Source of the DNA: a virus | Virus genome (UHGV): UHGV-1361255 | Strand: one strand, 5' to 3' | DNA length: 55,716 bases | Part shown: positions 1 through 55,716 of the stretch, piece by piece | Position numbering within the stretch: the stretch's first letter is position 1 | Layout: each line of letters starts with the position of its first letter | Translations under genes and position numbers: made by a program | Notes under the pieces: generated by a model | The model's input: the letters and a program-made list of their open reading frames with translations, nothing else | What the model was told of the DNA's origin: nothing | Database searches by the model: none

Positions 1-31
1 CTTTTTTTTGGCTGTTTTGGGGTGCTTTTGA

Positions 32-466
32 ATGAGTACAGGGATGCGATCACCTGGTGGCGGACGCAAATCGAATAACACTGGAAATCAGGTTAGTTCT
101 TTAACCAGAGCGGTTTCTCCGCCGGATGAATTACTGGGCGATATGGCTATCGATGCCTGGAAACGGACGTGCAAAATTCTTATTAACCGTGGCACGTTCG
201 AAATGGAAGATTGTTATTTGCTGATGGAATACTGCAACACCGTGCAGCTGCTGTACGACGCCAACCAGGAAATTAAAAGCGATGGCCTTGGTGATGATAC
301 CGCTGCCGGCGGTCAGAAACTTGGTGCGGCAGTGAAGGCGCGTAGCCGTTATATCAGCGAATTAATTCGACTCTCCGTTGTGTTAAAGCTGGACCCCAAT
401 AGCCGCATCCTGAAGAAACAGCCCGGAGATAATGACAAATCCAGCGGTGAGTTCGACGAGTTTTAA
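32..466 (+). CDS. terminase small subunit (P27-family-like)
   Basis: 144-aa ORF directly upstream of the large terminase and downstream of an HNH endonuclease gene (classic HNH-TerS-TerL order of cos phages); acidic C-terminal tail. Confidence 0.6.
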   Translation: MSTGMRSPGGGRKSNNTGNQVSSLTRAVSPPDELLGDMAIDAWKRTCKILINRGTFEMEDCYLLMEYCNTVQLLYDANQEIKSDGLGDDTAAGGQKLGAAVKARSRYISELIRLSVVLKLDPNSRILKKQPGDNDKSSGEFDEF

Positions 467-500
467 TTTTGGTGCGGCCCTAATGACTTAAGGATGGATC

Positions 501-2210
501 ATGGCCGCATATCCAAACGTCAATGTGGCGAACAAATATGCGCGGGATATCATAGACGGGAAAATAGTCGCCTGCAGAGCTATTCGGCTGGCATGTCAGC
601 GCCATTTTGACGATTTAAAAAAATCACTCGATAACAATTACCCTTACCGGTTCGACAGAGATTTAGCTGAGCGGGCCTGCCGGTTTGTTCAGAAATTACC
701 GCACTCTAGTGGCGATTTGGCGGGGCAGAAATTAAAACTGGAACCTTGGCAAAGTTTTATTTTTTGTTCGATTTTTGGCTGGGTCACGAAAAAGGATAAA
801 AAACGCCGATTTCGCGAAGCGTATATCCGGGTAGCCAGGAAAAACGGGAAATCGTTTTTTGCTGCCGGGATTGGCACCTACATGTTTTGCGCTGATGGCG
901 AAAACAGCGCAGAAGTGTATTGCGGTGCGACAACTATGGCGCAGGCGAAAAAGGTCTTCACCCCAGCCAGGCAGATGGCCAGCCGCCTGCCGGCACTTCG
1001 CTCCAGATTTGATATTTCGGTATGGACCGACAGCCTGACACGCCCGGATGGTTCTGTTTTCGCACCTATGGCGGGGAAACCCGGCGATGGTGACAGCCCA
1101 CATTGCGCGATCATTGACGAGTATCACGAACACGATACGGATCATATGTACGAGGCCATGACAATGGGGATGGGCGCCCGTTCGCAGCCGTTAACGCTCA
1201 TTATCACGACAGCCGGCTCGTCACTGGAGTCCCCTTGCTATGACAAGGACAAGGAAGTCAAAGAGGTTATCGAAGGCATAACCCGTAATGATCGCCTGTT
1301 TGGCATGATTTACGAACTGGATGCTGGCGATGACTGGACCGACCCGAAAAACTTAATCAAAGCTAACCCAAATCTGGACGTTTCGGTTAAGTACAGCGAC
1401 CTGGTTGAGCTTCTGGAAGTAGCGAAACAGGTTCCTCGCAAGGTTAACGCCTTCAAAACCAAACGCCTCAATATTTGGGTATCCGGTAAATCCGCGTTCT
1501 ACAACATGGAGCAGTGGAAGGCTGCTGAAGACCCCGACCTTGAGCTGGCTGATTTTGCGAATGACAGCTGCAACATCGGTCTCGATCTCGCCAAAAAGCT
1601 GGATATGAACGCCGGGATACGACTATTTACGCGGGAAATTGAAGGTAAACGGCATTATTACTGCATCAAACCTAAATTTTGGGTCCCGGAAGACACTATC
1701 CATACAACCGATCCAAAACTGCTGAAAACTGCTGACAGGTATCAGAAGTTTTATGAAATGGGCGTGCTGGAAGCGACGGATGGCGCAGAGGCAGACTATC
1801 GCGAGATTCTGGCCAGTATTATCGATATGCAGGACGAAAACCGCATTGACGAGATTGATATCGACCCTGCAGGCGCAACAGCACTTCGCCACCAGTTGGA
1901 GGACAACGGATTTACCGTAGTCGATATCCGGCAGGATTACACCAATATGTCACCGGCGATGAAAGAGCTTGAAGCGGCTCTGGCCGGTGGTCGATTCCAC
2001 CATGATGGCAATCCCATTCTGACCTGGTGTATCAGCAACGTTATCGGGAAATTTATACCCGGTAGCGATGATCTCGTTCGCCCGACAAAGGGAGACAATC
2101 AAAGCAAAATCGATGGAGCTACAGCGTTATTTAACGCCATGACTCGCGCAATGCTGCACGAAAGCAGCGGCGGCACATCGGTATATGATGAGGAAGACAT
2201 AGCGTGTTAA
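501..2210 (+). CDS. terminase large subunit
   Basis: 569 aa; Walker-A-like ARKNGKS near the N-terminus, acidic nuclease-like C-terminal half; position between TerS and portal. Confidence 0.8.
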   Translation: MAAYPNVNVANKYARDIIDGKIVACRAIRLACQRHFDDLKKSLDNNYPYRFDRDLAERACRFVQKLPHSSGDLAGQKLKLEPWQSFIFCSIFGWVTKKDKKRRFREAYIRVARKNGKSFFAAGIGTYMFCADGENSAEVYCGATTMAQAKKVFTPARQMASRLPALRSRFDISVWTDSLTRPDGSVFAPMAGKPGDGDSPHCAIIDEYHEHDTDHMYEAMTMGMGARSQPLTLIITTAGSSLESPCYDKDKEVKEVIEGITRNDRLFGMIYELDAGDDWTDPKNLIKANPNLDVSVKYSDLVELLEVAKQVPRKVNAFKTKRLNIWVSGKSAFYNMEQWKAAEDPDLELADFANDSCNIGLDLAKKLDMNAGIRLFTREIEGKRHYYCIKPKFWVPEDTIHTTDPKLLKTADRYQKFYEMGVLEATDGAEADYREILASIIDMQDENRIDEIDIDPAGATALRHQLEDNGFTVVDIRQDYTNMSPAMKELEAALAGGRFHHDGNPILTWCISNVIGKFIPGSDDLVRPTKGDNQSKIDGATALFNAMTRAMLHESSGGTSVYDEEDIAC

Positions 2211-2382
2211 TCACAATTCTGAGTTTCATTATTGGCCTGGCCGGGGCTGTACTCATATCCGCCGGAGCCTGGTTGATTTTGCCTGCTGCCGGTCTTATTA
2301 CGGGCGGGTCAATATGTCTTATCTGGTCATATCTGACTGCGCGGGCGGTTTCAGCCGGTGCCAAATTTAACGGGGGTGAATA

Positions 2383-3642
2383 ATGTTTATCCCCCAAATG
2401 TTCAGAGGGCGCCAGCAATCGGGGAATGGCTTCTGGGAAGCCATGCTGGGCGGGGTTCGTTCAAGCCAGAGCAAAACTGGCATCATAATCACGCCGGAAA
2501 CCGCTCTGGGACTTTCAGCGGTCCGGGCCTGTGTCACCCTCCTGGCGGAGTCCGTCGCGCAACTGCCGTGCGAACTTTACCGGCGGGATAAAAATGGCGG
2601 GCGACAGCGTGCGACGGACCACCCGGTTTATGACCTGATTCACTCCCAGCCCAACAGGAAAGACACCTCATTCGAGTATTTCGAGCAGCAGCAGGGGTTG
2701 CTGGGGCTGGAGGGAAATTGCTACTCGATCATCGAACGGGACGGAAAAGGCTACCCGAAAGAGCTGATCCCCATTAACCCGAAAAAGGTCATTGTGCTGA
2801 AAGGGCCGGACGGTATGCCGTATTACCAACTCCCGGAAGTCGGCGAAATTCTGCCGATGCGCATGATGCACCATGTGAAGGTTTTTTCTCTGGATGGCTA
2901 TATCGGCAGTTCCCCCATTCAGACGAACGCCGATGTTCTTGGACTGAATTTGGCCGTTGAGGAGCATGCGGCCGCGACATTCCGGCGCGGGACAACGATG
3001 AGCGGGGTGATAGAGCGTCCGAAAGAGGCCGCGACCATTAAAAGCCAGGATGCTATTGATCGCCTGCTGGCGAAATGGACCGAGCGCCATTCCGGTATTC
3101 ACAATATGTTCTCTGTGGCATTGCTGCAGGAGGGCATGAGCTACAAACAACTGTCGCAGGATAACGAAAAGGCGCAGCTGCTACAGTCGCGGCAGTGGGG
3201 CGTGGAAGAGGTCTGCCGGCTCTATAAAATCCCGCCACATATGGTGCAGATGCTGGCGAAAGCGACCAACAACAACATTGAACACCAGGGCCTGCAGTTC
3301 GTGATGTACACGCTGCTGGCATGGCTGAAACGCCATGAGGGTGCGTTGCAGCGCGATCTGCTCCTGCCCAGCGAACGCCGCGATTTGTACATCGAGTTCA
3401 ACGTTTCCGGGCTGTTGCGAGGCGACCAGAAGTCACGCTATGAATCGTATGCGCTGGGCCGCCAGTGGGGATGGCTATCCACTAACGATATCCGGCGTAT
3501 GGAGAATTTGCCGCCAATTGCTGGCGGGGACAAATACCTGACGCCGCTCAATATGGTCGACAGCGCGCAGATCCTTCCTGGCGATAAGTCGCCGACAGCA
3601 AAACAGCTGGCCGAAATCGAAACCCTTCTGGCCAGAGCCTGA
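2383..3642 (+). CDS. portal protein (HK97-like)
   Basis: 419 aa, position after TerL, typical size and composition of an HK97-family portal. Confidence 0.7.
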   Translation: MFIPQMFRGRQQSGNGFWEAMLGGVRSSQSKTGIIITPETALGLSAVRACVTLLAESVAQLPCELYRRDKNGGRQRATDHPVYDLIHSQPNRKDTSFEYFEQQQGLLGLEGNCYSIIERDGKGYPKELIPINPKKVIVLKGPDGMPYYQLPEVGEILPMRMMHHVKVFSLDGYIGSSPIQTNADVLGLNLAVEEHAAATFRRGTTMSGVIERPKEAATIKSQDAIDRLLAKWTERHSGIHNMFSVALLQEGMSYKQLSQDNEKAQLLQSRQWGVEEVCRLYKIPPHMVQMLAKATNNNIEHQGLQFVMYTLLAWLKRHEGALQRDLLLPSERRDLYIEFNVSGLLRGDQKSRYESYALGRQWGWLSTNDIRRMENLPPIAGGDKYLTPLNMVDSAQILPGDKSPTAKQLAEIETLLARA

Positions 3643-3678
3643 TTATTTCCCGCCGCGCGGGATGACCTGGAAGACAAC

Positions 3679-4599
3679 ATGACAACGAAATTAATTAACC
3701 TGCCGCACCTGGCAGATATGGTCTTTGGTGTGCCGCATTACGTGACGCGGCAAACAATGGACTCCGTGAAAGCGGTGCTCATCCCCCGTATTCAGGGGAT
3801 CACCGAAGATGCCGTCATTCAGATGGCGCTGAATCCGGGTAAATCACCTGCTGCTGAGCAGGTCCAGCCCACCGGCGGGGTGGCGGTGATCCCCGTTCAC
3901 GGCATTCTTGTTCCACGCCGGGGGCAGATTACGGCGATGTGCTCCGAGCTGACCAGCTACGAGCGGATCCGCGGGCAGTTGCAGGCGGCGTTAAACGACC
4001 CCTCAATCAGCGAAATCGTTCTGGATATTAACTCCGGCGGCGGCGCAGCGGTGGGGTGCAAGGAGCTGGCCGATTACATTTATCAGTCTCGCGACACGAA
4101 ACCCATCACGGCGATTGTGAACTACAGCGCGTATTCCGCCGCGTATTTCATCGCATCGGCCTGCAGCAAAATCATCGTCAGCCAGACCAGTGGCGTGGGG
4201 TCGATTGGTGTGATCATGGAGCACCTCGATACGTCGAAGATGGAAGAAAAAATGGGGCTGACGTTCACCACCATTTACCGGGGAGATAACAAAAATAACG
4301 GCACCCAACATGAACCACTGAGTGAAGAGTCGCTGGGTATGTTCCAGGGCATGATCGACGAAATGTACGAGACGTTTACGGGGTCGGTGGCCGAATATCG
4401 CGGCCTGAATCAGCAGGCCGTCATTGATACGCAGGCGGGGCTGTATTTTGGCCCTGGCGCGGTGTCTGCCGGCCTGGCGGATGAAGTCTCTGACCCCCAG
4501 GCGGCGATCAATGCTATCGCGGCAAAGTATCAGCAACCCCGTCAAAAAACCTCCATTCAGATGCAGGCAGCCGCGATGGACCTGCAAACCAAAATGTAA
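3679..4599 (+). CDS. prohead protease (ClpP/S49-like head maturation protease)
   Basis: 306 aa between portal and capsid; ClpP/SppA-like core (GGGAAVG...SAAYFIASA...SIGV). Confidence 0.65.
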   Translation: MTTKLINLPHLADMVFGVPHYVTRQTMDSVKAVLIPRIQGITEDAVIQMALNPGKSPAAEQVQPTGGVAVIPVHGILVPRRGQITAMCSELTSYERIRGQLQAALNDPSISEIVLDINSGGGAAVGCKELADYIYQSRDTKPITAIVNYSAYSAAYFIASACSKIIVSQTSGVGSIGVIMEHLDTSKMEEKMGLTFTTIYRGDNKNNGTQHEPLSEESLGMFQGMIDEMYETFTGSVAEYRGLNQQAVIDTQAGLYFGPGAVSAGLADEVSDPQAAINAIAAKYQQPRQKTSIQMQAAAMDLQTKM

Positions 4600-4629
4600 C
4601 CCGGCGCAAACACAAACCGCGTCACCTTA

Positions 4630-4653
4630 AGCAGCCAGCAGGCTGCTTTTTTT
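4630..4653 (+). terminator. intrinsic terminator after protease gene
   Basis: GC stem gcagcc/ggctgc followed by a T7 run. Confidence 0.5.
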
Positions 4654-4676
4654 ATGTCTAAAAAGAGAGAAATCAA

Positions 4677-5963
4677 ATGCCACAGATTGAAGAATTGCGT
4701 CGTCAGCGTGCGGGTATCAACGAACAGGTTCAGGCCCTGGCAACCATTGAAGCCGGCGGCGGCACGCTGACTGCGGAGCAGCTGACGGAGTTTGCGAACC
4801 TGCAGCAGCAGTTCACTGATATCAGCGCCAAAATGGAACGCCTGGAAGCCGCCGAACGTGCTGCGGCGCTGGTCGCAAAGCCCGTGAAAGCGACTCAGCA
4901 GGCCCCCGGCATTATTATTAAGCAGGAGCCGAAACAGTACACCGGTGCTGGCATGACCCGACTGGTGATGTCTGTCGCCGCAGGCGCAGGTAATCTGCAG
5001 GACGCGGCAAAATTCGCTTCAGAAGAGCTGAATGACCAGTCCGTATCGATGGCCATTTCCACCGCTGCGGGTTCCGGTGGGGCGCTCATCCCGGAGAACA
5101 TGCAAAACGAAGTCATCGAGCTGCTGAGCGACCGTACCATTGTCCGTAAGCTGGGTGCCCGCTCCGTTCCGCTGCCTAACGGCAATCTGACGTTACCGCG
5201 CTCGGCTGGCGGTGCAACGGCCAGCTACACCGGCGAAGGAAAGGATGCCAAGACGTCTGAATCAAAATTCGACGACGTAAAACTGAGTGCCAAAACCATG
5301 ATCGCCCTGGTCCCGATGTCGAACCAGCTGATTGGTCGCGCCGGTTTTAACGTTGAGCAGCTGGTCCTGCAGGATATTCTGACCGCCATCGCTGTTCGTG
5401 AGGATAAAGCGTTTATGCGCGATGACGGTACCGGCGATACACCGATTGGTATGAAGTCGCGTGCGACGCAGTGGAACCGCCTGCTGCCGTGGGAAGCGGG
5501 TTCCGCGATCAACCTGAACACGGTTGATGAGTACCTGGACAAGATTATTCTGATGGCGATGGATGGCAACAGCCTGATGATCCGTTGCGGCTGGGGTATG
5601 TCGAACCGTACCTATATGAAGCTGTTTGGCCTGCGTGACGGCAACGGCAACAAAGTCTACCCGGAAATGGCGCAGGGGATGCTCAAGGGCTATCCGATTC
5701 AGTATACCAGCGCGATCCCGGTTAACCTGGGCGAAAGTGGTAAGGAAACGGAAATTTATTTCGCCGACTTCAATGATGTTGTCATCGGTGAAGATGGTTC
5801 CATGAAGGTCGATTTCTCCAGAGAAGCCACCTATCTCGATGCAGAAGGTAACCCAGTTTCCGCGTTCTCGCGTAACCAGTCGCTGATCCGCGTTGTCCTC
5901 GAACACGATATCGGCTTCCGTCATCCGGAAGGCCTGGTGCTGGGTACCGGCGTCCTGTTCTAA
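4677..5963 (+). CDS. major capsid protein (HK97 fold, with N-terminal delta/scaffold domain)
   Basis: 428 aa after the protease; coiled-coil N-terminal ~100 aa then capsid-like domain; strong RBS. Confidence 0.8.
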   Translation: MPQIEELRRQRAGINEQVQALATIEAGGGTLTAEQLTEFANLQQQFTDISAKMERLEAAERAAALVAKPVKATQQAPGIIIKQEPKQYTGAGMTRLVMSVAAGAGNLQDAAKFASEELNDQSVSMAISTAAGSGGALIPENMQNEVIELLSDRTIVRKLGARSVPLPNGNLTLPRSAGGATASYTGEGKDAKTSESKFDDVKLSAKTMIALVPMSNQLIGRAGFNVEQLVLQDILTAIAVREDKAFMRDDGTGDTPIGMKSRATQWNRLLPWEAGSAINLNTVDEYLDKIILMAMDGNSLMIRCGWGMSNRTYMKLFGLRDGNGNKVYPEMAQGMLKGYPIQYTSAIPVNLGESGKETEIYFADFNDVVIGEDGSMKVDFSREATYLDAEGNPVSAFSRNQSLIRVVLEHDIGFRHPEGLVLGTGVLF

Positions 5964-5982
5964 CCCACCCCTCTGTTAATAA

Positions 5983-6004
5983 AGCCCGCATATGCGGGCT
6001 TTTC
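5983..6004 (+). terminator. intrinsic terminator after capsid gene
   Basis: palindrome agcccgcata/tatgcgggct followed by a T run. Confidence 0.6.
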
Positions 6005-6021
6005 CCTTTAAGGAGAATGTT

Positions 6022-6417
6022 ATGGCTGCGAAAAATAAAGCAGTGGAGCCGGAAGAAACGGTCGTACAGGACAACCATGCGACCGAGACCGCACAGGACA
6101 ACCATGCGACTGAGACCGCACAGGACAACCATGCGACTGAGACCGCACAGGATAACCATGCGACTGAGACCGCACAGGATAACCGTGCGACTGAGACTGC
6201 ACAGGATAACCGTGCGACCGTGGTCGCACAGGCAGAACGCAAATCCGTTGTGTTCCTCGGTCCGCATAGCCGTTATTCCCGTGGAGATATCGCGTGGTTT
6301 GAAGGATCGCACGCCGAAGAGCTGGTTAAGCGCCGTATCGCGGTATGGCCGAAGGATGCCGAACGCGCGCTGAAACCGAAGCCGGGAGACAGCGATTTTG
6401 ATACTGACATTGGATGA
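6022..6417 (+). CDS. hypothetical head-region protein containing 6 tandem DNHATETAQ nonapeptide repeats
   Basis: ATG at 6022 with AGGAG RBS at 6011; the repeats are open in several frames, so coding status is uncertain; the C-terminal 60 aa are non-repetitive. Confidence 0.4.
   Translation: MAAKNKAVEPEETVVQDNHATETAQDNHATETAQDNHATETAQDNHATETAQDNRATETAQDNRATVVAQAERKSVVFLGPHSRYSRGDIAWFEGSHAEELVKRRIAVWPKDAERALKPKPGDSDFDTDIG
6067..6228. repeat. tandem repeat, 6 x 27 bp (caggacaaccatgcgactgagaccgca consensus)
   Basis: six contiguous units at 6067, 6094, 6121, 6148, 6175 and 6202; units 1-4 are near-perfect, units 5-6 diverge; the last unit ends in a perfect sopC-like palindrome. Confidence 0.9.
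6213..6228. promoter_or_regulatory. F-sopC-like 16-bp inverted repeat tgcgaccgtggtcgca (centromere-like SopB site candidate)
   Basis: same arms as the five other copies; the central GT is AC when read on the other strand. Confidence 0.5.
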
Positions 6418-6715
6418 TGTGAAAACCCAGCTACGCCTGGAACTGGATTTCACGGAGCATGACGCCATGCTCACGCAAATGGTGAACGCCGCGCAGCGGA
6501 GCATCGAGCGTGATTACTACTGCAAGCTGGTCACCAGTGATGAAGAGCTGCAGGCGCTCCCGGAGACCGTCCGCGGATTTATCGCGGATGAAGATATCCG
6601 GCTGGCTATTCAGTTTCTGGTCAGCGATGCGTATCTGAATGGCCATACCGGACAGTGGCTGGAAACCGCTGCGGTGAGGCATCTTCTTTTCCCCCTGCAG
6701 GAGCATACGCTATGA
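6398..6715 (+). CDS. head-tail connector protein (gp6-like)
   Basis: 105 aa with gp6-type features (LTLDDVKTQLRL...); overlaps neighbouring genes at start and stop. Confidence 0.65.
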   Translation: MILTLDDVKTQLRLELDFTEHDAMLTQMVNAAQRSIERDYYCKLVTSDEELQALPETVRGFIADEDIRLAIQFLVSDAYLNGHTGQWLETAAVRHLLFPLQEHTL

Positions 6716-7050
6716 GCCTGAAACCGGGTGATATGAACTGTCGCATTGCAATTAGCTACGTTCAGTCCGGTCGTGGGCCGCTGGGCGAACCGCTACCGGA
6801 AAAGCAGGTTGAATCGGGAAAAGCGTGGGCAAAACGGGAGCTGGTATCGGGGCGAAAAGTCCGCACGCTGGATCAGCAGCAGGTGGTGGAAACCTGCCTG
6901 TTCACGGTCTATCCGGGCGTGCTGGTTGATATTGACTGGAAAATCACGACGAAAAATCTGGTTTATACCGTCCGGAATATCGACCGCAAAACAGACCGGA
7001 TCATTATCACGGGGGAGGCTGACGGGCGGCATGATAGAGCTGGCGATTAA
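6712..7050 (+). CDS. head-tail joining/adaptor protein
   Basis: 112 aa with an ATGA overlap to the upstream stop; size and position typical of a head-tail adaptor. Confidence 0.5.
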   Translation: MSLKPGDMNCRIAISYVQSGRGPLGEPLPEKQVESGKAWAKRELVSGRKVRTLDQQQVVETCLFTVYPGVLVDIDWKITTKNLVYTVRNIDRKTDRIIITGEADGRHDRAGD

Positions 7051-7420
7051 GGGTGCGCTGGAGCGCATCACCGGCATGAATGCGTATCCGCTTTTACTGC
7101 CGGACACGGTCCAGGAAGGTGCGACCTTTCAGCGTATCTCTGACCCGGAAATGGTCTCGGGAATGTTGCGAACGGGGATCGTCTCTGCCCGTATCCAGGT
7201 GAATCTGTACCGTCTCGATGATTACACCTCACTGCTGCAGCTGGATAAAAAAATCTGGACGGAACTGAAGTCCGTCGTTCATGGCCAGCTGGAGGGTATC
7301 CCGGTTCAGTATGTGGAGCGAGGCGGTATCCATCAGGATAAAAACCAGCTGACGAATCGTCGCATTCAGTATCGCCTGACCCGTGATTTCATCATTCACT
7401 ACGTGGAGGACTCCTCGTGA
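7031..7420 (+). CDS. head closure / tail completion protein
   Basis: 129 aa starting at the ATG at 7031; the ORF-track extension back to 6746 is rejected. Confidence 0.4.
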   Translation: MIELAIKGALERITGMNAYPLLLPDTVQEGATFQRISDPEMVSGMLRTGIVSARIQVNLYRLDDYTSLLQLDKKIWTELKSVVHGQLEGIPVQYVERGGIHQDKNQLTNRRIQYRLTRDFIIHYVEDSS

Positions 7421-7818
7421 TCCGAATGGAAATTAAAGGGCTGGATGAGCTGGAGCGGCAGTTAACGGCCCTGGGCGAAAAAGTGGCGACAAAGGTATTG
7501 CGGGATGCCGGGCGCGAAGCGCTAAAGGTCGTCGAGGAAGATATGAAGCAGCATGCCGGCTTTGACGAAACGTCTGCCGGACCGCACATGCGGGACTCAA
7601 TCAAAATCCGCTCTTCCACTCGCAAGGGTAAAGGGAACGCGGTTGTAACGCTCCGTGTTGGCCCCAGCAAGCAGCACCATATGAAGGCGCTGGCGCAGGA
7701 GTTTGGCACGGTTAAACAGGTTGCAGACCCCTTTATCCGACCCGCCCTGGATTACAACCTCCAGACCGTTTTGCGCGTGTTAACCGTGGAAATCCGAAAC
7801 GGCATTGAAAACAGGTAG
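7417..7818 (+). CDS. HK97 gp10-family tail component
   Basis: 133 aa; N-terminus MIRMEIKGLDELERQL...ALKVVEEDMKQHA resembles the HK97 gp10 family. Confidence 0.55.
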   Translation: MIRMEIKGLDELERQLTALGEKVATKVLRDAGREALKVVEEDMKQHAGFDETSAGPHMRDSIKIRSSTRKGKGNAVVTLRVGPSKQHHMKALAQEFGTVKQVADPFIRPALDYNLQTVLRVLTVEIRNGIENR

Positions 7819-7849
7819 CATCCGCTGCCGTATAAAAAGAGAGAGAAAC

Positions 7850-8311
7850 ATGGCTGATAAAACTTCGCCTGAATATGCGATGTTGCCGGCGGGCACCATT
7901 GTGAAATACGGGGAGCCTGGCGCTGCCACGTCAGCGCTGAAACCGCTGATTAACTGTAAAGCGCTGGGTGCAATGGGGCAGACGGGGGGCTTTGTCGACT
8001 GCACCACGTTACTGGATAAGCAGAAACAGTCCATCAGTGATCTGCCTGATGGGCCTGAAAAGTCGCTGGGCTTCATTGATGATCCGGGCAATACCGATTT
8101 TGCCGCGCTGCTGAACGCAGCAGAGGCCCGCAAGACCATCCAGTTATACGTCGAATTACCCAACAAGCGAACAGCGACGATGCTCCTGGCGCTGTCCGGG
8201 TGGCAGATGAATGAAATCGCCGCTCCGGCGAATGAGGTCATCCAGATCACTGTTCAGGGTAAGCAGAACAAGATCACCTGGGGAACCGTCGCTGTCTCTG
8301 GCGGCGCCTGA
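7850..8311 (+). CDS. major tail protein
   Basis: 153 aa directly upstream of the G/GT chaperone genes; start MADKTSP with a good RBS. Confidence 0.6.
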   Translation: MADKTSPEYAMLPAGTIVKYGEPGAATSALKPLINCKALGAMGQTGGFVDCTTLLDKQKQSISDLPDGPEKSLGFIDDPGNTDFAALLNAAEARKTIQLYVELPNKRTATMLLALSGWQMNEIAAPANEVIQITVQGKQNKITWGTVAVSGGA

Positions 8312-8329
8312 TTAACTTAACCTTTAAAC

Positions 8330-8356
8330 AGCCACCTTCGGGTGGCTTTTATTTTT
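8330..8356 (+). terminator. intrinsic terminator after major tail gene
   Basis: agccacc-ttcg-ggtggct stem followed by a T run. Confidence 0.6.
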
Positions 8357-8367
8357 AAGGACTACCT

Positions 8368-8733
8368 GTGAAAGATAAAGATTACCTGTCCACGCTGAAA
8401 TCCGCGTTGCTTAAATCGGAGCCAACCGTCATTAAAACCGAGTTATTTGGCGCCACCGTATTCATCCGCCGCCTGACCGGGGATTACCTCATCAGTTACG
8501 AAGAGAAAATGGCTGAAACCGCAAAAGCTGGCGCAGCGCGCGAGGCATCGGAGCAAGCCATCCAGCTCGTCATCGATGCACTGGTTCAGCCGGATGGAAC
8601 GGCCATTCCGGATGAGTTTAAACCCACGGCAGCCGAACTGCTGAAGGCCCATGAAAACCCCGAACTGCTGGCCGCAGTGGAAAAAGTGAAGCAACACGCA
8701 ATCGGCAAGCTGGAGGAAGCGGAAAAAAACTGA
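8368..8733 (+). CDS. tail assembly chaperone G-like
   Basis: 121 aa acidic protein upstream of the tape measure; ends ...LEEAEKN at a slippery site. Confidence 0.7.
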   Translation: MKDKDYLSTLKSALLKSEPTVIKTELFGATVFIRRLTGDYLISYEEKMAETAKAGAAREASEQAIQLVIDALVQPDGTAIPDEFKPTAAELLKAHENPELLAAVEKVKQHAIGKLEEAEKN

Positions 8734-8966
8734 GTGACTCGCCCTGGCTGGAGCTGATCTTCTGGCTGGCCGACCGCTGGGGCGAGCCTGACCCATCCAA
8801 AATTGCCGCATTGCCGGCAAACACGCTGTACCACTGGCGAGCCTACTTCCTGAAACAGGGCATTTTCCGCCGTCCTGGCGATGAAAACGCGCCACCTACC
8901 GAAACCACACCTGCGCCATCCCGGGTCGATGATGAATGCGCGGCAGTCATGAGGGCATTAATGTAA
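8368..8966 (+). CDS. tail assembly chaperone G-T fusion (programmed -1 frameshift)
   Basis: canonical slippery heptamer A_AAA_AAC at 8724-8730, 1 bp before the G stop; the -1 frame stays open for 78 codons (LSDSPWLELIFWLADRWGEP...) and stops at 8964-8966, overlapping the tape-measure ATG (TAATG). Confidence 0.6.
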
Positions 8967-11900
8967 TGGCAGACGTCGCATCTTTAGCGGTCGGGCTGCA
9001 CCTGAACGCAGCCAGTTTTAAATCCCAGCTGCTGGGAGCGTATGGCGATGCGGAGAACCAGTCACGACGGTTCAACCGTAATGCTCAGGCGGACGCGAAA
9101 AAGACGGAGGACGCCTATAAAAAGGTCGGTCTGTCGATATCCGGGATGGCCAGCCGGCTGGCGGGGCTGGCAGGAGCCGGCCTTTCCATCGGTACGATCG
9201 TCACCACGTCCAGACAATATGGACAGGCGTTATCAGATCTGCAGGCCATCACCGGTGCGACTGCTGCTGAAATGAAAGCGCTGGATCTGGCTGCGCAGGA
9301 AATGGGACGCACGACAGAGTACAGCGCCAGCCAGGCCGCCGAGGCGCTAAAGCTGATGGCGTCGGCTAAACCGGAGCTTTTAAAAACGTCCGATGGGCTG
9401 CAGAAGGCGACGAACAGCGCGCTTATCCTGGCGCAGGCCGCCGGCACAACGTTGCCCGATGCGACCAGAACGCTGGCGCTCTCCTTAAACCAGTACGGGG
9501 CGAGCGCGCAGGAGGCGGATCGTTATATCAACGTGCTGGCCGCCGGCGCGAAGTACGGGTCGTCGGAGATTGTTGATACGGCGGCTGCCATTAAAAATGG
9601 TGGCGTCGCAGCCGCACAGGCCGGCGTTGGTTTTGAGCAGCTGAATGCCGCGATTCAGGTGCTGGCAGAGCGTGAAATTAAAGGCGGTGAAGCCGGCACC
9701 GCGCTGCGTAACGTCATCCTGAATCTGGAAAAGGGCACGGACAAGAGCCTCAAGCCGTCCGTGGTTGGTCTCAGCCAGGCGCTGACTAACCTATCTGGTA
9801 AAAATCTGTCTACGGCTCAGGCAGTCAAGCTGTTTGGGGTGGAGAACCTGAATGCGGCGTCTATCCTGGTCCAGAACCGTTCAAAGCTTGATGAGCTGAC
9901 CGCTTCCCTGACCGGTACCAAAACAGCGCATGAGCAGGCATCCATCAGGGTTAACAACCTGAACGGCGACCTTATGGGGTTGACCAGTGCATTTGAGGGG
10001 ATGATCACTAAGGTCGGAAAAAGCAGCGATGGCGCGTTGCGTGGCGGTATTAATGGGGCGACAGAGGCCATTAACGGACTGGCTGATAATTTCAGTGTCG
10101 TTTCAGATATCGCGCTGTACACGTTGATCCCGATTTTATCCTCAAAACTAACATCTGCACTGTCGGCATCAACCGCTGGTTTACGTGAAAATGTAAGCCT
10201 CTGGAATCAGAACCGGATCGCTATAAAGTCAAAGGCTCAGTCTGATGCCGAGAATGCCCGGCGAACACTGGAATCAACAGCCGCCACTTTAAAACGAAAT
10301 GATGCAGAATTTGGTTACTACCGTCAGATGGAGCGGACAGCCAAACTGCATGGGCTGAACGTCAGTTACCAGAGCGAATTTATCCGGCTTATCCGACAGG
10401 AAACCGAGCAAACGAACCTGGCCAGCCAGGCGAAGCTGAAGCTGGCATCAGCAAACCGCCAGCTCGCTATCTCTACTCGTGCAATGTCCATTGCCGCGGG
10501 CCTGGGGCGGGGGGCGCTTTCTCTCCTTGGGGGGCCTCTGGGGGTTGCAACTCTGGCTGCCACGGCCATTTACGAGTTTAACCAGAGCAACAAGGTGGCA
10601 AGGCAATCGGCGCTGGATCTGAAGGACGCAGTTGTACAGACAACAGCAGAACTGCTGCGAATGTCTCAGGCCAAAATCGCCGTCAAAGTTGACGATTATC
10701 AGGAGCAACTGGAGGGAATTAACAAAGAGCGGGAGAAGGTCAAAAATGAGTTAACCCGTTACAGTGACACGCGCCTCAACCTGGCAAAAAGCAGAGAAGA
10801 TGGAGCCCTCAGTTTTCTGTTTCCATCGGCGAACAGCCTTCAGAAAGAAAAAAATCAGTTGCTCGGTCAGCTGGAAGACCTGAATTCGGCAGCGGAAAGG
10901 ACTCAGCAAAACCTTATTAATGCCCGGATTGCCGCGACGGGTAAAACCTTCGCCATCGATACATTTTTACCACCTGAGCAGCCGGGTAATACTGGCCCAA
11001 CTGGAGATGATAATAACAATAATCCGTGGACCGGTGATGGTGGGGAGGGGAAAAAGAACAAGGAAAAGGTTGACCAGTTCAAGCAACTGAGGCAGCAAAT
11101 TGAAGAGGCGCATGCGTCCAGTCTGGGTCGTATCAATCTTCAGGAGGTGGAAAGTAATCGCCAGTTGCAGGATGCGGCGAAAAAGTACGGTGCCAGTGAT
11201 GCTGACCTGCAGAGGGTACTGTTACTGAATGCGGAGAACTACCAGAAGCAGAGACTGGATCTGGCGGCGCAGTATTCGCCGGTGAAGGAAACCCTCCTGA
11301 AAGAGCAGGAAGGCAGCCGGGAACTGGAGTCGATTTTTAAGGCTCGCCTGCTGACGGAACAAGAGTACCAGACTGCCCGAATCACTCTGGCCAGGGATAC
11401 AGCCAAAGAGCTGCTGCAGGCGCAGGCTGACGAAATAGCTGCTCCTAAACTGGATATCGCCGGTGAAGTCGATCCCCTCGTCTCCCTGCGCAATCAGCTG
11501 GCGCAACGTCAGTCGTTGCTGCAGGCGTATTACACCGGTAATGCCATCAGCAAGGATCAGTACGAAATGCTGATGCAGAAGGCGACGAAAGAGTCGGCAG
11601 ATGCGCAGTATCAGACTTCGCTGGAGTTGTACCGGTCACAGGGGGAGATGCAGAGCCTGGCCGTCGGGTTATTTGAAACGGCCCATGAGCGCTCAAGCAA
11701 CTTCCTGACGAGCATGCTGACGCGGACGAGAAGCTTTAAGGAGAACATGGCTGACCTGTTTTCCTCGCTCACACAGTCAATCATAAAAAACCTCGTTGAT
11801 ATGGCCGCACAGGCGCTGGTCACCAGTTCTGTCATGCAAACCATCATGGGTGTGGTGGGAGCTGGAGTGAGTATTGCAGGTGGTGTTTCTGGAGCGGCTG

Positions 11901-12346
11901 ATGTCGGCGCAGGAACTGCGATTCAGAATGCGGGTAATAACTTTAACTTTCAAATACCGGGTTATGCCAAAGGCGGTGTCTTCGATTCTCCTTCATTAAG
12001 TGCCTACAGCAACCAGGTCTACGACTCTCCGCAGTTCTTCGCTTTCGCAAAAGGGGCCGGCGTATTTGGCGAGGCCGGGCCGGAGGCCATCATGCCGCTG
12101 ACGCGTGCCGGTGATGGTTCGCTGGGTGTACGCGCGGTGGGTGGTGGTCAGAACGCCGGCGCGTCGGAAGGGCCAAAAGTCTATATCACGATTGAAGGCG
12201 GAAACACCTCAACGCAGGCGCCGTCTGGTTTTGAGCAGTTTGGCCAGCAGATTGGCTCGTTTGTGGAGAAAAAATACAGGGAGCTGATGGCGCAGGATAT
12301 GCGCCCTGGCGGGATGGTCTGGAATGCAGTTAAAGGGCAACGTTGA
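8966..12346 (+). CDS. tail tape measure protein
   Basis: 1126 aa, long alpha-helical and coiled regions, Gly-rich C-terminal part; sits between G-T and the M/L/K/I genes. Confidence 0.85.
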   Translation: MADVASLAVGLHLNAASFKSQLLGAYGDAENQSRRFNRNAQADAKKTEDAYKKVGLSISGMASRLAGLAGAGLSIGTIVTTSRQYGQALSDLQAITGATAAEMKALDLAAQEMGRTTEYSASQAAEALKLMASAKPELLKTSDGLQKATNSALILAQAAGTTLPDATRTLALSLNQYGASAQEADRYINVLAAGAKYGSSEIVDTAAAIKNGGVAAAQAGVGFEQLNAAIQVLAEREIKGGEAGTALRNVILNLEKGTDKSLKPSVVGLSQALTNLSGKNLSTAQAVKLFGVENLNAASILVQNRSKLDELTASLTGTKTAHEQASIRVNNLNGDLMGLTSAFEGMITKVGKSSDGALRGGINGATEAINGLADNFSVVSDIALYTLIPILSSKLTSALSASTAGLRENVSLWNQNRIAIKSKAQSDAENARRTLESTAATLKRNDAEFGYYRQMERTAKLHGLNVSYQSEFIRLIRQETEQTNLASQAKLKLASANRQLAISTRAMSIAAGLGRGALSLLGGPLGVATLAATAIYEFNQSNKVARQSALDLKDAVVQTTAELLRMSQAKIAVKVDDYQEQLEGINKEREKVKNELTRYSDTRLNLAKSREDGALSFLFPSANSLQKEKNQLLGQLEDLNSAAERTQQNLINARIAATGKTFAIDTFLPPEQPGNTGPTGDDNNNNPWTGDGGEGKKNKEKVDQFKQLRQQIEEAHASSLGRINLQEVESNRQLQDAAKKYGASDADLQRVLLLNAENYQKQRLDLAAQYSPVKETLLKEQEGSRELESIFKARLLTEQEYQTARITLARDTAKELLQAQADEIAAPKLDIAGEVDPLVSLRNQLAQRQSLLQAYYTGNAISKDQYEMLMQKATKESADAQYQTSLELYRSQGEMQSLAVGLFETAHERSSNFLTSMLTRTRSFKENMADLFSSLTQSIIKNLVDMAAQALVTSSVMQTIMGVVGAGVSIAGGVSGAADVGAGTAIQNAGNNFNFQIPGYAKGGVFDSPSLSAYSNQVYDSPQFFAFAKGAGVFGEAGPEAIMPLTRAGDGSLGVRAVGGGQNAGASEGPKVYITIEGGNTSTQAPSGFEQFGQQIGSFVEKKYRELMAQDMRPGGMVWNAVKGQR

Positions 12347-12684
12347 TGGCTATTGAGATATTCACCTGGAGTCCGCGGGTTAATCCCCAGCAGACCGTTA
12401 ACTTTCGTGTCCGGAAGGCGCAGTTCGGTGACGGGTATGCGCAGGTATCCGGCGATGGTATTAACACCCGATCACAGGATTGGGAGCTGAGTTTTGTCGG
12501 TACGGAGGACTATATCCGTCCGATTAAGCAGTTCTTCGACCGTCATGCCGGCACCCGCGCGTTTCAGTGGACCCCGCCTCTGGAAGAGGTGGGGCTTTAC
12601 CGCTGCGAACAATATAAACCGGTGCCGCTGGGCGGCGGAAATTACTCACTTTCAGCCACTTTTATTCAGGCATTTAAACCATGA
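12343..12684 (+). CDS. minor tail protein M-like
   Basis: 113 aa, position and size of lambda gpM. Confidence 0.55.
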   Translation: MMAIEIFTWSPRVNPQQTVNFRVRKAQFGDGYAQVSGDGINTRSQDWELSFVGTEDYIRPIKQFFDRHAGTRAFQWTPPLEEVGLYRCEQYKPVPLGGGNYSLSATFIQAFKP

Positions 12685-13436
12685 GCCTTAACGCGAATTA
12701 TCAGAAGTTAGAGCCAGGCGATGAGGTTCGTCTCCTGGAGATCGATGGCCAGGCGTTTGGCCTGGACGAGGTTTTGTATTTCCACGGCTATAACGTCCCC
12801 CATACTGCAGCCGAAATCCTCGCCGCTGACGGCGACCTGGATAAGCTGCCTGCGAAAAGCATCTGGTGGCAGGGGCGGGAGTATAAAGCCTGGCCATGTG
12901 TAATCGAAGGGATCGAGTCATCCACCACTGGCAGCGACGCGCAGCCAACGCTGCGGGTAGGGAACATCGACGGGAAAATATCCGCGCTCTGTCTTCATTA
13001 CGACGATCTGGCTCTGGCGCGGGTTGTCATCCACGACACGCAAAAACAGTATCTCGATGCGAAGAACTTTCCGGACGGGAATGCCTCAGCTGATCCGACG
13101 CAGGAGAAACGGCGCCTTTTCTTCATTGACGTAAAGCATTATGAAGACGATGAGAAGGTGGAATTTACTCTCTCCAGCCCGTTTGCCCTGCAGGGGATGA
13201 TGATCCCCACTCGCCAGCTGCATGCGATTTGCACCTGGTGTATCCGCAATCAATACCGCAGCGGTAACGGGTGCGACTATGCCGGCACCCGGTATTTTGA
13301 CAGGAACAATCAGCCAGTTGATGACCCGTCGCAGGATGTCTGCAACGGAACGCTCACGGCCTGCAAATTACGTCATGGTGAGAATAGCGAACTGCCGTTT
13401 GGCGGGTTCCCCGGCACCTCATTAATCAGGAGCTGA
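12681..13436 (+). CDS. minor tail protein L-like
   Basis: 251 aa with a C-terminal Cys cluster (CTWC...C...C) like the Fe-S region of lambda gpL. Confidence 0.7.
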   Translation: MSLNANYQKLEPGDEVRLLEIDGQAFGLDEVLYFHGYNVPHTAAEILAADGDLDKLPAKSIWWQGREYKAWPCVIEGIESSTTGSDAQPTLRVGNIDGKISALCLHYDDLALARVVIHDTQKQYLDAKNFPDGNASADPTQEKRRLFFIDVKHYEDDEKVEFTLSSPFALQGMMIPTRQLHAICTWCIRNQYRSGNGCDYAGTRYFDRNNQPVDDPSQDVCNGTLTACKLRHGENSELPFGGFPGTSLIRS

Positions 13437-13437
13437 T

Positions 13438-14148
13438 ATGCGTCAGAAAACGATTAAGGCCATCCAGGAACATGCGGCCGCAGAATATCCGCGCGAGGCC
13501 TGCGGCCTCGTCGCCCAGAGGGGCCGAGCGGAGCGTTATTTCCCCTGCCGGAACCTGGCCACAGAGTCGAAAGATAATTTTGTGCTGGCGCCGGAGGATT
13601 ATGCGGAGGTTGAGGAATGGGGAACGATCACCGGTATTGTTCACAGCCATCCTGATGCCACCACCCAGCCGAGCGAACTGGATAAAGCGCAATGCGACGC
13701 GACCCTTCTCCCCTGGCATATTATCAGCTGGCCAGAAGGCGATCTCCGTACCATCCACCCGCGTGGTGAGTTGCCGCTCCTCGAGCGACCATTCGTGCTG
13801 GGCCACTACGATTGCTGGGGCCTGGTGATGAGCTATTTTCGGCAAACCCACGGCATCGAGCTGCACGATTACCGCGTCGATTATCCGTGGTGGGAAAAGG
13901 AGTATCCGGACAATTTTTATCAGGACTGCTGGTATGAATGCGGGTTCCGTGAGTTTGATGGTCCACCACAACCGGGTGATATGGTGATCATGCAGGTGCA
14001 GGCGGATAAGTGGAACCACGCCGGGATTCTGCTGGAAGAAAATATGCTCCTGCATCATCTGTATGGCCATCTCAGCAATCGCGTGCCGTATGGTGGATAC
14101 TGGATGGAAAGGACGATGAAAATCGTGCGACATCATTCACTATTTTAA
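13438..14148 (+). CDS. tail assembly protein K-like (MPN/JAB plus NlpC/P60 domains)
   Basis: 236 aa; HSHP metalloprotease-like motif and C/H residues typical of lambda gpK. Confidence 0.7.
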   Translation: MRQKTIKAIQEHAAAEYPREACGLVAQRGRAERYFPCRNLATESKDNFVLAPEDYAEVEEWGTITGIVHSHPDATTQPSELDKAQCDATLLPWHIISWPEGDLRTIHPRGELPLLERPFVLGHYDCWGLVMSYFRQTHGIELHDYRVDYPWWEKEYPDNFYQDCWYECGFREFDGPPQPGDMVIMQVQADKWNHAGILLEENMLLHHLYGHLSNRVPYGGYWMERTMKIVRHHSLF

Positions 14149-14194
14149 GGTGCCTGTATATTATGCTCCTAATTCAATTTACAGGAGCATGCGA

Positions 14195-15022
14195 ATGAAT
14201 GAGCCAATCACTGAGCAGTTATACAATAAAGTTGTAAATTTCGTTAATAAAATGGATGGGAGTGTGCGCTTTGATTATATTTCTAAGTCCTTGCGCATTC
14301 CTCCTGACACTCTTGATGAAATTGTGGACAGGATGATTGCTGATGGAGTCGTTGTTAATACAGGAACGGTAGGTGAATATTTACCAGTAAAACACGCATC
14401 TTCCAAAAATACTGATAAAGATAATCGATGCTGTACATCTCAAAAAAACAATGATAGTAGTGGACTAAAATTTATTGTTGGGAGAGTAGCATTAGTTATA
14501 GCCATAATATTTTTTATTATAACCTGCTTTTATGCTTACAGAGCACCGATATCATTTGTTTTTCTAATCCCAGCCATAATGGCTGCATTTGTTTTTACAA
14601 ACCAAAATCATGGTGGAGAAGGTTTCCTAGGGTTGAGTTCAATCTCTGCATGTTTAATCTTTTTGCTCCTTACTAATGCGCAGACACCAATATTTGGAGA
14701 AGCATATGAATTAAGAAAGCAGAGGGATGAAATTAAAAATGAAGTTACTAGGAAATCAAAGGAAGAAGATCAGCAACAGCTAAATGATATCCTTAACGCC
14801 AGAGAGCATATAAAAGGGATGCTAAAAGACCCCTCCTCAGCTAAATTTTCTGGTGAATTCATTGGGAAAAATGGTGCTATCTGTGGCCATGTCAACGCTA
14901 AAAATAGTTTTGGTGGTTACACTGGGGAGTCTCGTTACATATTTTCTGTCAATTTTTCTGCAATAGATGAAGGCACCACCTCCTTTAATAAGGAGTGGGA
15001 GAGACAGTGTTATCTTAATTGA
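14195..15022 (+). CDS. AT-rich moron: winged-helix N-domain plus 2-3 TM helices plus small C-terminal domain
   Basis: marked drop in GC relative to the flanking tail genes; inserted exactly between K and I, which are adjacent in lambda-like tails; AGGAG RBS at 14183-14187 with ATG at 14195. Confidence 0.5.
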   Translation: MNEPITEQLYNKVVNFVNKMDGSVRFDYISKSLRIPPDTLDEIVDRMIADGVVVNTGTVGEYLPVKHASSKNTDKDNRCCTSQKNNDSSGLKFIVGRVALVIAIIFFIITCFYAYRAPISFVFLIPAIMAAFVFTNQNHGGEGFLGLSSISACLIFLLLTNAQTPIFGEAYELRKQRDEIKNEVTRKSKEEDQQQLNDILNAREHIKGMLKDPSSAKFSGEFIGKNGAICGHVNAKNSFGGYTGESRYIFSVNFSAIDEGTTSFNKEWERQCYLN

Positions 15023-15038
15023 ATGGCAAGGATAAAGC

Positions 15039-15632
15039 ATGCAAGAAACCATGACGAGAATAGAACTGTCTGGAGTCCTGGGTAAAACCTTTGGGAAGGT
15101 TCATTATCGTTTAATAAAGAACATCAATGAAGCCGGAGAGGCATTATCTGCGACGATCCCTGGATTTGAAAGGTTCATGATATCCAGTGAGGAGCGTGGA
15201 TTGACCTATGCAGTATTTAAAGGGAATAAGAATATCGGGCATGATGATTTAGGATTCCCTGTAAGTGGCGAAATTATCCGCATAGTCCCTGTTATCATTG
15301 GCAGTAAGAAGGCAGGAATTCTCCAAACAATCCTAGGTGCAGTTATTGTTGCGGCAAGTGTTGCCTATGGTTTTTTCACAGAGGATTGGGCTAATGCCGC
15401 GTATGGTATTCAAGCTGGCGGCGCCATGATGCTCGGCGGCGTCGTTCAGATGCTCTCCCCACAGCCAGCTGGCCTGGCACGAAAAGAATCCGCTGACAAT
15501 AAAGCGTCCTACGCCTTTGGGGGCGTGACGAACACTGCCTCTCAGGGATACCCGGTCCCTTTGCTTTATGGCAAACGGCGAATTGGCGGCGCCATTATAT
15601 CTGCCGGTATTTACGTAGAAGACCAGCAATAA
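15039..15632 (+). CDS. tail assembly protein I-like
   Basis: 197 aa, hydrophobic and Gly-rich C-half, in the lambda gpI position before J. Confidence 0.7.
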   Translation: MQETMTRIELSGVLGKTFGKVHYRLIKNINEAGEALSATIPGFERFMISSEERGLTYAVFKGNKNIGHDDLGFPVSGEIIRIVPVIIGSKKAGILQTILGAVIVAASVAYGFFTEDWANAAYGIQAGGAMMLGGVVQMLSPQPAGLARKESADNKASYAFGGVTNTASQGYPVPLLYGKRRIGGAIISAGIYVEDQQ

Positions 15633-15658
15633 GTTTTATTCAGTAAACCATCCAATTC

Positions 15659-15684
15659 AGGCCACCTTGCGGTGGCTTTTTTTA
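15659..15684 (+). terminator. intrinsic terminator between I and J
   Basis: ggccacc-ttgc-ggtggc stem followed by T7. Confidence 0.55.
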
Positions 15685-15694
15685 TGGGCGTAAT

Positions 15695-18600
15695 ATGGCA
15701 AATAACATAATTAAAGGGCGCAAGGGTGGCGGCTCAAAGCAGCGTACACCGACGGAACAGCCGGATGATTTACAGTCCGTTGCAAAAGCCAAAATTCTGC
15801 TCGCATTAGGTGAGGGTGAATTTGCAGGTGGTTTAACCGGGAAAGATATTTATCTTGATGGCACCCCGCTTGAAAATGCTGATGGTTCGCAAAACTTCAG
15901 TGGCGTGTCCTGGGAATTTCGCCCCGGCACGCAGGCTCAGACTTATATTCAGGGTATTCCCGGTACTGAAAATGAAATCAGTGTAGGAACGGAAGTTTCC
16001 AGCAAGACAGCCTGGACCCATACCTTTACTAATACCCAGCTTTCTGCCGTTCGTGTCCGCCTGAAATGGCCGTCCCTGATGAAACAGGAAGATGACGGCG
16101 ACGTGGTGGGCAATACCGTCAAGTATGCGATTGACCTGCAGACCGACGGCGGCGCCTGGCAGACGGTGCTGGAAACCGCTGTCACGGGTAAAACCACCTC
16201 CGGTTATGAGCGGAGCCATCGTATTGATCTGCCCCAGGCCGGCAGTACCTGGACGCTACGCCTGCGTAAAATCTCTCCGGATGCAAACAGTGTCAAAGTT
16301 GGCGACGTGATGACGCTGCAGAGCTATACCGAAGTGATTGACGCGAAGCTGCGTTATCCCAACACCGCGCTGCTTTATATCGAGTTCGACTCCAGCCAGT
16401 TTAATGGCTCCATTCCGCAAATTTCCTGTGAGCCGCGTGGGCGCGTGATTCGTGTGCCGGATAACTACAATCCGGAAACCCGCGAATATACCGGCGTCTG
16501 GACCGGCGGGTTTAAATGGGCCTGGACGGATAACCCGGCCTGGATCTATTACGACATTGTTACAGCTGACCGTTTTGGTCTCGGTAATCGTCTGAGCAGC
16601 GCCAATATTTCGAAATGGACGCTGTACCAGATTGCACAGTACTGCGATCAGCTGGTTCCTGACGGGCGCGGTGGTGACGGCATGGAGCCGCGCTATACCT
16701 GTAACGTCTACGTCCAGGAACGCAACGATGCTTACACCGTACTGCGAGACTTTGCCGCCATTTTCCGGGGCATGACTTGCTGGAACGGTGAGCAGATTGT
16801 TGTGCAGGCTGATATGCCGCGTGATGTCGATTTTACCTATACGCGCGCCAATATTGTCGGCAAACCCCGTTATTCGAGCAGCAGCAGCCAGGTTCGGTAC
16901 ACCAACGCCCTGGTTTCCTGGTCTGATCCGGATAATGCTTATGCTGATGCAATGGAGCCGGCGTTTATCCCGGAACTGGTTTCCCGCTACAGTTTTAACC
17001 AGCTCGAAATGACCGCGATTGGCTGTACGCGCCAGAGCGAAGCCCACCGTAAGGGGCTGTGGGGCATACTGACCAACAACAAAGACCGGGTCGTTGAGTT
17101 TGATGTGGGGCTGGACGGTCGCATTCCTCAACCCGGTTATATCATTGCCCTGGCGGATGAGTTGCTGGCCGGACGGGTCAACGGCGGGCGGATCAGCGCG
17201 GTGAATGGCCGGGTGATTACGCTGGATCGTGATGTGGATGCCAAACCTGGCGACCGCCTCCAGCTAAACCTGCCATCCGGGATCTCACAGAGCCGGACCA
17301 TCCAGGCCGTTAACGGACGCCGGCAGATTACGGTCACAACGGCGTACAGTGAGACGCCAGAACGGGAATGCGTCTGGGCCGTAGAATCTAATGACCTCTT
17401 TCTGCAGCAGTACCGGGTCACAGGGGTAAAAGAGAACGGCGATGCCACCCTCACGATCACCGGCGTGTCACATGACCCGGATAAATTCGCCCGCATCGAT
17501 ACCGGCGCGATTATCGATCAGCGCCCGGTTAGCGTATTGCCGGCGGGCAACCAGTCACCTCCTGACGATATTGTCATCACATCCCGCTCGGTCGTGAATC
17601 AGGGGATCAGCGTCGAAACGATGCAGGTTAACTGGTCAGCGGTCAGCGGCGCTATTGCCTACGAGGCGCAGTGGCGCCGTAACGACGGGAACTGGATTAA
17701 TGTTCCGCGCAGCTCGACCACCTCGTTTGAGGTCAGCGGCATTTATGCCGGTCGTTACCTGGTTCGCGTCCGTGCGATCAATGCGGCGGAGATCTCGAGC
17801 GGCTGGGCGTATTCCGAAGAGAAAACCCTGACCGGCAAGGTCGGCGAGCCGCTGGCACCGCTGGCGCTGGCAACCCGTTCGCTGGTTCATGGGGTCCAGG
17901 TTAGCTGGGAGTTCCCGACCGGCTCCGGGGATACGCTGCGCACGGAACTGCAGTACAGCAAAAACCAGGACGGCAGTGCGCCAATGCCGTTATCAGACGT
18001 AGCCTATCCGGGGAAAAGCTATCAGCAGATGGGCCTCAGTATGGGCGCAGAATTCTGGTATCGGGCGCGCCTTGTGGATCGTCTTGGCAATGAAAGCCCG
18101 TGGACCGGCTGGGTCCAGGGGATGGCCAGCGATAACTTTGATGACTACTACGAAAACCTGACCGACGCGATCAAGGATACGGCTGCCTGGGAGGAAACGC
18201 AGCGCACCATTAGCGAAACACAGGAAGGTATCCGCAATACGCAGCAGGAACTGGAGCAGACCGCTGAAGCTCTGCGTAAGGAAGCCGAAGACCAGGCGAA
18301 GCAGGTCAGCCAGGATATTGATGCATCGGCGAAAAGCATCACTGCTGATGTTGACGGGAAGATCTCCGCCGTGAATAAAACCATCACGGATGAGATTACC
18401 TCGGTCAATGAGGCTCTCGATTCTGGTCTGGCTCAGGCAAACAAAGGCGTTCAGGAGGCAAAATCCGCCGTCGCAGATGCGAACAAGCAGATCGCAACTG
18501 TGAACAAGTCGCTGACCGACAGCATCACCCAGGTAAGACAGTCAGTCACCGATACGGCTGCGGAAATCAACGCCACCATCGACCTGGAGATTGCCAGGGT

Positions 18601-21600
18601 CAGCAAAACGCTGGCCGACGGCGATGCCGCATTGAATGCGCAGATAAAGACTGCTGAAAATGGCCTGAAGCAGTCGCTGTCTCAGGTCAACACCACGCTG
18701 ACCAATGCGGTGAAGCAGGAGACCGCGGATCGTATCGCCGATGTTAACGCGAAGGCGGCACAGGCCGCTGATGAACTGCTGGCGGCAACGCAGGGGATTG
18801 AGGCTAGTATCGAGAGCCTGACTCAGGTGATGAAGACTGCCGATGAGAATCTGGCGCGGGAAATGTCCAGCCTCGCTGCCGGCGCTAATATCCAGTTCGA
18901 TTCGCAGGTTATCTGGCATTTCAACAATCAGACGACCGAGGGCTGGACCGGCAGCGCCGGCGTACCGGGTGTGTCCCAGGATGGCTGGTTACGCCCGGCG
19001 GACAGTGCCACCGATCCGTACATTACCTCTCCTGGCGGACTGGCTGTCGATGGTGCGGCGTACCGTTTCATCATGCTGCGCTTTCGTAAAACCGGCAAAC
19101 CAGTCTGGGCGGGTGAGATCCGCTGGGTGTCTGCCGGCGAAAACTTCACTAACACGAAGCGATACATTGTTGCTGAGCCGGAGTATGCCGATGGGGTGGC
19201 AACCCTGACGGTGCGTGATATTCCGTGGACAGGGAACATTGATCGTATTCGCCTGGACCTGACGAACCAGCAGGATGCCAGCAACTTTATCGAATTCGAC
19301 TGGATCGCCGTTGGCCGGCCAGCACCCGGCGCCAGTACGGCGGCTTTGCAGGATGTGCGCAGTACGCTGAGTAACGCGCTGACCGCCGAAGCGCAGGCAC
19401 GCAGCACGCTGGCGGCGCAGATGCGTGGCTCCTATGATGGGAGCGATCTGGAGAAAGTCACCTCCGGGCTGCTGTACCAGGAAAAAACCGCGCGCGTTAC
19501 CGCCATCTCGGCGGAAGTTAAGGCCAGAGAGTCCCTGCAGACGCAGTTTAACGACAACAAAGCTGCTGTTTCTGGTGAACTGAGTTCTCTGACGACAGAG
19601 CAGAGCGCGCAGGCGAGCCGTATCGGTGGCCTGGAAACCAGCCTCGGGAAAAAAGCCGATGCGGCCGCGCTGACGTCCCTGACGCAGAAAGTTGAGCAAC
19701 AGGGCGCCACGCTGACATCGCAGGGCGCCGCGTTAACATCGCTCACTAACCGGGTTGGCCAGACGGAAACGGGCCTGGCTGGTACGAATGAGGCACTGAG
19801 CGGGCTGCAGTCTGTTGTTACCCAGCAGGGCGACAGGATAACCAGCCAGGGTCAGTCCATCACGAAACTGACGAGCGATTTGGGCACGACAAATTCCGCG
19901 CTGGCGAAGAAAGCTGAAGCGGCTGCGGTCACTGCCTTAACGCAGCAGGTAGAGCAAAACGGGCGGGATATTCGCAGCAATACTGACAGCATCACCAGCC
20001 TGTCGAATCAACTGGTCAATGGCCAGCCGAATCGCTGGTCCCGTCGGATCTATCCGGTGCAGCTGGCTAACGCCGGGACAGTCCCGTCATTCAGCGATGT
20101 TCGCGCTGTGGCACCAACGGTAGTGGATGAGGTGGCCGACGCGGCCAAACTGGACTTTACGTCCGCCGGCAGCTATCTGATCGCGCTGTATTCCTGCCAG
20201 GTGAAAGTGGCCGCAGATACCACCATCACACTGGCGCCCGGCGCCAGGGTTTTTGATGATACCGGCGCCATATTTGTGAATGGGGTTCAGGTCGCCTGGG
20301 GTAACGCCAGCAGGAATACCGTCAGTTTTGAACTGAAAGTCGGCTGGAACACCGTTGAGTTTCTGGTGAATCAGTGGACCGGCCAGGCGTATATCAACCT
20401 GGGCCTGAAGCTGTCAGACAAGGTTGCTGAGATGTACTCCGGTCTCGGGGTTTCCGCGCTGGCAAACGCAGCCGGCGTGCTCAGCTCGAATGTCAGCCAG
20501 ATTGGCAACGAGGTGGTCAGCAATTCGCAGAGCATCACCCAACTCCGGAATGCGCTGACGCAGACAGACGCGAACGTGGCCAGCAAAGCGGATCAGACGG
20601 CGATGAACTCGCTAACCGGACGAGTGGAGAAGACGGAATCCGGGCTGACGGCTGCTAACGCCAACATTACCTCGCTGAAATCCGCTGTACGGGCCGGAAA
20701 CGCATCAGGCGGAGATTTAATTCCCAACCCGACATTTGACCCGGCTTACGACCAGATGGGGTTTAGCGTCGTATCCACGACGGCTGAGGAGGTCCCTCCT
20801 GGCTGCCCGTATGGTTATGCGGCCAGAATTGCCAGTCGGGATCACCATCCTAACTTTGCCGCGTTCCCGGCCACGCTTAACGATGTGATTGAGATCAGCG
20901 CACTGGTTGCCTGCGGCGCTGGCACGGCGAATTTTAATCTGTATGTTGGCACCGCCGTTCGGCCAGATACGAGCACCGGTGCGCCACTCATGGCGGGGGG
21001 CGGAAAATCACCTTCTGCGACCTGGCAGAGAACCACCTGGCGCTTCAAGGTCACGCAGGCGATGGTAGACAGGGGTTATATCCGCCCGTTCCTGCAGATC
21101 TCGCAGAACAGCCCGTATGGCACCGTATGGTTCGTTACGGACTGGCATATGCGAAATGTGACAGCGGCGCAAAAGGTTCAGGATACTGCGGATGCCACGG
21201 CGGCGGCGGTTGACTCGCTGACCACCACCGTGACGCAACAGGGTAATCTGCTGACCTCGACCGGCAACCGGACAACCCAGCTGGAAAACGGGCTGGCCAC
21301 CACCAATGCCGCAGTGGCCAAAAAGGCTGATGCGACAGCGGTGCAGGATTTGACCAATACCGTCACACAGCTGGGCAACGATCTGACTGCTGCGAACAGC
21401 GCCATCACGAAACTGACCGGAAATCTGGCGAATACCGATAAAGCGCTGGCGCAGAAAGCCGATGCGACTGCGCTGGCCACGCTCGACACGAAAGTGACGC
21501 AGCAGGGTAAAACGCTGGAGAGCCAGAGCAATTCGCTGACGAATCTGTCGAACAGTCTCTCGCAAGTTGCGGCAGATATCGATGCCAGCGGTCAGATACC

Positions 21601-24600
21601 GGGTAACCTGGTCGTGAATCCCTCATTTGAACGCGGGCTGGATGGTTATACCGGGCGGTCAACCGCGACCAGTGTGGTGGAGGTTTCCGCTCCTCACAGC
21701 GGGACGCGGGCGCTGAAGGTTGATCCGGGGAGCGTGTCTCCGGGGCAATACATCCCGTTTGTTCAGGGGCGAACCTATGAAATCGGGGTGTGGGTCAAGG
21801 AACCCGGAGCGACGACGGATAATGGCGCGGGGAACAACAAGTTGCGGATCGGTAACTCTGCCGGCCAGCCGGTCTTTGAGCGTCCGTACAACAGCGGCAC
21901 GGTGGGGACAAACTGGACCCTGGTTTCCGGTCGCTGGAAAGCGACGGAGACAGCCAGCCTGCCGGTGACGCTGAGCAACTATCTGATTAGCGGCAGCCGC
22001 TACTTCGATGATTTTTACGTCACTGACGTTACCGACCGGGTGGACATCGATGCCACCGCCGGCGCCGTTACCGGACTGACGAGCCGGGTCAGCACAGCGG
22101 AAGGGGCCATCACCTCACAAAGCCAGCAGCTGACGAACCTGCAGAACAGCCTGAACACGACCAACAGCAATGTGTCGAAGAAGGCCGATGCCACGGCACT
22201 GACTTCGGTCGATAACCGGGTGACAGAGGCGGAAGGGAAACTGACCACACAGAGCCAGCAGCTGACAAATCTGGCGAATGTGCTGACGGCCACCCGCAAC
22301 GCCGGCGACAACCTGATCCCGAACTTTGATTTTCTGCAGGGCAGCACTGCCTGGGATATTCAGTATCCAGCCGGTGTGACCTTTGGCGATTTCGGGGACG
22401 GGAAAGCGGGGGTCCGGCTGAACCGGACGACCACTATCAGCCCAGGAATTTTCTCCAACAACAACAAGCCGGTGCCGCTGAATGGCCAGCGCAAGTACCG
22501 GGTGGTGGTGAAGGCCAAAGGTGTTTCCGGAGCGATGAGTCTGCTGATCCGTCGCCAGAACAAAATTGGCCAGACGGATAGCACGTATGAGGATAAAACG
22601 GTCACGCTGACCACTGACTGGCAAACCATCACCTGGGAAACCGGATTGACGGCTGCCGGCGCGGACGGGCAGAACTTCAAACTTTATTCTCATCCGACAA
22701 ACGGTGAAATCTGGCTCGATTCCGTCCGGGTTTTTGATATCACCGATGAAACCAACATCAAGGCGACCAGCGATGCTGTTTCGTCTCTGACCGGGACGGT
22801 GACGAACCAGGGGAACACCCTGACATCACAGGGGCAATCCATCACGGCGCTGAATAACGCGCTGGAAGGGGTCAAAGGCGATGTGGCGAAGAAGGCTGAT
22901 GCGTCGGCGGTCAGTTCACTGACCAACCGGGTTACCCAGACTGAAAAGGATATCCGTAGCCAGGCCGACAGCCTGACCAGCCTGAATACATCGCTGAAGC
23001 AGCAGGCGACACGGGGAGCCAACGTACTGCCGGACGGCAGTTTTGAATCCTATGCCGTCGGCGATGTTCTCAGTAATGCCCGCGCCGTTATCACCAGTGA
23101 AGCTGCTCACAGCGGGACCAAAAGCCTGCGTGTTACGCGCAGTACGGAGTACAACCCGAACGCGACGGATAATAACGATACCCATATCTTTTCAGGCATG
23201 CAGGTTCGCGATAACGCGGTCTATTACGTGGAGGCGTGGGTTAAGTTGCCGGCTGGCTCGACCGCCGATCCGACCGTTTATATGGTACTCGGATTTTCCT
23301 TCCAGGATTCAGCCAATGGCTGGTCGTGGCCTGGCCTGAACGTGAAAGTCTCCGAGTTGTCGGTGGACAACTGGACAAAAGTCAGTGGCTATCTGACCAA
23401 CAACCGAACCGCACTGAAACAGGCAATGGTGAGGATCTCCATCCCGAATACACCAAAAGTTCGCCTGGGTGACGCCTTCCTGATTGATGATCTGATCATC
23501 ACTGACGTGACCGATGCGAAAGCGGCGCTCGATGCCGCCGATGCGAATGCGCAGGCGCTTTCCAGTCTGTCCGCGTCAGTCACGCAGAACGGGAAGAATA
23601 TTACGTCTCAGGGCAGCGCGATCACGAAGCTGCAGTCGGATGTGACGCAACTTGGTAAGGATATCAGCGGCAAGGCCGATGCCAGCGCGCTGACGAATCT
23701 GACGACCCGCGTGACGGCTACCGAAGGCAGCCTGAAATCGCAGGGAGACAGCCTGACCAGCCTGCAGAACAGCCTGAACACGACTAACAGCAATGTGGCG
23801 AAGAAGGCTGATGCAACGGCGCTGCAGAGCCTGCAGAACACCGTTGAACAGCATGGCAGGGATCTGACCGCGCAAAGCAGCGCGCTGACGAACCTGGAAA
23901 ACAACTTTTCCTCCCTGGCCGTTGGCGGGACCAACCTTATCCGCAATGCGGACACACTGGAGGGATGGAGCAGCCGCCACGCCACAGAGACGTATCTGGG
24001 CGACCGCGTGGCCTACACCCGGCTGGCGAAAGGTGCATCCGGTTATATCCAGCTGGATGAACAGACGCTGGATGTTACCGGGCGTACGGAATTTGTATTC
24101 AGCTTCTATGCGAAAGGGGCTTATGACGGGCAGGAGATGGCGAGTTATTTCTATAACCCGTCGAACACCACCACCACGGAAACCAGCCAGGGCGTTAAAG
24201 GCGGGGCCGGTGACGGCAAGGCGGTCACGAAACTGACCACCGCATGGGCGCGTTACTGGGTGAAATGGGTTATTCCTGCCACCAGTGGCACCAAACGGCT
24301 GATTGCCGCGCGTCTGGAAAGCGCGACGTCTGCCGACAAAGAAGTCTGGCTCTGCCGCCCTCAGCTGGAAACCGGGACCGTGATGACCGACTGGTCACCG
24401 AGTCCGGATGATGCGGCCAGCGGTATTACCGCGAACACATCGGCCATTAACAGCCTCACCAGTCGGGTGACGAATGCCGAGGGGCAGCTGACCGCGCAGT
24501 CTCAGAGCATCACGAATCTGCAGAACAGCCTGAACACCACCAACAACAACGTGGCACAAAAGGCCAGCGCGCAGTCGGTGAGTGATCTCACCAGCCGGGT

Positions 24601-27600
24601 CACCAGTGCGGAAGGCAAAATCACCTCCCAGGGGCAGGCTATCACGAAGCTGCAGGGCGATTTGAGCAGCACCACCGATAAGGTCAACACCAAAGCGGAT
24701 CAGACGGCGCTTAACGCGCTGACTGGCCGGGTGGAGAAAACCGAGGCAGGCCTCACGGCAGCCAACAGCAACATCGTCAGCCTGACGGCGGCGGTGAACG
24801 CCGGGAATGCTGCCGGGGATGATTACATCCCAAACCCGTCATTTGATCCGGCGTATGACCGCATGGGTTATGACGTGGTGGAGACCACCGCCGATGGTGT
24901 GCCGGCTGACTGCCCGTTCAGGTATGCCGTCCGGCTGGCCGGGCGAGACCATGTGCCAAAAATCAACAATATCGCTGTGACGCCGGGCGACGTTTACGAA
25001 ATGTCTGCTCTGGTAGCGTGTGGTACCGGCAGCGCTGACTTTAATTTCTACATCGGTCGGGCCACCACTGCTACTGGTGGCATCGGGGCGAGAGCGTCCG
25101 GGGGAAACACCAGGACCACCACCGCGTGGAAACGAGCCACCTGGCGCTTTACTGTGCCGGCAGACACGAACTTCCTGCGACCGTTCCTGCAGGTTAATCA
25201 GAGCAGCCCGTTTGGCACTGTCTGGTACGCTGCCGACTGGCATATGCGTAACGTGACGGCGGCGAACAGCGCGCAGAAAACCGCAGATGCGACCGCAAAA
25301 GCGGTGGATTCACTGACCACCACGGTTAGCCAGCAGGGCGATACGCTCAGCAGCATCGGCACGCGTACCACCTCGCTGGAGAACAGCCTCCGATCGACAA
25401 ACGATACGGTGAGTAAAAAGGCTGACACGACAGCGGTGACGCAGCTGCAGGGCACGGTGACGCAGCAGGGGAATGACATCGCGGCAGCCAACAGCGCGCT
25501 GACAAAACTCAGCAGCGATCTGGCCACGACGAATGCGAACGTGAACAAAAAAGCGGACGCAAGCGCGATGAACACCCTGCAAAACCAGGTCACGGAGCAG
25601 GGCAAAACACTCAGTGCGCAAGGGGATTCTTTGACGCAACTGAGTAACAGCCTGAGCCAGACGGCAGCAGATATTGACGCCAGCGGGAAAATGCCGGGCA
25701 ACCTCATTGTCAACGGCAGTTTTGAGCGCGGCGCGGCGGGCTTTACCGGCTGGAGCAGTACCGCAACGGTGGCCGATTTACAGGTTCCGCACTCGGGTAA
25801 CAAGGCACTGAAAATGTCTGCCGGCCAGTCTAACCTGGTCGGACAGGAAATCAGTATTACCCAAGGCCGTACCTACCGCATGGGGGTATGGGCGAAGCAG
25901 GATCCGGGGACCACGATTAAAGATGCGGATAACACGAAGTTTCGTGTGGCCGACAGCACTGGCCTGCTGGCCGGCTCAAACTACGGACCGTTTAGTTCTG
26001 GCTGGCAACTGGTAACGTTTGACTGGAAAGCCACGAAGACCACAATGGCCAGTTTCCAGCTGACGACCTTCCTCAGCGCGGGGGCAATGTATTTTGATGA
26101 TTTCCATGTTCTCGATGTTACGGATGAAAAGGATATCGCGGCTAACGCCGGGGCCATCTCTCAGATGAATACCCGCGTCACCGCTGCGGAAGGGGCTATC
26201 ACCACCCAGGCGCAGCAGCTGACGAAACTCAGCGGCGATCTGGCCGTCACGAATGCGGCGGTCAGTAAGAAGGCTGAGCAAAGCGCTGTCACCGGGTTGA
26301 CCACCCGGATGACGTCTGCTGAGGGTAAACTGGATTCGCAGTCGCAGCAGCTCACCAGTCTGCAGAACAGCCTGACCACGATGAATACGGAGCTGGGGAA
26401 AAAGGCTGACACGTCCGCGGTGAGTTCACTGACCGGTCGCGTCAGCCAGGTGGAAAACACCATCACCAGCCAGTCGCAGAGCATCACGTCGCTGACCAGC
26501 ACCATCAATACCATCCGCACTCAGGGAGCTAATCCGTGGGTTGACGGTACGTTTGAAAGCTACAGCGATGGCCAGGTGCTGGGCGGGAACGGCACCGCCG
26601 TTGTGGTGGCGTCTCGGAAATTCACCGGCGGTAAGAGCCTGAAGTTGAGATGGGATGAGAACAACAGCGGCAACAGTGATAAACAGCTTGGCACCTGGCA
26701 GTCAGTCCGTGAGGACGCGAAGTTCCGGTTTGAGTTCTGGGCCATGATGCCGGCGGATCAGGCGCCCTCCTCCGGGTGGACAACGCTGGTCGGTATCCAG
26801 TCGCAGAATGCTGCCGGGCAAAATGCGTGGCAGGCGGCGGTCACTGTCAGCGAAGCCTCTCTGGGCGCGCGCGATAAATGGGTGAAATTTACGGGTATCG
26901 CCAGTAACAACGGGGCGGGCAGAACACGCGCGGTGGTCTGGATCTCCACCCGTGGCGCCACCGGCAACGGTACCCCTGGCTATTCACTGTATCTCGACGA
27001 TCTGGTCATCACGGATGTTACCGATGCGAAAGCGGCACAGGATGCCTCTGACGCGACGGCGAGCGCTGTGAGCGGCCTGACGGCGCGCGTAACGGATGCC
27101 GAAGGGAAAATCACCGCTCAGGCGCAGCAGCAGACTGCACTGGCCACGAAAGTGGATAACGCCAACTCCCGCGTCGATAACATGGCGAAGACGCTGAGCG
27201 ACAGCCAGAGCACACAGGCCAGCCTGAATACCTCGCTTCAGTCGCAGATTGACGCGCAGGCGGCCGCCAACATCAAAAACCAGACGACGCTGGACAACAC
27301 GATTAAATCGGTGGCCAGTATCACCAGTACCCAGCAGACGCATGCAACGGCACTGGAGGCGCTGGCAACGCAGCAGACGACCCTGACATCCAGTGTCGGG
27401 GATCTCAGCGCTTCTGTTCAGAACACCGCCAAAACCGTGGCGGATGTGAATGGTACGGTGAGTTCGCTGTGGTCGATGAAGGTTGAGACGGTTAACGGGA
27501 AGAATGTTGGCGCGGGGATTACGCTGGGCAGCAATGGTGAAACGAGCGACATGATCCTCTACGCCGACCGCTTCTCGCTGTTTAACCGTAACAATGCGAC

Positions 27601-28282
27601 GGCAGTGCCGGTGATGATTGCCGAAGGCAATGAACTGTATATCGATACGGCACGTATCAAAAACAGTTCCCTGACCTCAACCAAAATCGCGGACGGTTCC
27701 ATCACGAACGCGAAGATCGGCAACGAGATCCGCTCGAATAACTTTGTTGACGGGTCGCAAGGCTGGCGTATCGCCAAGGATGGCTCTTCGCAGTTCAATA
27801 ACGTGATCGTTCGTGGCAGGGTCGAAGCGAATAGCGGCGTGTTCCGTGGCACTGTCCAGGCGGATGCGTTCATCGGTGACATTGCGGTGGCAAAAGGTTA
27901 CGACAGCCTGACCTTCCGCCGCAACCAGACGGTACAGCGGAACGGTGCGTATCAGAACAGGGGGTATAGCATGACAGTGGTTCTGGCCTGCACCCTGGTG
28001 TGCCAGACCTATGGGACGGGCAGTGGCCTGGGGTATACCTCTGATATTACGTTCAACATTGGTGGGCAGGAGGTAACCCGCCGTATCTTCGTCGATGCCG
28101 GTAATATCACAGCTGGCACCACGGCCTTTGAATTGCGGTTTGCCGCGCGCCTGGATGCTGACTACAACAATGTCGGCTTCTTTATCAAGGCTACAGGTCG
28201 TAATGCCGCGATTGATTACACCTGCACAGTCGAGAACATCACCGCGACCGCATTCCGAACGGACAGCAGTTCATTTAGCTAA
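15695..28282 (+). CDS. giant tail tip / host specificity protein (lambda J-like N- and C-termini with a ~3000-aa modular insertion)
   Basis: 4195 aa. Residues 1-~830 resemble the lambda J N-terminal domains as I recall them (YCDQLVPDG, FN3-like part, ...YRARLVDRLGNESPWTGW). The last ~280 aa resemble the J C-terminus (ITNAKI...NSGVFRGTVQADAFIGDI...). Between them lie long fibre-like heptad/SLT..V..QG repeats alternating with ~150-200-aa beta-sandwich modules. Confidence 0.85.
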   Translation: MANNIIKGRKGGGSKQRTPTEQPDDLQSVAKAKILLALGEGEFAGGLTGKDIYLDGTPLENADGSQNFSGVSWEFRPGTQAQTYIQGIPGTENEISVGTEVSSKTAWTHTFTNTQLSAVRVRLKWPSLMKQEDDGDVVGNTVKYAIDLQTDGGAWQTVLETAVTGKTTSGYERSHRIDLPQAGSTWTLRLRKISPDANSVKVGDVMTLQSYTEVIDAKLRYPNTALLYIEFDSSQFNGSIPQISCEPRGRVIRVPDNYNPETREYTGVWTGGFKWAWTDNPAWIYYDIVTADRFGLGNRLSSANISKWTLYQIAQYCDQLVPDGRGGDGMEPRYTCNVYVQERNDAYTVLRDFAAIFRGMTCWNGEQIVVQADMPRDVDFTYTRANIVGKPRYSSSSSQVRYTNALVSWSDPDNAYADAMEPAFIPELVSRYSFNQLEMTAIGCTRQSEAHRKGLWGILTNNKDRVVEFDVGLDGRIPQPGYIIALADELLAGRVNGGRISAVNGRVITLDRDVDAKPGDRLQLNLPSGISQSRTIQAVNGRRQITVTTAYSETPERECVWAVESNDLFLQQYRVTGVKENGDATLTITGVSHDPDKFARIDTGAIIDQRPVSVLPAGNQSPPDDIVITSRSVVNQGISVETMQVNWSAVSGAIAYEAQWRRNDGNWINVPRSSTTSFEVSGIYAGRYLVRVRAINAAEISSGWAYSEEKTLTGKVGEPLAPLALATRSLVHGVQVSWEFPTGSGDTLRTELQYSKNQDGSAPMPLSDVAYPGKSYQQMGLSMGAEFWYRARLVDRLGNESPWTGWVQGMASDNFDDYYENLTDAIKDTAAWEETQRTISETQEGIRNTQQELEQTAEALRKEAEDQAKQVSQDIDASAKSITADVDGKISAVNKTITDEITSVNEALDSGLAQANKGVQEAKSAVADANKQIATVNKSLTDSITQVRQSVTDTAAEINATIDLEIARVSKTLADGDAALNAQIKTAENGLKQSLSQVNTTLTNAVKQETADRIADVNAKAAQAADELLAATQGIEASIESLTQVMKTADENLAREMSSLAAGANIQFDSQVIWHFNNQTTEGWTGSAGVPGVSQDGWLRPADSATDPYITSPGGLAVDGAAYRFIMLRFRKTGKPVWAGEIRWVSAGENFTNTKRYIVAEPEYADGVATLTVRDIPWTGNIDRIRLDLTNQQDASNFIEFDWIAVGRPAPGASTAALQDVRSTLSNALTAEAQARSTLAAQMRGSYDGSDLEKVTSGLLYQEKTARVTAISAEVKARESLQTQFNDNKAAVSGELSSLTTEQSAQASRIGGLETSLGKKADAAALTSLTQKVEQQGATLTSQGAALTSLTNRVGQTETGLAGTNEALSGLQSVVTQQGDRITSQGQSITKLTSDLGTTNSALAKKAEAAAVTALTQQVEQNGRDIRSNTDSITSLSNQLVNGQPNRWSRRIYPVQLANAGTVPSFSDVRAVAPTVVDEVADAAKLDFTSAGSYLIALYSCQVKVAADTTITLAPGARVFDDTGAIFVNGVQVAWGNASRNTVSFELKVGWNTVEFLVNQWTGQAYINLGLKLSDKVAEMYSGLGVSALANAAGVLSSNVSQIGNEVVSNSQSITQLRNALTQTDANVASKADQTAMNSLTGRVEKTESGLTAANANITSLKSAVRAGNASGGDLIPNPTFDPAYDQMGFSVVSTTAEEVPPGCPYGYAARIASRDHHPNFAAFPATLNDVIEISALVACGAGTANFNLYVGTAVRPDTSTGAPLMAGGGKSPSATWQRTTWRFKVTQAMVDRGYIRPFLQISQNSPYGTVWFVTDWHMRNVTAAQKVQDTADATAAAVDSLTTTVTQQGNLLTSTGNRTTQLENGLATTNAAVAKKADATAVQDLTNTVTQLGNDLTAANSAITKLTGNLANTDKALAQKADATALATLDTKVTQQGKTLESQSNSLTNLSNSLSQVAADIDASGQIPGNLVVNPSFERGLDGYTGRSTATSVVEVSAPHSGTRALKVDPGSVSPGQYIPFVQGRTYEIGVWVKEPGATTDNGAGNNKLRIGNSAGQPVFERPYNSGTVGTNWTLVSGRWKATETASLPVTLSNYLISGSRYFDDFYVTDVTDRVDIDATAGAVTGLTSRVSTAEGAITSQSQQLTNLQNSLNTTNSNVSKKADATALTSVDNRVTEAEGKLTTQSQQLTNLANVLTATRNAGDNLIPNFDFLQGSTAWDIQYPAGVTFGDFGDGKAGVRLNRTTTISPGIFSNNNKPVPLNGQRKYRVVVKAKGVSGAMSLLIRRQNKIGQTDSTYEDKTVTLTTDWQTITWETGLTAAGADGQNFKLYSHPTNGEIWLDSVRVFDITDETNIKATSDAVSSLTGTVTNQGNTLTSQGQSITALNNALEGVKGDVAKKADASAVSSLTNRVTQTEKDIRSQADSLTSLNTSLKQQATRGANVLPDGSFESYAVGDVLSNARAVITSEAAHSGTKSLRVTRSTEYNPNATDNNDTHIFSGMQVRDNAVYYVEAWVKLPAGSTADPTVYMVLGFSFQDSANGWSWPGLNVKVSELSVDNWTKVSGYLTNNRTALKQAMVRISIPNTPKVRLGDAFLIDDLIITDVTDAKAALDAADANAQALSSLSASVTQNGKNITSQGSAITKLQSDVTQLGKDISGKADASALTNLTTRVTATEGSLKSQGDSLTSLQNSLNTTNSNVAKKADATALQSLQNTVEQHGRDLTAQSSALTNLENNFSSLAVGGTNLIRNADTLEGWSSRHATETYLGDRVAYTRLAKGASGYIQLDEQTLDVTGRTEFVFSFYAKGAYDGQEMASYFYNPSNTTTTETSQGVKGGAGDGKAVTKLTTAWARYWVKWVIPATSGTKRLIAARLESATSADKEVWLCRPQLETGTVMTDWSPSPDDAASGITANTSAINSLTSRVTNAEGQLTAQSQSITNLQNSLNTTNNNVAQKASAQSVSDLTSRVTSAEGKITSQGQAITKLQGDLSSTTDKVNTKADQTALNALTGRVEKTEAGLTAANSNIVSLTAAVNAGNAAGDDYIPNPSFDPAYDRMGYDVVETTADGVPADCPFRYAVRLAGRDHVPKINNIAVTPGDVYEMSALVACGTGSADFNFYIGRATTATGGIGARASGGNTRTTTAWKRATWRFTVPADTNFLRPFLQVNQSSPFGTVWYAADWHMRNVTAANSAQKTADATAKAVDSLTTTVSQQGDTLSSIGTRTTSLENSLRSTNDTVSKKADTTAVTQLQGTVTQQGNDIAAANSALTKLSSDLATTNANVNKKADASAMNTLQNQVTEQGKTLSAQGDSLTQLSNSLSQTAADIDASGKMPGNLIVNGSFERGAAGFTGWSSTATVADLQVPHSGNKALKMSAGQSNLVGQEISITQGRTYRMGVWAKQDPGTTIKDADNTKFRVADSTGLLAGSNYGPFSSGWQLVTFDWKATKTTMASFQLTTFLSAGAMYFDDFHVLDVTDEKDIAANAGAISQMNTRVTAAEGAITTQAQQLTKLSGDLAVTNAAVSKKAEQSAVTGLTTRMTSAEGKLDSQSQQLTSLQNSLTTMNTELGKKADTSAVSSLTGRVSQVENTITSQSQSITSLTSTINTIRTQGANPWVDGTFESYSDGQVLGGNGTAVVVASRKFTGGKSLKLRWDENNSGNSDKQLGTWQSVREDAKFRFEFWAMMPADQAPSSGWTTLVGIQSQNAAGQNAWQAAVTVSEASLGARDKWVKFTGIASNNGAGRTRAVVWISTRGATGNGTPGYSLYLDDLVITDVTDAKAAQDASDATASAVSGLTARVTDAEGKITAQAQQQTALATKVDNANSRVDNMAKTLSDSQSTQASLNTSLQSQIDAQAAANIKNQTTLDNTIKSVASITSTQQTHATALEALATQQTTLTSSVGDLSASVQNTAKTVADVNGTVSSLWSMKVETVNGKNVGAGITLGSNGETSDMILYADRFSLFNRNNATAVPVMIAEGNELYIDTARIKNSSLTSTKIADGSITNAKIGNEIRSNNFVDGSQGWRIAKDGSSQFNNVIVRGRVEANSGVFRGTVQADAFIGDIAVAKGYDSLTFRRNQTVQRNGAYQNRGYSMTVVLACTLVCQTYGTGSGLGYTSDITFNIGGQEVTRRIFVDAGNITAGTTAFELRFAARLDADYNNVGFFIKATGRNAAIDYTCTVENITATAFRTDSSSFS

Positions 28283-28285
28283 CAG

Positions 28286-28312
28286 AGGCCCCGCAAGGGG
28301 CCTTTTCTTTTT
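28286..28312 (+). terminator. intrinsic terminator after J
   Basis: aggcccc-gcaa-ggggcct stem followed by a T run. Confidence 0.6.
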
Positions 28313-28343
28313 CCAGGGAAAACCATCCAGGAGGAACTTTATT

Positions 28344-29804
28344 ATGGCGATGTATGAAGTCGGTACCGTCACGGGTGCCGCGTCGCAGGCACGGGTGACA
28401 GGTGCGACAACAAAATGGTCACAGGAGGCGCTGGGGATACTGCCCGGGTCGATTCTGGTGGTCTACCGCAGCGGTAGTGCTGACCTGTATGCGATCAAAT
28501 CCGTGGACAGCGACACGCAACTGACGCTGACCCGGAATATCACCACCGCATTTTCCGGTGCCAGTTACGGCATTATTACCGCTGAAACCGCCAGCACCTC
28601 GTCGTTTGCTAACCAGCTGGCCAGCGCGTTTGCATTCTGGCGTAGTGTAGTGGAGGGCTGGTCGATGGCCCTGACCGGCAGCGGCAATATCACCCTGACT
28701 GACCCGATCACAGGAAAGCAGGTGACCGTGCCGGCGATAGCCGGGATGGCGAAGGCCTCGGATCTTAACGAGCTGGCAAAACTCACCGGAGGAAACAAAC
28801 TCGACGGCTCGCAGGTTATAACCAGCGATAATGCCGGTTTTATACTCGGTAAGAACTCAGATCTGGCTCTGCTCAAAAAACAGGGGCAAGGCGGGACAAT
28901 TGCCGTTGGCTCGGGAACACCGTTTAGGGTTCAGCGTTCAAGAGCGACCACTGTATCACCGGCAGACACCTTTGATGACATCCTCGTTATTGATGCCAAC
29001 AACCGAACGACACTGCCTGGCACGCTGTCTGCCGGCGGCAATATCGATAACACGTCGAAGGGTAAAGTGTTGACGCAGGCCATTGAGCTATCGATGAGCA
29101 CGCCATACATCGACTTTCATTTCAACGGTAGTACCGCCGATTACACAACGCGGCTTATCGAGAGCGTAGCCGGTGAGCTGACTCTCGAAGGGGCCTTTAT
29201 GTGTAAAAAACACCTTTATGCGTGGGGTGCGATGATGGCCCGGTCGGTGGCACCAGACAACGTCCCGGTTGGGCAACTTCTTACCGGCGCGCCGTTCCAG
29301 TCGATGATTCAAGGTCGTGGGGCAAACGGCGATGCGCGCGGCGCGGTGGCTAACTACTACATTGAGGAGCTGGTTGGAACCGAACATAGGATTGTCGCTT
29401 ACCTCGACGGCTACGGGAGAACCGACGCATGGATCTTCCGGGCTGGCGGCACGCTAACCACGCCAAAGGGTGACGTCCTGACCACTGGTTCCGACGTGCG
29501 CCTGAAAACAGACTTCACACAAGCGTCTGAAAACGCCTCAGAGCGCATTGAGCGCTTAGGGGTGTGTGAGTACCGGATGAAGGGGGAAACGCGCCGGAGG
29601 CGTGGTTTTATCGCTCAGCAGGCTGAAAAAGCTGATGACCTGTATACTTTCCTCGGCATCGAGCAGGAGATTGATGGCGAAAAATTCAAGGTGATGAATG
29701 TGGATTACACGGCAATCATTGCTGACCTGGTTACGGTGGCGCAGGGTTTACTGGTTAAAAATCAGGAACTGGAAAGGCGTATATCTGTACTGGAGGGGAT
29801 CTGA
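28344..29804 (+). CDS. tail fibre/tailspike with C-terminal intramolecular chaperone (peptidase S74-like) domain
   Basis: AGGAGG RBS at 28329 and ATG at 28344; C-terminal SDVRLKTDF...GFIAQQAEKA...VDYTAIIADLV is the self-cleaving chaperone motif seen in endosialidases and L-shaped fibres. Confidence 0.7.
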   Translation: MAMYEVGTVTGAASQARVTGATTKWSQEALGILPGSILVVYRSGSADLYAIKSVDSDTQLTLTRNITTAFSGASYGIITAETASTSSFANQLASAFAFWRSVVEGWSMALTGSGNITLTDPITGKQVTVPAIAGMAKASDLNELAKLTGGNKLDGSQVITSDNAGFILGKNSDLALLKKQGQGGTIAVGSGTPFRVQRSRATTVSPADTFDDILVIDANNRTTLPGTLSAGGNIDNTSKGKVLTQAIELSMSTPYIDFHFNGSTADYTTRLIESVAGELTLEGAFMCKKHLYAWGAMMARSVAPDNVPVGQLLTGAPFQSMIQGRGANGDARGAVANYYIEELVGTEHRIVAYLDGYGRTDAWIFRAGGTLTTPKGDVLTTGSDVRLKTDFTQASENASERIERLGVCEYRMKGETRRRRGFIAQQAEKADDLYTFLGIEQEIDGEKFKVMNVDYTAIIADLVTVAQGLLVKNQELERRISVLEGI

Positions 29805-29841
29805 TTGCCCTACGATTAGCCGCTAATAAAAAACAGAACAT

Positions 29842-29873
29842 AAAAGGCCCCTGCAATGCAGGGGCCTTTTTTC
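29842..29873. terminator. bidirectional intrinsic terminator between fibre gene and sopB
   Basis: ggcccctgca/tgcaggggcc palindrome flanked by A and T runs. Confidence 0.6.
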
Positions 29874-29882
29874 TTATGTGGT

Positions 29883-30863
29883 TTATTTTTTTTCTAACTC
29901 TGACTCAAGCAACGCCTCAATTTTTTTCATTAAGCTGGATGGAATCTTCCGGTTATCAAATTTTAAGGTAATGTAATTACCGTTATATTTCGCAACAACC
30001 CCTTCACCATATGCTTTTTCGGTCTTTTGTGTATCTTTTGCATTGGTCTTAATAAAATCCTGTAATGCCTGGATGATCCGCATAGGTTCGAACTTTTCAC
30101 CCTGCTTCTTCATGCGTAGCAGCTGCTGCGCCGCATCGAGCATAGCTTTCTCGTTTCCCTGATATATCTTGAACAAGTCATGCCCCGCACGGGCTGATAG
30201 CTCACCAGGATGTTGAAAAATGGCGATGATATCTTTAGGCAGGCCAGCTGTGTTGATGCAGCGGGTTATGATATTGCGGTCCACCCCTTCTGCTTCAGCT
30301 AAAGCTTTTACGCTGCCGTCAAAATCTTTCAGGCGGCGCTGATATTTTTTCCCCCGCTCATATGCGCTTGTTGGTCGATAATCGTTGCCGATTTGAGAGA
30401 GCCACTGCATTTGTTCGTCATCGAGATCACCGACTAATACGCGATAATCGCAACCTGTAATGATGGCTGTTTTTCGGCGCCGAGAACCATCAGCAACCTC
30501 TATGATGCCTGCAGTTTTGCGAGCGAACGCCGGGTTCTGCTGCCCCGAAGTGAGGAATGACGGAACGAGATCGGCCAAGGACGTTTCGTTGAGCAGGTCT
30601 TGATCACGTTCATTACCGAGCCAAACCATCGTCGCCATTTCAACTTTATCCGCTGGGATAGTTTCCAGCTTAAAGTTAACGTTACGTCCACACACAGGCA
30701 GCATAATACTGTTTCCCGATAATGAACTAAGCTGGCGTTGCAAATCACCCACCATCGGTGACACAGGCTGTGATGCGGGCGCCTGGTGCGTCTTGCTCAT
30801 AATGCTGTCGATGTTGGGGGCATTTTTTAAAATAGAGCGCTGTTTCACAATTAGTCCTCCCAA
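29883..30863 (-). CDS. sopB: partition protein SopB/ParB
   Basis: 326 aa downstream of and overlapping sopA; ParB-type features (GNERDQ...TSAYERG). Confidence 0.8.
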   Translation of the reverse strand: MGGLIVKQRSILKNAPNIDSIMSKTHQAPASQPVSPMVGDLQRQLSSLSGNSIMLPVCGRNVNFKLETIPADKVEMATMVWLGNERDQDLLNETSLADLVPSFLTSGQQNPAFARKTAGIIEVADGSRRRKTAIITGCDYRVLVGDLDDEQMQWLSQIGNDYRPTSAYERGKKYQRRLKDFDGSVKALAEAEGVDRNIITRCINTAGLPKDIIAIFQHPGELSARAGHDLFKIYQGNEKAMLDAAQQLLRMKKQGEKFEPMRIIQALQDFIKTNAKDTQKTEKAYGEGVVAKYNGNYITLKFDNRKIPSSLMKKIEALLESELEKK

Positions 30864-32014
30864 CGAGGTTTAATCAAGTCATCGAAAATTTCTTGGCAAA
30901 CAGGCTCCCAAATAGAGACTGCATTTCGCCATGCATTAAGCGTTGAACGCTGGTTCGCGGCCTGTTCAAATACTGTGCGCATTTTTATTTGGCCCTTTCC
31001 TACCTCATCCGTCACTCGGACAACCTGACGCAGGACCATCGATCCCCATGTATTTCTGATTTGCTCTTCCATCCAGCGCGATTGATTGCCAGTGGTCAGA
31101 CTGTATTTCGTTAGTAACAGCCGTACAACAGGCTCAAAACCACCTAAATCAACGGTTTTAAGAAGGTCCAGAAGCATGGTGAAGAACTGCAGAACGGATG
31201 AATAATCAAATAGCTCTGCAGGGGTAGCCACGACGATAATATCGGCTGCGCAAACAACATTAATCGTACCTGTCCCTAAGTTTGGAGCGCTATCAATGAC
31301 GATGATGTCATAGTTATCCCATACGGATTCGATAGCGGCCCGTAGCATCAGATGCGGAGGATGAGGTAGTTTTCCTTGGGCATGGTATTGCATCAGATCC
31401 GTTTCGATACGGTGCAGCGCCAGGCAGCTGGGGATAATGTCCAGACCTGGCCAGCAGGTCGGTTTTATAGCGTATTCCGCATTATCACGCTCACCAAGGT
31501 AAAACGGGAGCAAAGTATCCTCGGCATGGATGTGTAAATCCGGTACATAGCCGTGATACATCGAGGCGGTCCCTTGCGGATCGTTACCTTCAATGAGTAG
31601 CACTCGGTGACCTTGCAGAGCTAACCATTGAGCTTCATGCACTGCAGATGAGGTTTTATAAACGCCGCCTTTGTGCGACATAACAGCTAACACAGCTGGA
31701 TTTTTGTCTGCAGGCCGTTGATTCGGATTGCCGAAAATGCTGCGCATATGGCTAATCTGGTCGATGGTATAGCCGGCGCGACGTTCAACGCGACCGCGTA
31801 ACTCAAAATCAGGTGGTGGTAGTCGCCCATTTTTTTCAGCATCCCTAATTGCTTGCGGCGAAACGCCGATTAAATCAGCAACCTCGGTTATCCCCCAGCG
31901 ACGAGTGATACGGCGAGCCTCGGGGCTATCATCACCAAATTGAGCTATAGCAATGGCCTGCGTCATCTCCTGCCCGCGGCTGATACATTCATGCAGTAAA
32001 TTAATAAGCGACAT
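30851..32014 (-). CDS. sopA: partition ATPase SopA/ParA
   Basis: 387 aa with a deviant Walker A (KGGVYKTS), N-terminal HTH extension as in F SopA. Confidence 0.85.
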   Translation of the reverse strand: MSLINLLHECISRGQEMTQAIAIAQFGDDSPEARRITRRWGITEVADLIGVSPQAIRDAEKNGRLPPPDFELRGRVERRAGYTIDQISHMRSIFGNPNQRPADKNPAVLAVMSHKGGVYKTSSAVHEAQWLALQGHRVLLIEGNDPQGTASMYHGYVPDLHIHAEDTLLPFYLGERDNAEYAIKPTCWPGLDIIPSCLALHRIETDLMQYHAQGKLPHPPHLMLRAAIESVWDNYDIIVIDSAPNLGTGTINVVCAADIIVVATPAELFDYSSVLQFFTMLLDLLKTVDLGGFEPVVRLLLTKYSLTTGNQSRWMEEQIRNTWGSMVLRQVVRVTDEVGKGQIKMRTVFEQAANQRSTLNAWRNAVSIWEPVCQEIFDDLIKPRWED

Positions 32015-32075
32015 TCCAATCCCCCTTGAGGAGTAATTTTCCTTTATGTTTTTTATCGTACTTTATGTATTTAAC

Positions 32076-32119
32076 GCAAAGCAACGTAAAAAACGCAAAG
32101 TTGATGATAAAAAGCAAAG
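32076..32119. promoter_or_regulatory. sopAB promoter/operator region with three GCAAAG (CTTTGC on the sop strand) hexamers spaced exactly 19 bp apart
   Basis: hexamers at 32076, 32095 and 32114; F SopA autoregulates through CTTTGC repeats (from memory); the region lies 60-105 bp upstream of the sopA start. Confidence 0.35.
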
Positions 32120-32406
32120 TTTATGATTTAACCAACAGAAACAGGCTTTTAGCGTGCTTAGCCAATGCATTATGAGTAGAAGGTAAGTTAGAAGAAGAAG
32201 TGTAAAACCTAACTTTATGTTTTTTATAGATAAAGTTGTTATCTGTCTTCAACTCTATCGGAAGATAACAGACTGCTTTCGAGGCCCTTTTTATTTTAAG
32301 GACATCAACCGATAAATAGACCACAACAACGTAACACTATCAGACAACATAAACACAAAGAAAAATTTAGGCTTCCCCATTCCTTAACTTGATCACAAAA
32401 ACTCAC

Positions 32407-32696
32407 ATCATAACACAATTGCATGTCATAGGTTAATCACAACAATTGGCATCGTAACCAATTCAGAGAACATAGTCAAGCATCATAACACAACGGCGCT
32501 ACATATCAGCACACAATAGCCCATTATACGCGCGTATAATGGGCTATTGTGTGCTGATTATCGTAACACAGTCGCACATTGATTTGCGCACGAATCTAAA
32601 TAGTGTTATTTTATATTTATGTGATTATGTTATGATAGTCACGGCGTTGGATTGCACTTTGATTGTGTGATGTTTCTCAGTTTTGTGTTATGATGA
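32407..32696. promoter_or_regulatory. CATCATAACACA-type short repeats flanking telRL and preceding the protelomerase gene
   Basis: direct copies at 32407-32419 and 32481-32493, variants ATCGTAACCA (32451) and ATCGTAACACA (32560), inverted copy tgtgttatgatga at 32684-32696. Confidence 0.4.
32505..32558. other. telomere resolution site telRL: 54-bp perfect palindrome (central tacgcgcgta)
   Basis: mirror-checked base by base: ATCAGCACACAATAGCCCATTATACGCG|CGCGTATAATGGGCTATTGTGTGCTGAT; lies 165 bp upstream of the protelomerase gene, as in N15 and phiKO2. Confidence 0.85.
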
Positions 32697-32722
32697 TTAA
32701 GGGCGAGAACAGGAGGTAGACC

Positions 32723-34645
32723 ATGCGTAAGGTGAAGATTGGTGAGCTAATCAATTCGCTTGTGAACGAGGTTGAGGCTATCGACGCCTCGGATCGTCCA
32801 CAAGGCGAAAAAACAAAGAAAATTAAAGCCGCAGCTATAAAATATAAGAATGCATTATTTAATGATAAAAGAAAGTTTCGCGGAAAAAGCTTAGAAAAAA
32901 GAATTTCGGCTAATACTTTCAATGCCTATATGAGCCGGGCAAGGAAAAGATTTGATGATAAATTACATCATAACTTTGAAAAAAACGTAATAAAATTATC
33001 CGAAAAGTATCCATTATACAATGAGGAATTATCCTCATGGCTTTCTATGCCTGCGGCATCAATTCGACAAAATATGTCAGCTCTGCAAGCCAAGCTAAAA
33101 GAAATAATGCCATTGGCAGAAGATTTATCAAATATAAAAATCGGTGCGAAAAACAGCGATGCAAAATTAGCCAAACTTGCCAATAAATATCCAGAATGGC
33201 AATTTGCTATTAGTGATTTAAACAGTGATGATTGGAAAGAAAAGCGAGATTATCTTTATAAACTCTTCCAGCAAGGCTCTTCGCTTCTGGAAGATTTAAA
33301 CAATTTGAAAGTAAACCATGAGGTCCTCTATCACTTGCAGCTTAGCTCTGCAGAGCGAACCTCCATCCAGCAGCGCTGGGCCAACATACTCAGCGAGAAA
33401 AAGCGCAACGTGGTTGTGATTGACTATCCGCGCTATATGCAGGCTATCTACGATATAATCAATAAACCTATATCTTCGTTTGATTTAACCACCCGTCGAG
33501 GTATGGCCCCTCTGGCGTTCGCGCTTGCGGCGCTATCTGGTCGACGAATGATTGAAATCATGCTTCAGGGTGAATTTTCCGTCGCAGGTAAATATACAGT
33601 AACATTCTTAGGGCAAGCTAAAAAACGCTCAGAAGATAAAGGTGTATCAAGAAAAATATATACTCTTTGCGACGCTGATTTATTTGTGAGTCTGGTTAAC
33701 CAACTTCGCTCCTGCCCTGCTGCTGCGGATTTTGATGAAGTGGTTAAAGGGTATGGGGAAAATGATACTCGCTCTGAAAATGGTCGTATTAACGCTATTC
33801 TAGCGACAGCGTTTAATCCGTGGGTAAAAAAATTCTTAGGCGATGACCGCCGCGTTTATAAAGATAGCCGCGCTATTTACGCCCGCATTGCCTATGAAAT
33901 GTTTTTCCGCGTTGACCCACGGTGGAAGAATGTCGATGAGGACGTTTTCTTCATGGAGATTCTCGGTCATGACGATGAAAACACCCAGCTGCACTATAAG
34001 CAGTTTAAACTGGCAAACTTCTCCAGAACCTGGCGTCCACATGTTGGCGAGGAAAATACCCGGCTGGCAGCGCTGCAAAAGCTGGATAGCATGATGCCAG
34101 ATTTCGCCAAAGGCGACGCCGGGGTTCGTATTCATGAAACCGTGAAGCAGCTGGTGGAGCAGGACCCATCGATAAAGATCACAAACAGTACCCTGCGACC
34201 ATTTAACTTCAGTACCAGGCTGATTCCTCGCTACCTGGAGTTTGCCGCCGATGCATTGGGCCAGTTCGTCGGTGAAAATGGGCAGTGGCAACTGAAGGAC
34301 GAGGCGCCTGCAATAGTCCTGCCTGATGAAGAAATTCTTGAGCCCATCGACGACGCCGATCTCGATGACGGAGACCAGGAAGATGAAACGCTGGATGACG
34401 ATGAGATCGAAGTAGACGAAAGCGAAGGAGAGGAACTGGAGGAAGTGGACGACGCTGAAGAGGCCGAGGAGGCTGAGCAGGAAGAGAAACATCCTGCCAA
34501 GCCAAACTTTAAAGCGCCGAGGGATAATGGCGATGGTACCTACATGGTGGAGTTTGAATTCGATGGCCGTCATTACGCCTGGTCTGGTGCCGCCGGTAAT
34601 CGGGTAGAGGCAATGCAATCTGCCTGGAGTGCCTACTTCAAGTGA
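32723..34645 (+). CDS. telN: protelomerase (telomere resolvase), TelN/TelK-like
   Basis: 640 aa; N-terminus MRKVKIGELINSL... and an acidic DDDEIEVDESEGEE tail match my recollection of phiKO2 TelK; adjacent telRL palindrome. Confidence 0.9.
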   Translation: MRKVKIGELINSLVNEVEAIDASDRPQGEKTKKIKAAAIKYKNALFNDKRKFRGKSLEKRISANTFNAYMSRARKRFDDKLHHNFEKNVIKLSEKYPLYNEELSSWLSMPAASIRQNMSALQAKLKEIMPLAEDLSNIKIGAKNSDAKLAKLANKYPEWQFAISDLNSDDWKEKRDYLYKLFQQGSSLLEDLNNLKVNHEVLYHLQLSSAERTSIQQRWANILSEKKRNVVVIDYPRYMQAIYDIINKPISSFDLTTRRGMAPLAFALAALSGRRMIEIMLQGEFSVAGKYTVTFLGQAKKRSEDKGVSRKIYTLCDADLFVSLVNQLRSCPAAADFDEVVKGYGENDTRSENGRINAILATAFNPWVKKFLGDDRRVYKDSRAIYARIAYEMFFRVDPRWKNVDEDVFFMEILGHDDENTQLHYKQFKLANFSRTWRPHVGEENTRLAALQKLDSMMPDFAKGDAGVRIHETVKQLVEQDPSIKITNSTLRPFNFSTRLIPRYLEFAADALGQFVGENGQWQLKDEAPAIVLPDEEILEPIDDADLDDGDQEDETLDDDEIEVDESEGEELEEVDDAEEAEEAEQEEKHPAKPNFKAPRDNGDGTYMVEFEFDGRHYAWSGAAGNRVEAMQSAWSAYFK

Positions 34646-34650
34646 CAAAA

Positions 34651-34680
34651 AGGCCACAGGTTATCGCCTGTGGCCTTTCC
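34651..34680. terminator. hairpin terminator between telN and the convergent BRO-N gene
   Basis: aggccacagg-ttatcg-cctgtggcct with a short T run on + and an A run on -. Confidence 0.45.
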
Positions 34681-34699
34681 AGTATCCAGCCCTACAAAA

Positions 34700-35482
34700 T
34701 CAGGAAGAGACGGCAGGAGCCTCTAATTTTGTGGATAAGGCCTCCAGTTTATTGATGGCCAGCTCGAAATGCGCTGGCAGCACCTTCTCCACCTCTGAGC
34801 CAAGGTCGATGATTGATAATTCCTCTCGCGACACACTCCGACGCGCCCCACGAACCACCTCACGCAAAAATTCCCGCTCGTAGGTCCGCATATTGTCCAG
34901 CGCGGTTTCTGCCGACGTTAATATCCGGCGCAACTCGGCAGTGATGGCCGGGAGATCGTCAACCGTAATCGGATTGGGGGATGGATTCCTGCAGGCGCGA
35001 CGTAGCGCCAGCCATACACCACTTTTCCATGCGTTGTGGTACCGAAAACTTTGGGCTATATCGTTTATCAGGCCGCGTAATTCTTCCTTTTGCCGCCAGT
35101 CCAATGGTTCACCGGCGCTTTTTGGCGCGGGTTCGACGTAGCTGTATTCACCGCTTTTCCGAATAGCTGGCAGAACCTCGTTGGTGACCCACTTGCGGAA
35201 CCGCCAGGCCGTCGTTCCCTGCTTCACCGCATCGCGGCAGCGGAGGATCAGAGTGTACAGGCCAGACTCAGAAATAATGGACATGTTAGGATTCCCACGA
35301 TTACCGTCACTTAAAGTTACGGTATTTTTTTCATCATCATCAAGCGATGACAATGCTTTTCGTGAGTTCACTAGTTTCAATGCATCACAGATATCTTTAG
35401 CCACAAACCACGGTTCGCCATTAACCAGAACCACCCGAACGGGGTGGTTTTCCTGAAACGAGAAAACAGATAGTGCGTTCAT
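34700..35482 (-). CDS. BRO-N (KilA-N-like) domain antirepressor-type protein
   Basis: N-terminal ~110 aa fits the Bro-N pattern (VRVVLVNGEPWFVAKDICDAL...LDDDEK...GLYTLILR...WVTNEVLPAIRKSG); start is ATGA-coupled to the upstream 76-aa ORF. Confidence 0.7.
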   Translation of the reverse strand: MNALSVFSFQENHPVRVVLVNGEPWFVAKDICDALKLVNSRKALSSLDDDEKNTVTLSDGNRGNPNMSIISESGLYTLILRCRDAVKQGTTAWRFRKWVTNEVLPAIRKSGEYSYVEPAPKSAGEPLDWRQKEELRGLINDIAQSFRYHNAWKSGVWLALRRACRNPSPNPITVDDLPAITAELRRILTSAETALDNMRTYEREFLREVVRGARRSVSREELSIIDLGSEVEKVLPAHFELAINKLEALSTKLEAPAVSS

Positions 35483-35709
35483 TTGGCCTCCCTGGCGGTC
35501 AGCTGCGCTGACAGAGAGGAAGAACAGCTTCGGGCCTCTTGTACCAGCTCACGGGCAACCTGGAGTAATTCTGCCGCCTCCTGCATATGCAGTGAGGCCT
35601 CGTAACTGGAGATCGTCCGATGGGCGGAGGAAACCAGCGCTTCTATCTGCGCTAGGCGCTCCTCAATCGATTCAAGCAGGCCCTGGGTGTTTAACTGCAC
35701 CTGATTCAT
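35479..35709 (-). CDS. 76-aa helical protein (paralog of 51139..51363)
   Basis: MNQ...GLLESIEE.L.QIEAL... shares about 30% identity with the 74-aa ORF in the second module; translationally coupled on both sides. Confidence 0.5.
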   Translation of the reverse strand: MNQVQLNTQGLLESIEERLAQIEALVSSAHRTISSYEASLHMQEAAELLQVARELVQEARSCSSSLSAQLTAREAK

Positions 35710-35870
35710 GCGGCCACCCCGCTAACCCGGATACGGGCTGACAGAACGAGAACAAAACGGCTGGCGAACTGGCGACGGGCTTCGTGCTCGGATGAGGCGA
35801 TAGTGGACAGATGATGGATATGGGATTTTTTATCGGTACGGCAGATCGCCGCGAACCTGAATTTGAACAT
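35706..35870 (-). CDS. 54-aa small protein (paralog of 50978..51142), icd-like position
   Basis: MFKFRFAAICRTDKKSHIHHLSTIASSEHEARRQ... against MYQFKFAAICRTDRKNNIHHFSTIADSEHAARRQ... in locus 2; stop overlaps the next start (ATGA). Confidence 0.45.
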   Translation of the reverse strand: MFKFRFAAICRTDKKSHIHHLSTIASSEHEARRQFASRFVLVLSARIRVSGVAA

Positions 35871-36039
35871 GGTGCGCACTCCAGTTTGGTTAGAGAGGTG
35901 CTACCACCAGAGTTCCTACGCTCTTTTGAGGGTGGTAGCCCAGACGGGGGTAGGAATACCGGAACCAAACGAGACCGGCCAGCCTTTCGGCTGCCCCGCC
36001 TGAGCCACCATAATTTGGATGCGTACAGGCAAAAGACAC

Positions 36040-36117
36040 AAAAAAACACGCTGGCGCGTGCTGTGCGTCGTTTGGTTAATCGGGTTCCTACGCCCGGCTA
36101 CAGATTTTGCTGCAGCG
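36040..36117 (-). ncRNA. candidate ~78-nt regulatory sRNA (P4 CI / N15 cA-like), locus 1
   Basis: runs from the predicted transcription start 6-7 nt past the -10 to the intrinsic terminator (stem cacgc/gcgtg plus T7 on the minus strand, 36060-36038); contains box A GCGTAGGAAC; a paralogous copy is at 50743-50817. Confidence 0.4.
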
Positions 36118-36122
36118 GGCTA

Positions 36123-36152
36123 ACTTTACCGCCAAAGCGCAACGCACGTCAA
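36123..36152 (-). promoter_or_regulatory. sigma70-like promoter TTGACG-18 bp-TAAAGT (minus strand) driving the locus-1 sRNA/antirepressor operon
   Basis: hexamers and spacing match the locus-2 promoter (TTGACG-18-TAGAGT). Confidence 0.4.
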
Positions 36153-36215
36153 TAAATTACATGGAGATTTTACCCTGTGACCAGTCACGGCGACAGGGGT
36201 TTTTATAGTTTGCTT

Positions 36216-36246
36216 TACTAACTGATCAGAACCTGATCAGTTAGTA
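36216..36246. promoter_or_regulatory. 31-bp inverted repeat tactaactgatcag-aac-ctgatcagttagta with two GATC sites
   Basis: perfect 14-bp arms; lies between the upstream early operon and the locus-1 promoter; no U run, so it is a protein-binding or methylation-sensitive site candidate rather than a terminator. Confidence 0.5.
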
Positions 36247-36258
36247 TGATAGGAGCCG

Positions 36259-36486
36259 TCAACGACCTAAAAATTCCTCATCTGGTATTTTTTCGCAAAA
36301 AAGACCAATTGGACGCGGCTCCAGCTGAGGATTTTTCTGTATCTCCTGCAAGTAACTCTGCGCCTCAATGATAAGCGCCTGCAGGGCGGTAGGATAATCA
36401 AAATGAGGCTCCTCGCCTCCGGTCTTTTCCCCGGTTACTACTGACCAGACCAAACGGGTACCTTCATTGCCATTGCTGTGTGGCAT
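36259..36486 (-). CDS. hypothetical early-operon protein (75 aa)
   Basis: member of the leftward operon of small genes downstream of repA (like N15 genes 30-36); no recognisable domain. Confidence 0.35.
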   Translation of the reverse strand: MPHSNGNEGTRLVWSVVTGEKTGGEEPHFDYPTALQALIIEAQSYLQEIQKNPQLEPRPIGLFCEKIPDEEFLGR

Positions 36487-36555
36487 ATAAAATTCTCCTT
36501 CTGAATGCTAACTACTGGAAAGAAAGAGTATTTATACACCATAACAATACGCTGG

Positions 36556-36891
36556 CTACTTCAAACCGGTTAACCGGCTGAAGAATGCGCCTGTTTTAGA
36601 TGTCGTTTCAAACCCCATACGCCCACGGATAAGCCACTGGAACGGAATTGTTAACAGATACAGCGGCACGAACCACAGTCGGTTCAGACGCTGCCAGAAC
36701 GTCGCGTCACGGCGTTCTACCCATTCGGTGTTATCGACGACTTGATAGGCAAAATGGCTACGCTCATCCTCCAGGCGGCCTCCACATAAGAAACTGGTGA
36801 TTTCTTCGTAATTGTCGAAACCTTCATCCTTCAGCTTCTTTTCCAGCTGATAACGATGAAGCACCGGCACCCATCCTCTGCGATAAATCAT
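36556..36891 (-). CDS. hypothetical early-operon protein (111 aa)
   Basis: stop/start overlap with the upstream neighbour; hydrophobic C-terminal half. Confidence 0.4.
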   Translation of the reverse strand: MIYRRGWVPVLHRYQLEKKLKDEGFDNYEEITSFLCGGRLEDERSHFAYQVVDNTEWVERRDATFWQRLNRLWFVPLYLLTIPFQWLIRGRMGFETTSKTGAFFSRLTGLK

Positions 36892-37232
36892 GATTTTTTA
36901 TCCCTCAAATGAGGCTGCAATATAGCAAAATCACTCTCGCTTACATGCTGAACATAGATACGTAGCAAATCACCGTTCCACCCCTGTAATCCACCTTTAG
37001 AGATGTCATCCCTAACTTCGTCGAGTACCTTATCCAGCAATCCCGCAGCACAGGAAATCGCCTGCGCCGGATCAGCAAATTCGTACTGATTTGCCGGGCT
37101 GGTTTTCACCCCAAAAACAGGAATCATCTTTTCAGCTAAACGCCTATCCTGTTCTTTCTTAATCTCAAGTTGTAAACGGACCAGCTCACCGTCCATCATT
37201 TTTTGTAAGTCATACACCACTATCACCCCCAC
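36888..37232 (-). CDS. hypothetical early-operon protein (114 aa)
   Basis: overlapping starts and stops in the operon; no recognisable domain. Confidence 0.4.
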   Translation of the reverse strand: MGVIVVYDLQKMMDGELVRLQLEIKKEQDRRLAEKMIPVFGVKTSPANQYEFADPAQAISCAAGLLDKVLDEVRDDISKGGLQGWNGDLLRIYVQHVSESDFAILQPHLRDKKS

Positions 37233-37552
37233 TGGCCATCGGCAAATAACGCTTCATACTCAGACACTGGCAGCCGCTGCCCCCTGATACAAAAATTCAA
37301 CCAATTGCGCGGTTCAGGGTTGCTTTTATCTTCTTCTTTCCAGCGCTCATCTGCTTCACGTGCTAAACATTCGACAGCTTTCAGGTAGTCCTCTGTTCGA
37401 TACCAACCATAATTAATTTGGCCATCAGTAACCGCCCAGGCTACCTTTTTCTCTTCTTCCTCTATGGCCCTGATTCTGGCCTCGCACTCATCACGGCAGA
37501 ACTGAAGCTGTCTGTAGTCCAGCTTGTTCAAAAACTCAGGTGTTGACGTCAT
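37223..37552 (-). CDS. hypothetical early-operon protein (109 aa)
   Basis: overlapping starts and stops in the operon; no recognisable domain. Confidence 0.4.
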   Translation of the reverse strand: MTSTPEFLNKLDYRQLQFCRDECEARIRAIEEEEKKVAWAVTDGQINYGWYRTEDYLKAVECLAREADERWKEEDKSNPEPRNWLNFCIRGQRLPVSEYEALFADGQWG

Positions 37553-37800
37553 AGGGGTTCTACCTTGTAGGCTTTTAGAAGCGCCCTGGCTTCGTCTGTG
37601 CTGTCTTCCATGCTCTTATCGCTGGCAATGCAGCAATAAACGCCCTCACTATCTGAGAACCCGTTCATCCGAATTATCGTGAATGGAAGTTCCCGGCCGG
37701 TTTTATAATCGCTATAGCTTGTCGCGTCGTGGCTGACCTTGACCACATAAGGGTCATATCCCTCCACGAGGACAAGGCATTCCCGTTGTTTTCCCATTAC
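37549..37800 (-). CDS. hypothetical protein (83 aa) immediately downstream of repA
   Basis: internal ATG start chosen so the gene begins just after the repA stop; the longer ORF-track version overlaps repA by 178 bp. Confidence 0.35.
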   Translation of the reverse strand, partial: VMGKQRECLVLVEGYDPYVVKVSHDATSYSDYKTGRELPFTIIRMNGFSDSEGVYCCIASDKSMEDSTDEARALLKAYKVEPL

Positions 37801-37808
37801 CCCTCCGG

Positions 37809-40800
37809 TTATATCGCCACGGCTTGCCGCTGGCTCAGAAAAGCTTTCAGCAGCCTTATCTCGCGTACTGATAGCAGGTCCATAAATTCGGTCATGTACA
37901 GCGAGGCGAACGTTCTCGCGATGCTGGCCACTGGCCACAGGCGTACCGCCTCCATTTCGGTTGCTGGCAACGCGTTCTCCGCCCACGCTTCCGGCACCGT
38001 CACCGGGATAGCCTCCAGTGCCTGAATAATTACTGATTGCGGGGTGTCCGGAATGTGGCTTGTTTTGGATCGAGGGTTACCATGTATATCTATATTTAGA
38101 TCCAGATCGCGATCCACTTCGATGGTGGTTTTTTCGACCTTGCGGGCGTGAATTGATAACCCTGCTTCGCGGCGCTTCTCCACAATATTCATGAGGAACT
38201 CGACCGACTGTGAGTCGATAGAACGCATTGTAGGTCGAGCATCACCATCTCTGGCGCGTCTGGTCTTACTGGATAACCCCATAGACTCCAGGATGCCTTT
38301 GCATAGTTCTTCAGGGGCTTTCTTTTTGCCCTTCTCTGTGTTGAAGCCACCTATGCGCAAAACGTTGTTCAGCAGATCGCGCCGTTCCGGGGTTAGCAGG
38401 TTATCCCTGGCGCGTTTGAGGGCGTCCATGTCGGCCTCACCGGTCAGTGTTTCTGGATCAATACCACAGTCGCGGAAGTACTGTCGCAGCGTTGCTGATT
38501 TGAGAGTGTAAAAACCACGCATGCCTATTTCAACCGCTGGTGTAGATTTGACGCGGTAATCGGTTATGGCCGGGAATTTAGCGTGGAACTCCTCGTCGGC
38601 CTGTTCTCGTGTCATAGCTGTTGTGACAAATTGCTGCCAGCGACCGGCGACGCGATAAGCGTAGGTAAAGTGGATCAACGCTTCCTCGCGGTCAAGGCGA
38701 CGCGCGGTTATCTCATCCAGCTGCATGGTTTCAAACAGACGCACTTTTTTCAGGCCGCCGTCGAAATAGAATTTTAACGCCTCCTCGTCGACATCCAGCT
38801 GCAGCTCCTTTTCGATGTCCCAGCGGACCAGCTGGGCCTGCTCATCCAGAGACAGGGTGCGTTTTTTTATCAACTCATCGTGTTCGCCTTGGTCAGGGGT
38901 ATCGACACTCAGGTGGCGTTCCATAAGCTGCTCAAAGACCAGCTCACGGGCTTCTTTACGTAAATCCTTACCGATGCTGTTTGCAAGCGCGTCGGTAGCC
39001 ATAGGCGCGACCTGATAGCCATCATCATGCATGATGCAAATCATGTTGCTGGCATAATCATTTCTGGCCGACGCCTCGAGCGCGGCGGCTTTAATTTTGA
39101 GCTGCATGAATGAAGAGTTAGCCACACCGAGTGAAATTCGGTCACCGTCAAAGACAACGTCTGTCAGCAGCCCGGAGTGGCCAGCCGTTTCGAGCAAGGC
39201 CTGCGCGTAGGCGCGTTTGATTTTTTCCGGATCGGTTTCACGTTTACCGCGAAGCTTGTCGAAACCGATGATGTATTCCTGAGCTGTACGGTCGCGGCGC
39301 AGCATCTGGATGGCGTCGCTGGGGACCACTTCGCCGCAGAACATGCCGAAATGGCGGTGGAAGTGTTTCTCCTCAATCGATACACCTGAAGATATCGACG
39401 GGCTGTAGATGAGGCCGTCATATTTTTTCACCATCACTTTAGGCTGGTTGGTGAAATCGTCGACTTCCTTCTCCTGTTTGTTTTTCTGGTTAACGCAGAG
39501 AAACTTTTTGTCAGGGAAATGGAGTCTCAGCTGCATGGTAACGTCTTCGGCGAACGTCGAACTGTCGGTGGCCAGCATGATTCGTTCGCCGCGTTGCACT
39601 GCAGCGATGACCTCGGTCATGATCCGATTTTTCTCGGTATAAAATACGCGGATAGGCTTGTTGGTTTCGCGGTTGCGAACGTCGACCGGGAGTTCAATCA
39701 CGTGAATTTGCAGCCAGGCAGGTAGGCCCAGCTCCTCGCGTCGCTTCATCGCCAGTTCAGCAAGGTCGACAAGCAGATCGTTGGCGTCGGCATCCACCAT
39801 AATGGCATGCTCTTCAGTACGCGCTAGCGCGTCGATAAGCGTGTTGAATACGCCTACCGGGTTTTCCATCGCACGCCCGGCCAGAATGGCACGCAGGCCC
39901 TGTGTTGCTTCATCGAAGCCGAAGAAGTCATGCTGGCGCATCAGCGGTTGCCAGCAGCCTTTAAGTATGGAGTTGATGCAAATAGTCAGCTTGTTGGCAT
40001 ATGGCGCCATTTCCTGATAGCCGGGATCCTGATAATGCAGAATGTCGGCTTTAGCGCCTTTCCCTTCGGTCATCATTTCATGCAGGCCGCCTATAAGGGA
40101 TACGCGGTGCGCGACGGAAACGCCACGCGTGGACTGCAGCATCAGTGGACGCAGGAGACCTGTCGATTTACCAGAGCCCATCCCGGCGCGGACAATAACG
40201 ATGCCCTGCAGCTGTGCGGCGTATGTCATAACCTCATCAGTCATCCTGGAGGTTTCAAACCGTTTGTAAGTGATGTGTGACGGGCGAAGGTTCGGGTTGG
40301 TGATGCGTTCACTGAACGAACGTGATGTTTGCGCGGCACGGCATTTGCGATTCAACCGGCGCGTAATGTGATCTTTAACGGTACCGTTATAAATTTCTGC
40401 GATCCCCATATCTCGCAGCGTGCTGCTGAACAGGCGCATAAGTTCTTTCGGGCTGTTTGGTACCGGGCATGTCAGCATGCCAATATCGACGGCGCGAAGC
40501 AGCTCTTTGGCAAAAGTACGTCTGTTCAGCCGCGGGAGAGTACGCAGTTTATTCAGCGTAATCGACAACAGGTCGGTTGCACGGCTCAGATTATTTCTCG
40601 TTAACTGGCGAGCGACTTCCTTCAGCCCTCTCAAGCTGTGCAGGTCGTTAAAATCGCTGCATTCCTGCTCAGGGTCATCCTCAAAAGTTGGGTAAACACA
40701 TTTGACGCCGGAAAACTTCTCCATGATGTCGTATCCGGTGCGCAGGCCTGTGTTGCCTTTACCTTCAGCCGATGATTTGCGGTCGTTATCCAGGGCGCAG

Positions 40801-41798
40801 GTAATTTTTGCTGCCGGGTACATATTCACCAGCTGCTCAACAACATGGGTCATGTTGTTTGCGGCCACTGCGACCACGACAGCATCAAAGCTTTTTTTCG
40901 GGTCCTTACGGGTAGCCAGCCATACGGACGCGCCGGTGGCGAAACCTTCCACCACTGCAATATTTTGCGCGCCGTTCAGGTTGCCGATAACAAAGCACGC
41001 CCCGACGAAATCACCGCTGGTGATCGCGCTGGTCTGGAATTTACCGCCGCGCTGGTCGATACGCTGCCAGCCGACAATTTGTCCGTCTTTGCGTCCGTCC
41101 AGGTGGGCCAGCGGAATCGCCATGTATGTAGTCGGTCCACGGCTCCATTTTGCGTTGTCGTGACTGGTCACGCGACGAATATCGCAAGCGCTGAATACGT
41201 CACGAATGCCTTTTTTCACTGCGTAAGGCCACGACCCGTCCTCAGCTGGCGCATGTTCCCATGCACTGTGGAACGCCAACCATCCGAGCAACCGTTCTTG
41301 CTCTAACTGATTGTTTTTAAGTTCATTTATCCGTTGTTGTTCGGCGCGGCGCTTGCGGGCTTCAGCCTGGCGTTCAATACGCGCCAGTTCTTCAGCAGGT
41401 TGTGCGACCACGGTCGCATGATTTCTTTGTTGTTCACGGCGGTATTCGGCGAACAGGAAGGAGAAGCCGCTCCAGGAACCTTCGTCATGCCCTTTCTGGA
41501 CAAAGTTGACGAATGGGTAGCTGATGCCGCTTTTGTGTTGTTCCTTGCGGGAGTAGATTTCCACACGCCCTTTGAGGCTCTTTTCCAGAGCCTCGGGGGC
41601 GCCACCGTTATATTTTGAATAACGTTCTTCCCCGCCGCGCGGGTTCAACTGAATGTTATCAGCGCATGCTGTCCAGTTAATGCCAGCCATTGTGGCCAGC
41701 TCTGACAGCTCATCCCGCGCTGCTTCAAGCAATGAATACGGATCGCTACCGAAGCGAGCCGCATAGAATTCTTGTAAGGTCATTTTTAGCCTTTCCAT
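37809..41798 (-). CDS. repA: replication protein RepA (primase-helicase; the origin is expected inside the gene)
   Basis: 1329 aa; N-terminal primase-like region, central P-loop (GMGSGKS), N15 RepA-like size and position between the cB region and the small-gene operon. Confidence 0.85.
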   Translation of the reverse strand: MERLKMTLQEFYAARFGSDPYSLLEAARDELSELATMAGINWTACADNIQLNPRGGEERYSKYNGGAPEALEKSLKGRVEIYSRKEQHKSGISYPFVNFVQKGHDEGSWSGFSFLFAEYRREQQRNHATVVAQPAEELARIERQAEARKRRAEQQRINELKNNQLEQERLLGWLAFHSAWEHAPAEDGSWPYAVKKGIRDVFSACDIRRVTSHDNAKWSRGPTTYMAIPLAHLDGRKDGQIVGWQRIDQRGGKFQTSAITSGDFVGACFVIGNLNGAQNIAVVEGFATGASVWLATRKDPKKSFDAVVVAVAANNMTHVVEQLVNMYPAAKITCALDNDRKSSAEGKGNTGLRTGYDIMEKFSGVKCVYPTFEDDPEQECSDFNDLHSLRGLKEVARQLTRNNLSRATDLLSITLNKLRTLPRLNRRTFAKELLRAVDIGMLTCPVPNSPKELMRLFSSTLRDMGIAEIYNGTVKDHITRRLNRKCRAAQTSRSFSERITNPNLRPSHITYKRFETSRMTDEVMTYAAQLQGIVIVRAGMGSGKSTGLLRPLMLQSTRGVSVAHRVSLIGGLHEMMTEGKGAKADILHYQDPGYQEMAPYANKLTICINSILKGCWQPLMRQHDFFGFDEATQGLRAILAGRAMENPVGVFNTLIDALARTEEHAIMVDADANDLLVDLAELAMKRREELGLPAWLQIHVIELPVDVRNRETNKPIRVFYTEKNRIMTEVIAAVQRGERIMLATDSSTFAEDVTMQLRLHFPDKKFLCVNQKNKQEKEVDDFTNQPKVMVKKYDGLIYSPSISSGVSIEEKHFHRHFGMFCGEVVPSDAIQMLRRDRTAQEYIIGFDKLRGKRETDPEKIKRAYAQALLETAGHSGLLTDVVFDGDRISLGVANSSFMQLKIKAAALEASARNDYASNMICIMHDDGYQVAPMATDALANSIGKDLRKEARELVFEQLMERHLSVDTPDQGEHDELIKKRTLSLDEQAQLVRWDIEKELQLDVDEEALKFYFDGGLKKVRLFETMQLDEITARRLDREEALIHFTYAYRVAGRWQQFVTTAMTREQADEEFHAKFPAITDYRVKSTPAVEIGMRGFYTLKSATLRQYFRDCGIDPETLTGEADMDALKRARDNLLTPERRDLLNNVLRIGGFNTEKGKKKAPEELCKGILESMGLSSKTRRARDGDARPTMRSIDSQSVEFLMNIVEKRREAGLSIHARKVEKTTIEVDRDLDLNIDIHGNPRSKTSHIPDTPQSVIIQALEAIPVTVPEAWAENALPATEMEAVRLWPVASIARTFASLYMTEFMDLLSVREIRLLKAFLSQRQAVAI
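41403..41418. promoter_or_regulatory. F-sopC-like 16-bp inverted repeat tgcgaccacggtcgca inside the repA coding region
   Basis: identical to the copies at 52669 and 52823. Confidence 0.5.
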
Positions 41799-41834
41799 GC
41801 GAATTTATGTTTTTTCGGGTTGAAAAAATCCGCA

Positions 41835-41900
41835 GGAGCAGCCACAATAAACGCACAAATCTTCGTAGGGACTGTGCTGCGTTTGTCGTGGGGCTGCTCC
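41835..41900. promoter_or_regulatory. nested long hairpin in the repA leader
   Basis: outer stem ggagcagcc/ggctgctcc enclosing inner stem aaacgca.../...tgcgttt; immediately upstream of the repA start codon. Confidence 0.3.
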
Positions 41901-41902
41901 TG

Positions 41903-41938
41903 AAAAAAGGCCCGAGTTTGCCGACTCGGGTTTTTTTT
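41903..41938. terminator. bidirectional intrinsic terminator between cB and repA
   Basis: cccgagt-ttgcc-gactcggg stem flanked by A6 and T8. Confidence 0.6.
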
Positions 41939-42033
41939 CGTCTTTTTTCGGCTGCTGCAGTCCGATTCAACCGCGATACATTATAGCTAGCATTAAACCA
42001 GATTTATAGGCAGCAATAAACCCTGTTATTCTG

Positions 42034-42642
42034 TCATCTACCCTCTATCATGAACGATTTGATCGTACCGACTATTTGGTGCACAAATTGAAGATCACTT
42101 TTCTCATGGATAACTCGTTGAGAGTTAGCGCCATCTAAGTAGTAGCGCTCATCGTCGAAGCGCGCTAACCGCTGTATCGAGATTTTCCCGTCTTTATCAC
42201 AAACTAACACATCCTCACCCGGAACTGGCGTGAGAGCTGAGTCAACCAGGACGACGTCACCCGGTTGATAGTTGTGCTGAACCTGGTTCCCGACAGTGAG
42301 CGCATAAACGGTTTCCCGCTGGCTAACAAATGGCAGGAATCGTTCTGTGTTGGCAGGTTCTCCTGGCTGCCAGTCGCTATCCGGACCACTCTCTGTTGTG
42401 CCAATAACAGGAACGCGGTCAGGATCAGATTCAGTACCAAAAAGTATCCATTGCACAGGTTTGCGTAGGCATTTAGCCAGGGCAAGCCCAATCTTCAGTG
42501 ACGGCATAACGTCACCACGTTCTAAGTTTTGGACGCCAGGAAGAGAGATATCCACACTTTTAGCAACTTGCTGCAGTGTCATTCCCAGTTCTAAACGGCG
42601 TGCTTTCAGTCGTTCGCCTCGTGTTTTCATACGATCAATCAT
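42034..42642 (-). CDS. cB: prophage repressor CB (HTH plus S24 LexA-like peptidase domain)
   Basis: 202 aa; N-terminal HTH (LGMTLQQVAKSVDISLPGVQNLERG), C-terminal S24-like domain; divergent from cro. Confidence 0.8.
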   Translation of the reverse strand: MIDRMKTRGERLKARRLELGMTLQQVAKSVDISLPGVQNLERGDVMPSLKIGLALAKCLRKPVQWILFGTESDPDRVPVIGTTESGPDSDWQPGEPANTERFLPFVSQRETVYALTVGNQVQHNYQPGDVVLVDSALTPVPGEDVLVCDKDGKISIQRLARFDDERYYLDGANSQRVIHEKSDLQFVHQIVGTIKSFMIEGR

Positions 42643-42653
42643 AAACGATCTCT

Positions 42654-42669
42654 TTATAGCTGGCTATAA
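42654..42669. promoter_or_regulatory. 16-bp perfect palindrome TTATAGCTGGCTATAA in the cB-cro intergenic region (operator candidate)
   Basis: 7-bp arms with a 2-bp centre, 12 bp upstream of the cB start in the 62-bp divergent promoter region. Confidence 0.4.
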
Positions 42670-42704
42670 AATTTATGAATTATACCTAGCTTTAATTTAT
42701 AGTT

Positions 42705-42932
42705 ATGGCATATAATAATTTTATGAAGCCAGAAGAACTTATCCGCCACTTTGGCGACGTCGAAAAAGCAGCTGCAGGCGTAGGTGTAACACCTGGCGCG
42801 GTCTATCAATGGCTTGCGGCTGGGGAGATTCCACCGTTACGCCAGAGCGATATTGAGGTCCGCACGGCATACAAACTGAAGAGCGACTTCACCGTTAAGC
42901 GGGTTAGCAAGGACGGTAGTGATGGAACTTGA
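42705..42932 (+). CDS. cro: Cro-like HTH regulator
   Basis: 75 aa, divergent from cB, HTH (AAGVGVTPGAVYQWL). Confidence 0.6.
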   Translation: MAYNNFMKPEELIRHFGDVEKAAAGVGVTPGAVYQWLAAGEIPPLRQSDIEVRTAYKLKSDFTVKRVSKDGSDGT

Positions 42933-43659
42933 ACGAATCCGCGCTTGTGTGGCCACGGCCCTTTCAGATCTGCATTACCTCCAGCGAGGAATTTTAGAAG
43001 TTCAGCTTGAGCAGTTACGTCTTGCCAACTCCGGCAGGTTTACTGATAAGCCAACCCGGGTCATTCAAATGGGCGAGAATAATAAATACGAGATCTCGGT
43101 CGCGGCTGAGCAGGTTCGTTACCATGTTGGGAAAACGTTTAAGCAATCCTCAATGCTGCTGACTGAACTTGATTTTCAGACGGCTAGTTGGCGCAGAGCC
43201 ATTGAGCAGTTAAATCGTGAGGAAATTGCCTGGCTGCATTATTGCTATGGCTGTAAGCCCAATTTTGAAAATGATGAAGTTATATGCCAGTGGCTATGGC
43301 TGGATTTTCTTGTCGCTCATTCAAAGCCTGATTTCAAAAAAATGAAAGAGGCGACAAAGAAAAAGATGCGCAATTTAACGTATTACGCCATCCAGCAGGT
43401 TAAGGCTTCAATATTACGCGGAGAGGATGTGGACCCGCTGCGTGAGGATGAGCATATAAGTCTTTTGCTTAATATCACCGTCGATAGCTGGCGTAAGGAT
43501 TATAAAAAACGCTGGCTATTAATGAAATCACGATGCCTGCATCTGAATAGCATCGCGTTATTTAACGCAGCGGAGAAGCGCAGTGAAATCATCAACCGCC
43601 ATTGTACAGGAAGTGCCAACGTGCCTGTGCCAGCAGATTATGCACAGGAAGCCCGGTAA
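42919..43659 (+). CDS. hypothetical protein in the Q (late antiterminator) position
   Basis: 246 aa, first gene after cro; function is inferred only from its position in N15-like genomes. Confidence 0.25.
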   Translation: MMELERIRACVATALSDLHYLQRGILEVQLEQLRLANSGRFTDKPTRVIQMGENNKYEISVAAEQVRYHVGKTFKQSSMLLTELDFQTASWRRAIEQLNREEIAWLHYCYGCKPNFENDEVICQWLWLDFLVAHSKPDFKKMKEATKKKMRNLTYYAIQQVKASILRGEDVDPLREDEHISLLLNITVDSWRKDYKKRWLLMKSRCLHLNSIALFNAAEKRSEIINRHCTGSANVPVPADYAQEAR

Positions 43660-43861
43660 ACCCGAACTTAGGTATGCCGCAAACCGTAAAGAGTACATTA
43701 TCTGGTGCCCAACCTGCGATTACCGGACTCATCCTGATACGAACCGGCAATCGGTTATCACTGAATGGTACCTGTCAAATCAGCCTGGTAATAAACACAT
43801 CGAAGATATGTGGCTGAAACGTTATCTGGAAATAAAAGAGGGTGCGACCGCGGTCGCATAG
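43583..43861 (+). CDS. small Zn-ribbon protein (CPTCDY...)
   Basis: probable internal start; its stop codon lies inside the sopC-like palindrome at 43843. Confidence 0.3.
   Translation: MKSSTAIVQEVPTCLCQQIMHRKPGKPELRYAANRKEYIIWCPTCDYRTHPDTNRQSVITEWYLSNQPGNKHIEDMWLKRYLEIKEGATAVA
43843..43858. promoter_or_regulatory. F-sopC-like 16-bp perfect palindrome tgcgaccgcggtcgca
   Basis: GC-centred variant of the centromere-like site; identical to the copy at 47722. Confidence 0.55.
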
Positions 43862-44070
43862 GGTAATGATGCGAACTCCATTTAAACAAGGCCCCATGTC
43901 ATACGATGATGCGGTGCGAATTTCTAACGTTTATCGAAATAAAGGTCGAGAGACTTTAATCACGCGCTCGGATGATTTAGACGGGACGTATTACGTTTTT
44001 GTTTATCTCCCTGAGTCCAGAAAAGTCCCAACGCCATCCAGAACTTTTCAACAAAAAATATGGGAATAAA

Positions 44071-44679
44071 ATGCTTACCTACCATCAATCAATTTTTAAA
44101 ATGATTATGGCAAATTGGCTGAACAGCGATCATGTCATCATCGATACTGAGACCACCGGGCTTATGGCTTCTGATGAAATTATCGAGATCACGATAATTA
44201 ATATGCGTGGTGAGATTCTGTTAAACACCCTGGTGAAGCCGAGCCGCCCTATTCCGCCAGAAGTTACCAAAATTAATAACATCACCAACGAAATGGTCGC
44301 TGATGCGCCAGCATGGTGCGATGTTTTCCCGGCTGCGCTGAAAATTATTCGTAAGCATAAATGGCTGGCATGGAACTCCAGTTTTGATGCCCGCCTGATG
44401 GTGCAGACCTGCCTGCAGACCGGATTTTTTGATGACCTAAAGCCTCACCTCATCACCTCCATCATCATGGCCATTGAGACGCGCCACATTGACGCCAAAG
44501 CGGTTTATGACCAGTGGTATGGGGAGTTCGACGAGAAGCGCAAAAACTTCAAAAGGCAGAGCCTGGCTACAGCAGCTGCGCGCCACGGCATTCCAACCGC
44601 TGGCGCCCATCGCGCGCTTGCCGATTGCCTGATGATCCTCGGCGTGCTGAAACAGGTTTGCCAGCCGGAGGTCGCATGA
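44071..44679 (+). CDS. DnaQ-like DEDDh 3'-5' exonuclease (stand-alone)
   Basis: HVIIDTETTGL (exo I), ...WNSSFDARLM... and a C-terminal H/D motif (AHRALAD); ATG at 44071. Confidence 0.65.
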   Translation: MLTYHQSIFKMIMANWLNSDHVIIDTETTGLMASDEIIEITIINMRGEILLNTLVKPSRPIPPEVTKINNITNEMVADAPAWCDVFPAALKIIRKHKWLAWNSSFDARLMVQTCLQTGFFDDLKPHLITSIIMAIETRHIDAKAVYDQWYGEFDEKRKNFKRQSLATAAARHGIPTAGAHRALADCLMILGVLKQVCQPEVA

Positions 44680-44806
44680 ACTCTGAACTATTCAACTACA
44701 GCCTGAAAACGCTACAGGTGCTGAACGTTGTCGCAGATTTGGTTTTATCAGTGGCGCTGTTTGGCTTTGGGTACGGCCTTCTTAACTTGCTTGAGTGGTG
44801 GCTTGC

Positions 44807-45283
44807 ATGACAGATATCACCCGACTGATTAACAGCATTAAGCGCCGCACGTCCTCAGCAAGAGAGCTTGGCTACGATGTCCTGTTCGTGGCACTTGATG
44901 ATTTGGATGTCCTGGCTGATTCGCTGGAGACGGCGCTGCGCGCAAACGCCGCCCAGGCCGCTCACATCGAGCAGCTGCAGGACAAGTTTAACAAACTTGC
45001 AGCGGAGAATGTGGCGCTGAAAAGAGTTCCGGAAACAGACAGCGTGGCGATGCTGATGGCTCTGGATTCGTTCCGCAGCGAGTCATTGCCGGATGTCGGT
45101 TTGCAAAAAGCGTTTGAAAACTTGATGTACCACCGAAAGACCCCTACCACCGTTCGTATCGTAGCCGGGATTAAGGCTGATGGAGTGGAAGAATGGGTTT
45201 CCAGCAGAGGTGGCCGCTGGAATGGCACGACAGAAGAGGCGCTTAAGTTCGCCAAGCAGCTGCGCGAAGGAGGGAAAGTATGA
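44807..45283 (+). CDS. hypothetical late-region protein (coiled-coil N-half, Ead/DUF551-like C-half?)
   Basis: 158 aa, ATG at 44807 (MTDITRL...). Confidence 0.35.
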   Translation: MTDITRLINSIKRRTSSARELGYDVLFVALDDLDVLADSLETALRANAAQAAHIEQLQDKFNKLAAENVALKRVPETDSVAMLMALDSFRSESLPDVGLQKAFENLMYHRKTPTTVRIVAGIKADGVEEWVSSRGGRWNGTTEEALKFAKQLREGGKV

Positions 45284-45478
45284 GACTGCAAATGCGCACT
45301 CCCGATGGTTCTGTGATTGTCGAGAGCAACCTGGTATCTCAGTTTTACCCCGATTACGAAAGCGGTGGTGAGCTAACAACAATCGAAACTGTTTCTTCTG
45401 ACGGTGAAGCCTCCTTTGTGAAAGTTAAGCACTCGTTTCATCAAGTAACCCATGCTCTGGCTACTGCATGGAGCGTAG

Positions 45479-45844
45479 ATGAAAAAGAAGCGATGCACAC
45501 TCAACGGGAGGAATGCCGTGGCTAAAACCCCTGCAGAACGGCAACGGCAGCGCCGTGAACGTTTAAAGCAGTCCGGCACCACCAGACGCGATTGGGTACT
45601 TGAGCCGGAGGAACTGCGCATGCTGGGCGAAATTTGCATCCAGCGCCGCCCAGGCAGAACGCCGTATTCAGAAAATGAAGTAATCGGCCTGTTAATCCGT
45701 AAGAACTACAAAGAGCTTCAGAAGAGCCTGGCGAACACATGTCAGCGATGTGGCCAGGCGCTGCCGGTGTCTGAATGCATCTTCGACGGCGAAAATTCAT
45801 GCTTACTGACGACTGTCAGACTAAAGCTGGCCATTAAGGCGTGA
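45479..45844 (+). CDS. hypothetical basic protein
   Basis: ORF track; probable internal GTG/ATG start around 45520. Confidence 0.3.
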   Translation: MKKKRCTLNGRNAVAKTPAERQRQRRERLKQSGTTRRDWVLEPEELRMLGEICIQRRPGRTPYSENEVIGLLIRKNYKELQKSLANTCQRCGQALPVSECIFDGENSCLLTTVRLKLAIKA

Positions 45845-46092
45845 CTGGTCACGGAGGCTTAAAAATGGATAAATCGGCATTGCTTTTGGAGAAACTCCGG
45901 CAACGAACGCAAAGTAGCCTGGCCAGCGGTGGCGACGGCTTTGTCTTTGCATCGATGCTGGTCTTTGACGTGGGCTTGAATGCCCGGACTATTCGGCAAA
46001 TGTTGGACGTTGCAGTAAGGAACGGGACGCTTGAAAAAAGGGAAAGAGGCATAGGCCGCGCGCATAAGTATCGGACAAATCTGCAAATTTGA
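45841..46092 (+). CDS. hypothetical small protein
   Basis: ORF track; probable start at MDKSALL (45865). Confidence 0.3.
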   Translation: MTGHGGLKMDKSALLLEKLRQRTQSSLASGGDGFVFASMLVFDVGLNARTIRQMLDVAVRNGTLEKRERGIGRAHKYRTNLQI

Positions 46093-46456
46093 TGAGCACC
46101 TTGACAGGAAATGACGTTTTAGCATTTGCCAAAACGCCTGTGTTTTTATACAGTATATTAATATTTTGTAAGACGAATAACGGGTAGGCTATGTGATGGA
46201 AGATACGGTCCTCTCAAATTGTGAAAGGCTGGACGCTGAGCTGAGTGATATCGATGCCGTATTAGATATGGTATCGGTGGCGATGGCATCCCCGGAGGCC
46301 AGTTTGCATGTGGCTCAAACTATGCGCCTCATTTGTATGTCACGTCGGATGTTGCAGCGGTGCCGGGATCTCAACAAGGTTGAAGGAAGAAGCCACTAGC
46401 CAGCCGAATTGAAAAAGGTGAGGTCTCCCTGACCTTTTACCAGATGCGCCTTATAT

Positions 46457-46486
46457 CCCCGTCCTTCAGGGCGGGGAGGATGTCAA
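46457..46486. repeat. solo copy of the IS605-family right-end-like hairpin motif ccccgtccttcagggcggggaggatgtcaa
   Basis: near-identical (about 33 of 36 nt) to the sequence immediately 3' of tnpB at 52594-52623; abuts the higA stop codon. Confidence 0.4.
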
Positions 46487-46488
46487 GT

Positions 46489-46776
46489 TCAGTATACGGC
46501 CTGGATGTTAATTTCAGCGCCGCACGCTTGTGCGTATTTGCTCAGTGTCTTCATGCTGGCCCCCAACGGGTTCCCCTCGAGGCGGCTAATAGCAGATGGC
46601 GTGATCCCCATCCGCTCCGCCAGGGCAGATTTGCTTAACCCAGCCTTTTCACGCATCTCGTACAGCATTTCGACCAGTGCCAGCTCTTTATCTGCTTCCT
46701 GGTAACCCCGGATTGCCTCCGGGGTGTTGAGCAGACTTTCTTTGACCTGGTTAAATGGGATGCCTTTTACTTTCAT
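46489..46776 (-). CDS. HigA-like HTH (XRE) antitoxin
   Basis: 95 aa with HTH (LSKSALAERMGITPSAISRLE); overlaps the upstream toxin gene. Confidence 0.6.
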   Translation of the reverse strand: MKVKGIPFNQVKESLLNTPEAIRGYQEADKELALVEMLYEMREKAGLSKSALAERMGITPSAISRLEGNPLGASMKTLSKYAQACGAEINIQAVY

Positions 46777-47084
46777 TAGCTCATCTCCTTCAGGCGCTTT
46801 CTCGCTATCTCTATGGCCCCTGCCGGGGTTTTTTGTGTCTTCTTAACAAACGCATGCAGTAGGTAGATTTCGTGGCCGACTGCGTAAGCGTATAACGTTC
46901 TTGCTATGTTTTTGTCTCCAACCCTTAACTCAAAAAGCCCGGCGCCAATTACGCGGCTATGAGGCATTTTTAGTTTTCCTTCACTTTCCAGTCTTTCAAT
47001 CAGTCGGGTCATGCGACCTCGTAACTCGTCCGGTAGTTCCTGTAACTCTTCCAGTGCTGCCGGGTGGGTTATCACGTTAAACAT
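46776..47084 (-). CDS. HigB/RelE-family (Gp49-like) toxin
   Basis: 102 aa; ...ARTLYAYAVGHEIYLLHAFVKKTQKTP... is typical of HigB/Gp49-like toxins; toxin-first higBA order. Confidence 0.6.
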   Translation of the reverse strand: MFNVITHPAALEELQELPDELRGRMTRLIERLESEGKLKMPHSRVIGAGLFELRVGDKNIARTLYAYAVGHEIYLLHAFVKKTQKTPAGAIEIARKRLKEMS

Positions 47085-47484
47085 AGTATATCCTCCCTAT
47101 GTGTTTAAATATACCAATAAATTAATTTTCACACAATAGAGAAATTTAACTAAAAAGTGAAAAATAAGACTGGATGTCTCATGTTGCCAGAGTTACAGTT
47201 CGTGTCGTTGAGACGGGAAACAAACCCGGTAACTAGATGAATTTGGAGGATATTGTGAACTATCAAGGCAACGAAAAAATGAGACAGGACGCGGCTGAGA
47301 TTTCTAACGAACTGTATGAACTCTGGCAAAAAGTGAAGCGTTTCCAGCGTGAGTACAGCTTCAACAGCGAGAACATTACAGACAGACTGGCGGGCCGACT
47401 GATTGGAACAATGGAACCCAAACTGGCCGACCTTAACAGCTTTATGGCCGATGTCGATTACCAGTTTGAAGATTAAAGGGGGAA

Positions 47485-47715
47485 ATGATGAACGTGAAAC
47501 AGATCCGCGAGAATATGACCGAAGCGGCCCTGAGCGTTGAGAGTGTAATGCGGGGACACCCCCGCATCACCCTGCAGGAATTAAGCACCGCCTGCAGCAT
47601 TAGCCTGCCAGCGGTGGAGTTTATTATCGAGCAGATGCTTTGTATGAGGGTGGCGCAGCGGGGCGCTTTTGGGCGGTACTCCCTTACCCCGGAATACCAA
47701 AATGGTAGCTTTTAA
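47485..47715 (+). CDS. small winged-helix-like protein
   Basis: 76 aa upstream of the methyltransferase gene; followed directly by a sopC-like site. Confidence 0.3.
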   Translation: MMNVKQIRENMTEAALSVESVMRGHPRITLQELSTACSISLPAVEFIIEQMLCMRVAQRGAFGRYSLTPEYQNGSF

Positions 47716-47721
47716 AAACTG

Positions 47722-47737
47722 TGCGACCGCGGTCGCA
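47722..47737. promoter_or_regulatory. F-sopC-like 16-bp perfect palindrome tgcgaccgcggtcgca
   Basis: identical to the copy at 43843; followed by gcatag as in that copy. Confidence 0.55.
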
Positions 47738-47985
47738 TAGAAAGAAAATGAAAAAGGTTGGCAAATAAGGCTTTTTTAGGTATCGTTTTTGTATGTTGGG
47801 AATTTTATAGCCAACGCTCTCACAACCGCCGCCAAGGCGGTTTTTTTATGCCTTGGAAATGGGCGCTACAGCATGTGTCACCATGCTGTAGCTTTCAACC
47901 CATGCCGCCTGACAGGGTCAAAACAAGGCCCATTGCTGATTGCGCAACAGCAAAAAGAGCCTACCAAAAAAGGCCACTAAAGACC

Positions 47986-49047
47986 ATGAAAAACACTGTG
48001 AAAATAAACAGTGCTGAACTTGTGCATGCAGATTCACTTGAGTACATCAAAACCCTGCCGGACAACAGCTTAGACGCCATCATCACCGACCCACCGTATT
48101 ACCGCGTAAAGGCAAATGCCTGGGATAACCAATGGCCCAGCGTAACGGATTATTTGGCCTGGCTGGATGAGTTTTTCGCCGAGTTCTGGCGAGTGCTTAA
48201 GCCAGCAGGGTCGTTATATGTGTTCTGCGGGCCGAAATTATCATCGGACACTGAGCTGTTGTTACGTGACCGTTTCAACGTGCTGAACCATATCGTTTGG
48301 GCCAAACCCAGCGGGCGCTGGAATGGCGCGCGTAAAGAAGGTTTCCGATCTTATTTTCCGGCCAGTGAGCATATTTTCTTCGCAGAGCATTACGGCGCGG
48401 AAGGCTTTGCTAAAGGCCAGGCTGGGTATGCGACAAAGTGCCAGGAGTTGAAAGGCCAGGTCTTCGAACCGCTTATCGCTTATTTCCGGGATGCTCGCCA
48501 GCGACTTGGTATTTCCGCTGCCGAAATCAACGCGGCAACCGGCACGAAAATGTGTAGCCACTGGTTTAGCGCCAGCCAATGGCAATTGCCCAATGAACGG
48601 CAGTACCTGGCGCTGCAGGCGCTGTTTAACCGTAAGGCCGCAGAGCAGGGAATAACGGGATTGTCAGAGCCGCATGCGGCGCTGCAGGAGGAATACGGCA
48701 CTTTAACGGCGCTATATTCCGAACTGGTTATGCAGTATTCCGAACTGCGACAGCAGTATGAGAATTTGCGGCGCCCTTTCCATGTGACAAAAGATGTTCC
48801 ACACACCAACGTGTGGACGTATCCACCGGTTCCGTACTATCCGGGCAAACACCCATGCGAAAAACCGCTGCAGATGATGCTCGACATCATTTCGGCTTGT
48901 ACGCGCCCTGGCGATGTGATCGCCGACTTTTTTATGGGGTCGGGTGCAACGATAAAAGCCGCGCTGCAGTTAGGACGCGGAGCCATCGGCGTAGAGCTGG
49001 AAGAGGAGCGATTTTTACAGACGGTCTCCGAGATAGAAAAACAATAA
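47986..49047 (+). CDS. DNA N6-adenine/N4-cytosine methyltransferase (beta class)
   Basis: DPPY motif near the N-terminus (DAIITDPPYY) and AdoMet motif near the C-terminus (DFFMGSGAT); ATG at 47986. Confidence 0.75.
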   Translation: MKNTVKINSAELVHADSLEYIKTLPDNSLDAIITDPPYYRVKANAWDNQWPSVTDYLAWLDEFFAEFWRVLKPAGSLYVFCGPKLSSDTELLLRDRFNVLNHIVWAKPSGRWNGARKEGFRSYFPASEHIFFAEHYGAEGFAKGQAGYATKCQELKGQVFEPLIAYFRDARQRLGISAAEINAATGTKMCSHWFSASQWQLPNERQYLALQALFNRKAAEQGITGLSEPHAALQEEYGTLTALYSELVMQYSELRQQYENLRRPFHVTKDVPHTNVWTYPPVPYYPGKHPCEKPLQMMLDIISACTRPGDVIADFFMGSGATIKAALQLGRGAIGVELEEERFLQTVSEIEKQ

Positions 49048-49105
49048 TCAACAGCCTCGCCTAAGTGCGGGGCTTTTTATTACCCGCCACGCGGGTGGCG
49101 GAGTC

Positions 49106-49417
49106 ATGAACACAGCTATCGAATATGGAAATCCTGATCTCTGGCTGGTCTTGCTCATGCTGGCCGCCGGGGTGGTATCAGGCGCCCTGCTTTCCGAAAC
49201 CCCTATCAACCCGCGCCGCCTCATCGGAGACGTTCTGAGAGGCGTAATCGTGGCCATCATCCTCTGGGCTTACGGCGCTATGGGCAACATCTCAATTTTG
49301 AACGTAATCACTCTCGCCGGTTTATCGGCTGTGGCATGGCCACACACCGTCAACGAAATCACCGGCTTTGCAAAACGAACTATCAGCCGAATTTTCGGCG
49401 GGAGAAAAGAACGATGA
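49106..49417 (+). CDS. holin
   Basis: 103 aa with 2-3 TM helices and a charged C-terminus; stop overlaps the next gene start (ATGA). Confidence 0.55.
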   Translation: MNTAIEYGNPDLWLVLLMLAAGVVSGALLSETPINPRRLIGDVLRGVIVAIILWAYGAMGNISILNVITLAGLSAVAWPHTVNEITGFAKRTISRIFGGRKER

Positions 49418-49905
49418 ATTATGGACTGGTGAGCAAGCAAGACGCGCGCCTGTATGCCGAAGCCGTTTGCGATGTGATCGGGCATGGCAAGGCGAATGCA
49501 GCTGTTTTGCTGTGTGTCGAAACGGCCGCAGCCGAGACATTGCTCGGCGATTACAAAGACCCGACGCCGACCAGCGCCGGAACCGGATTAACTCAGGTTG
49601 ATCTCGGTACCTTCGAATGGCTCCGCGATAAGTACAAAAACAGCCGTTATGCCCCGGTACTGCTGAATCAGTTTGGTATCGACCTGAGCCGAACAGTTTA
49701 TGCGGAACTGAGGACCTCGCCGCTGATGGCGATGCTGTTTTGCCGCCTGCGCTATCTGGCGGTTTCAGAGTCGATTCCGGCGACTCGCGAGGCCCGCGCA
49801 GCGTACTGGAAAAAATATTACAACACCTCGGCAGGCAAAGGCACGCCGCAGGATTACATTGATAAATGCCAGCGCGCTGGCGTTGATGCGCTATTCACGC
49901 AGTGA
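49414..49905 (+). CDS. putative endolysin (position-based)
   Basis: 163 aa between the holin and spanin genes; no catalytic motif recognised by eye. Confidence 0.45.
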   Translation: MNYGLVSKQDARLYAEAVCDVIGHGKANAAVLLCVETAAAETLLGDYKDPTPTSAGTGLTQVDLGTFEWLRDKYKNSRYAPVLLNQFGIDLSRTVYAELRTSPLMAMLFCRLRYLAVSESIPATREARAAYWKKYYNTSAGKGTPQDYIDKCQRAGVDALFTQ

Positions 49906-49921
49906 GGCGCGAGGAGTGATT

Positions 49922-50398
49922 ATGAACAGTTTAAAACGTATGGCTAAAGCCTGGTTGCTGATGAATGGTGCCTTCGTCCTTCTTGTGATGGCGACGCAAC
50001 CAGCGATGGCAAATGAGAGCCAGAATCTTGGTTTGGATCTGGATTCAATTCTGAGCGCTCTTCCTGCAGGCTGGGCCAGCGGCGTAACTGCCGTATTTAT
50101 CGTGCTGTATGCGGTGGCGCAGCTGCGCGCCGTACTCCCCCCGTCAGTGACCAAAAGGATTCCCACGGTGGTCATGAAAATTCTCGACCTCGTTGCCGCG
50201 AACTATGCCCACGCCCGGAACGCTGATGCGATCAGCAAAGTTGCGCGGGATGCCGGGAAAGCCAAAGGCCCATCAGATGTTGATTATCGTGTGATGGTGG
50301 AAACGGCCAAAAACAATGGAGAGCTTCGTGGAAGCCGGATTGAGAGTGCTGGCGATTATCCTGGAGATGATCGCCCAGGCAGTAAAAGCCCGCAATGA
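49922..50398 (+). CDS. i-spanin-like protein (N-terminal TM anchor, periplasmic helical domain)
   Basis: 158 aa, N-terminal hydrophobic segment, position after the endolysin. Confidence 0.4.
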   Translation: MNSLKRMAKAWLLMNGAFVLLVMATQPAMANESQNLGLDLDSILSALPAGWASGVTAVFIVLYAVAQLRAVLPPSVTKRIPTVVMKILDLVAANYAHARNADAISKVARDAGKAKGPSDVDYRVMVETAKNNGELRGSRIESAGDYPGDDRPGSKSPQ

Positions 50399-50424
50399 AG
50401 CGGAGCGCCAGGCGAGGATTGAGT

Positions 50425-50643
50425 ATGCGCGTAATAACCCAGCTGATTATCTGCGTCGCTTTGGCCGGGTGCGTGAAATCAACGTCAATGACACCAACAC
50501 TGAATCCGGCTCCGTGCGCAGCGGAAAAGCCGGTGATTGATGTGGTTCACGTCGATGGGCATTTCGTTATCGATGATGACGATATGGGCAAACTGACCGG
50601 CTACATTGCCGCACTGGAAGCGGGCTGCACCGCACAGAAATAA
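50425..50643 (+). CDS. o-spanin-like outer-membrane lipoprotein
   Basis: 72 aa, lipobox LAGC, Pro- and Cys-rich mature part; follows the i-spanin gene (separated arrangement). Confidence 0.5.
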   Translation: MRVITQLIICVALAGCVKSTSMTPTLNPAPCAAEKPVIDVVHVDGHFVIDDDDMGKLTGYIAALEAGCTAQK

Positions 50644-50705
50644 AGTCAACTATAAAAACGACTATCTTCGCGACGGGTCACAGGATAAAGTATCTACGCA
50701 AATGA

Positions 50706-50735
50706 TTGACGTGTGTTGTATGTTGGCGGTAGAGT
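50706..50735 (+). promoter_or_regulatory. sigma70-like promoter TTGACG-18 bp-TAGAGT driving the locus-2 sRNA
   Basis: matches the locus-1 promoter in sequence and spacing. Confidence 0.4.
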
Positions 50736-50742
50736 TACCCCG

Positions 50743-50817
50743 CTGTAGCAAAATCTGCAGCCGGGCGTGAGAACCCGAGAGACAGTCAGCGCACAACACG
50801 CGCTTGCGTGTTTTTTT
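50743..50817 (+). ncRNA. candidate ~76-nt regulatory sRNA (P4 CI / N15 cA-like), locus 2
   Basis: hairpin gctgtagc-aaaat-ctgcagc, box A GCGTGAGAAC (50765-50774), intrinsic terminator cacgcgc-ttg-cgtg plus T7 (50797-50817). Confidence 0.4.
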
Positions 50818-50977
50818 GTGTGTAAATCCTGCGCATACCTGAATTATGGTGGCTCAGGTGGGGCAGCTTTCGGGCTGGCCGGTTGCTGATTGTGCCGGTT
50901 TCTCACCCCCGCCTGGGCTACCACCAATTGAGCGTGAGAACTCTGGTGGTGGCAAAACCATCAATCAGAGGTGAATC

Positions 50978-51142
50978 ATGTATCAGTTCAAATTCGCGGC
51001 GATCTGCCGTACCGACCGTAAAAACAACATTCATCATTTTTCGACTATTGCTGATAGTGAGCATGCAGCGCGCCGCCAGCTTTCCTACAAGTTCGTTCTG
51101 TTTTTCCAGGCACGCCTACCAGTATCGGGAGGTGCAGCATGA
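50978..51142 (+). CDS. 54-aa small protein (paralog of 35706..35870)
   Basis: GAGGTG RBS; stop overlaps the next start (ATGA); not in the ORF track because it is shorter than 60 aa. Confidence 0.45.
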   Translation: MYQFKFAAICRTDRKNNIHHFSTIADSEHAARRQLSYKFVLFFQARLPVSGGAA

Positions 51143-51363
51143 ATCAAATGAAAATGAACGAACATGGACTAGCTGAATCGCTAGAATCTGTACTCTGTCA
51201 GATAGTTGCTTTGCTAAATGTTACCCAGAATGCACTTGATGGAAGTGAAGGTAGCATCTATATGCGAGATGCTGTGCATATGCTTAATGCTGCGCGTAAT
51301 CTGGCCATTGAAGCAGAGCAATACCGATCCGAATGGGAACAACTGATTATTCGCAACCGGTAA
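51139..51363 (+). CDS. 74-aa helical protein (paralog of 35479..35709), C-terminus possibly altered by the tnpB insertion
   Basis: similar to the 76-aa paralog up to about residue 55, then diverges; ends 8 bp before tnpB. Confidence 0.45.
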   Translation: MNQMKMNEHGLAESLESVLCQIVALLNVTQNALDGSEGSIYMRDAVHMLNAARNLAIEAEQYRSEWEQLIIRNR

Positions 51364-51371
51364 GGGATTAT

Positions 51372-52580
51372 ATGTTGAAGCGGCAGGCCTTCAAATTCCA
51401 GCTAAGACCAAATGGTCAGCAGGAGCGCGATATGCGGCGCTTCGCAGGGGCTTGTCGCTTCGTTTTTAACCGCGCGCTGGCATTTCAGAATGAGAACCGT
51501 GAAGCCGGAAACAAATATATTCCCTACACCAAAATGGCTTCATGGCTCATTGAGTGGAAATCCGCACCGGGAACAGCATGGCTGAAAGAAACACCTTCGC
51601 AGCCGTTGCAACAGTCACTGAAAGATCTGGAGCGCAGCTACAAGAATTTCTTCCAGAAACGCGCAGCATTCCCACGGTTTAAAAAGCGCGGGAAAAGTGA
51701 TTCATTCCGCTATCCCCAAGGTGTGAAACTGGAGCAGGGAAACAGCCGAATTTACCTGCCAAAGCTGGGATGGATAGGTTATCGCAACAGCCGTGAAGTC
51801 ATTGGCGAAGTGAAAAACGTCACGGTCAACCAGTCATGCGGTAAATGGTACGTCAGTATCCAGACGGAATACGAAGTGGCTGCCCCCGCTCACCATGCAA
51901 AGTCAATGGTCGGGTTGGATGCCGGAGTCACGAAACTCGCCACGCTTTCAGATGGCACGGTATACCATCCAGTCAACAGCTTTAAAGCAAACCAGCGCAA
52001 GCTGGCAAAGCTCCAGAGGCAGTTAAGCCGCAAAGTTAAATTCAGTGCCAACTGGCAGAAACAGAAGAAAAAAATCCAGCGTCTGCACTCGCACATTGCC
52101 AATATTCGGCGCGACTACCTTCACAAAGTCACCAGTGAGATCAGCAAAAACCACGCAATGATCGTTGTTGAGGATTTGAAGGTAAGTAACATGTCGAAAT
52201 CGGCAAAAGGCACGGCAGAACAGCCTGGACGAAACGTCAGAGCTAAATCAGGCCTGAACCGTTCGATACTGGATCAGGGCTGGTATGAAATGCGTCGTCA
52301 GCTGGAGTACAAGCAACTCTGGCGTGGTGGTCAGGTACTGGTAGCTCCGCCAGCATACACGAGCCAACGTTGCGCCTGCTGTGGTCATACAGCGAAAGAG
52401 AACCGCCTGTCACAAAGTAAATTTGTATGTCAGGTATGCGGCTACACAACGAACGCCGATATCAACGGTGCTCGTAACATTTTAGCGGCAGGACATGCCG
52501 TGCTTGCCTGTGGAGGGATGGTGCAGTCAGGCCGCCCGTTGAAGCAGGAACCCATCGAGGTGATTCAGACGTCAGTCTGA
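51372..52580 (+). CDS. tnpB: TnpB (OrfB) RNA-guided endonuclease of an IS200/IS605-family element
   Basis: 402 aa from the ATG at 51372 ([17 protein letters not shown]); RuvC motifs GLDAGV, IVVEDLK and [10 protein letters not shown] with a CxxC...CxxC zinc finger, all intact. Confidence 0.85.
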
Positions 52581-52593
52581 ACGCGGTAGGAAT

Positions 52594-52623
52594 CCCCGTC
52601 CTTTAGGGCGGGGAGGATGTCAA
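52594..52623. repeat. IS605-family right-end-like imperfect hairpin ccccgtcctttagggcggggaggatgtcaa
   Basis: 14 bp after the tnpB stop; a second copy is at 46457-46486. Confidence 0.45.
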
Positions 52624-52668
52624 ATTGCTGGTCCGATGACAGGTCGCATAGCGGCAAAATTGAGACCG

Positions 52669-52684
52669 TGCGACCACGGTCGCA
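52669..52684. promoter_or_regulatory. F-sopC-like 16-bp inverted repeat tgcgaccacggtcgca
   Basis: part of a ~48-bp repeat unit aggtcgcatagcRgcaaaat...tgcgaccacggtcgcac that recurs 154 bp downstream. Confidence 0.55.
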
Positions 52685-52822
52685 CAGGCCAAGAACCGGT
52701 ATCCCCATTTAGGGATAAATCGTGTTCTATCCCTACAAAGGGATAAAACCCGGCCACAGTAGAGTGCAAGGTTGCCCCGCAATGCCCTATCCATAGGTCG
52801 CATAGCAGCAAAATAGAAGCCA

Positions 52823-52838
52823 TGCGACCACGGTCGCA
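52823..52838. promoter_or_regulatory. F-sopC-like 16-bp inverted repeat tgcgaccacggtcgca
   Basis: second copy of the 48-bp unit (52795-52843); an 8-bp stem hairpin tagggata/tatcccta lies between the two copies. Confidence 0.55.
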
Positions 52839-52871
52839 CGGGTCAGTGAATCAACAAGAAGATGAATAAAA

Positions 52872-52896
52872 ACACCACCTTCGGGTGGTTTTTTTA
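52872..52896 (+). terminator. intrinsic terminator upstream of the head-operon leader gene
   Basis: accacc-ttcg-ggtggt stem followed by T7. Confidence 0.6.
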
Positions 52897-52919
52897 TTTC
52901 AGATCACGGAGCGAAAAAT

Positions 52920-54191
52920 ATGAAAACGCCACTCACGTATGGTGCTTACCGAATTCTTCACGATTTATTTAAAAATGGGGTGACCTTCAAACGCGCCTTA
53001 CATCGTGAAAAATTACTCGAACTGGAAGAGCGAGGTTATGTTGCTACTTACGCCAACAACTTTGTCTATCTGACCCCCACCGGCCAGCAATATGCGATTG
53101 AAACCTTTTGGGGTGAGCATTCCAATGTTTGGCAAGTTGTCACTCAAGCTGCTCAAATCAGTAACGCTGGCATGTCAATTACCAAACTGGCTTCGGATTT
53201 GCCGGAAGCTAATAACGATATGACGAATCGGAGCTTTTCCAGCGTTGGTACCCTGACCTCAGGACCCGTATTAGAGCTATCTGATAGTGCTCAGGATGTG
53301 CTGTATGCTCTTTTTTTCCGAGGTGCACTCGTATCTGGTGATATTCCTTCAAAAGCCGGCGCCTCCGCACTGCGTTCTCTGGGATTTGCCGAGACCGGCC
53401 ATACAGCCACGCCATACAAAGGGGAAGACTATTTCACCTGGCTGACTCCTGCGGGGTATGCGTTCGCTATTGGGTATCTGGTTAAAACTCGCTTCGGCAA
53501 ACAGCCTGCAAATGCAAAATCTTCCGGGCAGCCCTCGGTTCATCCGGAAGGATTAAGCATTAACAAAGCCATGATTAAAGGGAAGATCAGTAGCGCAGCC
53601 TATGTTTGCGGCAATACCATCGAGGAGGAAACGCTGTCGAAGGTTCTGGCCAATTCACTGCATAACGTTCCCCATGAGAAAGCTGGCGATGTTGCTGAAC
53701 TACTGGCCAGGGCCGTTAAGTCTGCGTTTAGTGCGCTGGGGCATGCATCCGGTGAACAGGAAAAGGAACGGCCTAAAGAATCGGACTTATCCGTCGGTAC
53801 TTTCAAAGTTTATAGCGAGGGAGAGGTGAAGGTGGCTTCAGGCTCTCCCTTAGCTGCTGAAATAGAAGCCGGGCGTGAAGATCGCAAAACAGCAGGGACC
53901 ATTAATTTAAAACTGGAGCTGGATACCTCTGATGCCATCGAAAGCATTAATGGGCTGAGCAAAGAAATTTCAGATCTTGTTGATACTGCAATTGCCAACT
54001 CGCTCAAACCGGGTGGACGTCTGTACAACGTCGTGCGGGAATCTTCGTTTAACAGCTCGAATACTACCGCCCTTAACTCCCGTGTGACTGATCTTGAATC
54101 TTGTCTCAACAGCGCATGTGTTTTGATTAGTGATTTGTCTCGCCGTATTTCAGAACGTATCACTGGTGACGTCCATGCCAGCCCGGTCTAA
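52920..54191 (+). CDS. hypothetical 423-aa protein with two N-terminal repeats of a winged-helix-like unit
   Basis: internal duplication (YRILHDLFKNG...YLTPTGQQYAIETF and LYALFFRGALVSG...WLTPAGYAFAIGYL); first gene after the terminator and before the HNH endonuclease and terminase. Confidence 0.4.
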   Translation: MKTPLTYGAYRILHDLFKNGVTFKRALHREKLLELEERGYVATYANNFVYLTPTGQQYAIETFWGEHSNVWQVVTQAAQISNAGMSITKLASDLPEANNDMTNRSFSSVGTLTSGPVLELSDSAQDVLYALFFRGALVSGDIPSKAGASALRSLGFAETGHTATPYKGEDYFTWLTPAGYAFAIGYLVKTRFGKQPANAKSSGQPSVHPEGLSINKAMIKGKISSAAYVCGNTIEEETLSKVLANSLHNVPHEKAGDVAELLARAVKSAFSALGHASGEQEKERPKESDLSVGTFKVYSEGEVKVASGSPLAAEIEAGREDRKTAGTINLKLELDTSDAIESINGLSKEISDLVDTAIANSLKPGGRLYNVVRESSFNSSNTTALNSRVTDLESCLNSACVLISDLSRRISERITGDVHASPV

Positions 54192-54537
54192 ACGTCCATG
54201 CCGCCACCGGGGGTGTGCGGCGATAACCAACGATCCCAGCGGCTATTGCGATGCTCACCGGCAGCAACATGCTGGCGACGGCTGGCGCAACTACCAGGGC
54301 GGGAAAAGCCGGCATGAAAGGGGCTACGGTCGCCCCTGGGAAATCCGCCGCGCCAGAATCCTCCAGCGCGATAAATATCTATGCCAAAACTGCCGGCGTC
54401 ATGGCATCGCCACCAAAGCGACCAGCGTCGACCACATCATACCCAAAGCGCATGGCGGTACAGACGACGATTCCAATCTGGAGTCGTTGTGCTGGCCCTG
54501 CCATAGAGCGAAAACAGCAACAGAGAGAACCCGATGA
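54175..54537 (+). CDS. HNH endonuclease (terminase-associated)
   Basis: C-x2-C...HIIPKAHGGTDDDSNLESLCWPCHRAKT; upstream of terS as in HK97-like cos phages. Confidence 0.75.
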   Translation: MPARSKRPCRHRGCAAITNDPSGYCDAHRQQHAGDGWRNYQGGKSRHERGYGRPWEIRRARILQRDKYLCQNCRRHGIATKATSVDHIIPKAHGGTDDDSNLESLCWPCHRAKTATERTR

Positions 54538-54818
54538 ATAATTTTAAAATTGAATACGTTGATGGCGCTTTGACCGTTCTGGAGACGGATGGTCATTCAC
54601 GGATGAATGAAGCCGTACATGGCATCCATTTTGAGCATGTCCAGGGCGGTCGCCCACTGCTGAAACTGACGATTGCGCATGATATTGCCCCGGCCTCGAC
54701 TCCGGCCCCGGCTGCTGCGTCGGCTCAGGAACCTTTAGAGGGTGAGCTGGTACAGGAGCAACAATCCCCGCTGCCTGGCGGTCGCCGTTCCCGCCATCGC
54801 CGTGGAGGTAAGCAATGA
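54534..54818 (+). CDS. hypothetical protein (94 aa)
   Basis: ORF track; start overlaps the HNH gene stop. Confidence 0.35.
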   Translation: MNNFKIEYVDGALTVLETDGHSRMNEAVHGIHFEHVQGGRPLLKLTIAHDIAPASTPAPAAASAQEPLEGELVQEQQSPLPGGRRSRHRRGGKQ

Positions 54819-55246
54819 TGTATCAACGCACGGATCTGACGCTCTCCATGTTCTATGCATCCAGCGCTGATGCAGACGGGAACAAAGTGGCTACGTTGAC
54901 GATGCAGGTAATTGCGGCAGAGGTTGGCGCCGTCCAGACCAGTCAACTGCTATGCATCACCGATAGCGCGAAGAAAAAAACGTATACCGTGGGCGAGCAA
55001 TCTATCAGTAATGGTTCCGATCCGTTGCTGGTCGCGATTGAGAATTACTGGCGCCAGAGTACGGATGTCGTGGTTAAAGGACTGATCGCCGAGGTGACCG
55101 ATTTCATCGCAGGGAATATCAACTCAGTGAGCACCTGGATCGGCCAGTTTGGGATGAAGGTATTCGAGAACCAGCCATTAGCTGAGCGGTTGCCAGAAAG
55201 CGTGCTACAGGCTGATGGTAGCTCCACTACAGCGACAGGGTCCTGA
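54815..55246 (+). CDS. hypothetical protein (143 aa)
   Basis: ORF track; overlapping start. Confidence 0.35.
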   Translation: MMYQRTDLTLSMFYASSADADGNKVATLTMQVIAAEVGAVQTSQLLCITDSAKKKTYTVGEQSISNGSDPLLVAIENYWRQSTDVVVKGLIAEVTDFIAGNINSVSTWIGQFGMKVFENQPLAERLPESVLQADGSSTTATGS

Positions 55247-55328
55247 CAGCAGGCATTACAACAGGCGCTCACAGAGCGCCTGTGATAATGGCTGAATGCT
55301 TCACCAGCGCGGCGTTTTATGGGAGGTC

Positions 55329-55532
55329 ATGATGAGTTACACCAGCTGTACTTATTGCGGTTCACGTCTCCATACGCGGGCTAACTGCCCGAAAACATGG
55401 GGCGGTTCATCGCGTCGCGCCAATCTGCGCTGCAGCTATTGTGGCCAGTCCGGGCATAACTCGAATGCCTGCCCACATAATGCGAGCAGCAGTCGACGGC
55501 GCAGCCTGAATGACGACTTTACCCTCGACTGA
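55329..55532 (+). CDS. small protein with two CCHC zinc knuckles
   Basis: CTYCGSRLHTRANC and CSYCGQSGHNSNAC (both C-x2-C-x3/4-H-x4-C); GGGAGG RBS at 55321. Confidence 0.4.
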   Translation: MMSYTSCTYCGSRLHTRANCPKTWGGSSRRANLRCSYCGQSGHNSNACPHNASSSRRRSLNDDFTLD

Positions 55533-55544
55533 ACCGATAGCACG

Positions 55545-55716
55545 ATGGCAGCAGGCGGAATTGATTTCAATGTGAAATTATTCAATGTCAAATCATCGCA
55601 TTGCGCGATGATGATAATAGATATCATTTGAGGGGGTAGGGGGGGTCAAATCCCTAACCCCTTTCGCGCTTCGGGACTGCCGCTTCAGGTAGATTTTTGC
55701 GCGTGAGAAATAAAAA
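55545..55716. promoter_or_regulatory. candidate cos/packaging region (right genome end), probably continuous with bases 1-31
   Basis: direct repeats ttcaatgt x2, inverted repeat tcatcgc-attgc-gcgatga, G-rich imperfect palindrome ggggtaggggggg...ccctaacccc; lies between the last ORF and terS if the molecule is circularised. Confidence 0.3.

Follow-up and report, generated by a model that had tools for sequence, protein, structure and literature searches.

What controls the antirepressor genes at positions 35479–36246 of the 55,716-nucleotide virus genome UHGV-1361255 (the whole of which is called the window here), and is the control region of a known kind? The region together with the adjacent antB gene very probably constitutes an immA-type anti-immunity operon of an N15/phiKO2-like telomere phage, which is run by an IsrK–C4 pair of RNAs. 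Judged by homology, the locus is the counterpart of immA of N15, with its cA RNA, icd, antA, and antB, and it belongs to the previously described N15/phiKO2-type anti-immunity control regions. An earlier note on this DNA had named P4 CI, N15 cA, and P1 c4-icd-ant as the related systems; Rfam matches, homology to N15 and phiKO2, and the literature agree with this assignment. The locus is ordinary rather than new, because the note recognised a described system correctly.

The window is 99.5% identical at the locus to Klebsiella phage KpLi5. The comparison with N15 and phiKO2 that the note had proposed shows that the three regions are homologous, with nucleotide identities of 76.6% to the immA/cA region of N15 and 94.5% to genes 27–30 of phiKO2. 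The gene telN (32723–34645) flanks the locus on one side and repA (37809–41798) on the other, and icd-antA-antB are positioned 3′ of the RNA between them, which is the N15-type layout. The anti-immunity locus immA of N15 was reportedly characterised by Ravin, Svarchevsky, and Deho in 1999. In both N15 and phiKO2, immA occupies the same place between telN and the repA operon and has the same order of palindrome, promoter, leader, terminator, C4-type RNA, icd, antA, and antB; it has been described as an icd-antA-antB operon (PMC4488713). The "ImmA" of a 2025 paper on telomere phages is a bacteriocin immunity protein unrelated to the locus. The protein-coding part of the operon and its end consist of the following features.

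35706–35870, minus strand: icd-like gene of 54 amino acids (NCBIfam phage_ICD_like, 69.5 bits)
35479–35709, minus strand: antA-like gene of 76 amino acids, in ATGA overlap with icd (phrog_10889, anti-repressor)
34700–35482, minus strand: antB-like gene of 260 amino acids, in ATGA overlap with antA (Pfam Bro-N, 82.2 bits)
34647–34678, unstranded: terminator hairpin GGCCACAGG-cgataa-CCTGTGGCC followed by T5, common to the convergent telN, read from the sequence

The three open reading frames are joined by ATGA overlaps, as the note had described. The 54-residue product is 85% identical to the C-terminal 54 residues of N15 gene 32 (Icd), and its gene begins 58 nucleotides after the Rfam C4 match with a Shine–Dalgarno sequence of its own. 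The 76-residue protein shares 78% identity with N15 gp31, and the phiKO2 record describes its counterpart as "similar to antirepressor ... N15 AntA". The 260-residue protein is 75% identical to N15 gp30, and its phiKO2 counterpart is recorded as "auxilary anti-repressor ... AntB". The BRO-N domain that the note had assigned to the 260-residue protein is present; however, according to the phiKO2 record this protein corresponds to the auxiliary AntB of N15, and it is the 76-residue protein that corresponds to the antirepressor AntA. The AntA-like protein is a putative inactivator of the prophage repressor CB, a role suggested by its homology to N15 AntA. Matches of the 54-residue product to Pfam LtuB (17.9 bits against a cut-off of 25) and of the 76-residue product to XopN are below threshold and were set aside. 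At the place matching 34647–34678, a "putative bidirectional" terminator is annotated in phiKO2.

The stretch between the 75-residue gene and the 54-residue frame is free of open reading frames, as the note had proposed, but it measures 388 base pairs (36258–35871) rather than approximately 550. That no credible minus-strand frame is present holds with a qualification, since mechanically called frames of 125, 49, and 41 residues overlap the stretch, and some of them are annotated in deposited records. The inverted repeat, promoter, terminator, hairpins, boxes, and reading frames that the note had listed are all present on the minus strand at the coordinates given here. The elements that precede the RNA, and a second copy of the system to which they are compared, are listed below.

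36216–36246, read on the minus strand as 36246–36216: inverted repeat TACTAACTGATCAG-GTT-CTGATCAGTTAGTA, with 14-nucleotide arms and a 3-nucleotide spacer
36199–36210, minus strand: conserved 12-mer AACTATAAAAAC, approximately 50 base pairs upstream of the −35 hexamer
36123–36152, minus strand: sigma70-type promoter TTGACG-18-TAAAGT, counterpart of Pa of N15
50742–50928: second IsrK–C4 copy (locus 2), with boxes GUGAGAA/UUCUCAC and CAAUCAG/CUGAUUG

The promoter is the sole sigma70-like match within 35400–36600 and agrees with the consensus at 9 of 12 positions, although a single match of this kind is not above the number in shuffled sequences (mean 1.4). N15, phiKO2, and locus 2 have kept both of its hexamers. 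The predicted transcription start is near G36116, and the Rfam isrK model also begins at 36116. The 12-mer AACTATAAAAAC is positioned upstream of the promoters of both C4 loci of the window, locus 1 described here and locus 2. On the plus strand it contains the heptamer TTTATAG, which occurs 14 times against 3.9 expected and is clustered in the cB-cro and repA promoter regions. It is a speculative candidate for a half-site of the operator of repressor CB. The palindrome directly follows the stop codon of the 75-residue gene; its arms are 100% complementary and contain two GATC sites 11 base pairs apart. It is unique within the window, where no copies are expected by chance, and it has been kept in N15, phiKO2, and several IMG/VR relatives although the flanks diverge; it is absent from locus 2. 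The palindrome lacks a U-tract and is therefore not an intrinsic terminator. Its interpretation as a CB operator common to immB was rejected, because no second copy is present within the window even when three mismatches are allowed, and the inverted repeats of cB-cro/repA differ from it. A search for GTGAC-N3-GTCAC gave no matches, and the spacer of the local motif is 2 nucleotides long.

The RNA elements and the short complementary boxes on them are arranged as follows.

36041–36116, minus strand: IsrK/seqA-like leader RNA of approximately 76 nucleotides, if terminated
36084–36093, minus strand: box A, GCGTAGGAAC (RNA GCGUAGGAAC), upstream target, complementary to box B
36068–36077, minus strand: second upstream box AACCAAACGA, complementary to the hairpin-2 loop of C4
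36040–36062, minus strand: intrinsic terminator with a GC-rich stem and U7, which ends the short leader RNA
35928–36015, minus strand: C4/CA-type antisense RNA (Rfam C4, RF01695, full-length)
35963–35972, minus strand: C4 hairpin-2 loop UCGUUUGGUU, antisense to the second upstream and Shine–Dalgarno-adjacent boxes
35950–35956, minus strand: box B, UUCCUAC (DNA TTCCTAC), within the internal segment that C4 leaves unpaired, the antisense element for boxes A and C
35900–35939, minus strand: alternative hairpin GCUACCACC...GGUGGUAGC, with box C in its loop, as in the minimum free energy fold of the whole leader
35912–35921, minus strand: box C, the same 10-mer as box A, downstream target
35884–35891, minus strand: Shine–Dalgarno-proximal box AACCAAAC, downstream target of the C4 hairpin-2 loop

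A search with Rfam covariance models, in which matches above the gathering score were accepted, orders the leader (isrK and c4-a1b1), terminator, and C4 along the minus strand. The isrK model (RF01394) matches 36116–36041 over its full length, terminator included, with 70.1 bits against a cut-off of 50. The match of c4-a1b1 (RF03163) to 36129–36077 is marginal, 46.8 bits against 46.7. The C4 model is matched over positions 1–87 of 87 with 76.9 bits against 45 (E = 2.3e-13). In the leader, hairpin 1 (36116–36097) contains five pairs with compensatory double changes, and hairpin 2 (36096–36081) displays box A in a loop of eight nucleotides; a single-stranded stretch with the second upstream box and then the terminator follow 3′ of it. 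The terminator, with a stem at 36062/36060–36045 and a T7 run to 36040, was found independently by a terminator scan. Its stem is invariant or has wobble-only changes across 23 related leaders, and the N15 and phiKO2 records annotate a putative terminator at the same element. By analogy with the related systems, the short leader would accumulate through termination, with a fraction of transcripts reading through.

The minimum free energy fold of C4 reproduces the Rfam consensus and leaves both antisense elements unpaired. It consists of a 17-base-pair closing stem, long and similar to a tRNA acceptor and ending in ...ACCACC, two hairpins, the exposed loop of hairpin 2, and the unpaired internal segment. 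In the 23 related leaders, 98.9% of the cells of this fold are paired, with compensatory changes. The two hairpins that the note had picked out are both conserved in this manner: cagcc-gaaa-ggctg is part of the C4 fold, and gctaccacc/ggtggtagc, the alternative hairpin, is 99.5% paired with three pairs changed on both sides. The alternative hairpin and the C4 fold are mutually exclusive, because the 5′ arm of the former, GCUACCACC, also forms the 3′ side of the closing stem of C4.

By analogy, the role of repressor most likely falls to the processed C4/CA RNA (approximately 36015–35928) that bears box B. The RNA of approximately 75–80 nucleotides ending at 36040 that the note had expected is most likely not the repressor but the IsrK/seqA-like leader, ended by the terminator and bearing target box A. 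The mature C4-type RNA of P1 and P4 is produced by RNase P, which cuts the leader transcript at the 5′ end. The CA RNA may act by a block of translation, as in P1, or by a more direct effect on termination, as in P4. In P1, ant is fully repressed only when C4 RNA is present (PMC8198154). IsrK has been equated with seqA and C4 with CI of P4, with N15 listed as a user of the system (PMC3632133), and IsrK and C4 are treated as structural homologues of seqA and CI (PMC4825925, PMC3632133).

Each of the two exposed elements of C4 has one upstream and one downstream target, and the matches are exact in the window. With both strands of the 55.7-kb window counted, the 10-mer GCGTAGGAAC occurs exactly twice, as boxes A and C. 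Boxes A, B, and C of the switch proposed in the note are thus real; the note missed a second triplet (36077–36068, 35972–35963, and 35891–35884), which is the one that reaches the Shine–Dalgarno sequence. The Shine–Dalgarno GGAG of icd (35882–35879) starts one base after box AACCAAAC. The predicted duplex of the C4 loop with this downstream target (−11.7 kcal/mol) extends over GGA of the Shine–Dalgarno sequence, and its reach includes all of GGAG in many relatives.

The order of box A, terminator, box B, and box C, the logic that the note had put forward, is borne out by covariation among related leaders. A set of 73 unique leaders from IMG/VR contains 25 different hairpin-2 loops and nine different internal segments. 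Both boxes recur at conserved positions, upstream in all 73 leaders and downstream with a single exception. In the exception (u16, L021), the internal segment has no downstream match, and the sequence after C4 diverges. In a column-level test on 23 N15-like leaders with 500 shuffles, the three central A–B and B–C pairs are 100% paired, with three pair types each and 10–13 double changes. Their covariation score is 0.37, compared with 0.12–0.14 in the shuffles, none of which attains 0.37, and at most 0.21 when the box registers are slid. Cofolding of the whole C4 with its targets yields small gains of −2 to −3 kcal/mol, because the fold of C4 itself is very stable; according to this model, pairing would have to begin as loop–loop contacts. 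Segment-level duplex energies set cognate and non-cognate partners apart only moderately.

The sequence shows the elements, their family membership, their folds, and the three-way complementarity, and the most likely mode of action is the following. Transcription would be initiated near 36116 by the promoter at 36152–36123, and many transcripts would end at the terminator (36062–36040), giving a leader RNA of approximately 76 nucleotides that would show box A in a hairpin loop and the second box in a single strand. Read-through would be needed for both C4 and the mRNA. As in the cases of P1 c4, P4 CI, and N15 CA, the C4/CA RNA (approximately 36015–35928) would be excised from the read-through transcript, with its antisense elements, the hairpin-2 loop UCGUUUGGUU and internal segment UUCCUAC, exposed. 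Acting in trans, C4 would pair with box C in its hairpin loop and with the Shine–Dalgarno-adjacent AACCAAAC, and would block the binding of ribosomes at icd. The antirepressor would not be made, because the ATGA-overlapping icd, antA, and antB depend on translation and transcription through icd, and the untranslated transcript would most likely terminate prematurely. The upstream copies of the boxes, whether carried by the short leader RNA or acting in cis as part of the nascent transcript, may compete for the C4 elements and would probably tune or counteract the repression. The RNA processing, repression in trans, termination step, and immunity specificity are modelled on the homologous systems, and the many matched box sets fit such a specificity.

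The immI region of P1 and P7 (c4-icd-ant1/2) was reportedly described by Citron and Schuster in 1990. Like the locus, it has two antisense elements, both of which have one target upstream and one downstream, a downstream target at the ribosome-binding site of icd, and an Icd-like first gene followed by the antirepressor; the two share full-length matches to Rfam C4 (RF01695) and c4-a1b1 (RF03163). However, the window is a linear telomere phage, and its 76-residue AntA and BRO-N AntB are not Ant1/2 of P1. Unlike immI, the locus has an intrinsic terminator, part of the IsrK-like short RNA, between the upstream targets and C4. The immunity region of P4 (seqA, CI RNA/seqB, seqC) is built on the same principle, with a processed antisense RNA that has one target upstream of it and another downstream. 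By contrast, CI controls the replication (alpha) operon of the satellite phage by premature termination, not an icd–antirepressor operon, and P4-like genes are absent from the window. The isrK locus of the Salmonella prophage Gifsy-1 (IsrK, orf45/STnc1160, anrP; Hershko-Shalev et al. 2016, PMC4825925), whose isrK model the leader matches full-length, likewise has a stable processed RNA 3′ of IsrK and complementary to it, and an antirepressor-like gene downstream. It differs in its reported regulator, the short IsrK, which activates translation, and in that orf45, coupled to anrP, is read from the C4-like region. Unlike in Gifsy-1, the length of the reading frame inside C4 is not conserved in this class of phages, and a distinct icd follows C4.

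The comparison with Gifsy-1 raises the question of whether the main trans-acting regulator is the short IsrK-like leader (36116–36041), which would act as an inducer of the antirepressor. Its box A and AACCAAACGA would bind the read-through transcript or C4 and thereby free the ribosome-binding site. In Gifsy-1, prophage induction depends on the short IsrK, which when supplied in trans boosts translation of a downstream antirepressor fusion by a factor of over 100 (PMC4825925). The isrK score of 70.1 bits with an intact terminator agrees with such a role, as does the minimum free energy fold of the whole leader, in which the upstream boxes pair with C4 in cis in a manner resembling "inactive structure A" of Gifsy-1. 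P4-like prophages of S. Typhi also require IsrK-like sequences (PMC3632133). Nevertheless, we consider this arrangement unlikely. The immunity factor of P1, P4, and N15 has been defined genetically as the C4, CI, or CA RNA (PMC8198154, PMC3632133), and a separate icd with its own Shine–Dalgarno sequence follows C4 here, an arrangement different from that of Gifsy-1, where orf45 overlaps the C4-like sequence. The short RNA can act only via C4 or C4-like sequences, because its boxes are the same as those of the mRNA target, and it is best viewed as a modulator inside the C4-based system rather than an alternative to it. The cis pairing between upstream boxes and C4 elements, together with the two mutually exclusive conserved structures that use the strand GCUACCACC, could also indicate a purely cis-acting attenuator, in which leader hairpins and alternative pairings of GCUACCACC decide on termination or exposure of the ribosome-binding site with no diffusible RNA. 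This is extremely unlikely: two co-varying targets for each antisense element (73 leaders, a single downstream exception) would be superfluous for a simple terminator/antiterminator, superinfection immunity in P1/P7, P4, and N15 is set by homologous RNAs that work in trans (PMC8198154, PMC3632133), and two copies with different boxes in one phage fit specificity in trans.

It is very improbable that a protein is encoded between the terminator and icd, although deposited records annotate coding sequences over C4 in N15 (gene 32, "cA secondary immunity repressor"), phiKO2 (gp30, "transcriptional repressor"), and KpLi5 (gp32, "Icd-like"), and translation of the comparable orf45 has been reported in Gifsy-1 (PMC4825925). 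A frame from the AUG within AAUUAUGGUGG is open for 31 residues at the locus. Stop codons touching the variable C4 segments number 2 in this frame against 11 and 10 in the others (31 distinct box combinations), and for the hairpin-2 loop by itself 1 against 9 and 9; in long-spacer relatives the frame continues in frame into the downstream gene. In the N15-like class, however, it stops after 15 to 42 residues in approximately half of the members, and in the remainder it passes the start of the downstream gene in another frame. Insertions and deletions of one or two nucleotides occur within the frame among relatives, and the three database annotations disagree on frames and boundaries. The AUG has no Shine–Dalgarno sequence and is buried in the 17-base-pair closing stem of C4, and the variation is of the RNA type, with compensatory pairs and co-varying boxes. 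To judge from the title of the 1999 paper by Ravin, the product of N15 cA was reportedly published later as a small processed RNA.

The finding as a whole has little discovery value, because the locus is a direct homologue of the N15 system from 1999 and both RNAs are in curated Rfam models. It has value for annotation: the KpLi5, phiKO2, and N15 records place protein-coding features over C4 and list no RNA gene, and at least one reading frame over C4 in deposited records is labelled "Icd-like". The set of 73 leaders exemplifies the diversification of immunity specificity through co-ordinated change at three sites, and it could guide the design of orthogonal antisense switches.

The box sets of locus 1 are GUAGGAA/UUCCUAC and AACCAAAC/GUUUGGUU. 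N15 differs in its boxes, UCUCAAC/GUUGAGA and those of the ACAAGAAG type, which is to say in its predicted immunity specificity. The GUAGGAA/UUCCUAC set of phiKO2 is that of locus 1, but its Shine–Dalgarno-proximal triplet is different: all three members differ together from those of the window despite the 94.5% identity. A box triplet has been swapped as a set between this phage and phiKO2, a natural experiment in favour of the proposed antisense switch.

N15 and locus 2 of the window have their own matched box sets. It is a tentative and rather doubtful possibility that the window encodes two orthogonal IsrK–C4 switches, whose specificity evolves by replacement of whole triplets and whose leader RNAs sequester C4 to form three-RNA bistable circuits in place of simple antisense repressors. 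Energies of cognate and non-cognate pairings between locus 1 and locus 2 do not tell them apart, since whole-molecule cofold gains are close to zero throughout and duplexes of segments hit alternative sites; it is the mismatches between the boxes themselves that predict the absence of cross-talk. The closest sequenced relative, KpLi5, is without the cassette of approximately 2 kb (50647–52641) that contains locus 2 together with an IS605-type TnpB gene.

Five matches were obtained when the window was searched with Rfam models at gathering thresholds. Three of them lie in locus 1, the minus-strand leader followed by ORFs of 54 aa (35870-35706), 76 aa (35709-35479) and 260 aa (35482-34700):

36116-36041, minus strand, isrK RNA, 70.1 bits
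36129-36077, minus strand, c4-a1b1 RNA, 46.8 bits, barely over the cut-off
36015-35928, minus strand, C4 antisense RNA, 76.9 bits

The remaining two are an isrK and C4 pair at 50742-50928 on the plus strand, in locus 2, which the earlier note called a paralog. The leader is therefore built of an IsrK/seqA-type 5′ segment that reaches to an intrinsic terminator, with a C4/CI/CA-type RNA 25 nt further on. Rfam, homology and covariation support the reading of the earlier note, a P4/P1/N15-type RNA switch, with some corrections. Every feature of the C4 family, the isrK family and the N15-type immA operon that can be assessed in silico is present in locus 1, and because published work already connects the three systems, the locus is of a known kind.

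Nucleotide identity of the 2-kb stretch around locus 1 is 99.5% with Klebsiella phage vB_KpnS_KpLi5, 94.5% with phiKO2 and 76.6% with N15. The homologous DNA of N15 has genes 30-32 and an annotated "putative rho-independent terminator", with "cA: secondary immunity repressor" there in an older N15 record; the phiKO2 record likens three genes to N15 icd, AntA (antirepressor) and AntB (auxiliary antirepressor). The immA loci of N15 and phiKO2 are icd-antA-antB operons (PMC4488713; PMC10612081). For the 54-aa ORF, the NCBIfam Icd-like model gives a match of 69.5 bits, and identity with the last 54 residues of N15 gene 32 is 85%. The 76-aa ORF is 78% identical to N15 gp31, and the 260-aa ORF, which contains a Bro-N domain, is 75% identical to N15 gp30; by the phiKO2 notes, these two are the counterparts of AntA and AntB, respectively. 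Two further genes mark the genomic setting:

32723-34645, plus strand, protelomerase gene, by the annotation of its homologues in the N15, phiKO2 and KpLi5 records
37809-41798, minus strand, replication protein, 1329-aa ORF

All the elements that had been described for locus 1 were found in place. The inverted repeat has arms of 14 nt, a spacer of 3 nt and two GATC sites. The promoter TTGACG-18-TAAAGT is the sole sigma70-like site in 35400-36600, which is no more than chance expectation; neither hexamer varies among N15, phiKO2 and locus 2 in a four-way alignment. A terminator scan recovers the cacgc/gcgtg stem and its T-run, and the three ORFs are joined by ATGA overlaps. The 10-mer GCGTAGGAAC, which forms boxes A and C of the proposed switch, has two copies in the window, both of them in the locus 1 leader, and its 7-nt complement, box B, is located between them. 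An ORF-free gap does precede the 54-aa ORF; its size is 388 bp (36258-35871) and not about 550 bp, and the statement that the minus strand has no credible ORF there has to be qualified, as mechanical ORFs of 41-125 aa overlap the gap.

Folded alone, the C4 segment adopts the family consensus of a 17-bp closing stem, hairpin 1 (cagcc-gaaa-ggctg) and the open-loop hairpin 2, with the UUCCUAC-bearing stretch unpaired. In the fold of the leader segment, hairpin 1 is followed by hairpin 2 with the 8-nt loop CGUAGGAA, a single-stranded stretch and the terminator. Therefore, box A (36093-36084) is the upstream target, box B (35956-35950) is part of C4, and box C (35921-35912) is the downstream target. 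A second triplet accompanies these boxes: the C4 hairpin-2 loop UCGUUUGGUU (35972-35963) has two perfectly complementary sites, the second of which is next to the icd Shine-Dalgarno sequence:

36077-36068, minus strand, upstream partner of the C4 loop, AACCAAACGA, in the single-stranded part of the leader
35891-35884, minus strand, downstream partner of the C4 loop, AACCAAAC, 1 base before the icd Shine-Dalgarno sequence
35882-35879, minus strand, icd Shine-Dalgarno sequence GGAG, with the icd ATG at 35870

The predicted duplex of the loop with the downstream site extends, past one mismatch, over GGA of the Shine-Dalgarno sequence (-11.7 kcal/mol). The second hairpin that had been proposed, GCUACCACC...GGUGGUAGC (35939-35900), was also recovered, and its inner AGAG/CUCU stem encloses the same CGUAGGAA loop as leader hairpin 2. 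Its 5′ arm also serves as the 3′ side of the C4 closing stem, and the two structures are thus mutually exclusive. In the unprocessed read-through transcript, this hairpin is predicted to present box C in its loop. The minimum free energy fold of the whole 259-nt leader (-107.7 kcal/mol, z = -4.6) contains the alternative hairpin, and in it the upstream boxes are paired to the C4 elements in cis.

In a MAFFT alignment of 23 N15-like leaders, pairing across the leader hairpins, the terminator and the C4 fold is 98.9%, and both partners have changed in 10 pairs; the corresponding values for the hairpin at 35939-35900 are 99.5% and three pairs. The three central A-B and B-C pairs are paired in 23/23 leaders, each with three pair types and 10-13 double changes. 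Their covariation score is 0.37, as opposed to 0.12-0.14 for shuffled alignments, none of 500 shuffles reaching 0.37, and at most 0.21 for slid registers. The loop triplet is 71-74% paired, below the A-B and B-C values, because indels blur the alignment columns.

An exact-pattern scan of IMG/VR with a conserved part of C4 returned 82 DNA stretches, from which 73 unique leaders could be parsed, containing 25 different hairpin-2 loops and nine different internal segments in 32 combinations. An upstream site complementary to each C4 element is present in 73/73 leaders at conserved distances, with matches of 6-8 bp for the internal segment and usually 8-12 bp for the loop. The downstream site is found in all but one leader (u16, from stretch L021), the post-C4 sequence of which is divergent. 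Cognate duplexes average about -11.3 kcal/mol for the loop and -6.5 kcal/mol for the internal segment, against -7.2 and about -4.2 kcal/mol for non-cognate ones. The elements, their folds and their co-varying complementarity are what the sequences show directly. In the four-way alignment, the window and phiKO2 have the GUAGGAA/UUCCUAC set in common and differ in all three members of the loop triplet (AACCAAACGA / UCGUUUGGUU / AACCAAAC in the window, CCAGUCAGC / GCUGAUUGG / CAUCAGC in phiKO2); N15 has matched sets of its own, and so has locus 2.

The best-supported model of locus 1 control is that of P1 and N15. Transcripts from the promoter would either halt at the terminator, yielding a short IsrK-like RNA, or read through, and C4 would be cut out of the read-through RNA. 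Its two exposed elements would pair with box C and the Shine-Dalgarno-proximal box and prevent icd translation. As a consequence, the ATGA-coupled genes antA and antB would stay off, and transcription of the untranslated RNA would probably end early. Processing, repression and termination would here proceed as in the homologues. Full repression of ant in P1 needs C4 (PMC8198154), and CI of P4 causes premature termination via seqA and seqC (PMC4825925). The model is least certain about what the upstream box copies do. The short IsrK of Gifsy-1 is an activator in trans (PMC4825925), and lysogeny of P4-like prophages needs an IsrK-like element (PMC3632133). It is unlikely that the IsrK-like RNA, rather than C4, is the principal regulator of locus 1; its action as a modulator is quite plausible.

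Public records contain CDSs over C4 (N15 gene 32/cA, phiKO2 gp30 and the "Icd-like" KpLi5 gp32) that differ in frame and boundaries:

1745-2035 of the N15 stretch compared (L001), gene 32
1088-1264 of the phiKO2 stretch compared (L003), gp30
1052-1186 of the KpLi5 stretch compared (L004), gp32

They are labelled "transcriptional repressor" or "Icd-like protein", and no RNA gene is listed there. Within the N15-like class, roughly half of the members have a stop 15 to 42 aa into the ORF that begins at the AUG in the C4 stem; in the rest, this ORF passes the start of the downstream gene in another frame. Close relatives are 1-2-nt indels apart across the C4 region, no Shine-Dalgarno sequence precedes the AUG inside the stem, and substitutions in the region have a compensatory pattern. 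For locus 1, these CDSs are therefore best regarded as outdated ORF predictions on top of an RNA gene. A paper by Ravin et al. reportedly describes the N15 cA product, in its title, as a small processed RNA.

In long-spacer relatives (for example the IMG/VR stretch L005, 5229-5490, minus strand), the frame of the C4-stem AUG is open and continues in frame into the downstream gene (...EVALMATTLTPSHP). Over all 31 distinct box combinations, those of the other classes included, the variable C4 loop has one stop codon in this frame versus nine and nine in the others. In Gifsy-1, "orf45", the equivalent of the C4-region ORF, has been reported to be translated (PMC4825925). There are hints in the sequences that the C4 region of the long-spacer class may be translated as well, a dual use. 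The PHROG profiles matching Icd, phrog_1743 (94 positions) and phrog_6928 (202 positions), are perhaps partly built from ORFs over C4, because both extend well upstream of the 54-aa Icd.

Locus 2 is a second complete module, and both of its box triplets differ in sequence from those of locus 1:

within 50647-52641, plus strand, promoter TTGACG/TAGAGT
50742-50816, plus strand, IsrK-like leader
50842-50928, plus strand, C4
50978-51142, plus strand, Icd-like gene, 54 aa
51139-51363, plus strand, AntA-like gene, 74 aa
51333-52580, plus strand, IS605 OrfB/TnpB gene, 415 aa, overlapping the end of the AntA-like ORF

An AntB-like gene is absent from the module (50647-52641). This 2-kb segment stands in for about 300 bp of the otherwise 99%-identical KpLi5. 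No close copy of locus 2 was found among deposited phages, and one is present in IMG/VR (L037). The Shine-Dalgarno-proximal triplet of phiKO2 resembles that of locus 2 (GCUGAUUG-type loop) when the phiKO2 stretch is compared with 36011-35884 of the window, which suggests that specificity determinants may be exchanged between modules.

The GATC palindrome at 36216-36246 is ruled out as a terminator by the absence of a U-tract and could be a protein-binding site or a Dam/SeqA-sensitive site; it has no repeat elsewhere in the window. Its GATC sites are 11 bp apart, and it is kept in N15, phiKO2 and several IMG/VR relatives with diverging flanks. Elsewhere among the relatives, other pairs of GATC sites are found about as far upstream. 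There are 14 copies of the heptamer TTTATAG in the window versus 3.9 expected, including the following sites:

36202-36208, plus strand
50650-50656, minus strand
42003, 42653, 42664 and 42696

Clusters of it lie between cB and cro (palindrome TTTATAGCTGGCTATAAA) and upstream of repA, and it is found about 50 bp upstream of the -35 hexamer of both C4-locus promoters, within the common 12-mer AACTATAAAAAC. TTTATAG may be an operator half-site of the prophage repressor.

Follow-up and report, generated by a model that had tools for sequence, protein, structure and literature searches.

Described Sop centromeres and the element that carries the palindromes

The dispersed IR sites of phage-plasmid N15 reportedly stabilise a plasmid. 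Their description as a centromere goes back to Ravin & Lane 1999 (as cited in PMC7205306 and PMC3597684); oligonucleotides of IR1 to IR4 carry the inverted repeat TGCGACC-NN-GGTCGCA (PMC7205306 Table 4), focus formation by N15 SopB is seen on an array of these four sites, and the N15 sites are not used by F SopB (PMC7205306). In phiKO2 (RefSeq NC_005857; source paper Casjens et al. 2004, cited in PMC8465637) the N15 motif is found four times, each copy labelled "putative plasmid partitioning site" in the record: within repA, downstream of Q, ahead of the late promoter and ahead of gp59. The F sopC centromere consists of 12 tandem 43-bp repeats, each with TGGGACC-PuPy-GGTCCCA (PMC3597684, PMC3177203) and the core TGGGACCACGGTCCCA (PMC3597684); F SopB requires the purine-pyrimidine centre, and arm position 3 varies most from one natural sopC repeat to the next and is one of the positions that matter least to F SopB binding (PMC3177203). 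Chromosomal parS sites are also single 16-bp palindromes, several of which nucleate ParB complexes over tens of kilobases; they differ in belonging to another ParB family with another motif and in clustering round the origin of a circular chromosome (PMC3597684).

The window, that is, the whole stretch of 55,716 nucleotides that was analysed, represents a complete linear phage-plasmid of Klebsiella, a member of the phiKO2/N15 family. Among its features are a telRL palindrome, telN, repA and a sopAB operon of the F/N15 type:

29883..30863, minus strand: sopB, centromere-binding protein (Pfam SopB_HTH, E = 9e-21)
30851..32014, minus strand: sopA, ParA-type partition ATPase (Pfam AAA_31 and CbiA)
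32505..32558, no strand: telRL, 54-bp perfect palindrome (inverted repeat I5, 27 + 27 nt, 100% complementary)
37809..41798, minus strand: repA, primase/helicase replication protein (from the open reading frame list; homology to N15 gene 37 and phiKO2 gp35)

The true start of sopB is probably the GTG at 30848. The encoded SopB is 77% identical to that of N15 and 86% identical to that of phiKO2, with a near-invariant helix-turn-helix (HTH) region, and sopA is syntenic with N15 gene 28 and phiKO2 gp25. The telRL palindrome, whose counterparts are annotated in both relatives, is the protelomerase target that is processed into both hairpin termini of the linear plasmid. Across sop, telN and repA the backbone is about 90% identical to phiKO2, which lacks the tnpB/C4-icd segment present here; the head-tail region is HK97/phiKO2-like and the host is Klebsiella, in contrast to the lambda-like head-tail of N15.

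Six copies of a 16-bp palindrome

An exact search of the whole window for TGCGACC-NN-GGTCGCA returned six matches, at the coordinates given in the initial annotation:

6213..6228, no strand: palindrome within the gp7-like head gene, where it encodes (R)ATVVA
41403..41418, no strand: candidate centromere site inside repA (exact match), ortholog of N15 IR1 and phiKO2 site 37906
43843..43858, no strand: candidate centromere site downstream of a Q-like gene, ortholog of N15 IR2 and phiKO2 site 40346
47722..47737, no strand: candidate centromere site 20 bp upstream of the -35 of a late promoter, ortholog of N15 IR3 and phiKO2 site 45385
52669..52684, no strand: candidate IR4-type centromere site, copy 1, directly 3' of the tnpB segment
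52823..52838, no strand: candidate IR4-type centromere site, copy 2, about 30 bp before a terminator and a gp59-like gene

When two mismatches were allowed, just two sites were added, one at 4862 within the capsid gene and one at 6078 in a degenerate unit of a 27-bp array. The centres, also as first described, are AC in three copies, GT in one (AC on the opposite strand) and GC in two, so that all six are purine-pyrimidine, as in F sopC, from whose arms the motif differs only at position 3; the expected binder here, as in F, is a homologous HTH protein, SopB. The F-type core TGGGACC..GGTCCCA itself was not found in the window. That the repetition arose by chance or from base composition can be dismissed: 100 dinucleotide-preserving shuffles of the window yielded 0 matches, a mononucleotide model predicts 2.8e-4 sites per window (for a 5.4-Mb chromosome with a Klebsiella-like base composition, about 0.04), and N15, phiKO2 and six Klebsiella relatives have conserved the sites in orthologous places. 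Seven complete relatives have between 4 and 7 palindromes each at these positions.

We consider it very probable, judging from sequence identity, positional orthology and the conserved SopB, that the palindromes constitute the dispersed Sop centromere of a linear phage-plasmid of the phiKO2/N15 type. Such a centromere is already known for the family and is not a new idea, and the relation to N15-type sites and F sopC that the initial annotation had proposed is supported by the N15 IR1-IR4 oligonucleotides, the phiKO2 annotation and the SopB identity. The repeat is base for base that of N15 and phiKO2 and occupies four orthologous positions (inside repA, past Q, ahead of the late promoter and ahead of gene 59); positional orthology with IR1-IR4 holds for 41403, 43843, 47722 and the pair 52669/52823, and not for 6213. 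As in N15, single copies are scattered far from a cognate sopA-sopB operon on the same linear, telomere-bearing prophage: in the plasmid form the palindromes would lie 8.9-29.4 kb from telR, and sopAB 0.5-2.6 kb from telL. N15 differs in having four copies rather than six (the window has a doubled IR4 and a head-region copy) and in its centre dinucleotides. F, on the other hand, has one tandem array adjoining sopB. Tandem 43-45-bp consensus repeats beside sopB were not found in the window; the one element seen downstream of that gene is a bidirectional terminator-like inverted repeat (I7), and the sole tandem array of the window, with a 27-bp period and a single consensus site, is part of a coding sequence 23.6 kb from sopB.

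At the individual positions, the arms are 13-14/14 identical to those of N15, while the 40-bp flanks are only 25-84% identical. The site in repA ends 380 nt from the start codon, close to the 400 nt first estimated; its position and flanks are alike in phiKO2, KpLi5, 020009, 48ST307 and Kpn74, and its N15 counterpart matches 13/14 arm bases with a flank identity of 75%. The site at 43843 stands at the 3' end of a small open reading frame (43583-43861), the TAG after the palindrome being its stop codon; compared with N15, its arms match 14/14, the centre is GC versus TC and the flanks are 84% identical. It shares a 3' continuation with the site at 47722, as had been noted, both reading GGTCGCATAG. 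The latter also matches N15 in 14/14 arm bases, with a flank identity of only 46%, and is followed by two putative elements that together span 47758..47842:

47758-47786, plus strand: late promoter-like site, TTGGCA, 17-nt spacer, TATCGT (consensus scan and sequence)
47824-47842, plus strand: terminator after the late promoter-like site (from sequence)

A late promoter and terminator are annotated in matching layout in N15 and phiKO2, which is consistent with the same functions here.

Given such surroundings, the palindromes could instead act chiefly on transcription or RNA, as terminator-like or mRNA-stabilising hairpins ending transcription units, with SopB binding being secondary. Several of them do stand at gene ends or ahead of promoters and terminators, each can fold into a hairpin of 6-9 bp (-11 to -14.5 kcal/mol), and the N15 annotation gives IR4 as a putative terminator stem-loop. 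We nevertheless regard this explanation as very unlikely for several reasons: (i) a hairpin role would allow compensatory changes, yet the arms are invariant and only the two centre bases vary; (ii) one palindrome lies within repA, on the antisense strand of the late operon; (iii) the true T-run terminators stand apart nearby, at 47824-47842 and at about 52870-52898, the latter close to the site at 52823; and (iv) the array on which N15 SopB forms foci is built of precisely these repeats (PMC7205306).

If the palindromes serve as the dispersed centromere, a SopB dimer would use its HTH domains to bind each of the 16-bp inverted repeats, the bound SopB would nucleate a larger SopB-DNA complex, and the SopA ATPase would position these complexes such that each daughter cell receives one copy. 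Palindromes 41403, 43843 and 47722 correspond to N15 IR1, IR2 and IR3, respectively, and the pair 52669/52823 to IR4. Since the sequence at 6213 is the same, the same SopB would be expected to bind there as well, and the complex would come to lie near the middle of the 55.7-kb linear molecule. Binding, complex formation and effects on neighbouring promoters are predictions from sequence; a coupling of partition to late-gene control by SopB appears to have been published already for N15 (Ravin, Rech & Lane 2008, as cited in PMC11652158).

Doubling at the IR4 position

The two IR4-type copies, reported at first as embedded in a duplicated unit, are 154 bp apart and indeed lie in a 51-nt direct repeat that is 86% identical (family D11). 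Their placement between tnpB and the head operon holds in that the pair is beside tnpB; what follows, however, is a terminator and a gp59-like gene of the late operon, the head genes beginning past cos at window position 32. N15 IR4 (45562) lies between genes 58 and 59, and phiKO2 has one IR4-type site (48619), whose 5' flank corresponds to that of copy 1 and whose 3' flank corresponds to that of copy 2. An origin of the doubled site in the insertion of tnpB was considered and ruled out, since an equivalent pair, spaced 150-154 bp, is present without tnpB in 020009, NAR688, 48ST307 (with one mismatch) and Kpn74. The IR4 position is locally duplicated within the Klebsiella pneumoniae lineage. 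With the 154-bp duplication at IR4 and, in some relatives, a 47-bp doubling at IR3, centromere copy number drifts upward by local duplication, and such doublings are a small step from single dispersed sites to an F-like array.

The sixth site, in a gp7-like head gene

The palindrome at 6213 belongs to a different setting, described by two features:

6022..6417, plus strand: gp7-like head-module gene, 131 aa (translation and comparison with phiKO2 Gp7)
6066..6232, plus strand: 27-bp tandem array, 6.2 copies of a 9-aa unit, QDNHATETA (Tandem Repeats Finder, repeat family D1, and translation)

No Pfam family was found for the 131-aa product. The perfect palindrome is confined to the last unit of the array; the other units read TGCGACyGAGACyGCA. 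We rejected the array as a sopC-like array: (i) the other units are off at 2-3 positions of the 16-mer; (ii) the mismatches fall at right-arm positions 5 and 6, and in most units also at left-arm position 7, which are important for F SopB; and (iii) the centre of these units is purine-purine. Neither N15 nor phiKO2 has a counterpart of the site, phiKO2 Gp7 having a different acidic N-terminal region that lacks it.

The claim of six centromere sites stands for five of them, at four IR positions, and is less certain for 6213, which is also found in many prophages that lack sopB and telN, leaving its role as a selected centromere uncertain. The integrated prophage ST846-OXA48phi9.1 carries the gp7 palindrome as its only site and has neither sop nor telN nor repA. 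In protein-anchored scans of IMG/VR (gp7, SopB and TelN), most gp7 loci resembled this prophage, with no IR4-type site upstream; telN or sopB occurred in four of the 52 contigs that were 40 kb or longer and coded for a gp7 homologue, and were absent from the other 48. The exact palindrome was present in 71/80 gp7 loci. Most Sop-less, telN-less prophages with this head module also carry the 6213-type site. In a diverged head module, the 16-mer sits within a 26-bp palindrome in the non-coding spacer between capsid and gp7, with sopB or telN on the same contig in only 1/15 contigs.

These observations, together with the fact that N15 and phiKO2 partition without a 6213-type site, would fit an alternative in which 6213 is a conserved feature of the gp7 family with another role or none, coincident with the Sop sequence or recruited from or to it, and in which the evolved centromere comprises five sites at four positions. 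We regard this as a substantial possibility, which we are inclined not to adopt. Several points weigh against it: (i) the probability that the Sop arms would be matched 14/14 by independent origin is far too low; (ii) the site is perfect in 7/7 Klebsiella phage-plasmid relatives examined, despite a surrounding array that varies from 1 to 6 units; (iii) head-module alleles are intermixed between prophages and phage-plasmids, so that the gp7 copies of prophages may be recent exports; and (iv) decayed gp7 palindromes (five loci) were seen in Sop-less contexts only. It is probable that site 6213 was brought in by the head module and did not evolve in this element to serve partition.

A codon-aware test points in the direction of constraint at the DNA level and is suggestive only: third codon positions were variable at 1/6 inside the gp7 palindrome versus 40/62 outside over all haplotypes (P = 0.024), and at 1/6 versus 33/62 over the Sop-less loci alone (P = 0.08). 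It is conceivable, but in our estimation unlikely, that the gp7 palindrome is actively maintained in Sop-less Klebsiella prophages, for example as a chromosomal centromere mimic that would recruit the SopB of a co-resident telomere phage-plasmid and disturb its partition or, conversely, as a DNA element of the head module that Sop exploits. If so, competing phages sharing one virion module would fight or cooperate via a partition site. The wider question raised is why Sop-less prophages keep an exact Sop-type site in a head gene.

The six sites can be annotated as Sop centromere sites (IR-type) in a family of Klebsiella telomere phage-plasmids that is very common; 177 PLSDB plasmids have matches to the gp7 region alone.

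Identity of the dispersed palindrome

An exact search for the 16-bp inverted repeat, TGCGACCNNGGTCGCA, returned the six copies listed in the initial annotation (6213, 41403, 43843, 47722, 52669 and 52823), and no match occurred in any of 100 dinucleotide-preserving shuffles of the window. Under a base-composition model, the expected count is 2.8e-4 per window and approximately 0.04 per 5.4-Mb Klebsiella-like chromosome. Allowing two mismatches adds just two matches in the window, one at 4862 within the capsid gene and one at 6078 that corresponds to a degenerate tandem-repeat unit. The centre dinucleotides had been read as AC/GT in four copies and GC in two, which agrees with our count of three AC, one GT and two GC; the centre is purine-pyrimidine in all six.

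The motif had also been likened to F sopC and to the scattered centromere sites of N15-type elements, and this comparison was correct: the four repeats of the natural N15 centromere, IR1-IR4, as listed by the Lane laboratory (PMC7205306), carry the same motif, as do the sites annotated in phiKO2. The phiKO2 RefSeq record contains four features designated "putative plasmid partitioning site," all of which read TGCGACCACGGTCGCA, and N15 carries three exact copies and one with a single mismatch, the latter in repA. Foci of N15 SopB form on an array of IR1-IR4, repeats that are not used by F SopB (PMC7205306). The F sopC core, TGGGACCACGGTCCCA (PMC3597684), differs from the N15-type motif solely at arm position 3. 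F SopB depends most on arm positions 2 and 4-7 together with the purine-pyrimidine centre and least on positions 1 and 3, position 3 being the commonest natural variant (PMC3177203); the same work mentioned three bacteriophages with F-like sites "dispersed over the genome." The dispersed centromere is already a described phenomenon, annotated in the closest reference genome, and the window varies on it in minor ways, in that the IR4 site is doubled and the head gene holds one more site; the searchable open literature yielded no account of such extra sites in Klebsiella elements. As a side observation, IR1 in the N15 RefSeq record (L001, 33480-33495) reads AGCGACCACGGTCGCA, compared to TGCGACCACGGTCGCA in the Table 4 oligonucleotide of PMC7205306, which is either a one-base difference or a deliberate idealisation.

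Orthologous positions, site doubling and putative function

The region 29800-42700 of the window shares 99.5% identity with Klebsiella phage vB_KpnS_KpLi5 (KpLi5), approximately 90% with phiKO2 and 84% with N15. The window encodes a protelomerase, a 1329-aa repA product and sopA/sopB, and since the small terminase gene stands at its start, it represents the whole genome in virion orientation. SopAB is conserved: the SopB protein is 77% identical to that of N15 and 86% identical to that of phiKO2, with an almost invariant HTH region and a Pfam SopB_HTH domain. Alignment of each site with the equivalent sites of N15, phiKO2, KpLi5, 020009, 48ST307 and Kpn74 showed that five occupy positions orthologous to IR1-IR4.

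Sites and neighbouring features (orthology by alignment)
32505-32558: telRL, 54-bp perfect palindrome
41403: site at the IR1 position
43843: site at the IR2 position
47722: site at the IR3 position
47758-47786: late-promoter-like -35/-10 pair, 20 bp downstream of site 47722
47824-47842: terminator, after the -35/-10 pair
52669 and 52823: sites at the IR4 position
IR3-type doublings in relatives: L006, 16138/16185; L010, 15133/15180; NAR688 (L008), 15940/15987 (reverse-complement coordinates)

Compared with N15, the window shows 75%, 84%, 46% and 25% identity in the 40-bp flanks of IR1, IR2, IR3 and IR4, whereas the arms are identical at 13/14, 14/14, 14/14 and 14/14 positions, variation among the aligned orthologous sites being otherwise confined to the two centre bases. 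A palindrome bound by a protein would be expected to show such conserved arms within diverged flanks. The placement of the 41403 copy inside repA holds, its end lying 380 nt from the start codon, as does the shared gcatag continuation of the 43843 and 47722 copies, both of which read GGTCGCATAG. The arrangement beside 47722 matches the annotated late promoter and terminator of N15 and phiKO2. In the linear plasmid form, sopAB adjoins telL, and the five sites other than 6213 lie 8.9-20.3 kb from telR.

The duplicated unit reported around 52669 and 52823 is a 51-nt direct repeat with 86% identity. The pair had been placed between tnpB and the head operon; it does lie beyond tnpB, but what follows it is a terminator and a late gene resembling gp59 rather than head genes. 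A 2-kb segment (50647-52641) stands in place of the gp58 of relatives and ends exactly at the start of the first repeat unit. This tnpB segment was considered as the source of the doubling and ruled out by the same pair, 150-154 bp apart, in four relatives without tnpB (020009, NAR688, 48ST307 and Kpn74); since these share it, the doubling predates the segment and is unrelated to it. The single IR4-type site of phiKO2 is flanked on its 5' side as copy 1 is and on its 3' side as copy 2 is, and KpLi5 has retained copy 1 alone. In 020009, NAR688 and 48ST307, the IR3-type site beside the late promoter is doubled in tandem at a spacing of 47 bp, near the 43-bp period of F sopC. Across the family, the site copy number ranges from 4 (N15 and phiKO2) up to 7.

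Two further observations concern the IR4 region. A half-site, AGGTCGCATAG, opens each 51-nt unit (52641-52651 and 52795-52805), with the full palindrome following approximately 21 bp downstream, and its phiKO2 counterpart lies within gp58, at the 3' end. The copies are separated by a 103-bp spacer (52692-52794) containing two TATCC-N8-GGATA hairpin units, TATCCCCATTTAGGGATA and TATCCCTACAAAGGGATA, which resemble HipB-type operators. The sequence downstream of the spacer yielded no hipA-like gene, and the 423-aa ORF there has no Pfam match.

By analogy with F and N15, the dispersed sites would act as follows: (i) each repeat would be bound by SopB dimers, nucleating spreading complexes; (ii) SopA would position these complexes on the nucleoid; and (iii) several dispersed sites may cooperate. 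With sites inside repA, after Q and beside the late promoter, the element may plausibly link partition to late transcription and replication; Ravin et al. 2008 (cited in PMC11652158) refer in their title to a SopAB- and site-dependent effect on N15 late-gene expression.

The site in the gp7 head gene

The sixth site, 6213, forms the final unit of a tandem array within a head gene.

Features of the gp7 region
6022-6417: gp7-like gene, contains site 6213
6066-6232: tandem array, 27-bp unit (nine amino acids), 6.2 copies
L030 (IMG/VR locus) 3555-3600, and 14 other IMG/VR loci: spacer palindrome, directly before a terminator-like hairpin

The SopB of the window is predicted to bind site 6213, because its sequence is identical to that of the other sites. 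The remaining units read TGCGACyGAGACyGCA, a degenerate unit being TGCGACTGAGACCGCA; as they are altered at right-arm positions 5 and 6, mostly at left-arm position 7 too, and have a purine-purine centre, they are unlikely to be good SopB sites. The perfect palindrome is kept in all Klebsiella phage-plasmid relatives, with unit number ranging from 1 to 6; phiKO2 Gp7 has an unrelated acidic N-terminus and no palindrome, and the head module of N15 is a different one. On the linear plasmid, site 6213 lies 29.4 kb from telR, approximately mid-molecule. The centre codon varies in amino acid (V, A or T), whereas the arms are constant, and in a codon-aware synonymous-site test 1 of 6 arm third positions was polymorphic compared to 40 of 62 elsewhere (P = 0.024); for the Sop-less gp7 loci alone, the values were 1/6 and 33/62 (P = 0.08). 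A stronger earlier estimate of synonymous constraint was discarded as an alignment artefact. In the KpLi5 record (L003), two minus-strand hypothetical proteins are annotated across the gp7 region (5929-6568), which is probably a mis-annotation, since it is the plus strand that carries the conserved gp7 frame and a ribosome-binding site for it.

The gp7 site also occurs outside Sop-bearing elements. The integrated prophage ST846-OXA48phi9.1 has the head module in common with the window and lacks sop, telN and repA, the gp7 palindrome being its sole site. Among 80 IMG/VR gp7 loci, collected by means of the gp7 C-terminal domain, a query chosen blind to the site, the palindrome is exact in 71, has one mismatch in 1 and two mismatches in 4, and is absent from 4, all phiKO2-like. 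An IR4-type site lies upstream in only 6/80 loci, telN or sopB occurs on only 4 of the 52 gp7 contigs of at least 40 kb, and upstream of the terminase most loci resemble the ST846-type prophage more than the window. In a diverged head module (approximately 78% identical to the window), the 16-mer is part of a perfect palindrome of 26 bp, CTCTGTGCGACCACGGTCGCACAGAG, located in the non-coding spacer that separates the capsid gene from gp7; sopB and telN are on the same contig in only 1/15 cases, and the sample of a second such contig also holds sopB and telN contigs. Recent export of the head module from abundant phage-plasmids to Sop-less prophages would be the simplest explanation, because head-module alleles are intermixed and all five decayed copies (5/5) are in Sop-less contexts. 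The residual interest lies in the retention of a Sop-type palindrome in gp7 of Sop-less prophages.

Other features of the genome

The 2-kb segment at 50647-52641, replacing gp58 (DUF4406), carries the secondary-immunity module a second time, in inverted orientation.

Features of the secondary-immunity copies and tnpB
35928-36116: first C4/isrK copies, minus strand
50742-50816: isrK-like RNA, second copy
50842-50928: C4 antisense RNA, second copy
50883-51176: icd-like ORF, second copy
51333-52580: tnpB, after the second copy

The region 50600-52900 is 100% identical to part of the 55-kb Klebsiella variicola plasmid NZ_CP151192.1. More than 1,800 plasmids in PLSDB match the segment query at least partly, and among the matches listed, the C4/icd and tnpB unit (query positions 143-2024) recurs on 280-400 kb plasmids. 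A 35-nt repeat with 94% identity, ATCCCCGTCCTTyAGGGCGGGGAGGATGTCAA, occurs directly 3' of tnpB (52592-52626) and as a solo copy 3' of an antitoxin gene (46455-46489); the copy beside tnpB is probably the right end of the element or the end of a guide-RNA scaffold, and KpLi5, without tnpB, also carries a solo copy. Finally, the J-like tail protein (15695-28282, 4195 aa) contains many diverged internal repeats spaced at multiples of 132 nt, and the length of its gene differs widely among relatives (for example, phiKO2, 10.3 kb; KpLi5, 11.4 kb).

Follow-up and report, generated by a model that had tools for sequence, protein, structure and literature searches.

The closest described relatives of the locus reported here are the antisense-RNA immunity systems of P1, P4 and N15, whose c4, CI and cA RNAs, respectively, belong to the Rfam C4 family (RF01695). 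The immI region of P1 and P7 reportedly encodes the c4 antisense RNA, icd and ant, and its RNAs presumably correspond to Rfam RF01695 and RF03163. The C4 RNA is freed from its leader by RNase P processing and represses in trans, and in P4, CI action makes the replication operon terminate prematurely. The immA region of N15 is said to comprise the cA RNA, icd, antA and antB, and its phiKO2 counterpart is presumably gp27-30. TnpB proteins of the IS200/IS605 family, such as that of ISDra2, reportedly function with an omega RNA, and TldR proteins are said to be nuclease-dead, TnpB-like RNA-guided repressors; to our knowledge, the restraint and timing of TnpB expression in nature are largely unknown. 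In Gifsy-1, the short RNA IsrK activates its own read-through mRNA, orf45 is translationally coupled to anrP, and IsrK is followed downstream by STnc1160, a CI-like RNA produced by processing (Hershko-Shalev et al. 2016, PMC4825925). The IsrK layout is equivalent to the P4 arrangement of seqA, CI and seqC, and Hfq-dependent trans-activation by IsrK is known only for Gifsy-1 (PMC4825925).

We analyzed a 55,716-nt stretch of virus genome UHGV-1361255 (the window), a Klebsiella phage-plasmid, which carries two loci whose predicted layout is of the P1 immI, P4 immunity and N15 immA kind. Locus 1 is the resident immA switch, in which icd is followed by an antirepressor gene, as in the cargo of P1 immI and N15 immA, and which additionally matches Rfam c4-a1b1 (46.8 bits). 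Locus 2 is predicted to be a complete second switch of the C4/IsrK kind. Its cargo consists of icd and an antA-like ORF and lacks a BRO gene; tnpB comes next, beginning 8 nt past the stop of orf74, and the switch appears to control TnpB instead of an antirepressor. We consider it probable that locus 2 is a differently keyed second switch, carried on a ~2-kb switch-tnpB cassette, that gates TnpB (Table 1).

Table 1. Features of the two loci and of the acquired cassette, in window coordinates.
Feature	Position	Strand	Basis or remark
Locus 1, resident immA switch	35928-36116	-	99% identical to phage KpLi5
Locus 1 C4	35928-36015	-	Rfam C4, 76.9 bits (cut-off 45)
Locus 1 IsrK-like RNA	36041-36116	-	Rfam isrK, 70.1 bits (cut-off 50)
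Locus 1 icd	35706-35870	-	Profile/homology matches
Locus 1 antA-like orf76	35479-35709	-	Profile/homology matches
Locus 1 BRO-N antirepressor	34700-35482	-	Profile/homology matches
Acquired cassette, 1,977 bp	50647-52623	+	Empty site in Klebsiella phage 48ST307
Sigma-70-like promoter TTGACG-18-TAGAGT	50706-50735	+	Consensus scan
IsrK/P4-seqA-type leader RNA (predicted)	50742-50816	+	Rfam RF01394, 67.1 bits (cut-off 50)
b1 GTGAGAA	50767-50773	+	Loop of hairpin 2, IsrK-like RNA
a1 CAGTCAGC	50783-50790	+	Within IsrK-like RNA
Intrinsic terminator closing IsrK-like RNA	hairpin 50795-50812 plus T-run	+	Sequence scan
C4 antisense RNA (predicted)	50842-50928	+	Rfam RF01695, 79.8 bits (cut-off 45), model 1-87 of 87
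a' GCTGATTG	50885-50892	+	Loop of hairpin 2, C4
b' TTCTCAC	50900-50906	+	3' junction of C4
Target leader of icd	50934-50973	+	Contains b2, conserved strand and a2
b2 GTGAGAA	50934-50940	+	Target leader
Strand TGGTGGTGGC	50944-50953	+	Invariant in homologue alignment; could pair with 3' strand of C4 closing stem
a2 CAATCAG	50962-50968	+	Target leader
icd-like 54-aa leader ORF	50978-51142	+	phrog_1743, E 2.6e-19
AntA-like 74-aa ORF (orf74)	51139-51363	+	phrog_10889 'anti-repressor', E 1.4e-23
TnpB, 402 aa	51372-52580	+	Pfam HTH_OrfB_IS605, OrfB_IS605, Cas12f1-like_TNB
IS200/IS605-type right end, presumed 3' part of omega-RNA scaffold	52581-52623	+	Common to ordinary IS copies
Would-be TnpB guide flank ATTGCTGGTCCGATGACAGG	52624-52643	+	DUF4406 gene remnant

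An earlier note, made from the letters alone, had proposed that locus 2 holds a further, seemingly functional module of c4/cA type, and this is borne out by the C4 and isrK models, which exceed the Rfam gathering scores at both loci. The promoter, terminator and hairpins that it named are present, and a consensus scan of the plus strand from 50600 to 52800 returned the promoter as the sole promoter-like sequence. The 54-aa and 74-aa ORFs are where it placed them, the start of orf74 overlapping the icd stop as ATGA, and both are homologous to the ORFs of locus 1: the 54-aa pair shares 65% aa identity and orf74, over its first 59 aa, is ~42% identical to near homologues that related loci carry in the place of locus-1 orf76; within the window, orf74 and orf76 are 46% identical at the DNA level. 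The loop swap on a kept stem is likewise confirmed, hairpin 1 of C4 having a GAAA loop in locus 1 and a UUCG loop in locus 2. The position given for TTCTCAC was correct, and both GTGAGAA boxes had been placed one base too far right.

The assignment of the repressor has to be changed. The ~76-nt RNA had been taken for the sRNA of the switch, but the repressor role falls instead to the predicted C4 RNA, which bears box B (b') and in which a tRNA-like closing stem and an ACCACCA 3' end are visible; the ~76-nt RNA is predicted to be a leader of the IsrK/P4-seqA type with target-like boxes. The minimum-free-energy fold of the leader (z-score -5.3) has b' paired to b1 and a' to a1. The Shine-Dalgarno sequence of icd (GAGG, 50968-50971) is touched by a2 only, which overlaps its first base, an arrangement shared by homologues, and b2 lies 28 nt upstream. 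Scanning the window for trans targets, we found no GTGAGAA or CAATCAG near another ribosome-binding site or in tnpB.

The boxes change in a coordinated way across 29 distinct homologous modules, as the earlier note had expected from the two loci; the set of boxes that it described holds, but it is not the only one, as a second set (a1, a' and a2) exists. Among the b boxes, pairing amounts to 92.6% for A-B and 100% for B-C, each with compensatory changes at five of the seven positions; none of 500 shuffled controls attains the observed score, and slid b boxes are 21-58% paired. For the a boxes, the mean contiguous duplex is longer between cognate than between non-cognate partners (8.2 versus 5.8 bp for a1, 7.5 versus 6.0 bp for a2), and 0 of 2000 permutations attain the observed sum. 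The sample contains at least eight b-box and at least seven a-box classes, and the window's two loci differ in both sets: the TnpB module is keyed by a CAGTCAGC and b GTGAGAA, the Ant module by a CCAAACGA and b GTAGGAA, so that two of seven b positions differ. In NZ_CP033624.1 the b keys are reversed, with GTGAGAA in the Ant module and GTAGGAA, together with a CTAAGTGG, in the TnpB module. Predicted duplexes between b' and the IsrK loop are 6-7 kcal/mol better for cognate partners. Duplex prediction for the whole C4 and leader RNAs discriminates poorly because the flanks are conserved, and we therefore quote local box duplexes alone. The two switches are thus presumably orthogonal, which the swapped b keys in an independent plasmid lineage support; partial cross-talk between them is possible, and the within-genome difference in specificity is seen in two independent lineages only. 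Phage YDC107_1, plasmid CP088562.1 and the IMG/VR sets L040/L061, L075/L078, L019/L022 and L112 were rejected as further two-copy genomes. Their copies, inverted duplications around the telomere or protelomerase region, have the look of palindromic assembly products, riddled with errors in one case, rather than of true paralogues, and they were left out as evidence.

We propose that in an IS200/IS605 element the left end and tnpA gave way to the switch, icd and the antA-like ORF, which would leave a gated operon ending in tnpB and the right end with its omega RNA. The promoter at 50706 would fire, the terminator would stop most transcripts to yield a ~75-nt IsrK-like RNA, and C4 would be released by processing of those that read through. 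The a' and b' boxes of C4 would pair with a2, at the Shine-Dalgarno sequence, and with b2 of the read-through mRNA, blocking translation of icd and, via translational coupling and polarity, also of the antA-like ORF and tnpB; production of TnpB would then require that C4 be absent or out-competed. The a1 and b1 boxes of the IsrK-like RNA would mimic the target, by which this RNA could titrate C4 and turn the operon on. Most likely, then, the switch holds TnpB off unless C4 is absent or titrated, and expression would be confined to entry into a naive cell or to build-up of the leader RNA. Because the boxes differ, the C4 of immA would silence no cassette and that of the cassette no immA. Homology and gene spacing lead us to infer C4 processing, icd repression and tnpB co-transcription; coupling, orthogonality in vivo and the use of TnpB are presumed.

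The same arrangement could instead provide an extra immunity key, whose C4 would silence in trans the Ant operon of incoming hetero-immune relatives of the GTGAGAA class and so broaden superinfection immunity, or whose payload would be the antA-like protein, with tnpB hitch-hiking or lending mobility. C4-type RNAs do act in trans in P1 and P7, Ant modules with b GTGAGAA occur in sibling phage-plasmids (L012, L027, L033, L083 and NZ_CP033624.1), and purifying selection acts on the antA-like ORF. However, no sampled Ant-linked module joins b GTGAGAA with a CAGTCAGC or CAATCAGC; only one box of the two would match. The cassette also persists in conjugative plasmids, which lack a phage immunity context, purifying selection extends to tnpB, whose catalytic residues are intact, and the repeated fusion with two TnpB lineages would go unexplained, making this an unlikely account of the locus.

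Turning to TnpB, which we regard as the gated product of locus 2, the protein aligns with ISDra2 TnpB (8EXA/8BF8; E 1.8e-55) with catalytic positions conserved, and its RuvC D-E-D triad and CxxC pairs (zinc ribbon) are intact. A TldR identity was rejected, as the protein is full length (402 aa) and keeps the D-E-D residues. The three genes icd, antA-like ORF and tnpB are under purifying selection, with dN/dS of 0.05-0.28 for icd, 0.04-0.25 for orf74 and ~0.1 for tnpB (0.04-0.28 over all three). The right end consists of a hairpin, CCCCGTCC-TTTA-GGGCGGGG, and the terminus ...GGATGTCAA. Ordinary IS copies possess a left end as well as a divergent tnpA; their homology to the window begins 12 nt into tnpB and stops at 52623 or within a few bases of it in the copies inspected among 80. 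Neither a left end nor tnpA was found in the window or in relatives L001, L003 and L106, and L068, L086 and L024 likewise showed no left end ahead of the module; among the loci inspected, only L002 has an LE-like stretch there, and the LE-like remnant of the IncU plasmid copy lies upstream of the module promoter. Elsewhere in the window, a miniature LE-RE element occupies 46441-46486.

We observed the module-tnpB fusion with two TnpB lineages that are 33% identical to each other. In type 1, tnpB starts 8 nt past orf74, and in type 2 it overlaps orf74 or starts 2 nt past it; in one relative (L214), ~1 kb separates the two genes. The module is present in every type-2 relative of at least 53% identity (7/7 in IMG/VR and 5/5 in metagenomes, sets that overlap) and in none of the more distant relatives (0/15 at up to 39% identity, 0/75 at up to 45%). 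Ordinary relatives of the window TnpB lack it in all 80 GTDB loci, and the switch was accordingly rejected as a general trait of this TnpB's clade. Among PLSDB records with a window-type tnpB, 15 of 891 carry the fusion, which is a rare derived state. A neighbor-joining tree of type-1 TnpB is too shallow to show monophyly of the C4-linked copies; these share the N-terminus MLKRQAF, versus MKRL in the ordinary copies inspected, which suggests a single fusion event.

The low PLSDB count, the abundance of TnpB elements in the hosts, the missing left end and tnpA, and the miniature LE-RE element could all be accommodated if a TnpB insertion sequence had merely truncated a second immA-type locus, leaving a decaying switch with no control over TnpB. 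We hold such an accident to be very unlikely, since the gap between orf74 and tnpB contains no left end and the genes lie 8 nt apart or overlap, the precise fusion recurs in both TnpB lineages and spans at least four box classes, and the module is present throughout the type-2 clade at the 53% threshold. Moreover, the promoter, terminator and Rfam scores of locus 2 are on a par with those of locus 1, and the ORFs are intact with dN/dS far under 1. Judging from the spacing, the two lineages, clade retention, dN/dS and the sole promoter, the fusion is evidently not accidental, consistent with gating of TnpB by locus 2.

The switch-tnpB cassette runs, in order, from the promoter through IsrK, C4, icd, the antA-like ORF and an intact tnpB to the transposon right end. 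In phage 48ST307 the empty site matches 49000-50646 and then continues from 52642 onwards, and the cassette has displaced the 5' portion of a DUF4406 gene that sibling phage-plasmids keep. A 378-kb IncU plasmid carries the cassette at 87% identity over 50734-52623; NZ_CP033624.1 has the switch-tnpB unit elsewhere, between terS and terL, and the fusion also occurs on large conjugative plasmids and on further phage-plasmids. A frameshift fuses icd to orf74 in the IncU plasmids, and the Icd protein is therefore dispensable there. Comparison with the genomes of N15, phiKO2, PY54, KpLi5 and 48ST307 showed that locus 2 is missing from all five; N15 and phiKO2, for which the earlier note had asked the number of modules, have a single one each, as does PY54.

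Pairwise alignment of 35479-36246 (reverse complement) with 50640-51363 gives 457/724 identical positions (63%), somewhat below the two-thirds estimated by eye, with 81% in the IsrK part, 80% in the C4 part, 64% in icd and 46% in orf74. Locus 2 had been described as a diverged duplication of locus 1, but its nearest relatives are on other plasmids (87% in IncU conjugative plasmids, versus 63% to locus 1). Plain paralogy, in which locus 2 was duplicated from immA as a second orthogonal anti-immunity layer of N15-like phage-plasmids, is the least probable reading, as the shared architecture and identity, the likeness of ~90 bp before the promoter (50647-50741) to the region upstream of locus 1, and the retained antA-like ORF are set against absence from the five phages, exact insertion boundaries at the empty site, far closer copies on unrelated replicons, a cargo of TnpB and an IS right end with no BRO antirepressor, and the different site in NZ_CP033624.1. 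Locus 2 is thus, by its boundaries and relatives, the front of a horizontally acquired cassette and no duplication of locus 1.

In each of 11 empty-site loci, namely phage 48ST307 and 10 stretches from IMG/VR, TTTAT directly precedes the sequence that holds the guide position in the acquired cassette, and ordinary copies and empty sites together point to TTTAT as the TAM. The window guide differs from all 11 at positions 9 and 18 (2/20), and the L001-type guide matches the empty site at 20/20 with a TTTAT TAM. Homing by the window's own TnpB was considered and set aside as weak, since the mismatches to every empty site found weaken such a role for this copy. A tentative extension of the gating model, possible rather than probable, is that the switch was recruited at least twice independently and that a burst of active TnpB, on entry into a cell without the cognate C4 or on titration of C4 by the IsrK-like RNA, would cut the empty allele of resident sibling elements, resulting in homing or competitor exclusion, with TnpB otherwise silent and insulated from immA by its orthogonal boxes.

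The presence of an antisense switch before tnpB in two lineages makes the question of TnpB restraint directly testable, and the operon suggests that mobile elements may deploy an RNA-guided nuclease upon entry. The cassette is also a case of gene flow, in which a ~2-kb unit has passed between large conjugative plasmids and phage-plasmids of Klebsiella. More broadly, the C4/IsrK module looks like a portable regulatory cassette, whose cargos in our data set are BRO antirepressors, P4-type primase, TnpB and small unknown proteins. With its box classes occurring in many combinations, and two keys per replicon, it offers a candidate set of orthogonal riboregulators. Our literature search found no link of TnpB to c4, Icd, IsrK or phage-plasmid immunity.

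The analogy that the earlier note drew with the hetero-immune c4 RNAs of P1 and P7 is apt, as locus 2 shares with immI the covariance-model family and the a1b1/a'b'/a2b2 logic. In both, the antisense RNA derives from the leader of its own operon, a' and b' are each matched upstream (a1, b1) and downstream (a2, b2) near the icd ribosome-binding site, translation of the cargo is coupled to that of an icd-like leader ORF (presumptively so here), and few box bases set specificity, as between P1 and P7. The immI cargo is the antirepressor Ant, whereas that of locus 2 is TnpB; the window replicon, unlike P1 and P7, has two differently keyed modules, and a terminator past a1/b1 is predicted to define a discrete IsrK-like RNA in locus 2. 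N15 immA is the system of locus 1 (78% identity to N15, 90% to phiKO2), and its order of promoter, leader RNA, cA/C4, icd and antA-like ORF is retained in locus 2, which differs in having no antB (BRO), in lying outside the immA position and in its boxes. P4 immunity shares the three-copy box logic (seqB in the CI RNA, targets seqA and seqC) and, presumptively, a leader-processed RNA, with 82% DNA similarity to the cI region over ~200 nt. The P4 cargo is a replication operon, and in the P4-like relatives L015 and L105 the module gates an alpha primase, in contrast to icd, the antA-like ORF and tnpB in locus 2. As for Gifsy-1 IsrK, the leader RNA of locus 2 fits the Rfam isrK model, but the Gifsy-1 cargo is the antirepressor AnrP, leading to AntQ, where locus 2 has TnpB. 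With IS200/IS605 elements the window shares a full-length D-E-D TnpB, the family hairpin at the right end and a TCAA-type terminus, but, unlike in ordinary copies, its tnpB stands behind a phage-type antisense switch with neither tnpA nor a left end. Finally, locus 2 resembles TldR in that a TnpB was taken from a transposon into the regulatory context of a host or mobile element, but unlike TldR, the window TnpB is full length, keeps its catalytic residues and is still followed by a recognizable right end.

As RNA, the plus-strand locus at 50640-51363 (locus 2) adds a new member to the C4/IsrK family: matches to both families exceed the Rfam gathering scores used as thresholds (45 for C4, 50 for IsrK) both here and in the resident immA switch (locus 1, 36246-35479, minus strand), which contains an extra c4-a1b1 match. 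The promoter, the terminator hairpin and the two coupled ORFs, overlapping by ATGA, that an earlier note had read in locus 2 were all recovered, as was the loop swap (GAAA vs UUCG on a conserved stem), which belongs to the first of the inner C4 hairpins. Reverse-complemented locus 1 aligned to 50640-51363 at 457/724 positions (63% identity), with 80-81% in the two RNA segments, 64% in icd and 46% in the second ORF. The ~76-nt RNA described earlier does carry box A, but it is an IsrK/P4-seqA-type leader RNA, and by Rfam box B sits in C4, with box C directly 3′ of C4. TTCTCAC had been placed exactly (50900-50906), whereas the two GTGAGAA boxes lie one base further left, at 50767-50773 and 50934-50940. 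IsrK has been equated with the P4 seqA RNA, and a processed CI-like RNA has been described downstream of it (PMC4825925). The small ORF of locus 2 falls in a PHROG whose annotation is anti-repressor; from this membership and published gene order (PMC4488713) we take it to be the homologue of N15 AntA.

Features of the two switch loci and of the tnpB cassette in the window
Feature	Position	Strand	Details
Promoter, locus 2	50706-50735	+	TTGACG-18-TAGAGT
Terminator, locus 2	50795-50812	+	hairpin plus T-run
IsrK RNA, locus 2	50742-50816	+	Rfam 67.1 bits, cut-off 50
IsrK RNA, locus 1	36041-36116	minus	Rfam 70.1 bits, cut-off 50
C4 antisense RNA, locus 2	50842-50928	+	Rfam 79.8 bits, cut-off 45
C4 antisense RNA, locus 1	35928-36015	minus	Rfam 76.9 bits, cut-off 45
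a1, locus 2	50783-50790	+	CAGTCAGC; leader RNA linker, complementary to a′
a1, locus 1			CCAAACGA
a′, locus 2	50885-50892	+	GCTGATTG; loop of second C4 hairpin
a′, locus 1			TCGTTTGG
a2, locus 2	50962-50968	+	CAATCAG; touches icd Shine-Dalgarno, complementary to a′
a2, locus 1			AACCAAAC
54-aa ORF (icd)	50978-51142	+	
74-aa ORF (antA-like, orf74)	51139-51363	+	
tnpB	51372-52580	+	402-aa TnpB, begins 8 nt past the 74-aa ORF
IS200/IS605 right end	to 52623	+	43 nt, ending ...GGATGTCAA

The proposed three-way co-variation of boxes A, B and C (here b1, b′ and b2) held among 29 distinct modules gathered from IMG/VR and PLSDB and aligned. A and B were 92.6% paired and B and C 100%, 5/7 positions had changed on both sides in each pair, and sliding the partner dropped pairing to 21-58%. 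The b boxes fall into at least eight classes (GTAGGAA, GTGAGAA, TTCGCAA, TTCTCAA, TTGGAAC, GTGACAA, TTGGCGT and TTGACGT). A second set, the a boxes, had been overlooked; these likewise co-vary, in at least seven classes that combine with the b classes in many ways, and their contiguous duplexes average 8.2 bp (a1) and 7.5 bp (a2) between cognate partners vs 5.8 and 6.0 bp between non-cognate ones. The observed score was attained by 0/500 b-box shuffles for A-B and for B-C, and the observed a-box sum by 0/2000 permutations, but these controls are blind to relatedness, so their values are not probabilities, and the count of independent box classes is the stronger argument.

Loci 1 and 2 are unlike at both the a and b boxes. 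Each a-box loop forms 9-10 bp with a1 and 7 bp with a2 of its own locus vs 3-6 bp with the other locus, and predicted local duplexes between b box and IsrK loop favour cognate pairs by 6-7 kcal/mol. A second, independent lineage with two modules, the K. pneumoniae plasmid NZ_CP033624.1, has the b keys exchanged: GTGAGAA in its Ant module, and GTAGGAA, with a different a box, in its TnpB module. Judged by sequence, co-resident modules are thus differently keyed in 2/2 true cases, which is few. Other apparent two-copy genomes were rejected as paralogue pairs, being palindromic duplicates produced in assembly near the telomere. In Escherichia phage YDC107_1 (CP025712.1, 32.9-40.8 kb), E. coli plasmid CP088562.1 and the IMG/VR loci L040/L061, L075/L078, L019/L022 and L112, the immA-protelomerase region is duplicated in inverted orientation; in these public N15-like records the duplication most likely reflects assemblies that read through the hairpin telomere, and it imitates a second module.

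The second module had been interpreted as a duplicated, orthogonal paralogue of locus 1; the different keying at both boxes stands, but the module is part of an acquired cassette and no duplication. The segment 50647-52623 is extra relative to 48ST307 and interrupts a small DUF4406 gene in its 5′ part, and N15, phiKO2, PY54, KpLi5 and 48ST307 each carry one module. The window corresponds essentially to pRHBSTW-00113_4, a phiKO2-like phage-plasmid of K. pneumoniae. Its locus 1, followed by a BRO-N antirepressor, is the canonical immA locus, with identities of 99% to Klebsiella phage KpLi5, 90% to phiKO2 and 78% to N15. In GTDB genomes, 80 ordinary relatives of the cassette TnpB (45-88% identity) all proved to be standard IS copies, and the switch module accompanies 0/80 of them. 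Inspected copies have a divergent tnpA, a left end adjoining TTTAT and the same right end as the cassette, and are homologous to the window from 12 nt into tnpB to 52623 or within a few bases of it. Since this homology begins inside tnpB, and these copies have their own left end and tnpA, both of these have given way in the cassette to the switch, icd and the antA-like ORF. The cassette unit is also found, 87% identical, in a 378-kb IncU conjugative plasmid from Raoultella, where a left-end-like stretch remains just upstream of the module promoter.

Window-type plasmids and those of a sibling type (L001) have a common left junction (50646/50647) and different right junctions (52623/52624 in the window; L001 cassette ends at about 4007 and 5985), each of the right junctions falling exactly 3′ of a TTTAT of the empty allele; the left end is absent from both copies. 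About 250 bp of the DUF4406 gene is missing from the window (52643/52644). Just past the cassette lie a 51-nt direct repeat (52641-52691 and 52795-52845, 86% identical), which holds the palindrome GCGACCACGGTCGC, and two 20-nt hairpins, TATCCC...GGGATAAA (52700-52747). A 46-bp miniature element (46441-46486), next to a TAM-like TTTAC (46436-46440), joins the first ~36 nt of an IS left end (CAGATGCGCC...CCCCGTCCTTCAGGGCGGGG) via a shared hairpin to the final 10 nt of a right end (AGGATGTCAA), and appears to be a PATE/MITE-like derivative of the IS family to which the cassette tnpB belongs. A RelE/ParE-HTH toxin-antitoxin pair (46473-47167) is 96% identical to one in the IncU plasmid (L002, 3186-3880), where it stands immediately upstream of the c4-tnpB cassette; the window phage-plasmid and the IncU plasmid therefore share two separate pieces.

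The fusion of switch and tnpB is recurrent and selected. The cassette TnpB has all three Pfam domains and, aligned to ISDra2 TnpB, the RuvC D-E-D and zinc-ribbon cysteines all in place. The full junction occurs in 15 PLSDB records (8 phage-plasmids and 7 large conjugative plasmids), tnpB without it in about 876 more. Type-1 units carry three b classes. A second TnpB lineage (type 2), 33% identical and catalytically intact by sequence, is fused likewise, its tnpB overlapping the small ORF or starting 2 nt past it; type-2 units comprise two b classes, and the NZ_CP033624.1 copy lies between terS and terL. A module directly upstream accompanies type-2 relatives of at least 53% identity in 7/7 IMG/VR cases and 5/5 metagenome cases, some contigs being in both sets, although one of these relatives (L214) has about 1 kb between orf74 and tnpB; the module is absent at ≤39% (0/15) and ≤45% identity (0/75). 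Estimates of dN/dS lie at 0.05-0.28 (icd), 0.04-0.25 (small ORF) and about 0.1 (tnpB). Seven large conjugative plasmids, the IncU plasmid (L002, 4253-4636) among them, have a frameshift in icd at about residue 31 that produces a 127-aa fusion with the antA-like ORF; leader translation is retained and the Icd protein is not. Elsewhere the switch precedes a P4-type alpha primase (L015, L105), an 87-aa protein (L114) or a 134-aa protein with no Pfam match (L052).

The TAM is TTTAT, and the guide of the L001-type sibling matches the empty allele at 20/20 positions vs two mismatches for the window's own; homing or exclusion of sibling elements by TnpB is possible, and is not supported for the window copy. 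In NZ_CP033624.1 (L003, 5990-6140) the initial 16 nt of terL (ATGGCCGCATATCCAA) are repeated behind the type-2 right end, ahead of 120 bp with a terminator and new RBS and of the real terL, preceded by AAGTC and not GGATC; given this repeat, the TnpB guide would match the terL start of sibling phage-plasmids. Three other type-2 cassettes (L068, L086, L024) carry the terminal ~26-30 nt of their right end, GGTTAAYCC..GCGGGCGGGG.TAGGTCG, in 2-3 copies about 170-330 nt past the tnpB stop, with ~31-nt unique spacers, resembling repeat-spacer-repeat. In the omega-RNA region of the window's right end, GGTAGGAAT (52585-52593) is a 9-nt complement of the locus-1 C4 b′ box region; about 0.4 such matches are expected in the window by chance, and the motif is ancestral in ordinary IS copies. 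The IncU cassette's own C4 has a key complementary to it.

Homology with P1, P4, N15 and Gifsy-1 suggests that the promoter yields mainly the terminated IsrK-like RNA and that C4 comes from read-through transcripts. C4 would bind a2 at the Shine-Dalgarno sequence plus b2, shutting off icd and, via coupling and polarity, the antA-like ORF and tnpB, while the IsrK-like RNA, showing the target's boxes, could titrate C4. The leader's minimum-energy fold pairs b1-b′ and a1-a′ in cis, the centroid is the free C4 fold, and a conserved strand (50944-50953) is predicted to be able to compete for the C4 closing stem, which makes alternative structures like those of the IsrK paper (PMC4825925) plausible. 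No other plus-strand promoter-like sites were found from the switch to the cassette end, and we infer that TnpB would be made only if C4 is absent or out-competed. On the minus strand, a promoter-like site (51394-51367, TTGAAG-16-TATAAT, 10/12 matches) at the start of tnpB faces orf74 and icd; such sites are as frequent in the region as expected by chance.

A literature search that covered few subscription journals turned up no paper that connects TnpB with c4, Icd, IsrK or phage-plasmid immunity. Of more interest than the paralogue reading is the cargo that the second switch would control. The cassette TnpB is not a TldR because its nuclease residues are intact, and the cassette, lacking both a left end and tnpA, falls outside the IS200/IS605 definition. 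The locus 2 operon, having no BRO antirepressor, is likewise outside the immI/immA definition. The layout of its RNAs and boxes is that of P1 c4 (a1b1/a′b′/a2b2), P4 (seqA/seqB/seqC) and N15 cA.

Follow-up and report, generated by a model that had tools for sequence, protein, structure and literature searches.

The window, that is, the whole stretch of 55,716 nucleotides of the virus genome UHGV-1361255, contains two loci of the anti-immunity type. Locus 1 lies on the minus strand and, as an earlier note on this DNA described, carries a gene for a 76-aa protein followed by BRO-N:

36210-35880, minus strand: C4 region of locus 1
35879-35706, minus strand: icd of locus 1
35709-35479, minus strand: 76-aa gene of locus 1
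35482-34700, minus strand: BRO-N of locus 1

In the second locus, hereafter the module, tnpB occupies the place of BRO-N (the antB slot), as that note had recognized; BRO-N as the third gene occurs in the window at locus 1 only. The module and its surroundings consist of the following features:

50706-50735, plus strand: operon promoter TTGACG-18-TAGAGT, from a promoter scan; the conserved core of the module starts here
50729-50816, plus strand: leader with the C4 a1/b1 target sites (isrK-like RNA), b1 being GUGAGAAC, found with Rfam; the target covaries with C4
50795-50812, plus strand: attenuator, a terminator-like hairpin in the leader
50842-50928, plus strand: C4-type antisense RNA (Rfam C4, 79.8 bits, E 6e-15, full-length model)
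50929-50977, plus strand: a2/b2 target GAGCGUGAGAACUC and icd translation start region, from alignment and sequence reading
50978-51142, plus strand: icd, cell-division inhibitor of 54 aa (NCBIfam phage_ICD_like NF033153, 67.5 bits; 65% identical to the locus 1 paralogue)
51139-51363, plus strand: antA, 74-aa antirepressor homologue with the C-terminus AEQYRSEWEQLI (tblastn to homologues of PY54 AntA and N15 gp31; alignment)
51364-51371, plus strand: 8-bp spacer GGGATTAT, the fusion junction; an SD-like AAGGGA overlaps the antA stop codon
51372-52580, plus strand: tnpB, 402 aa (Pfam, NCBIfam and conserved-residue reading)
52477-52623, plus strand: predicted omega-RNA scaffold overlapping the 3' end of tnpB, with the right-end (RE) hairpin at 52594-52613 and the cleavage tail AGGATGTCAA at 52614-52623
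52624-52641, plus strand: 18-nt guide ATTGCTGGTCCGATGACA, matching the start of DUF4406 in siblings without the module
52874-52889, plus strand: first strong plus-strand terminator downstream of the operon

Homology with L028, another locus with a module, begins at 50706, and the -35 hexamer can be aligned across the five modules compared. The earlier note spoke of a riboswitch at this place. It turned out that the control region is a C4 antisense-RNA switch: in addition to the C4 match, the leader scores 67.1 bits with the isrK model (threshold 50) and 46.0 bits with c4-a1b1, the latter just below the threshold of 46.7. The recognition segment of the module C4 RNA, UUUCUCAC, differs from the segment of locus 1, AUUCCUAC, and a comparison of five modules shows compensatory changes in the C4 RNA as well as in its two targets. 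Judging from these alignments, the specificity of the C4 switch is particular to the module and is matched by compensation at the two targets. Because this specificity differs, a C4 RNA of the locus 1 type alone would not be able to silence the operon. No plus-strand promoter or strong terminator was found between 50812 and 52874, and the genes from icd to the guide may be co-transcribed. No LexA box was seen by eye at the promoter; the CTG...CAG present there is the stem of the a1b1 hairpin.

The 74-aa and 76-aa proteins had been thought to diverge only in the last ~20 residues. This is not the case: they are 41% identical over residues 1-59 and cannot be aligned beyond. The alignment identifies the 74-aa protein as a complete homologue of the antirepressor AntA, its C-terminus being native. 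In the immA locus, AntA is the anti-repressor, and AntB has no known function (PMC4488713). The C-terminus (AEQYRxEWExLI) is kept in modules that have an unrelated TnpB without nucleotide similarity (L010, L013 and L032-36). The earlier note had named conservation of this C-terminus in tnpB-less relatives as a refutation of its explanation; the C-terminus is indeed kept in the tnpB-less relative L031, where BRO-N follows. Past the guide, inverted-repeat blocks at 52641-52691 and 52795-52845 precede the terminator, with no further gene before 52920. Thus, the repeats and the terminator that had been described after tnpB are there, but the absence of an antirepressor gene was a mislabel, since the 74-aa gene itself is the antA homologue.

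The TnpB protein matches OrfB_IS605 (PF01385, 112.7 bits), Cas12f1-like_TNB (PF07282, 81.3 bits) and HTH_OrfB_IS605 (PF12323, 53.5 bits), as well as the NCBIfam guided_TnpB model NF040570 (368.8 bits, cutoff 100). It has the OrfB_IS605 RuvC-like core, the zinc-ribbon domain and the N-terminal HTH. The RuvC residues D183, E267 and D363 and the zinc-finger cysteines C334/C337 and C353/C356 are all present, and by these residues the TnpB of the window appears to be catalytically intact. Using tblastn with the TnpA of the full element, we found no tnpA in the window; a second tnpB was also not found there by tblastn. Thus, the intact TnpB without tnpA and the 8 bp between the antA stop and the tnpB start were both read correctly from the sequence. 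It is known that some prophage relatives of TnpB have turned into transcription factors, and the module TnpB resembles TldR in being kept by a temperate phage without a transposase and with a fixed guide. However, D183, E267, D363 and the zinc finger are kept in all module-linked copies, the protein is full length, and the predicted target, unlike that of TldR, is a gene of a sibling element and not a host promoter. We give almost no credence to a nuclease-independent, RNA-guided repressor of the TldR kind.

The RE hairpin CCCCGTCCTTTAGGGCGGGG spans 52594-52613. The element terminates with ...GATGTCAA at 52623, a boundary set from eight independent copies. The hairpin had been placed correctly, with the end at 52623, but it begins 13 nt past the stop codon and not 14. 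The guide was expected directly beyond the right end (attgctggtccgatgac...), and this is where it lies. We also predicted the omega-RNA from the 3' part of tnpB plus the right end, a check proposed in the earlier note. The consensus fold of nine copies, predicted from sequence, is conserved and includes a long-range ACAUUUU/GGAGGAU pairing, with only three covarying pairs. Rfam gave HgcC (28.7 bits) and sot0042 (22.5 bits) for this region, both under threshold. The window has one RE and no downstream repeat of it, so there is no CRISPR array beside TnpB. A metagenome search with the 17-mer of the RE-guide junction gave at least 120 hits; none of the screenable loci had RE context, and the hits, which look like chance matches to a pattern that is too short, were discarded.

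It had been proposed that a recent IS200/IS605 insertion displaced the antirepressor gene and that the left end (LE) of the element became joined to the 74-aa gene at its 3' end. The position of tnpB, where locus 1 has BRO-N, and the presence of the right end agree with this. However, the LE is absent both upstream of tnpB and upstream of the module, the IS homology stops at the tnpB start codon, and the C-terminus of the 74-aa protein is native. The same antA-tnpB junction is found, at 87-91% identity, in at least three replicon backgrounds: a Raoultella/Klebsiella conjugative megaplasmid, other phiKO2-like plasmids and an IMG/VR phage-plasmid contig. In L003 (a megaplasmid, IncU by MOB-suite) the junction and its 8-bp spacer are identical to those of the window, and in L004 the layout is the same with point changes only. 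When compared to siblings, the indel is the entire 1995-bp module (boundaries 50646/50647 and 52641/52642) and not tnpB alone. A recent insertion of this kind is, in our opinion, highly improbable. As for tnpB being ancestral at this position with identical flanks, the junction is indeed ancestral to the module, whereas the majority of sibling plasmids have no module at all: among PLSDB Klebsiella plasmids, this locus holds DUF4406 in 164 and the module in 8. Having neither a left end nor tnpA, the module tnpB cannot transpose by itself. On the best reading of these comparisons, tnpB would be the terminal gene of a conserved operon and not an independent insertion, and the source of the nuclease is best read as an IS609-like IS200/IS605 element that targets TTTAY and has the right end ...GATGTCAA.

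The same IS has left a second trace in the window:

46441-46486, plus strand: 46-bp LE/RE chimera, second copy of the same IS, 3' of TTAC and 2 bp from the higA stop codon

Its near-identical copy of the RE hairpin (46455-46486) abuts higA, which agrees with the solo hairpin reported beside higBA. One half of the chimera matches the LE of L005-L009 and the other half matches the RE; this is the only LE sequence in the window. At exactly this site, and with identical flanks, a tnpB-only IS is present in the Klebsiella plasmid NZ_CP036330. Thus, a former copy did exist there, as had been suspected, but the remnant is a chimera produced by internal deletion and not by clean excision. We also considered a compound transposon in the Raoultella megaplasmid (LE remnant...higBA...module...RE); a query with the joined flanks found no uninterrupted empty site in PLSDB.

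All module-linked TnpB copies begin with MLKRQ, which is specific to them; the IS copies begin with MKRLQ. The first 100 nt of tnpB are 93-98% identical among module copies versus 88-89% to IS copies. The tnpB of the window is ~87% identical to mobile IS copies that have tnpA and a left end. The body of the gene is a recombination mosaic, exchanged with such copies. The window and L004 are 97% identical over C4-icd-antA and 89% over tnpB-RE. In most 100-nt windows, L003 tnpB shares 96-100% identity with a Serratia IS copy, and nucleotides 701-900 and 1001-1100 of L004 tnpB are 97-100% identical to the IS copies L005 and L006. The dN/dS between module tnpB copies is ~0.1. We had taken this value as a sign of module-specific purifying selection and dropped this reading when the mosaic analysis showed the exchange with IS copies. 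Because the tnpB body is such a mosaic, the intact reading frame and the dN/dS of ~0.1 may mirror the IS pool and not selection on the module. The mosaic fits a selfish passenger: an IS609-like copy may have landed once beside the antA operon, lost its LE by a deletion that stopped by chance at the tnpB start, and hitch-hiked since, being kept intact only by gene conversion from active IS copies and being of no use to the phage-plasmid. The abundance of the parent-type IS (more than 1800 PLSDB records) speaks for this as well.

In siblings without the module, TTTAT followed by ATTGCTGGCCCGATGACC stands at the start of the DUF4406 gene, and 16 of the 18 nucleotides of the window guide match this sequence. 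One mismatch is at position 9, where T in place of C makes an rU:dG wobble, and the other is at position 18; both are seen against 12 of 12 sampled targets. This, too, favours a selfish passenger. In one characterized TnpB orthologue, single mismatches at positions 5-12 strongly lower activity (PMC12781874). The empty site in the 12 sampled siblings reads TTTAT followed by ATTGCTGG..., and the 18-nt guide is the sole remnant of DUF4406 in the window, where it has no other match. Any guide of an IS-derived TnpB matches its empty site, and therefore this match alone does not prove selection. The guide of L004 corresponds to the TTTAT-flanked 3' end of DUF4406 (20/20). It is also conceivable that TnpB has taken over from AntB as an effector in the decision between lysis and lysogeny, acting through a double-strand break that leads to the SOS response, or through a cut in the host or its own genome, and is not directed at siblings. 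Its place in an anti-immunity operon next to antA, together with the state of knowledge on AntB (PMC4488713), would suit this role. However, no site resembling the guide and preceded by TTAY was found inside the window, and all guides and spacers with a significant match, including those of the sister modules, point to genes of sibling phage-plasmids. We consider such an induction trigger quite unlikely.

The IMG/VR loci with antA provided a comparison. AntA of at most 42% identity is followed by BRO-N, and AntA of at least 51% identity is followed by TnpB of either of two families, the lone exception being L031. The two families are 34% identical to each other. L013 has an AntA 91% identical to that of the window, and it is followed by the second family (TnpB2). 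A profile search of genome contigs with the AntA alignment gave only three loci, all of the canonical BRO-N types. In PLSDB, TnpB2 is found in eight records, all module-linked, with no free IS copy. The TnpB2 modules have repeat-spacer-repeat mini-arrays in which the final 29 nt of the TnpB right end serve as the repeat; an NCBIfam search assigned the nuclease to no recognized Cas12 subtype. The TnpB2 spacers match the protelomerase gene (32/32), a hypothetical gene (31/32) and the tape-measure gene (30/32) of phage-plasmids, each with the 5' flank AAG, and a tail gene (28/32) with the flank AAA. A stretch of 152 nt of protelomerase in the carrier L035 shows only six differences from the siblings, all of them in the protospacer and five synonymous. 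Apparently, L035 has recoded its own protospacer. In L028, a module of the first family (TnpB1), the 32-nt guide is identical to parB of four sibling plasmids, where CTTAT precedes it; parB of the L028 host itself has nine mismatches in this stretch, and the guide is not the local flank. No significant match was found for several spacers and for the L003 guide. Two further candidates were not counted. The L013 'spacer' is a repetition of the initial 16 nt of terL, has no AAG flank and may be an insertion duplication; the match of the L068 guide to N15 overlaps a terminator hairpin. The strongest targeting signatures come from the sister modules and not from the window.

These data argue against a selfish passenger on several points. 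A second, unrelated TnpB family sits at the exact same operon slot behind a close AntA, has no free IS copies and shows true targeting signatures; the L028 guide is a perfect, TAM-flanked match away from the local flank; and the SD-like sequence and the tight spacing are retained at the junction in diverged copies. We regard a selfish passenger as a serious contender, though an unlikely one.

We lean, with slightly better than even confidence, towards the module being a C4-gated, RNA-guided nuclease cassette aimed at sibling phage-plasmids, for interference or homing, with tnpB as the last gene of the operon. The layout would then be promoter, isrK-like leader, C4, icd, antA, tnpB, omega-RNA scaffold with the right end, and 18-nt guide. 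The IS may have lost its left end and tnpA and joined the operon in a single fusion event 8 bp downstream of antA, at the position of antB/BRO-N in canonical immA loci. Transcription of the operon would require that its own C4 RNA be missing or outpaced, as might be the case right after the phage-plasmid enters a cell, and a resident sibling with only the canonical immA C4 type of the window could not silence it. The transcript would yield Icd, AntA, TnpB and the omega-RNA. TnpB with the guide ATTGCTGGUCCGAUGACA would recognize TTTAT and ATTGCTGGCCCGATGACC at the DUF4406 start of module-less siblings at this very locus, the predicted form of the target being TTTAT+ATTGCTGG(C/T)CCGATGAC. Cutting of this site may either destroy the sibling or be repaired from the module copy, in which case the module would take the place of DUF4406 (homing). 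Any such drive would be weak, because only a minority of siblings carry the module.

The module shares with IS200/IS605 TnpB (IS609-like; insQ/ydcM type) the protein family with intact RuvC and zinc finger, the right-end hairpin with a TCAA cleavage tail, the guide just past the right end and a target preceded by TTTAY. Unlike these elements, it has no left end and no tnpA, its tnpB is translationally close-coupled to antA and has a module-specific N-terminus, and the guide in the window and L028 is a short fragment (18 or 32 nt) followed by unrelated DNA and not a continuous flank. The promoter, leader targets, C4, icd and antA are present and collinear with P1 immI and with immA of N15 and phiKO2 (C4 or CA RNA, icd, antA, antB). 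In contrast to these operons, antB/BRO-N is replaced by an RNA-guided nuclease and its guide, and the module is a second genomic copy with its own C4 specificity at another locus, in place of DUF4406. As in intronless homing by free-standing phage homing endonucleases, the nuclease gene lies between conserved genes, the target is at or next to the same locus in relatives without the nuclease, and the carrier is protected by an absent site (window) or a recoded one (L035). However, recognition in the module would go through a guide RNA and TAM and not through protein, and expression would be gated by antisense RNA. CRISPR mini-arrays and type IV and V-M systems on viruses and plasmids are used in the competition between mobile elements (PMC11656645). 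Such mini-arrays are likewise very short, with spacers aimed at close relatives of the carrier (PMC11656645), but the window has a single transposon-style guide without an array, and in the sister modules a TnpB is the nuclease and the repeat derives from its right end. In the literature searched, we found no description of TnpB in a phage-plasmid antirepressor operon.

A broader reading, which we hold tentatively and with a little less than even confidence, is that telomere phage-plasmids (N15/phiKO2-like) may use a family of antisense-RNA-gated, RNA-guided nuclease cassettes against siblings, for both interference and homing. On this reading, TnpB would have entered the antB slot on two or more occasions. 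At the earlier of these, that of TnpB2, duplication of the last 29 nt of the RE would have given rise to repeat-spacer-repeat arrays (32-nt spacers, AAG-type flank), and these would form a nascent and independent system resembling CRISPR.

TnpB, which is borne by transposons, is considered the ancestor of Cas12. To our knowledge, little is known about the role of a catalytically active TnpB cut loose from its transposase, the nuclease-dead TldR repressors aside. Here, an active-looking TnpB is wired into a classic phage anti-immunity operon under C4 control, in a clinically common group of Klebsiella phage-plasmids. If confirmed, this would be a natural case of RNA-guided conflict or gene drive between close phage-plasmids, with a concrete regulatory logic for the timing of nuclease firing, and a living intermediate between a transposon guide and a CRISPR array.

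The window is a phiKO2/N15-like phage-plasmid of Klebsiella, circularly permuted. Over the tested segment, 50600-53000, it shares 100% identity with the K. variicola plasmid NZ_CP151192.1, and the alignment with K. pneumoniae NZ_CP033624 (L013) spans the window's end and start. The operon at locus 2 contains the following features:

50706-50735, plus strand, the sole promoter-like site found on this strand by promoter scan
50795-50812, leader attenuator
50978-51142, icd-like ORF
51139-51363, ORF of 74 aa
51372-52580, TnpB of 402 aa, 8 bp past the 74-aa ORF
52874-52889, plus strand, terminator-like site

The three Pfam domains expected of TnpB are present, the NCBIfam model guided_TnpB scores 369 bits, and the protein keeps D183, E267, D363 and both CxxC pairs. 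Neither tnpA nor a second tnpB is found in the window. Thus, the earlier note correctly described the gene as catalytically intact and lacking tnpA. The intact active site excludes a TldR-like repressor role. The protein belongs to no recognised Cas12 subtype, and the window has no array. In K. michiganensis pKOXM1C (L004), the sequence read shows a TAA breaking the frame of a longer ORF that starts at 51333; therefore, the tnpB start codon is placed at 51372.

The 74-aa ORF encodes a full-length AntA, which can be aligned over its entire length with AntA of PY54 and of N15-like phage-plasmids lacking tnpB. It had been proposed that it differs from its locus-1 paralogue only in the last ~20 residues and that an IS altered this end. 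However, identity is already 41% over residues 1-59, and the C-terminal motif AEQYRxEWExLI is shared with L010, L013, L032 and L034, where TnpB is unrelated, and with L031, where a BRO-N protein comes after AntA. The immA operon of N15 and phiKO2 consists of icd, antA and antB; AntA acts against the prophage repressor, and the function of antB is unknown (PMC4488713). Thus, tnpB did take a slot, that of antB, but the antirepressor was retained and not displaced. The operon is of the immI/immA anti-immunity type with the third gene exchanged.

The anatomy of the parent IS was read from independent copies in Xylella, Pantoea, Serratia, E. coli and Klebsiella plasmids. The full IS follows TTAY and consists of a left end (CAGRTGCGCC...CCCCGTCCTTCAGGGCGGGGATATAAGGCGCGG), a divergent tnpA, tnpB and a right end (...CCCCGTCCTTTAGGGCGGGGAGGATGTCAA); its left flanks (n=5) are TTTAT in three copies, GTTAT in one and TTTAC in one. 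In a tnpA-less derivative found in NZ_CP036330 (L005) and in L006, the left end lies 43 bp upstream of tnpB. The segment from tnpB to the right end occurs at ~87% identity in more than 1800 PLSDB plasmids. Relatives are annotated as insQ or ydcM, which we take to be the TnpB of IS609. In other plasmids the IS frequently adjoins toxin-antitoxin genes (HTH/RelE, Phd/YefM, RelE). The window carries a second copy of the IS:

46441-46486, 46-bp chimera of left and right ends, 2 bp from the higA stop codon

It reads TTAC, CAGATGCGCCTTATATCCCCGTCCTTCAGGGCGGGGAGGATGTCAA, GTTCAG; the 5' half is the left end, the 3' half is the right end, and the hairpin is common to both. At this site NZ_CP036330 carries an entire tnpB-only IS whose flanks and left-end variants are the same, so the 46-bp copy is an internal deletion between two hairpins. 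The suggestion that this hairpin marks an excised copy therefore holds as regards a former IS, but clean excision is rejected, as it would leave TTAC joined to GTTCAG.

At locus 2 the protein is a TnpB, but two defining features of an autonomous IS200/IS605 element, tnpA and the left end, are absent. The IS homology ends at the tnpB start codon, and upstream lies antA. This contradicts the model of recent insertion, in which an IS left end had fused to the 74-aa gene. Module-linked TnpB begins with MLKRQ and every IS copy with MKRLQ; over the first 100 nt of tnpB, module copies share 93-98% identity with one another and 88-89% with IS copies. A 378-kb conjugative Raoultella plasmid (L003) carries the junction without a single base change; the junction is also found in six more such plasmids and in the IMG/VR contigs L028-L030; in pKOXM1C it shows point changes only (a TAG stop and the spacer GATATTGT). 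These comparisons show a single ancestral antA-tnpB fusion that has since spread over several replicon backgrounds. The module-specific junction also contains a minus-strand promoter-like site (51394-51367, TTGAAG-16-TATAAT, 10/12 matches) directed from the tnpB start toward antA.

In the Raoultella plasmid, a higBA 96% identical to that of the window borders the module on its left. The module promoter adjoins a degenerate left-end remnant (..GAGATATAAGACGCGGTTT), and a degenerate right-end-like hairpin comes after TTAT on the other side of higA (4148-4191 and 4915-4960). These remnants hint that the cassette and tnpB may formerly have lain within IS ends; an empty site was sought in PLSDB and not found.

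The tnpB part of the module is a mosaic. Identity between the window and pKOXM1C is 99.4% in the left flank and 97.3% in C4-icd-antA, and falls to 88.9% from tnpB to the right end. In 100-nt windows, the Raoultella tnpB is mostly 96-100% identical to a Serratia IS copy, and nt 701-900 and 1001-1100 of L004 are 97-100% identical to the L005/L006 copies. This indicates that tnpB body, right end and guide were repeatedly replaced by recombination with mobile copies, so a dN/dS of ~0.1 cannot be credited to the module. The mosaic favors the main rival explanation, in which tnpB is an IS remnant that hitch-hikes without a function and that gene conversion keeps intact. The same recombination offers modules a route to new TTTAY-derived guides.

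The module flanks are 98-99% identical to Klebsiella phage 48ST307 (L001), where 295 bp encoding a DUF4406 protein stand in place of the whole module (50647-52641, 1995 bp). The two are alternative alleles: DUF4406 occurs in 164 PLSDB Klebsiella plasmids, and the module occurs at this locus in 8. The 18 nt past the right end (ATTGCTGGTCCGATGACA) are the sole DUF4406 remnant in the window; in siblings this stretch reads TTTAT followed by ATTGCTGGCCCGATGACC, codons 4-10 of DUF4406. The right end of pKOXM1C adjoins ACCACGGTTCACTATCCGCC, a 20/20 match to the 3' end of DUF4406, which TTTAT also precedes in siblings. This agrees with the earlier placement of the guide directly beyond the right end, and by its sequence the window guide pairs with a TAM-flanked site in the siblings' allele at this locus. 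Within the window it has no other match and no TTAY-flanked near-match. The guide has T at position 9 and A at position 18, and all 12 sampled targets have C at both; position 9 would pair as an rU:dG wobble. One characterised TnpB orthologue tolerates mismatches at positions 5-12 poorly and needs no fewer than 12-14 paired nt (PMC12781874). The guide mismatches, too, favor the hitch-hiking remnant.

The remaining DUF4406 sequence was deleted exactly past the 18 guide nt (window 52624-52641, L001 3066-3343), and CCGG microhomology with a subsequent C-to-A change could account for the junction. The fragment kept beside the right end has only the length of a guide: 18 nt in the window, 32 nt in L028 and 16 nt in L013. 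Inverted-repeat blocks (GGTCGCATAGCGG...GCGACCACGGTCGCAC), called centromere-like in the earlier note, lie at 52641-52691, 52795-52845 and 6209-6238; the repetition previously noted past tnpB is real, and its role as a partition site is putative.

Rfam detects a full-length C4 RNA (79.8 bits), an isrK-like leader (67.1 bits) and an a1b1 target motif at locus 2. Across five modules the C4 recognition segment and both target sites covary:

Locus 2: UUUCUCAC with GUGAGAAC, twice
Locus 1: AUUCCUAC with GUAGGAAC
L028: AUUGCGAA with UUCGCAA

The window's two C4 RNAs (50895-50912, and 35960-35940 at locus 1) differ in recognition sequence, each with matching targets. Since C4 and targets change together, the locus-2 circuit is intact, and it is orthogonal to canonical immA in the window. 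The locus-1 specificity is also found in the L013 module and in that of the Raoultella megaplasmid, so a canonical immA C4 could cross-regulate both. Between the attenuator and 52874, the only plus-strand terminator-like match is a weak 5-bp stem in tnpB (51447-51461). The ~150 nt ending at 52623 have a predicted conserved fold with long-range pairing to the right-end tail, for which three covarying pairs give thin support.

Nucleases occupying this position in the operon are, as independent evidence from sequence matches shows, aimed at sibling phage-plasmids. In L013, whose AntA is 91% identical to the window's, a second family, TnpB2, directly follows AntA with overlapping stop and start codons. 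It shares 34% protein identity and no nucleotide similarity with the window's TnpB. The L013 module lies between terS and terL (468-499 and 501-516 in the window); the first 16 nt of terL are repeated right past its right end without an AAG flank, which may be an insertion duplication and not a target. The same order occurs in Salmonella pSe13 (L010) and the IMG/VR contigs L032-L036, and diverged TnpB2 lies ~0.4 kb (L068) or 1 kb (L069) downstream of icd-antA; in L070 only icd was detected upstream. All 8 PLSDB records of TnpB2 are module-linked, the next matches are below 40% identity, and no free IS form was found in PLSDB. A second family in the same slot, and one without IS copies, argues against hitch-hiking.

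The final 29 nt of the right end of TnpB2 (..GGGCGGGGATAGGTCG) are repeated after 31-32-nt spacers, with one or two spacers per array, and the repeat differs by TnpB2 lineage. These mini-arrays lie downstream of TnpB2 in L010 (5050-5180), L032-L036 and L069. With 29/32 nt, an AAG flank and the repeat core GCGGGGATA, their format is similar to that of type I-E CRISPR, and 18/29 positions agree with the I-E repeat of E. coli. In pSe13 the TnpB2 3' region and array occur twice, inverted (5951-6420 and 4880-5260), which may reflect assembly of a hairpin-ended linear replicon. The spacers match the following targets, with 5' flanks GAAAG, TTAAG, TCAAG and CGAAA:

32/32, protelomerase of Salmonella N15-like plasmids
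31/32, hypothetical gene
30/32, tape-measure gene
28/32, tail gene of Klebsiella phage-plasmids

The carrier L035 adjoins its own protelomerase gene, which over 152 nt (2399-2550) differs from its siblings L036 (7288-7439) and L060 at only 6 positions. The 32-nt protospacer contains all six, five of which are synonymous. As read from the alignment, this is a signature of real targeting with recoded self-protection, and it argues against a functionless remnant. A DUF1983-type tail gene of the window (16616-16647) matches an L034 spacer at 27/32 positions, the first 19 nt exactly, with flank CGAAA; the window's phage-plasmid is thus itself a predicted near-target of a sibling's array.

The window's own TnpB family, TnpB1, also includes a module with a spacer-like guide. 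In L028 its module comes after the host's own parB, and the 32 nt past the right end are an internal parB stretch, identical (32/32) in K. oxytoca, K. grimontii and K. pasteurii phage-plasmids and 31/32 in K. aerogenes. CTTAT precedes the target in the two targets read (one perfect, one 31/32). Beyond these 32 nt L028 is unrelated to parB, and its own parB has 9 mismatches in the stretch, so the guide of this lineage is not simply local flank. This, too, speaks against hitch-hiking.

In the literature searched, neither anti-immunity operons nor N15-like phage-plasmids are described as carrying TnpB. In its working, the module would be most like free-standing homing endonucleases or mobile-element-borne CRISPR effectors aimed at relatives. 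We consider the structural and evolutionary part of the model highly probable, and give its functional part an even chance. According to the latter, the operon would fire when its own C4 is limiting, e.g., on cell entry, and a resident sibling with only a locus-1-type canonical C4 would be unable to repress it. TnpB with its omega-RNA would then cut DUF4406-bearing siblings; the left homology boundary would be 33 bp away from the cut and the right one ~260 bp. As a result, the sibling would be excluded, or the module would be copied into it.
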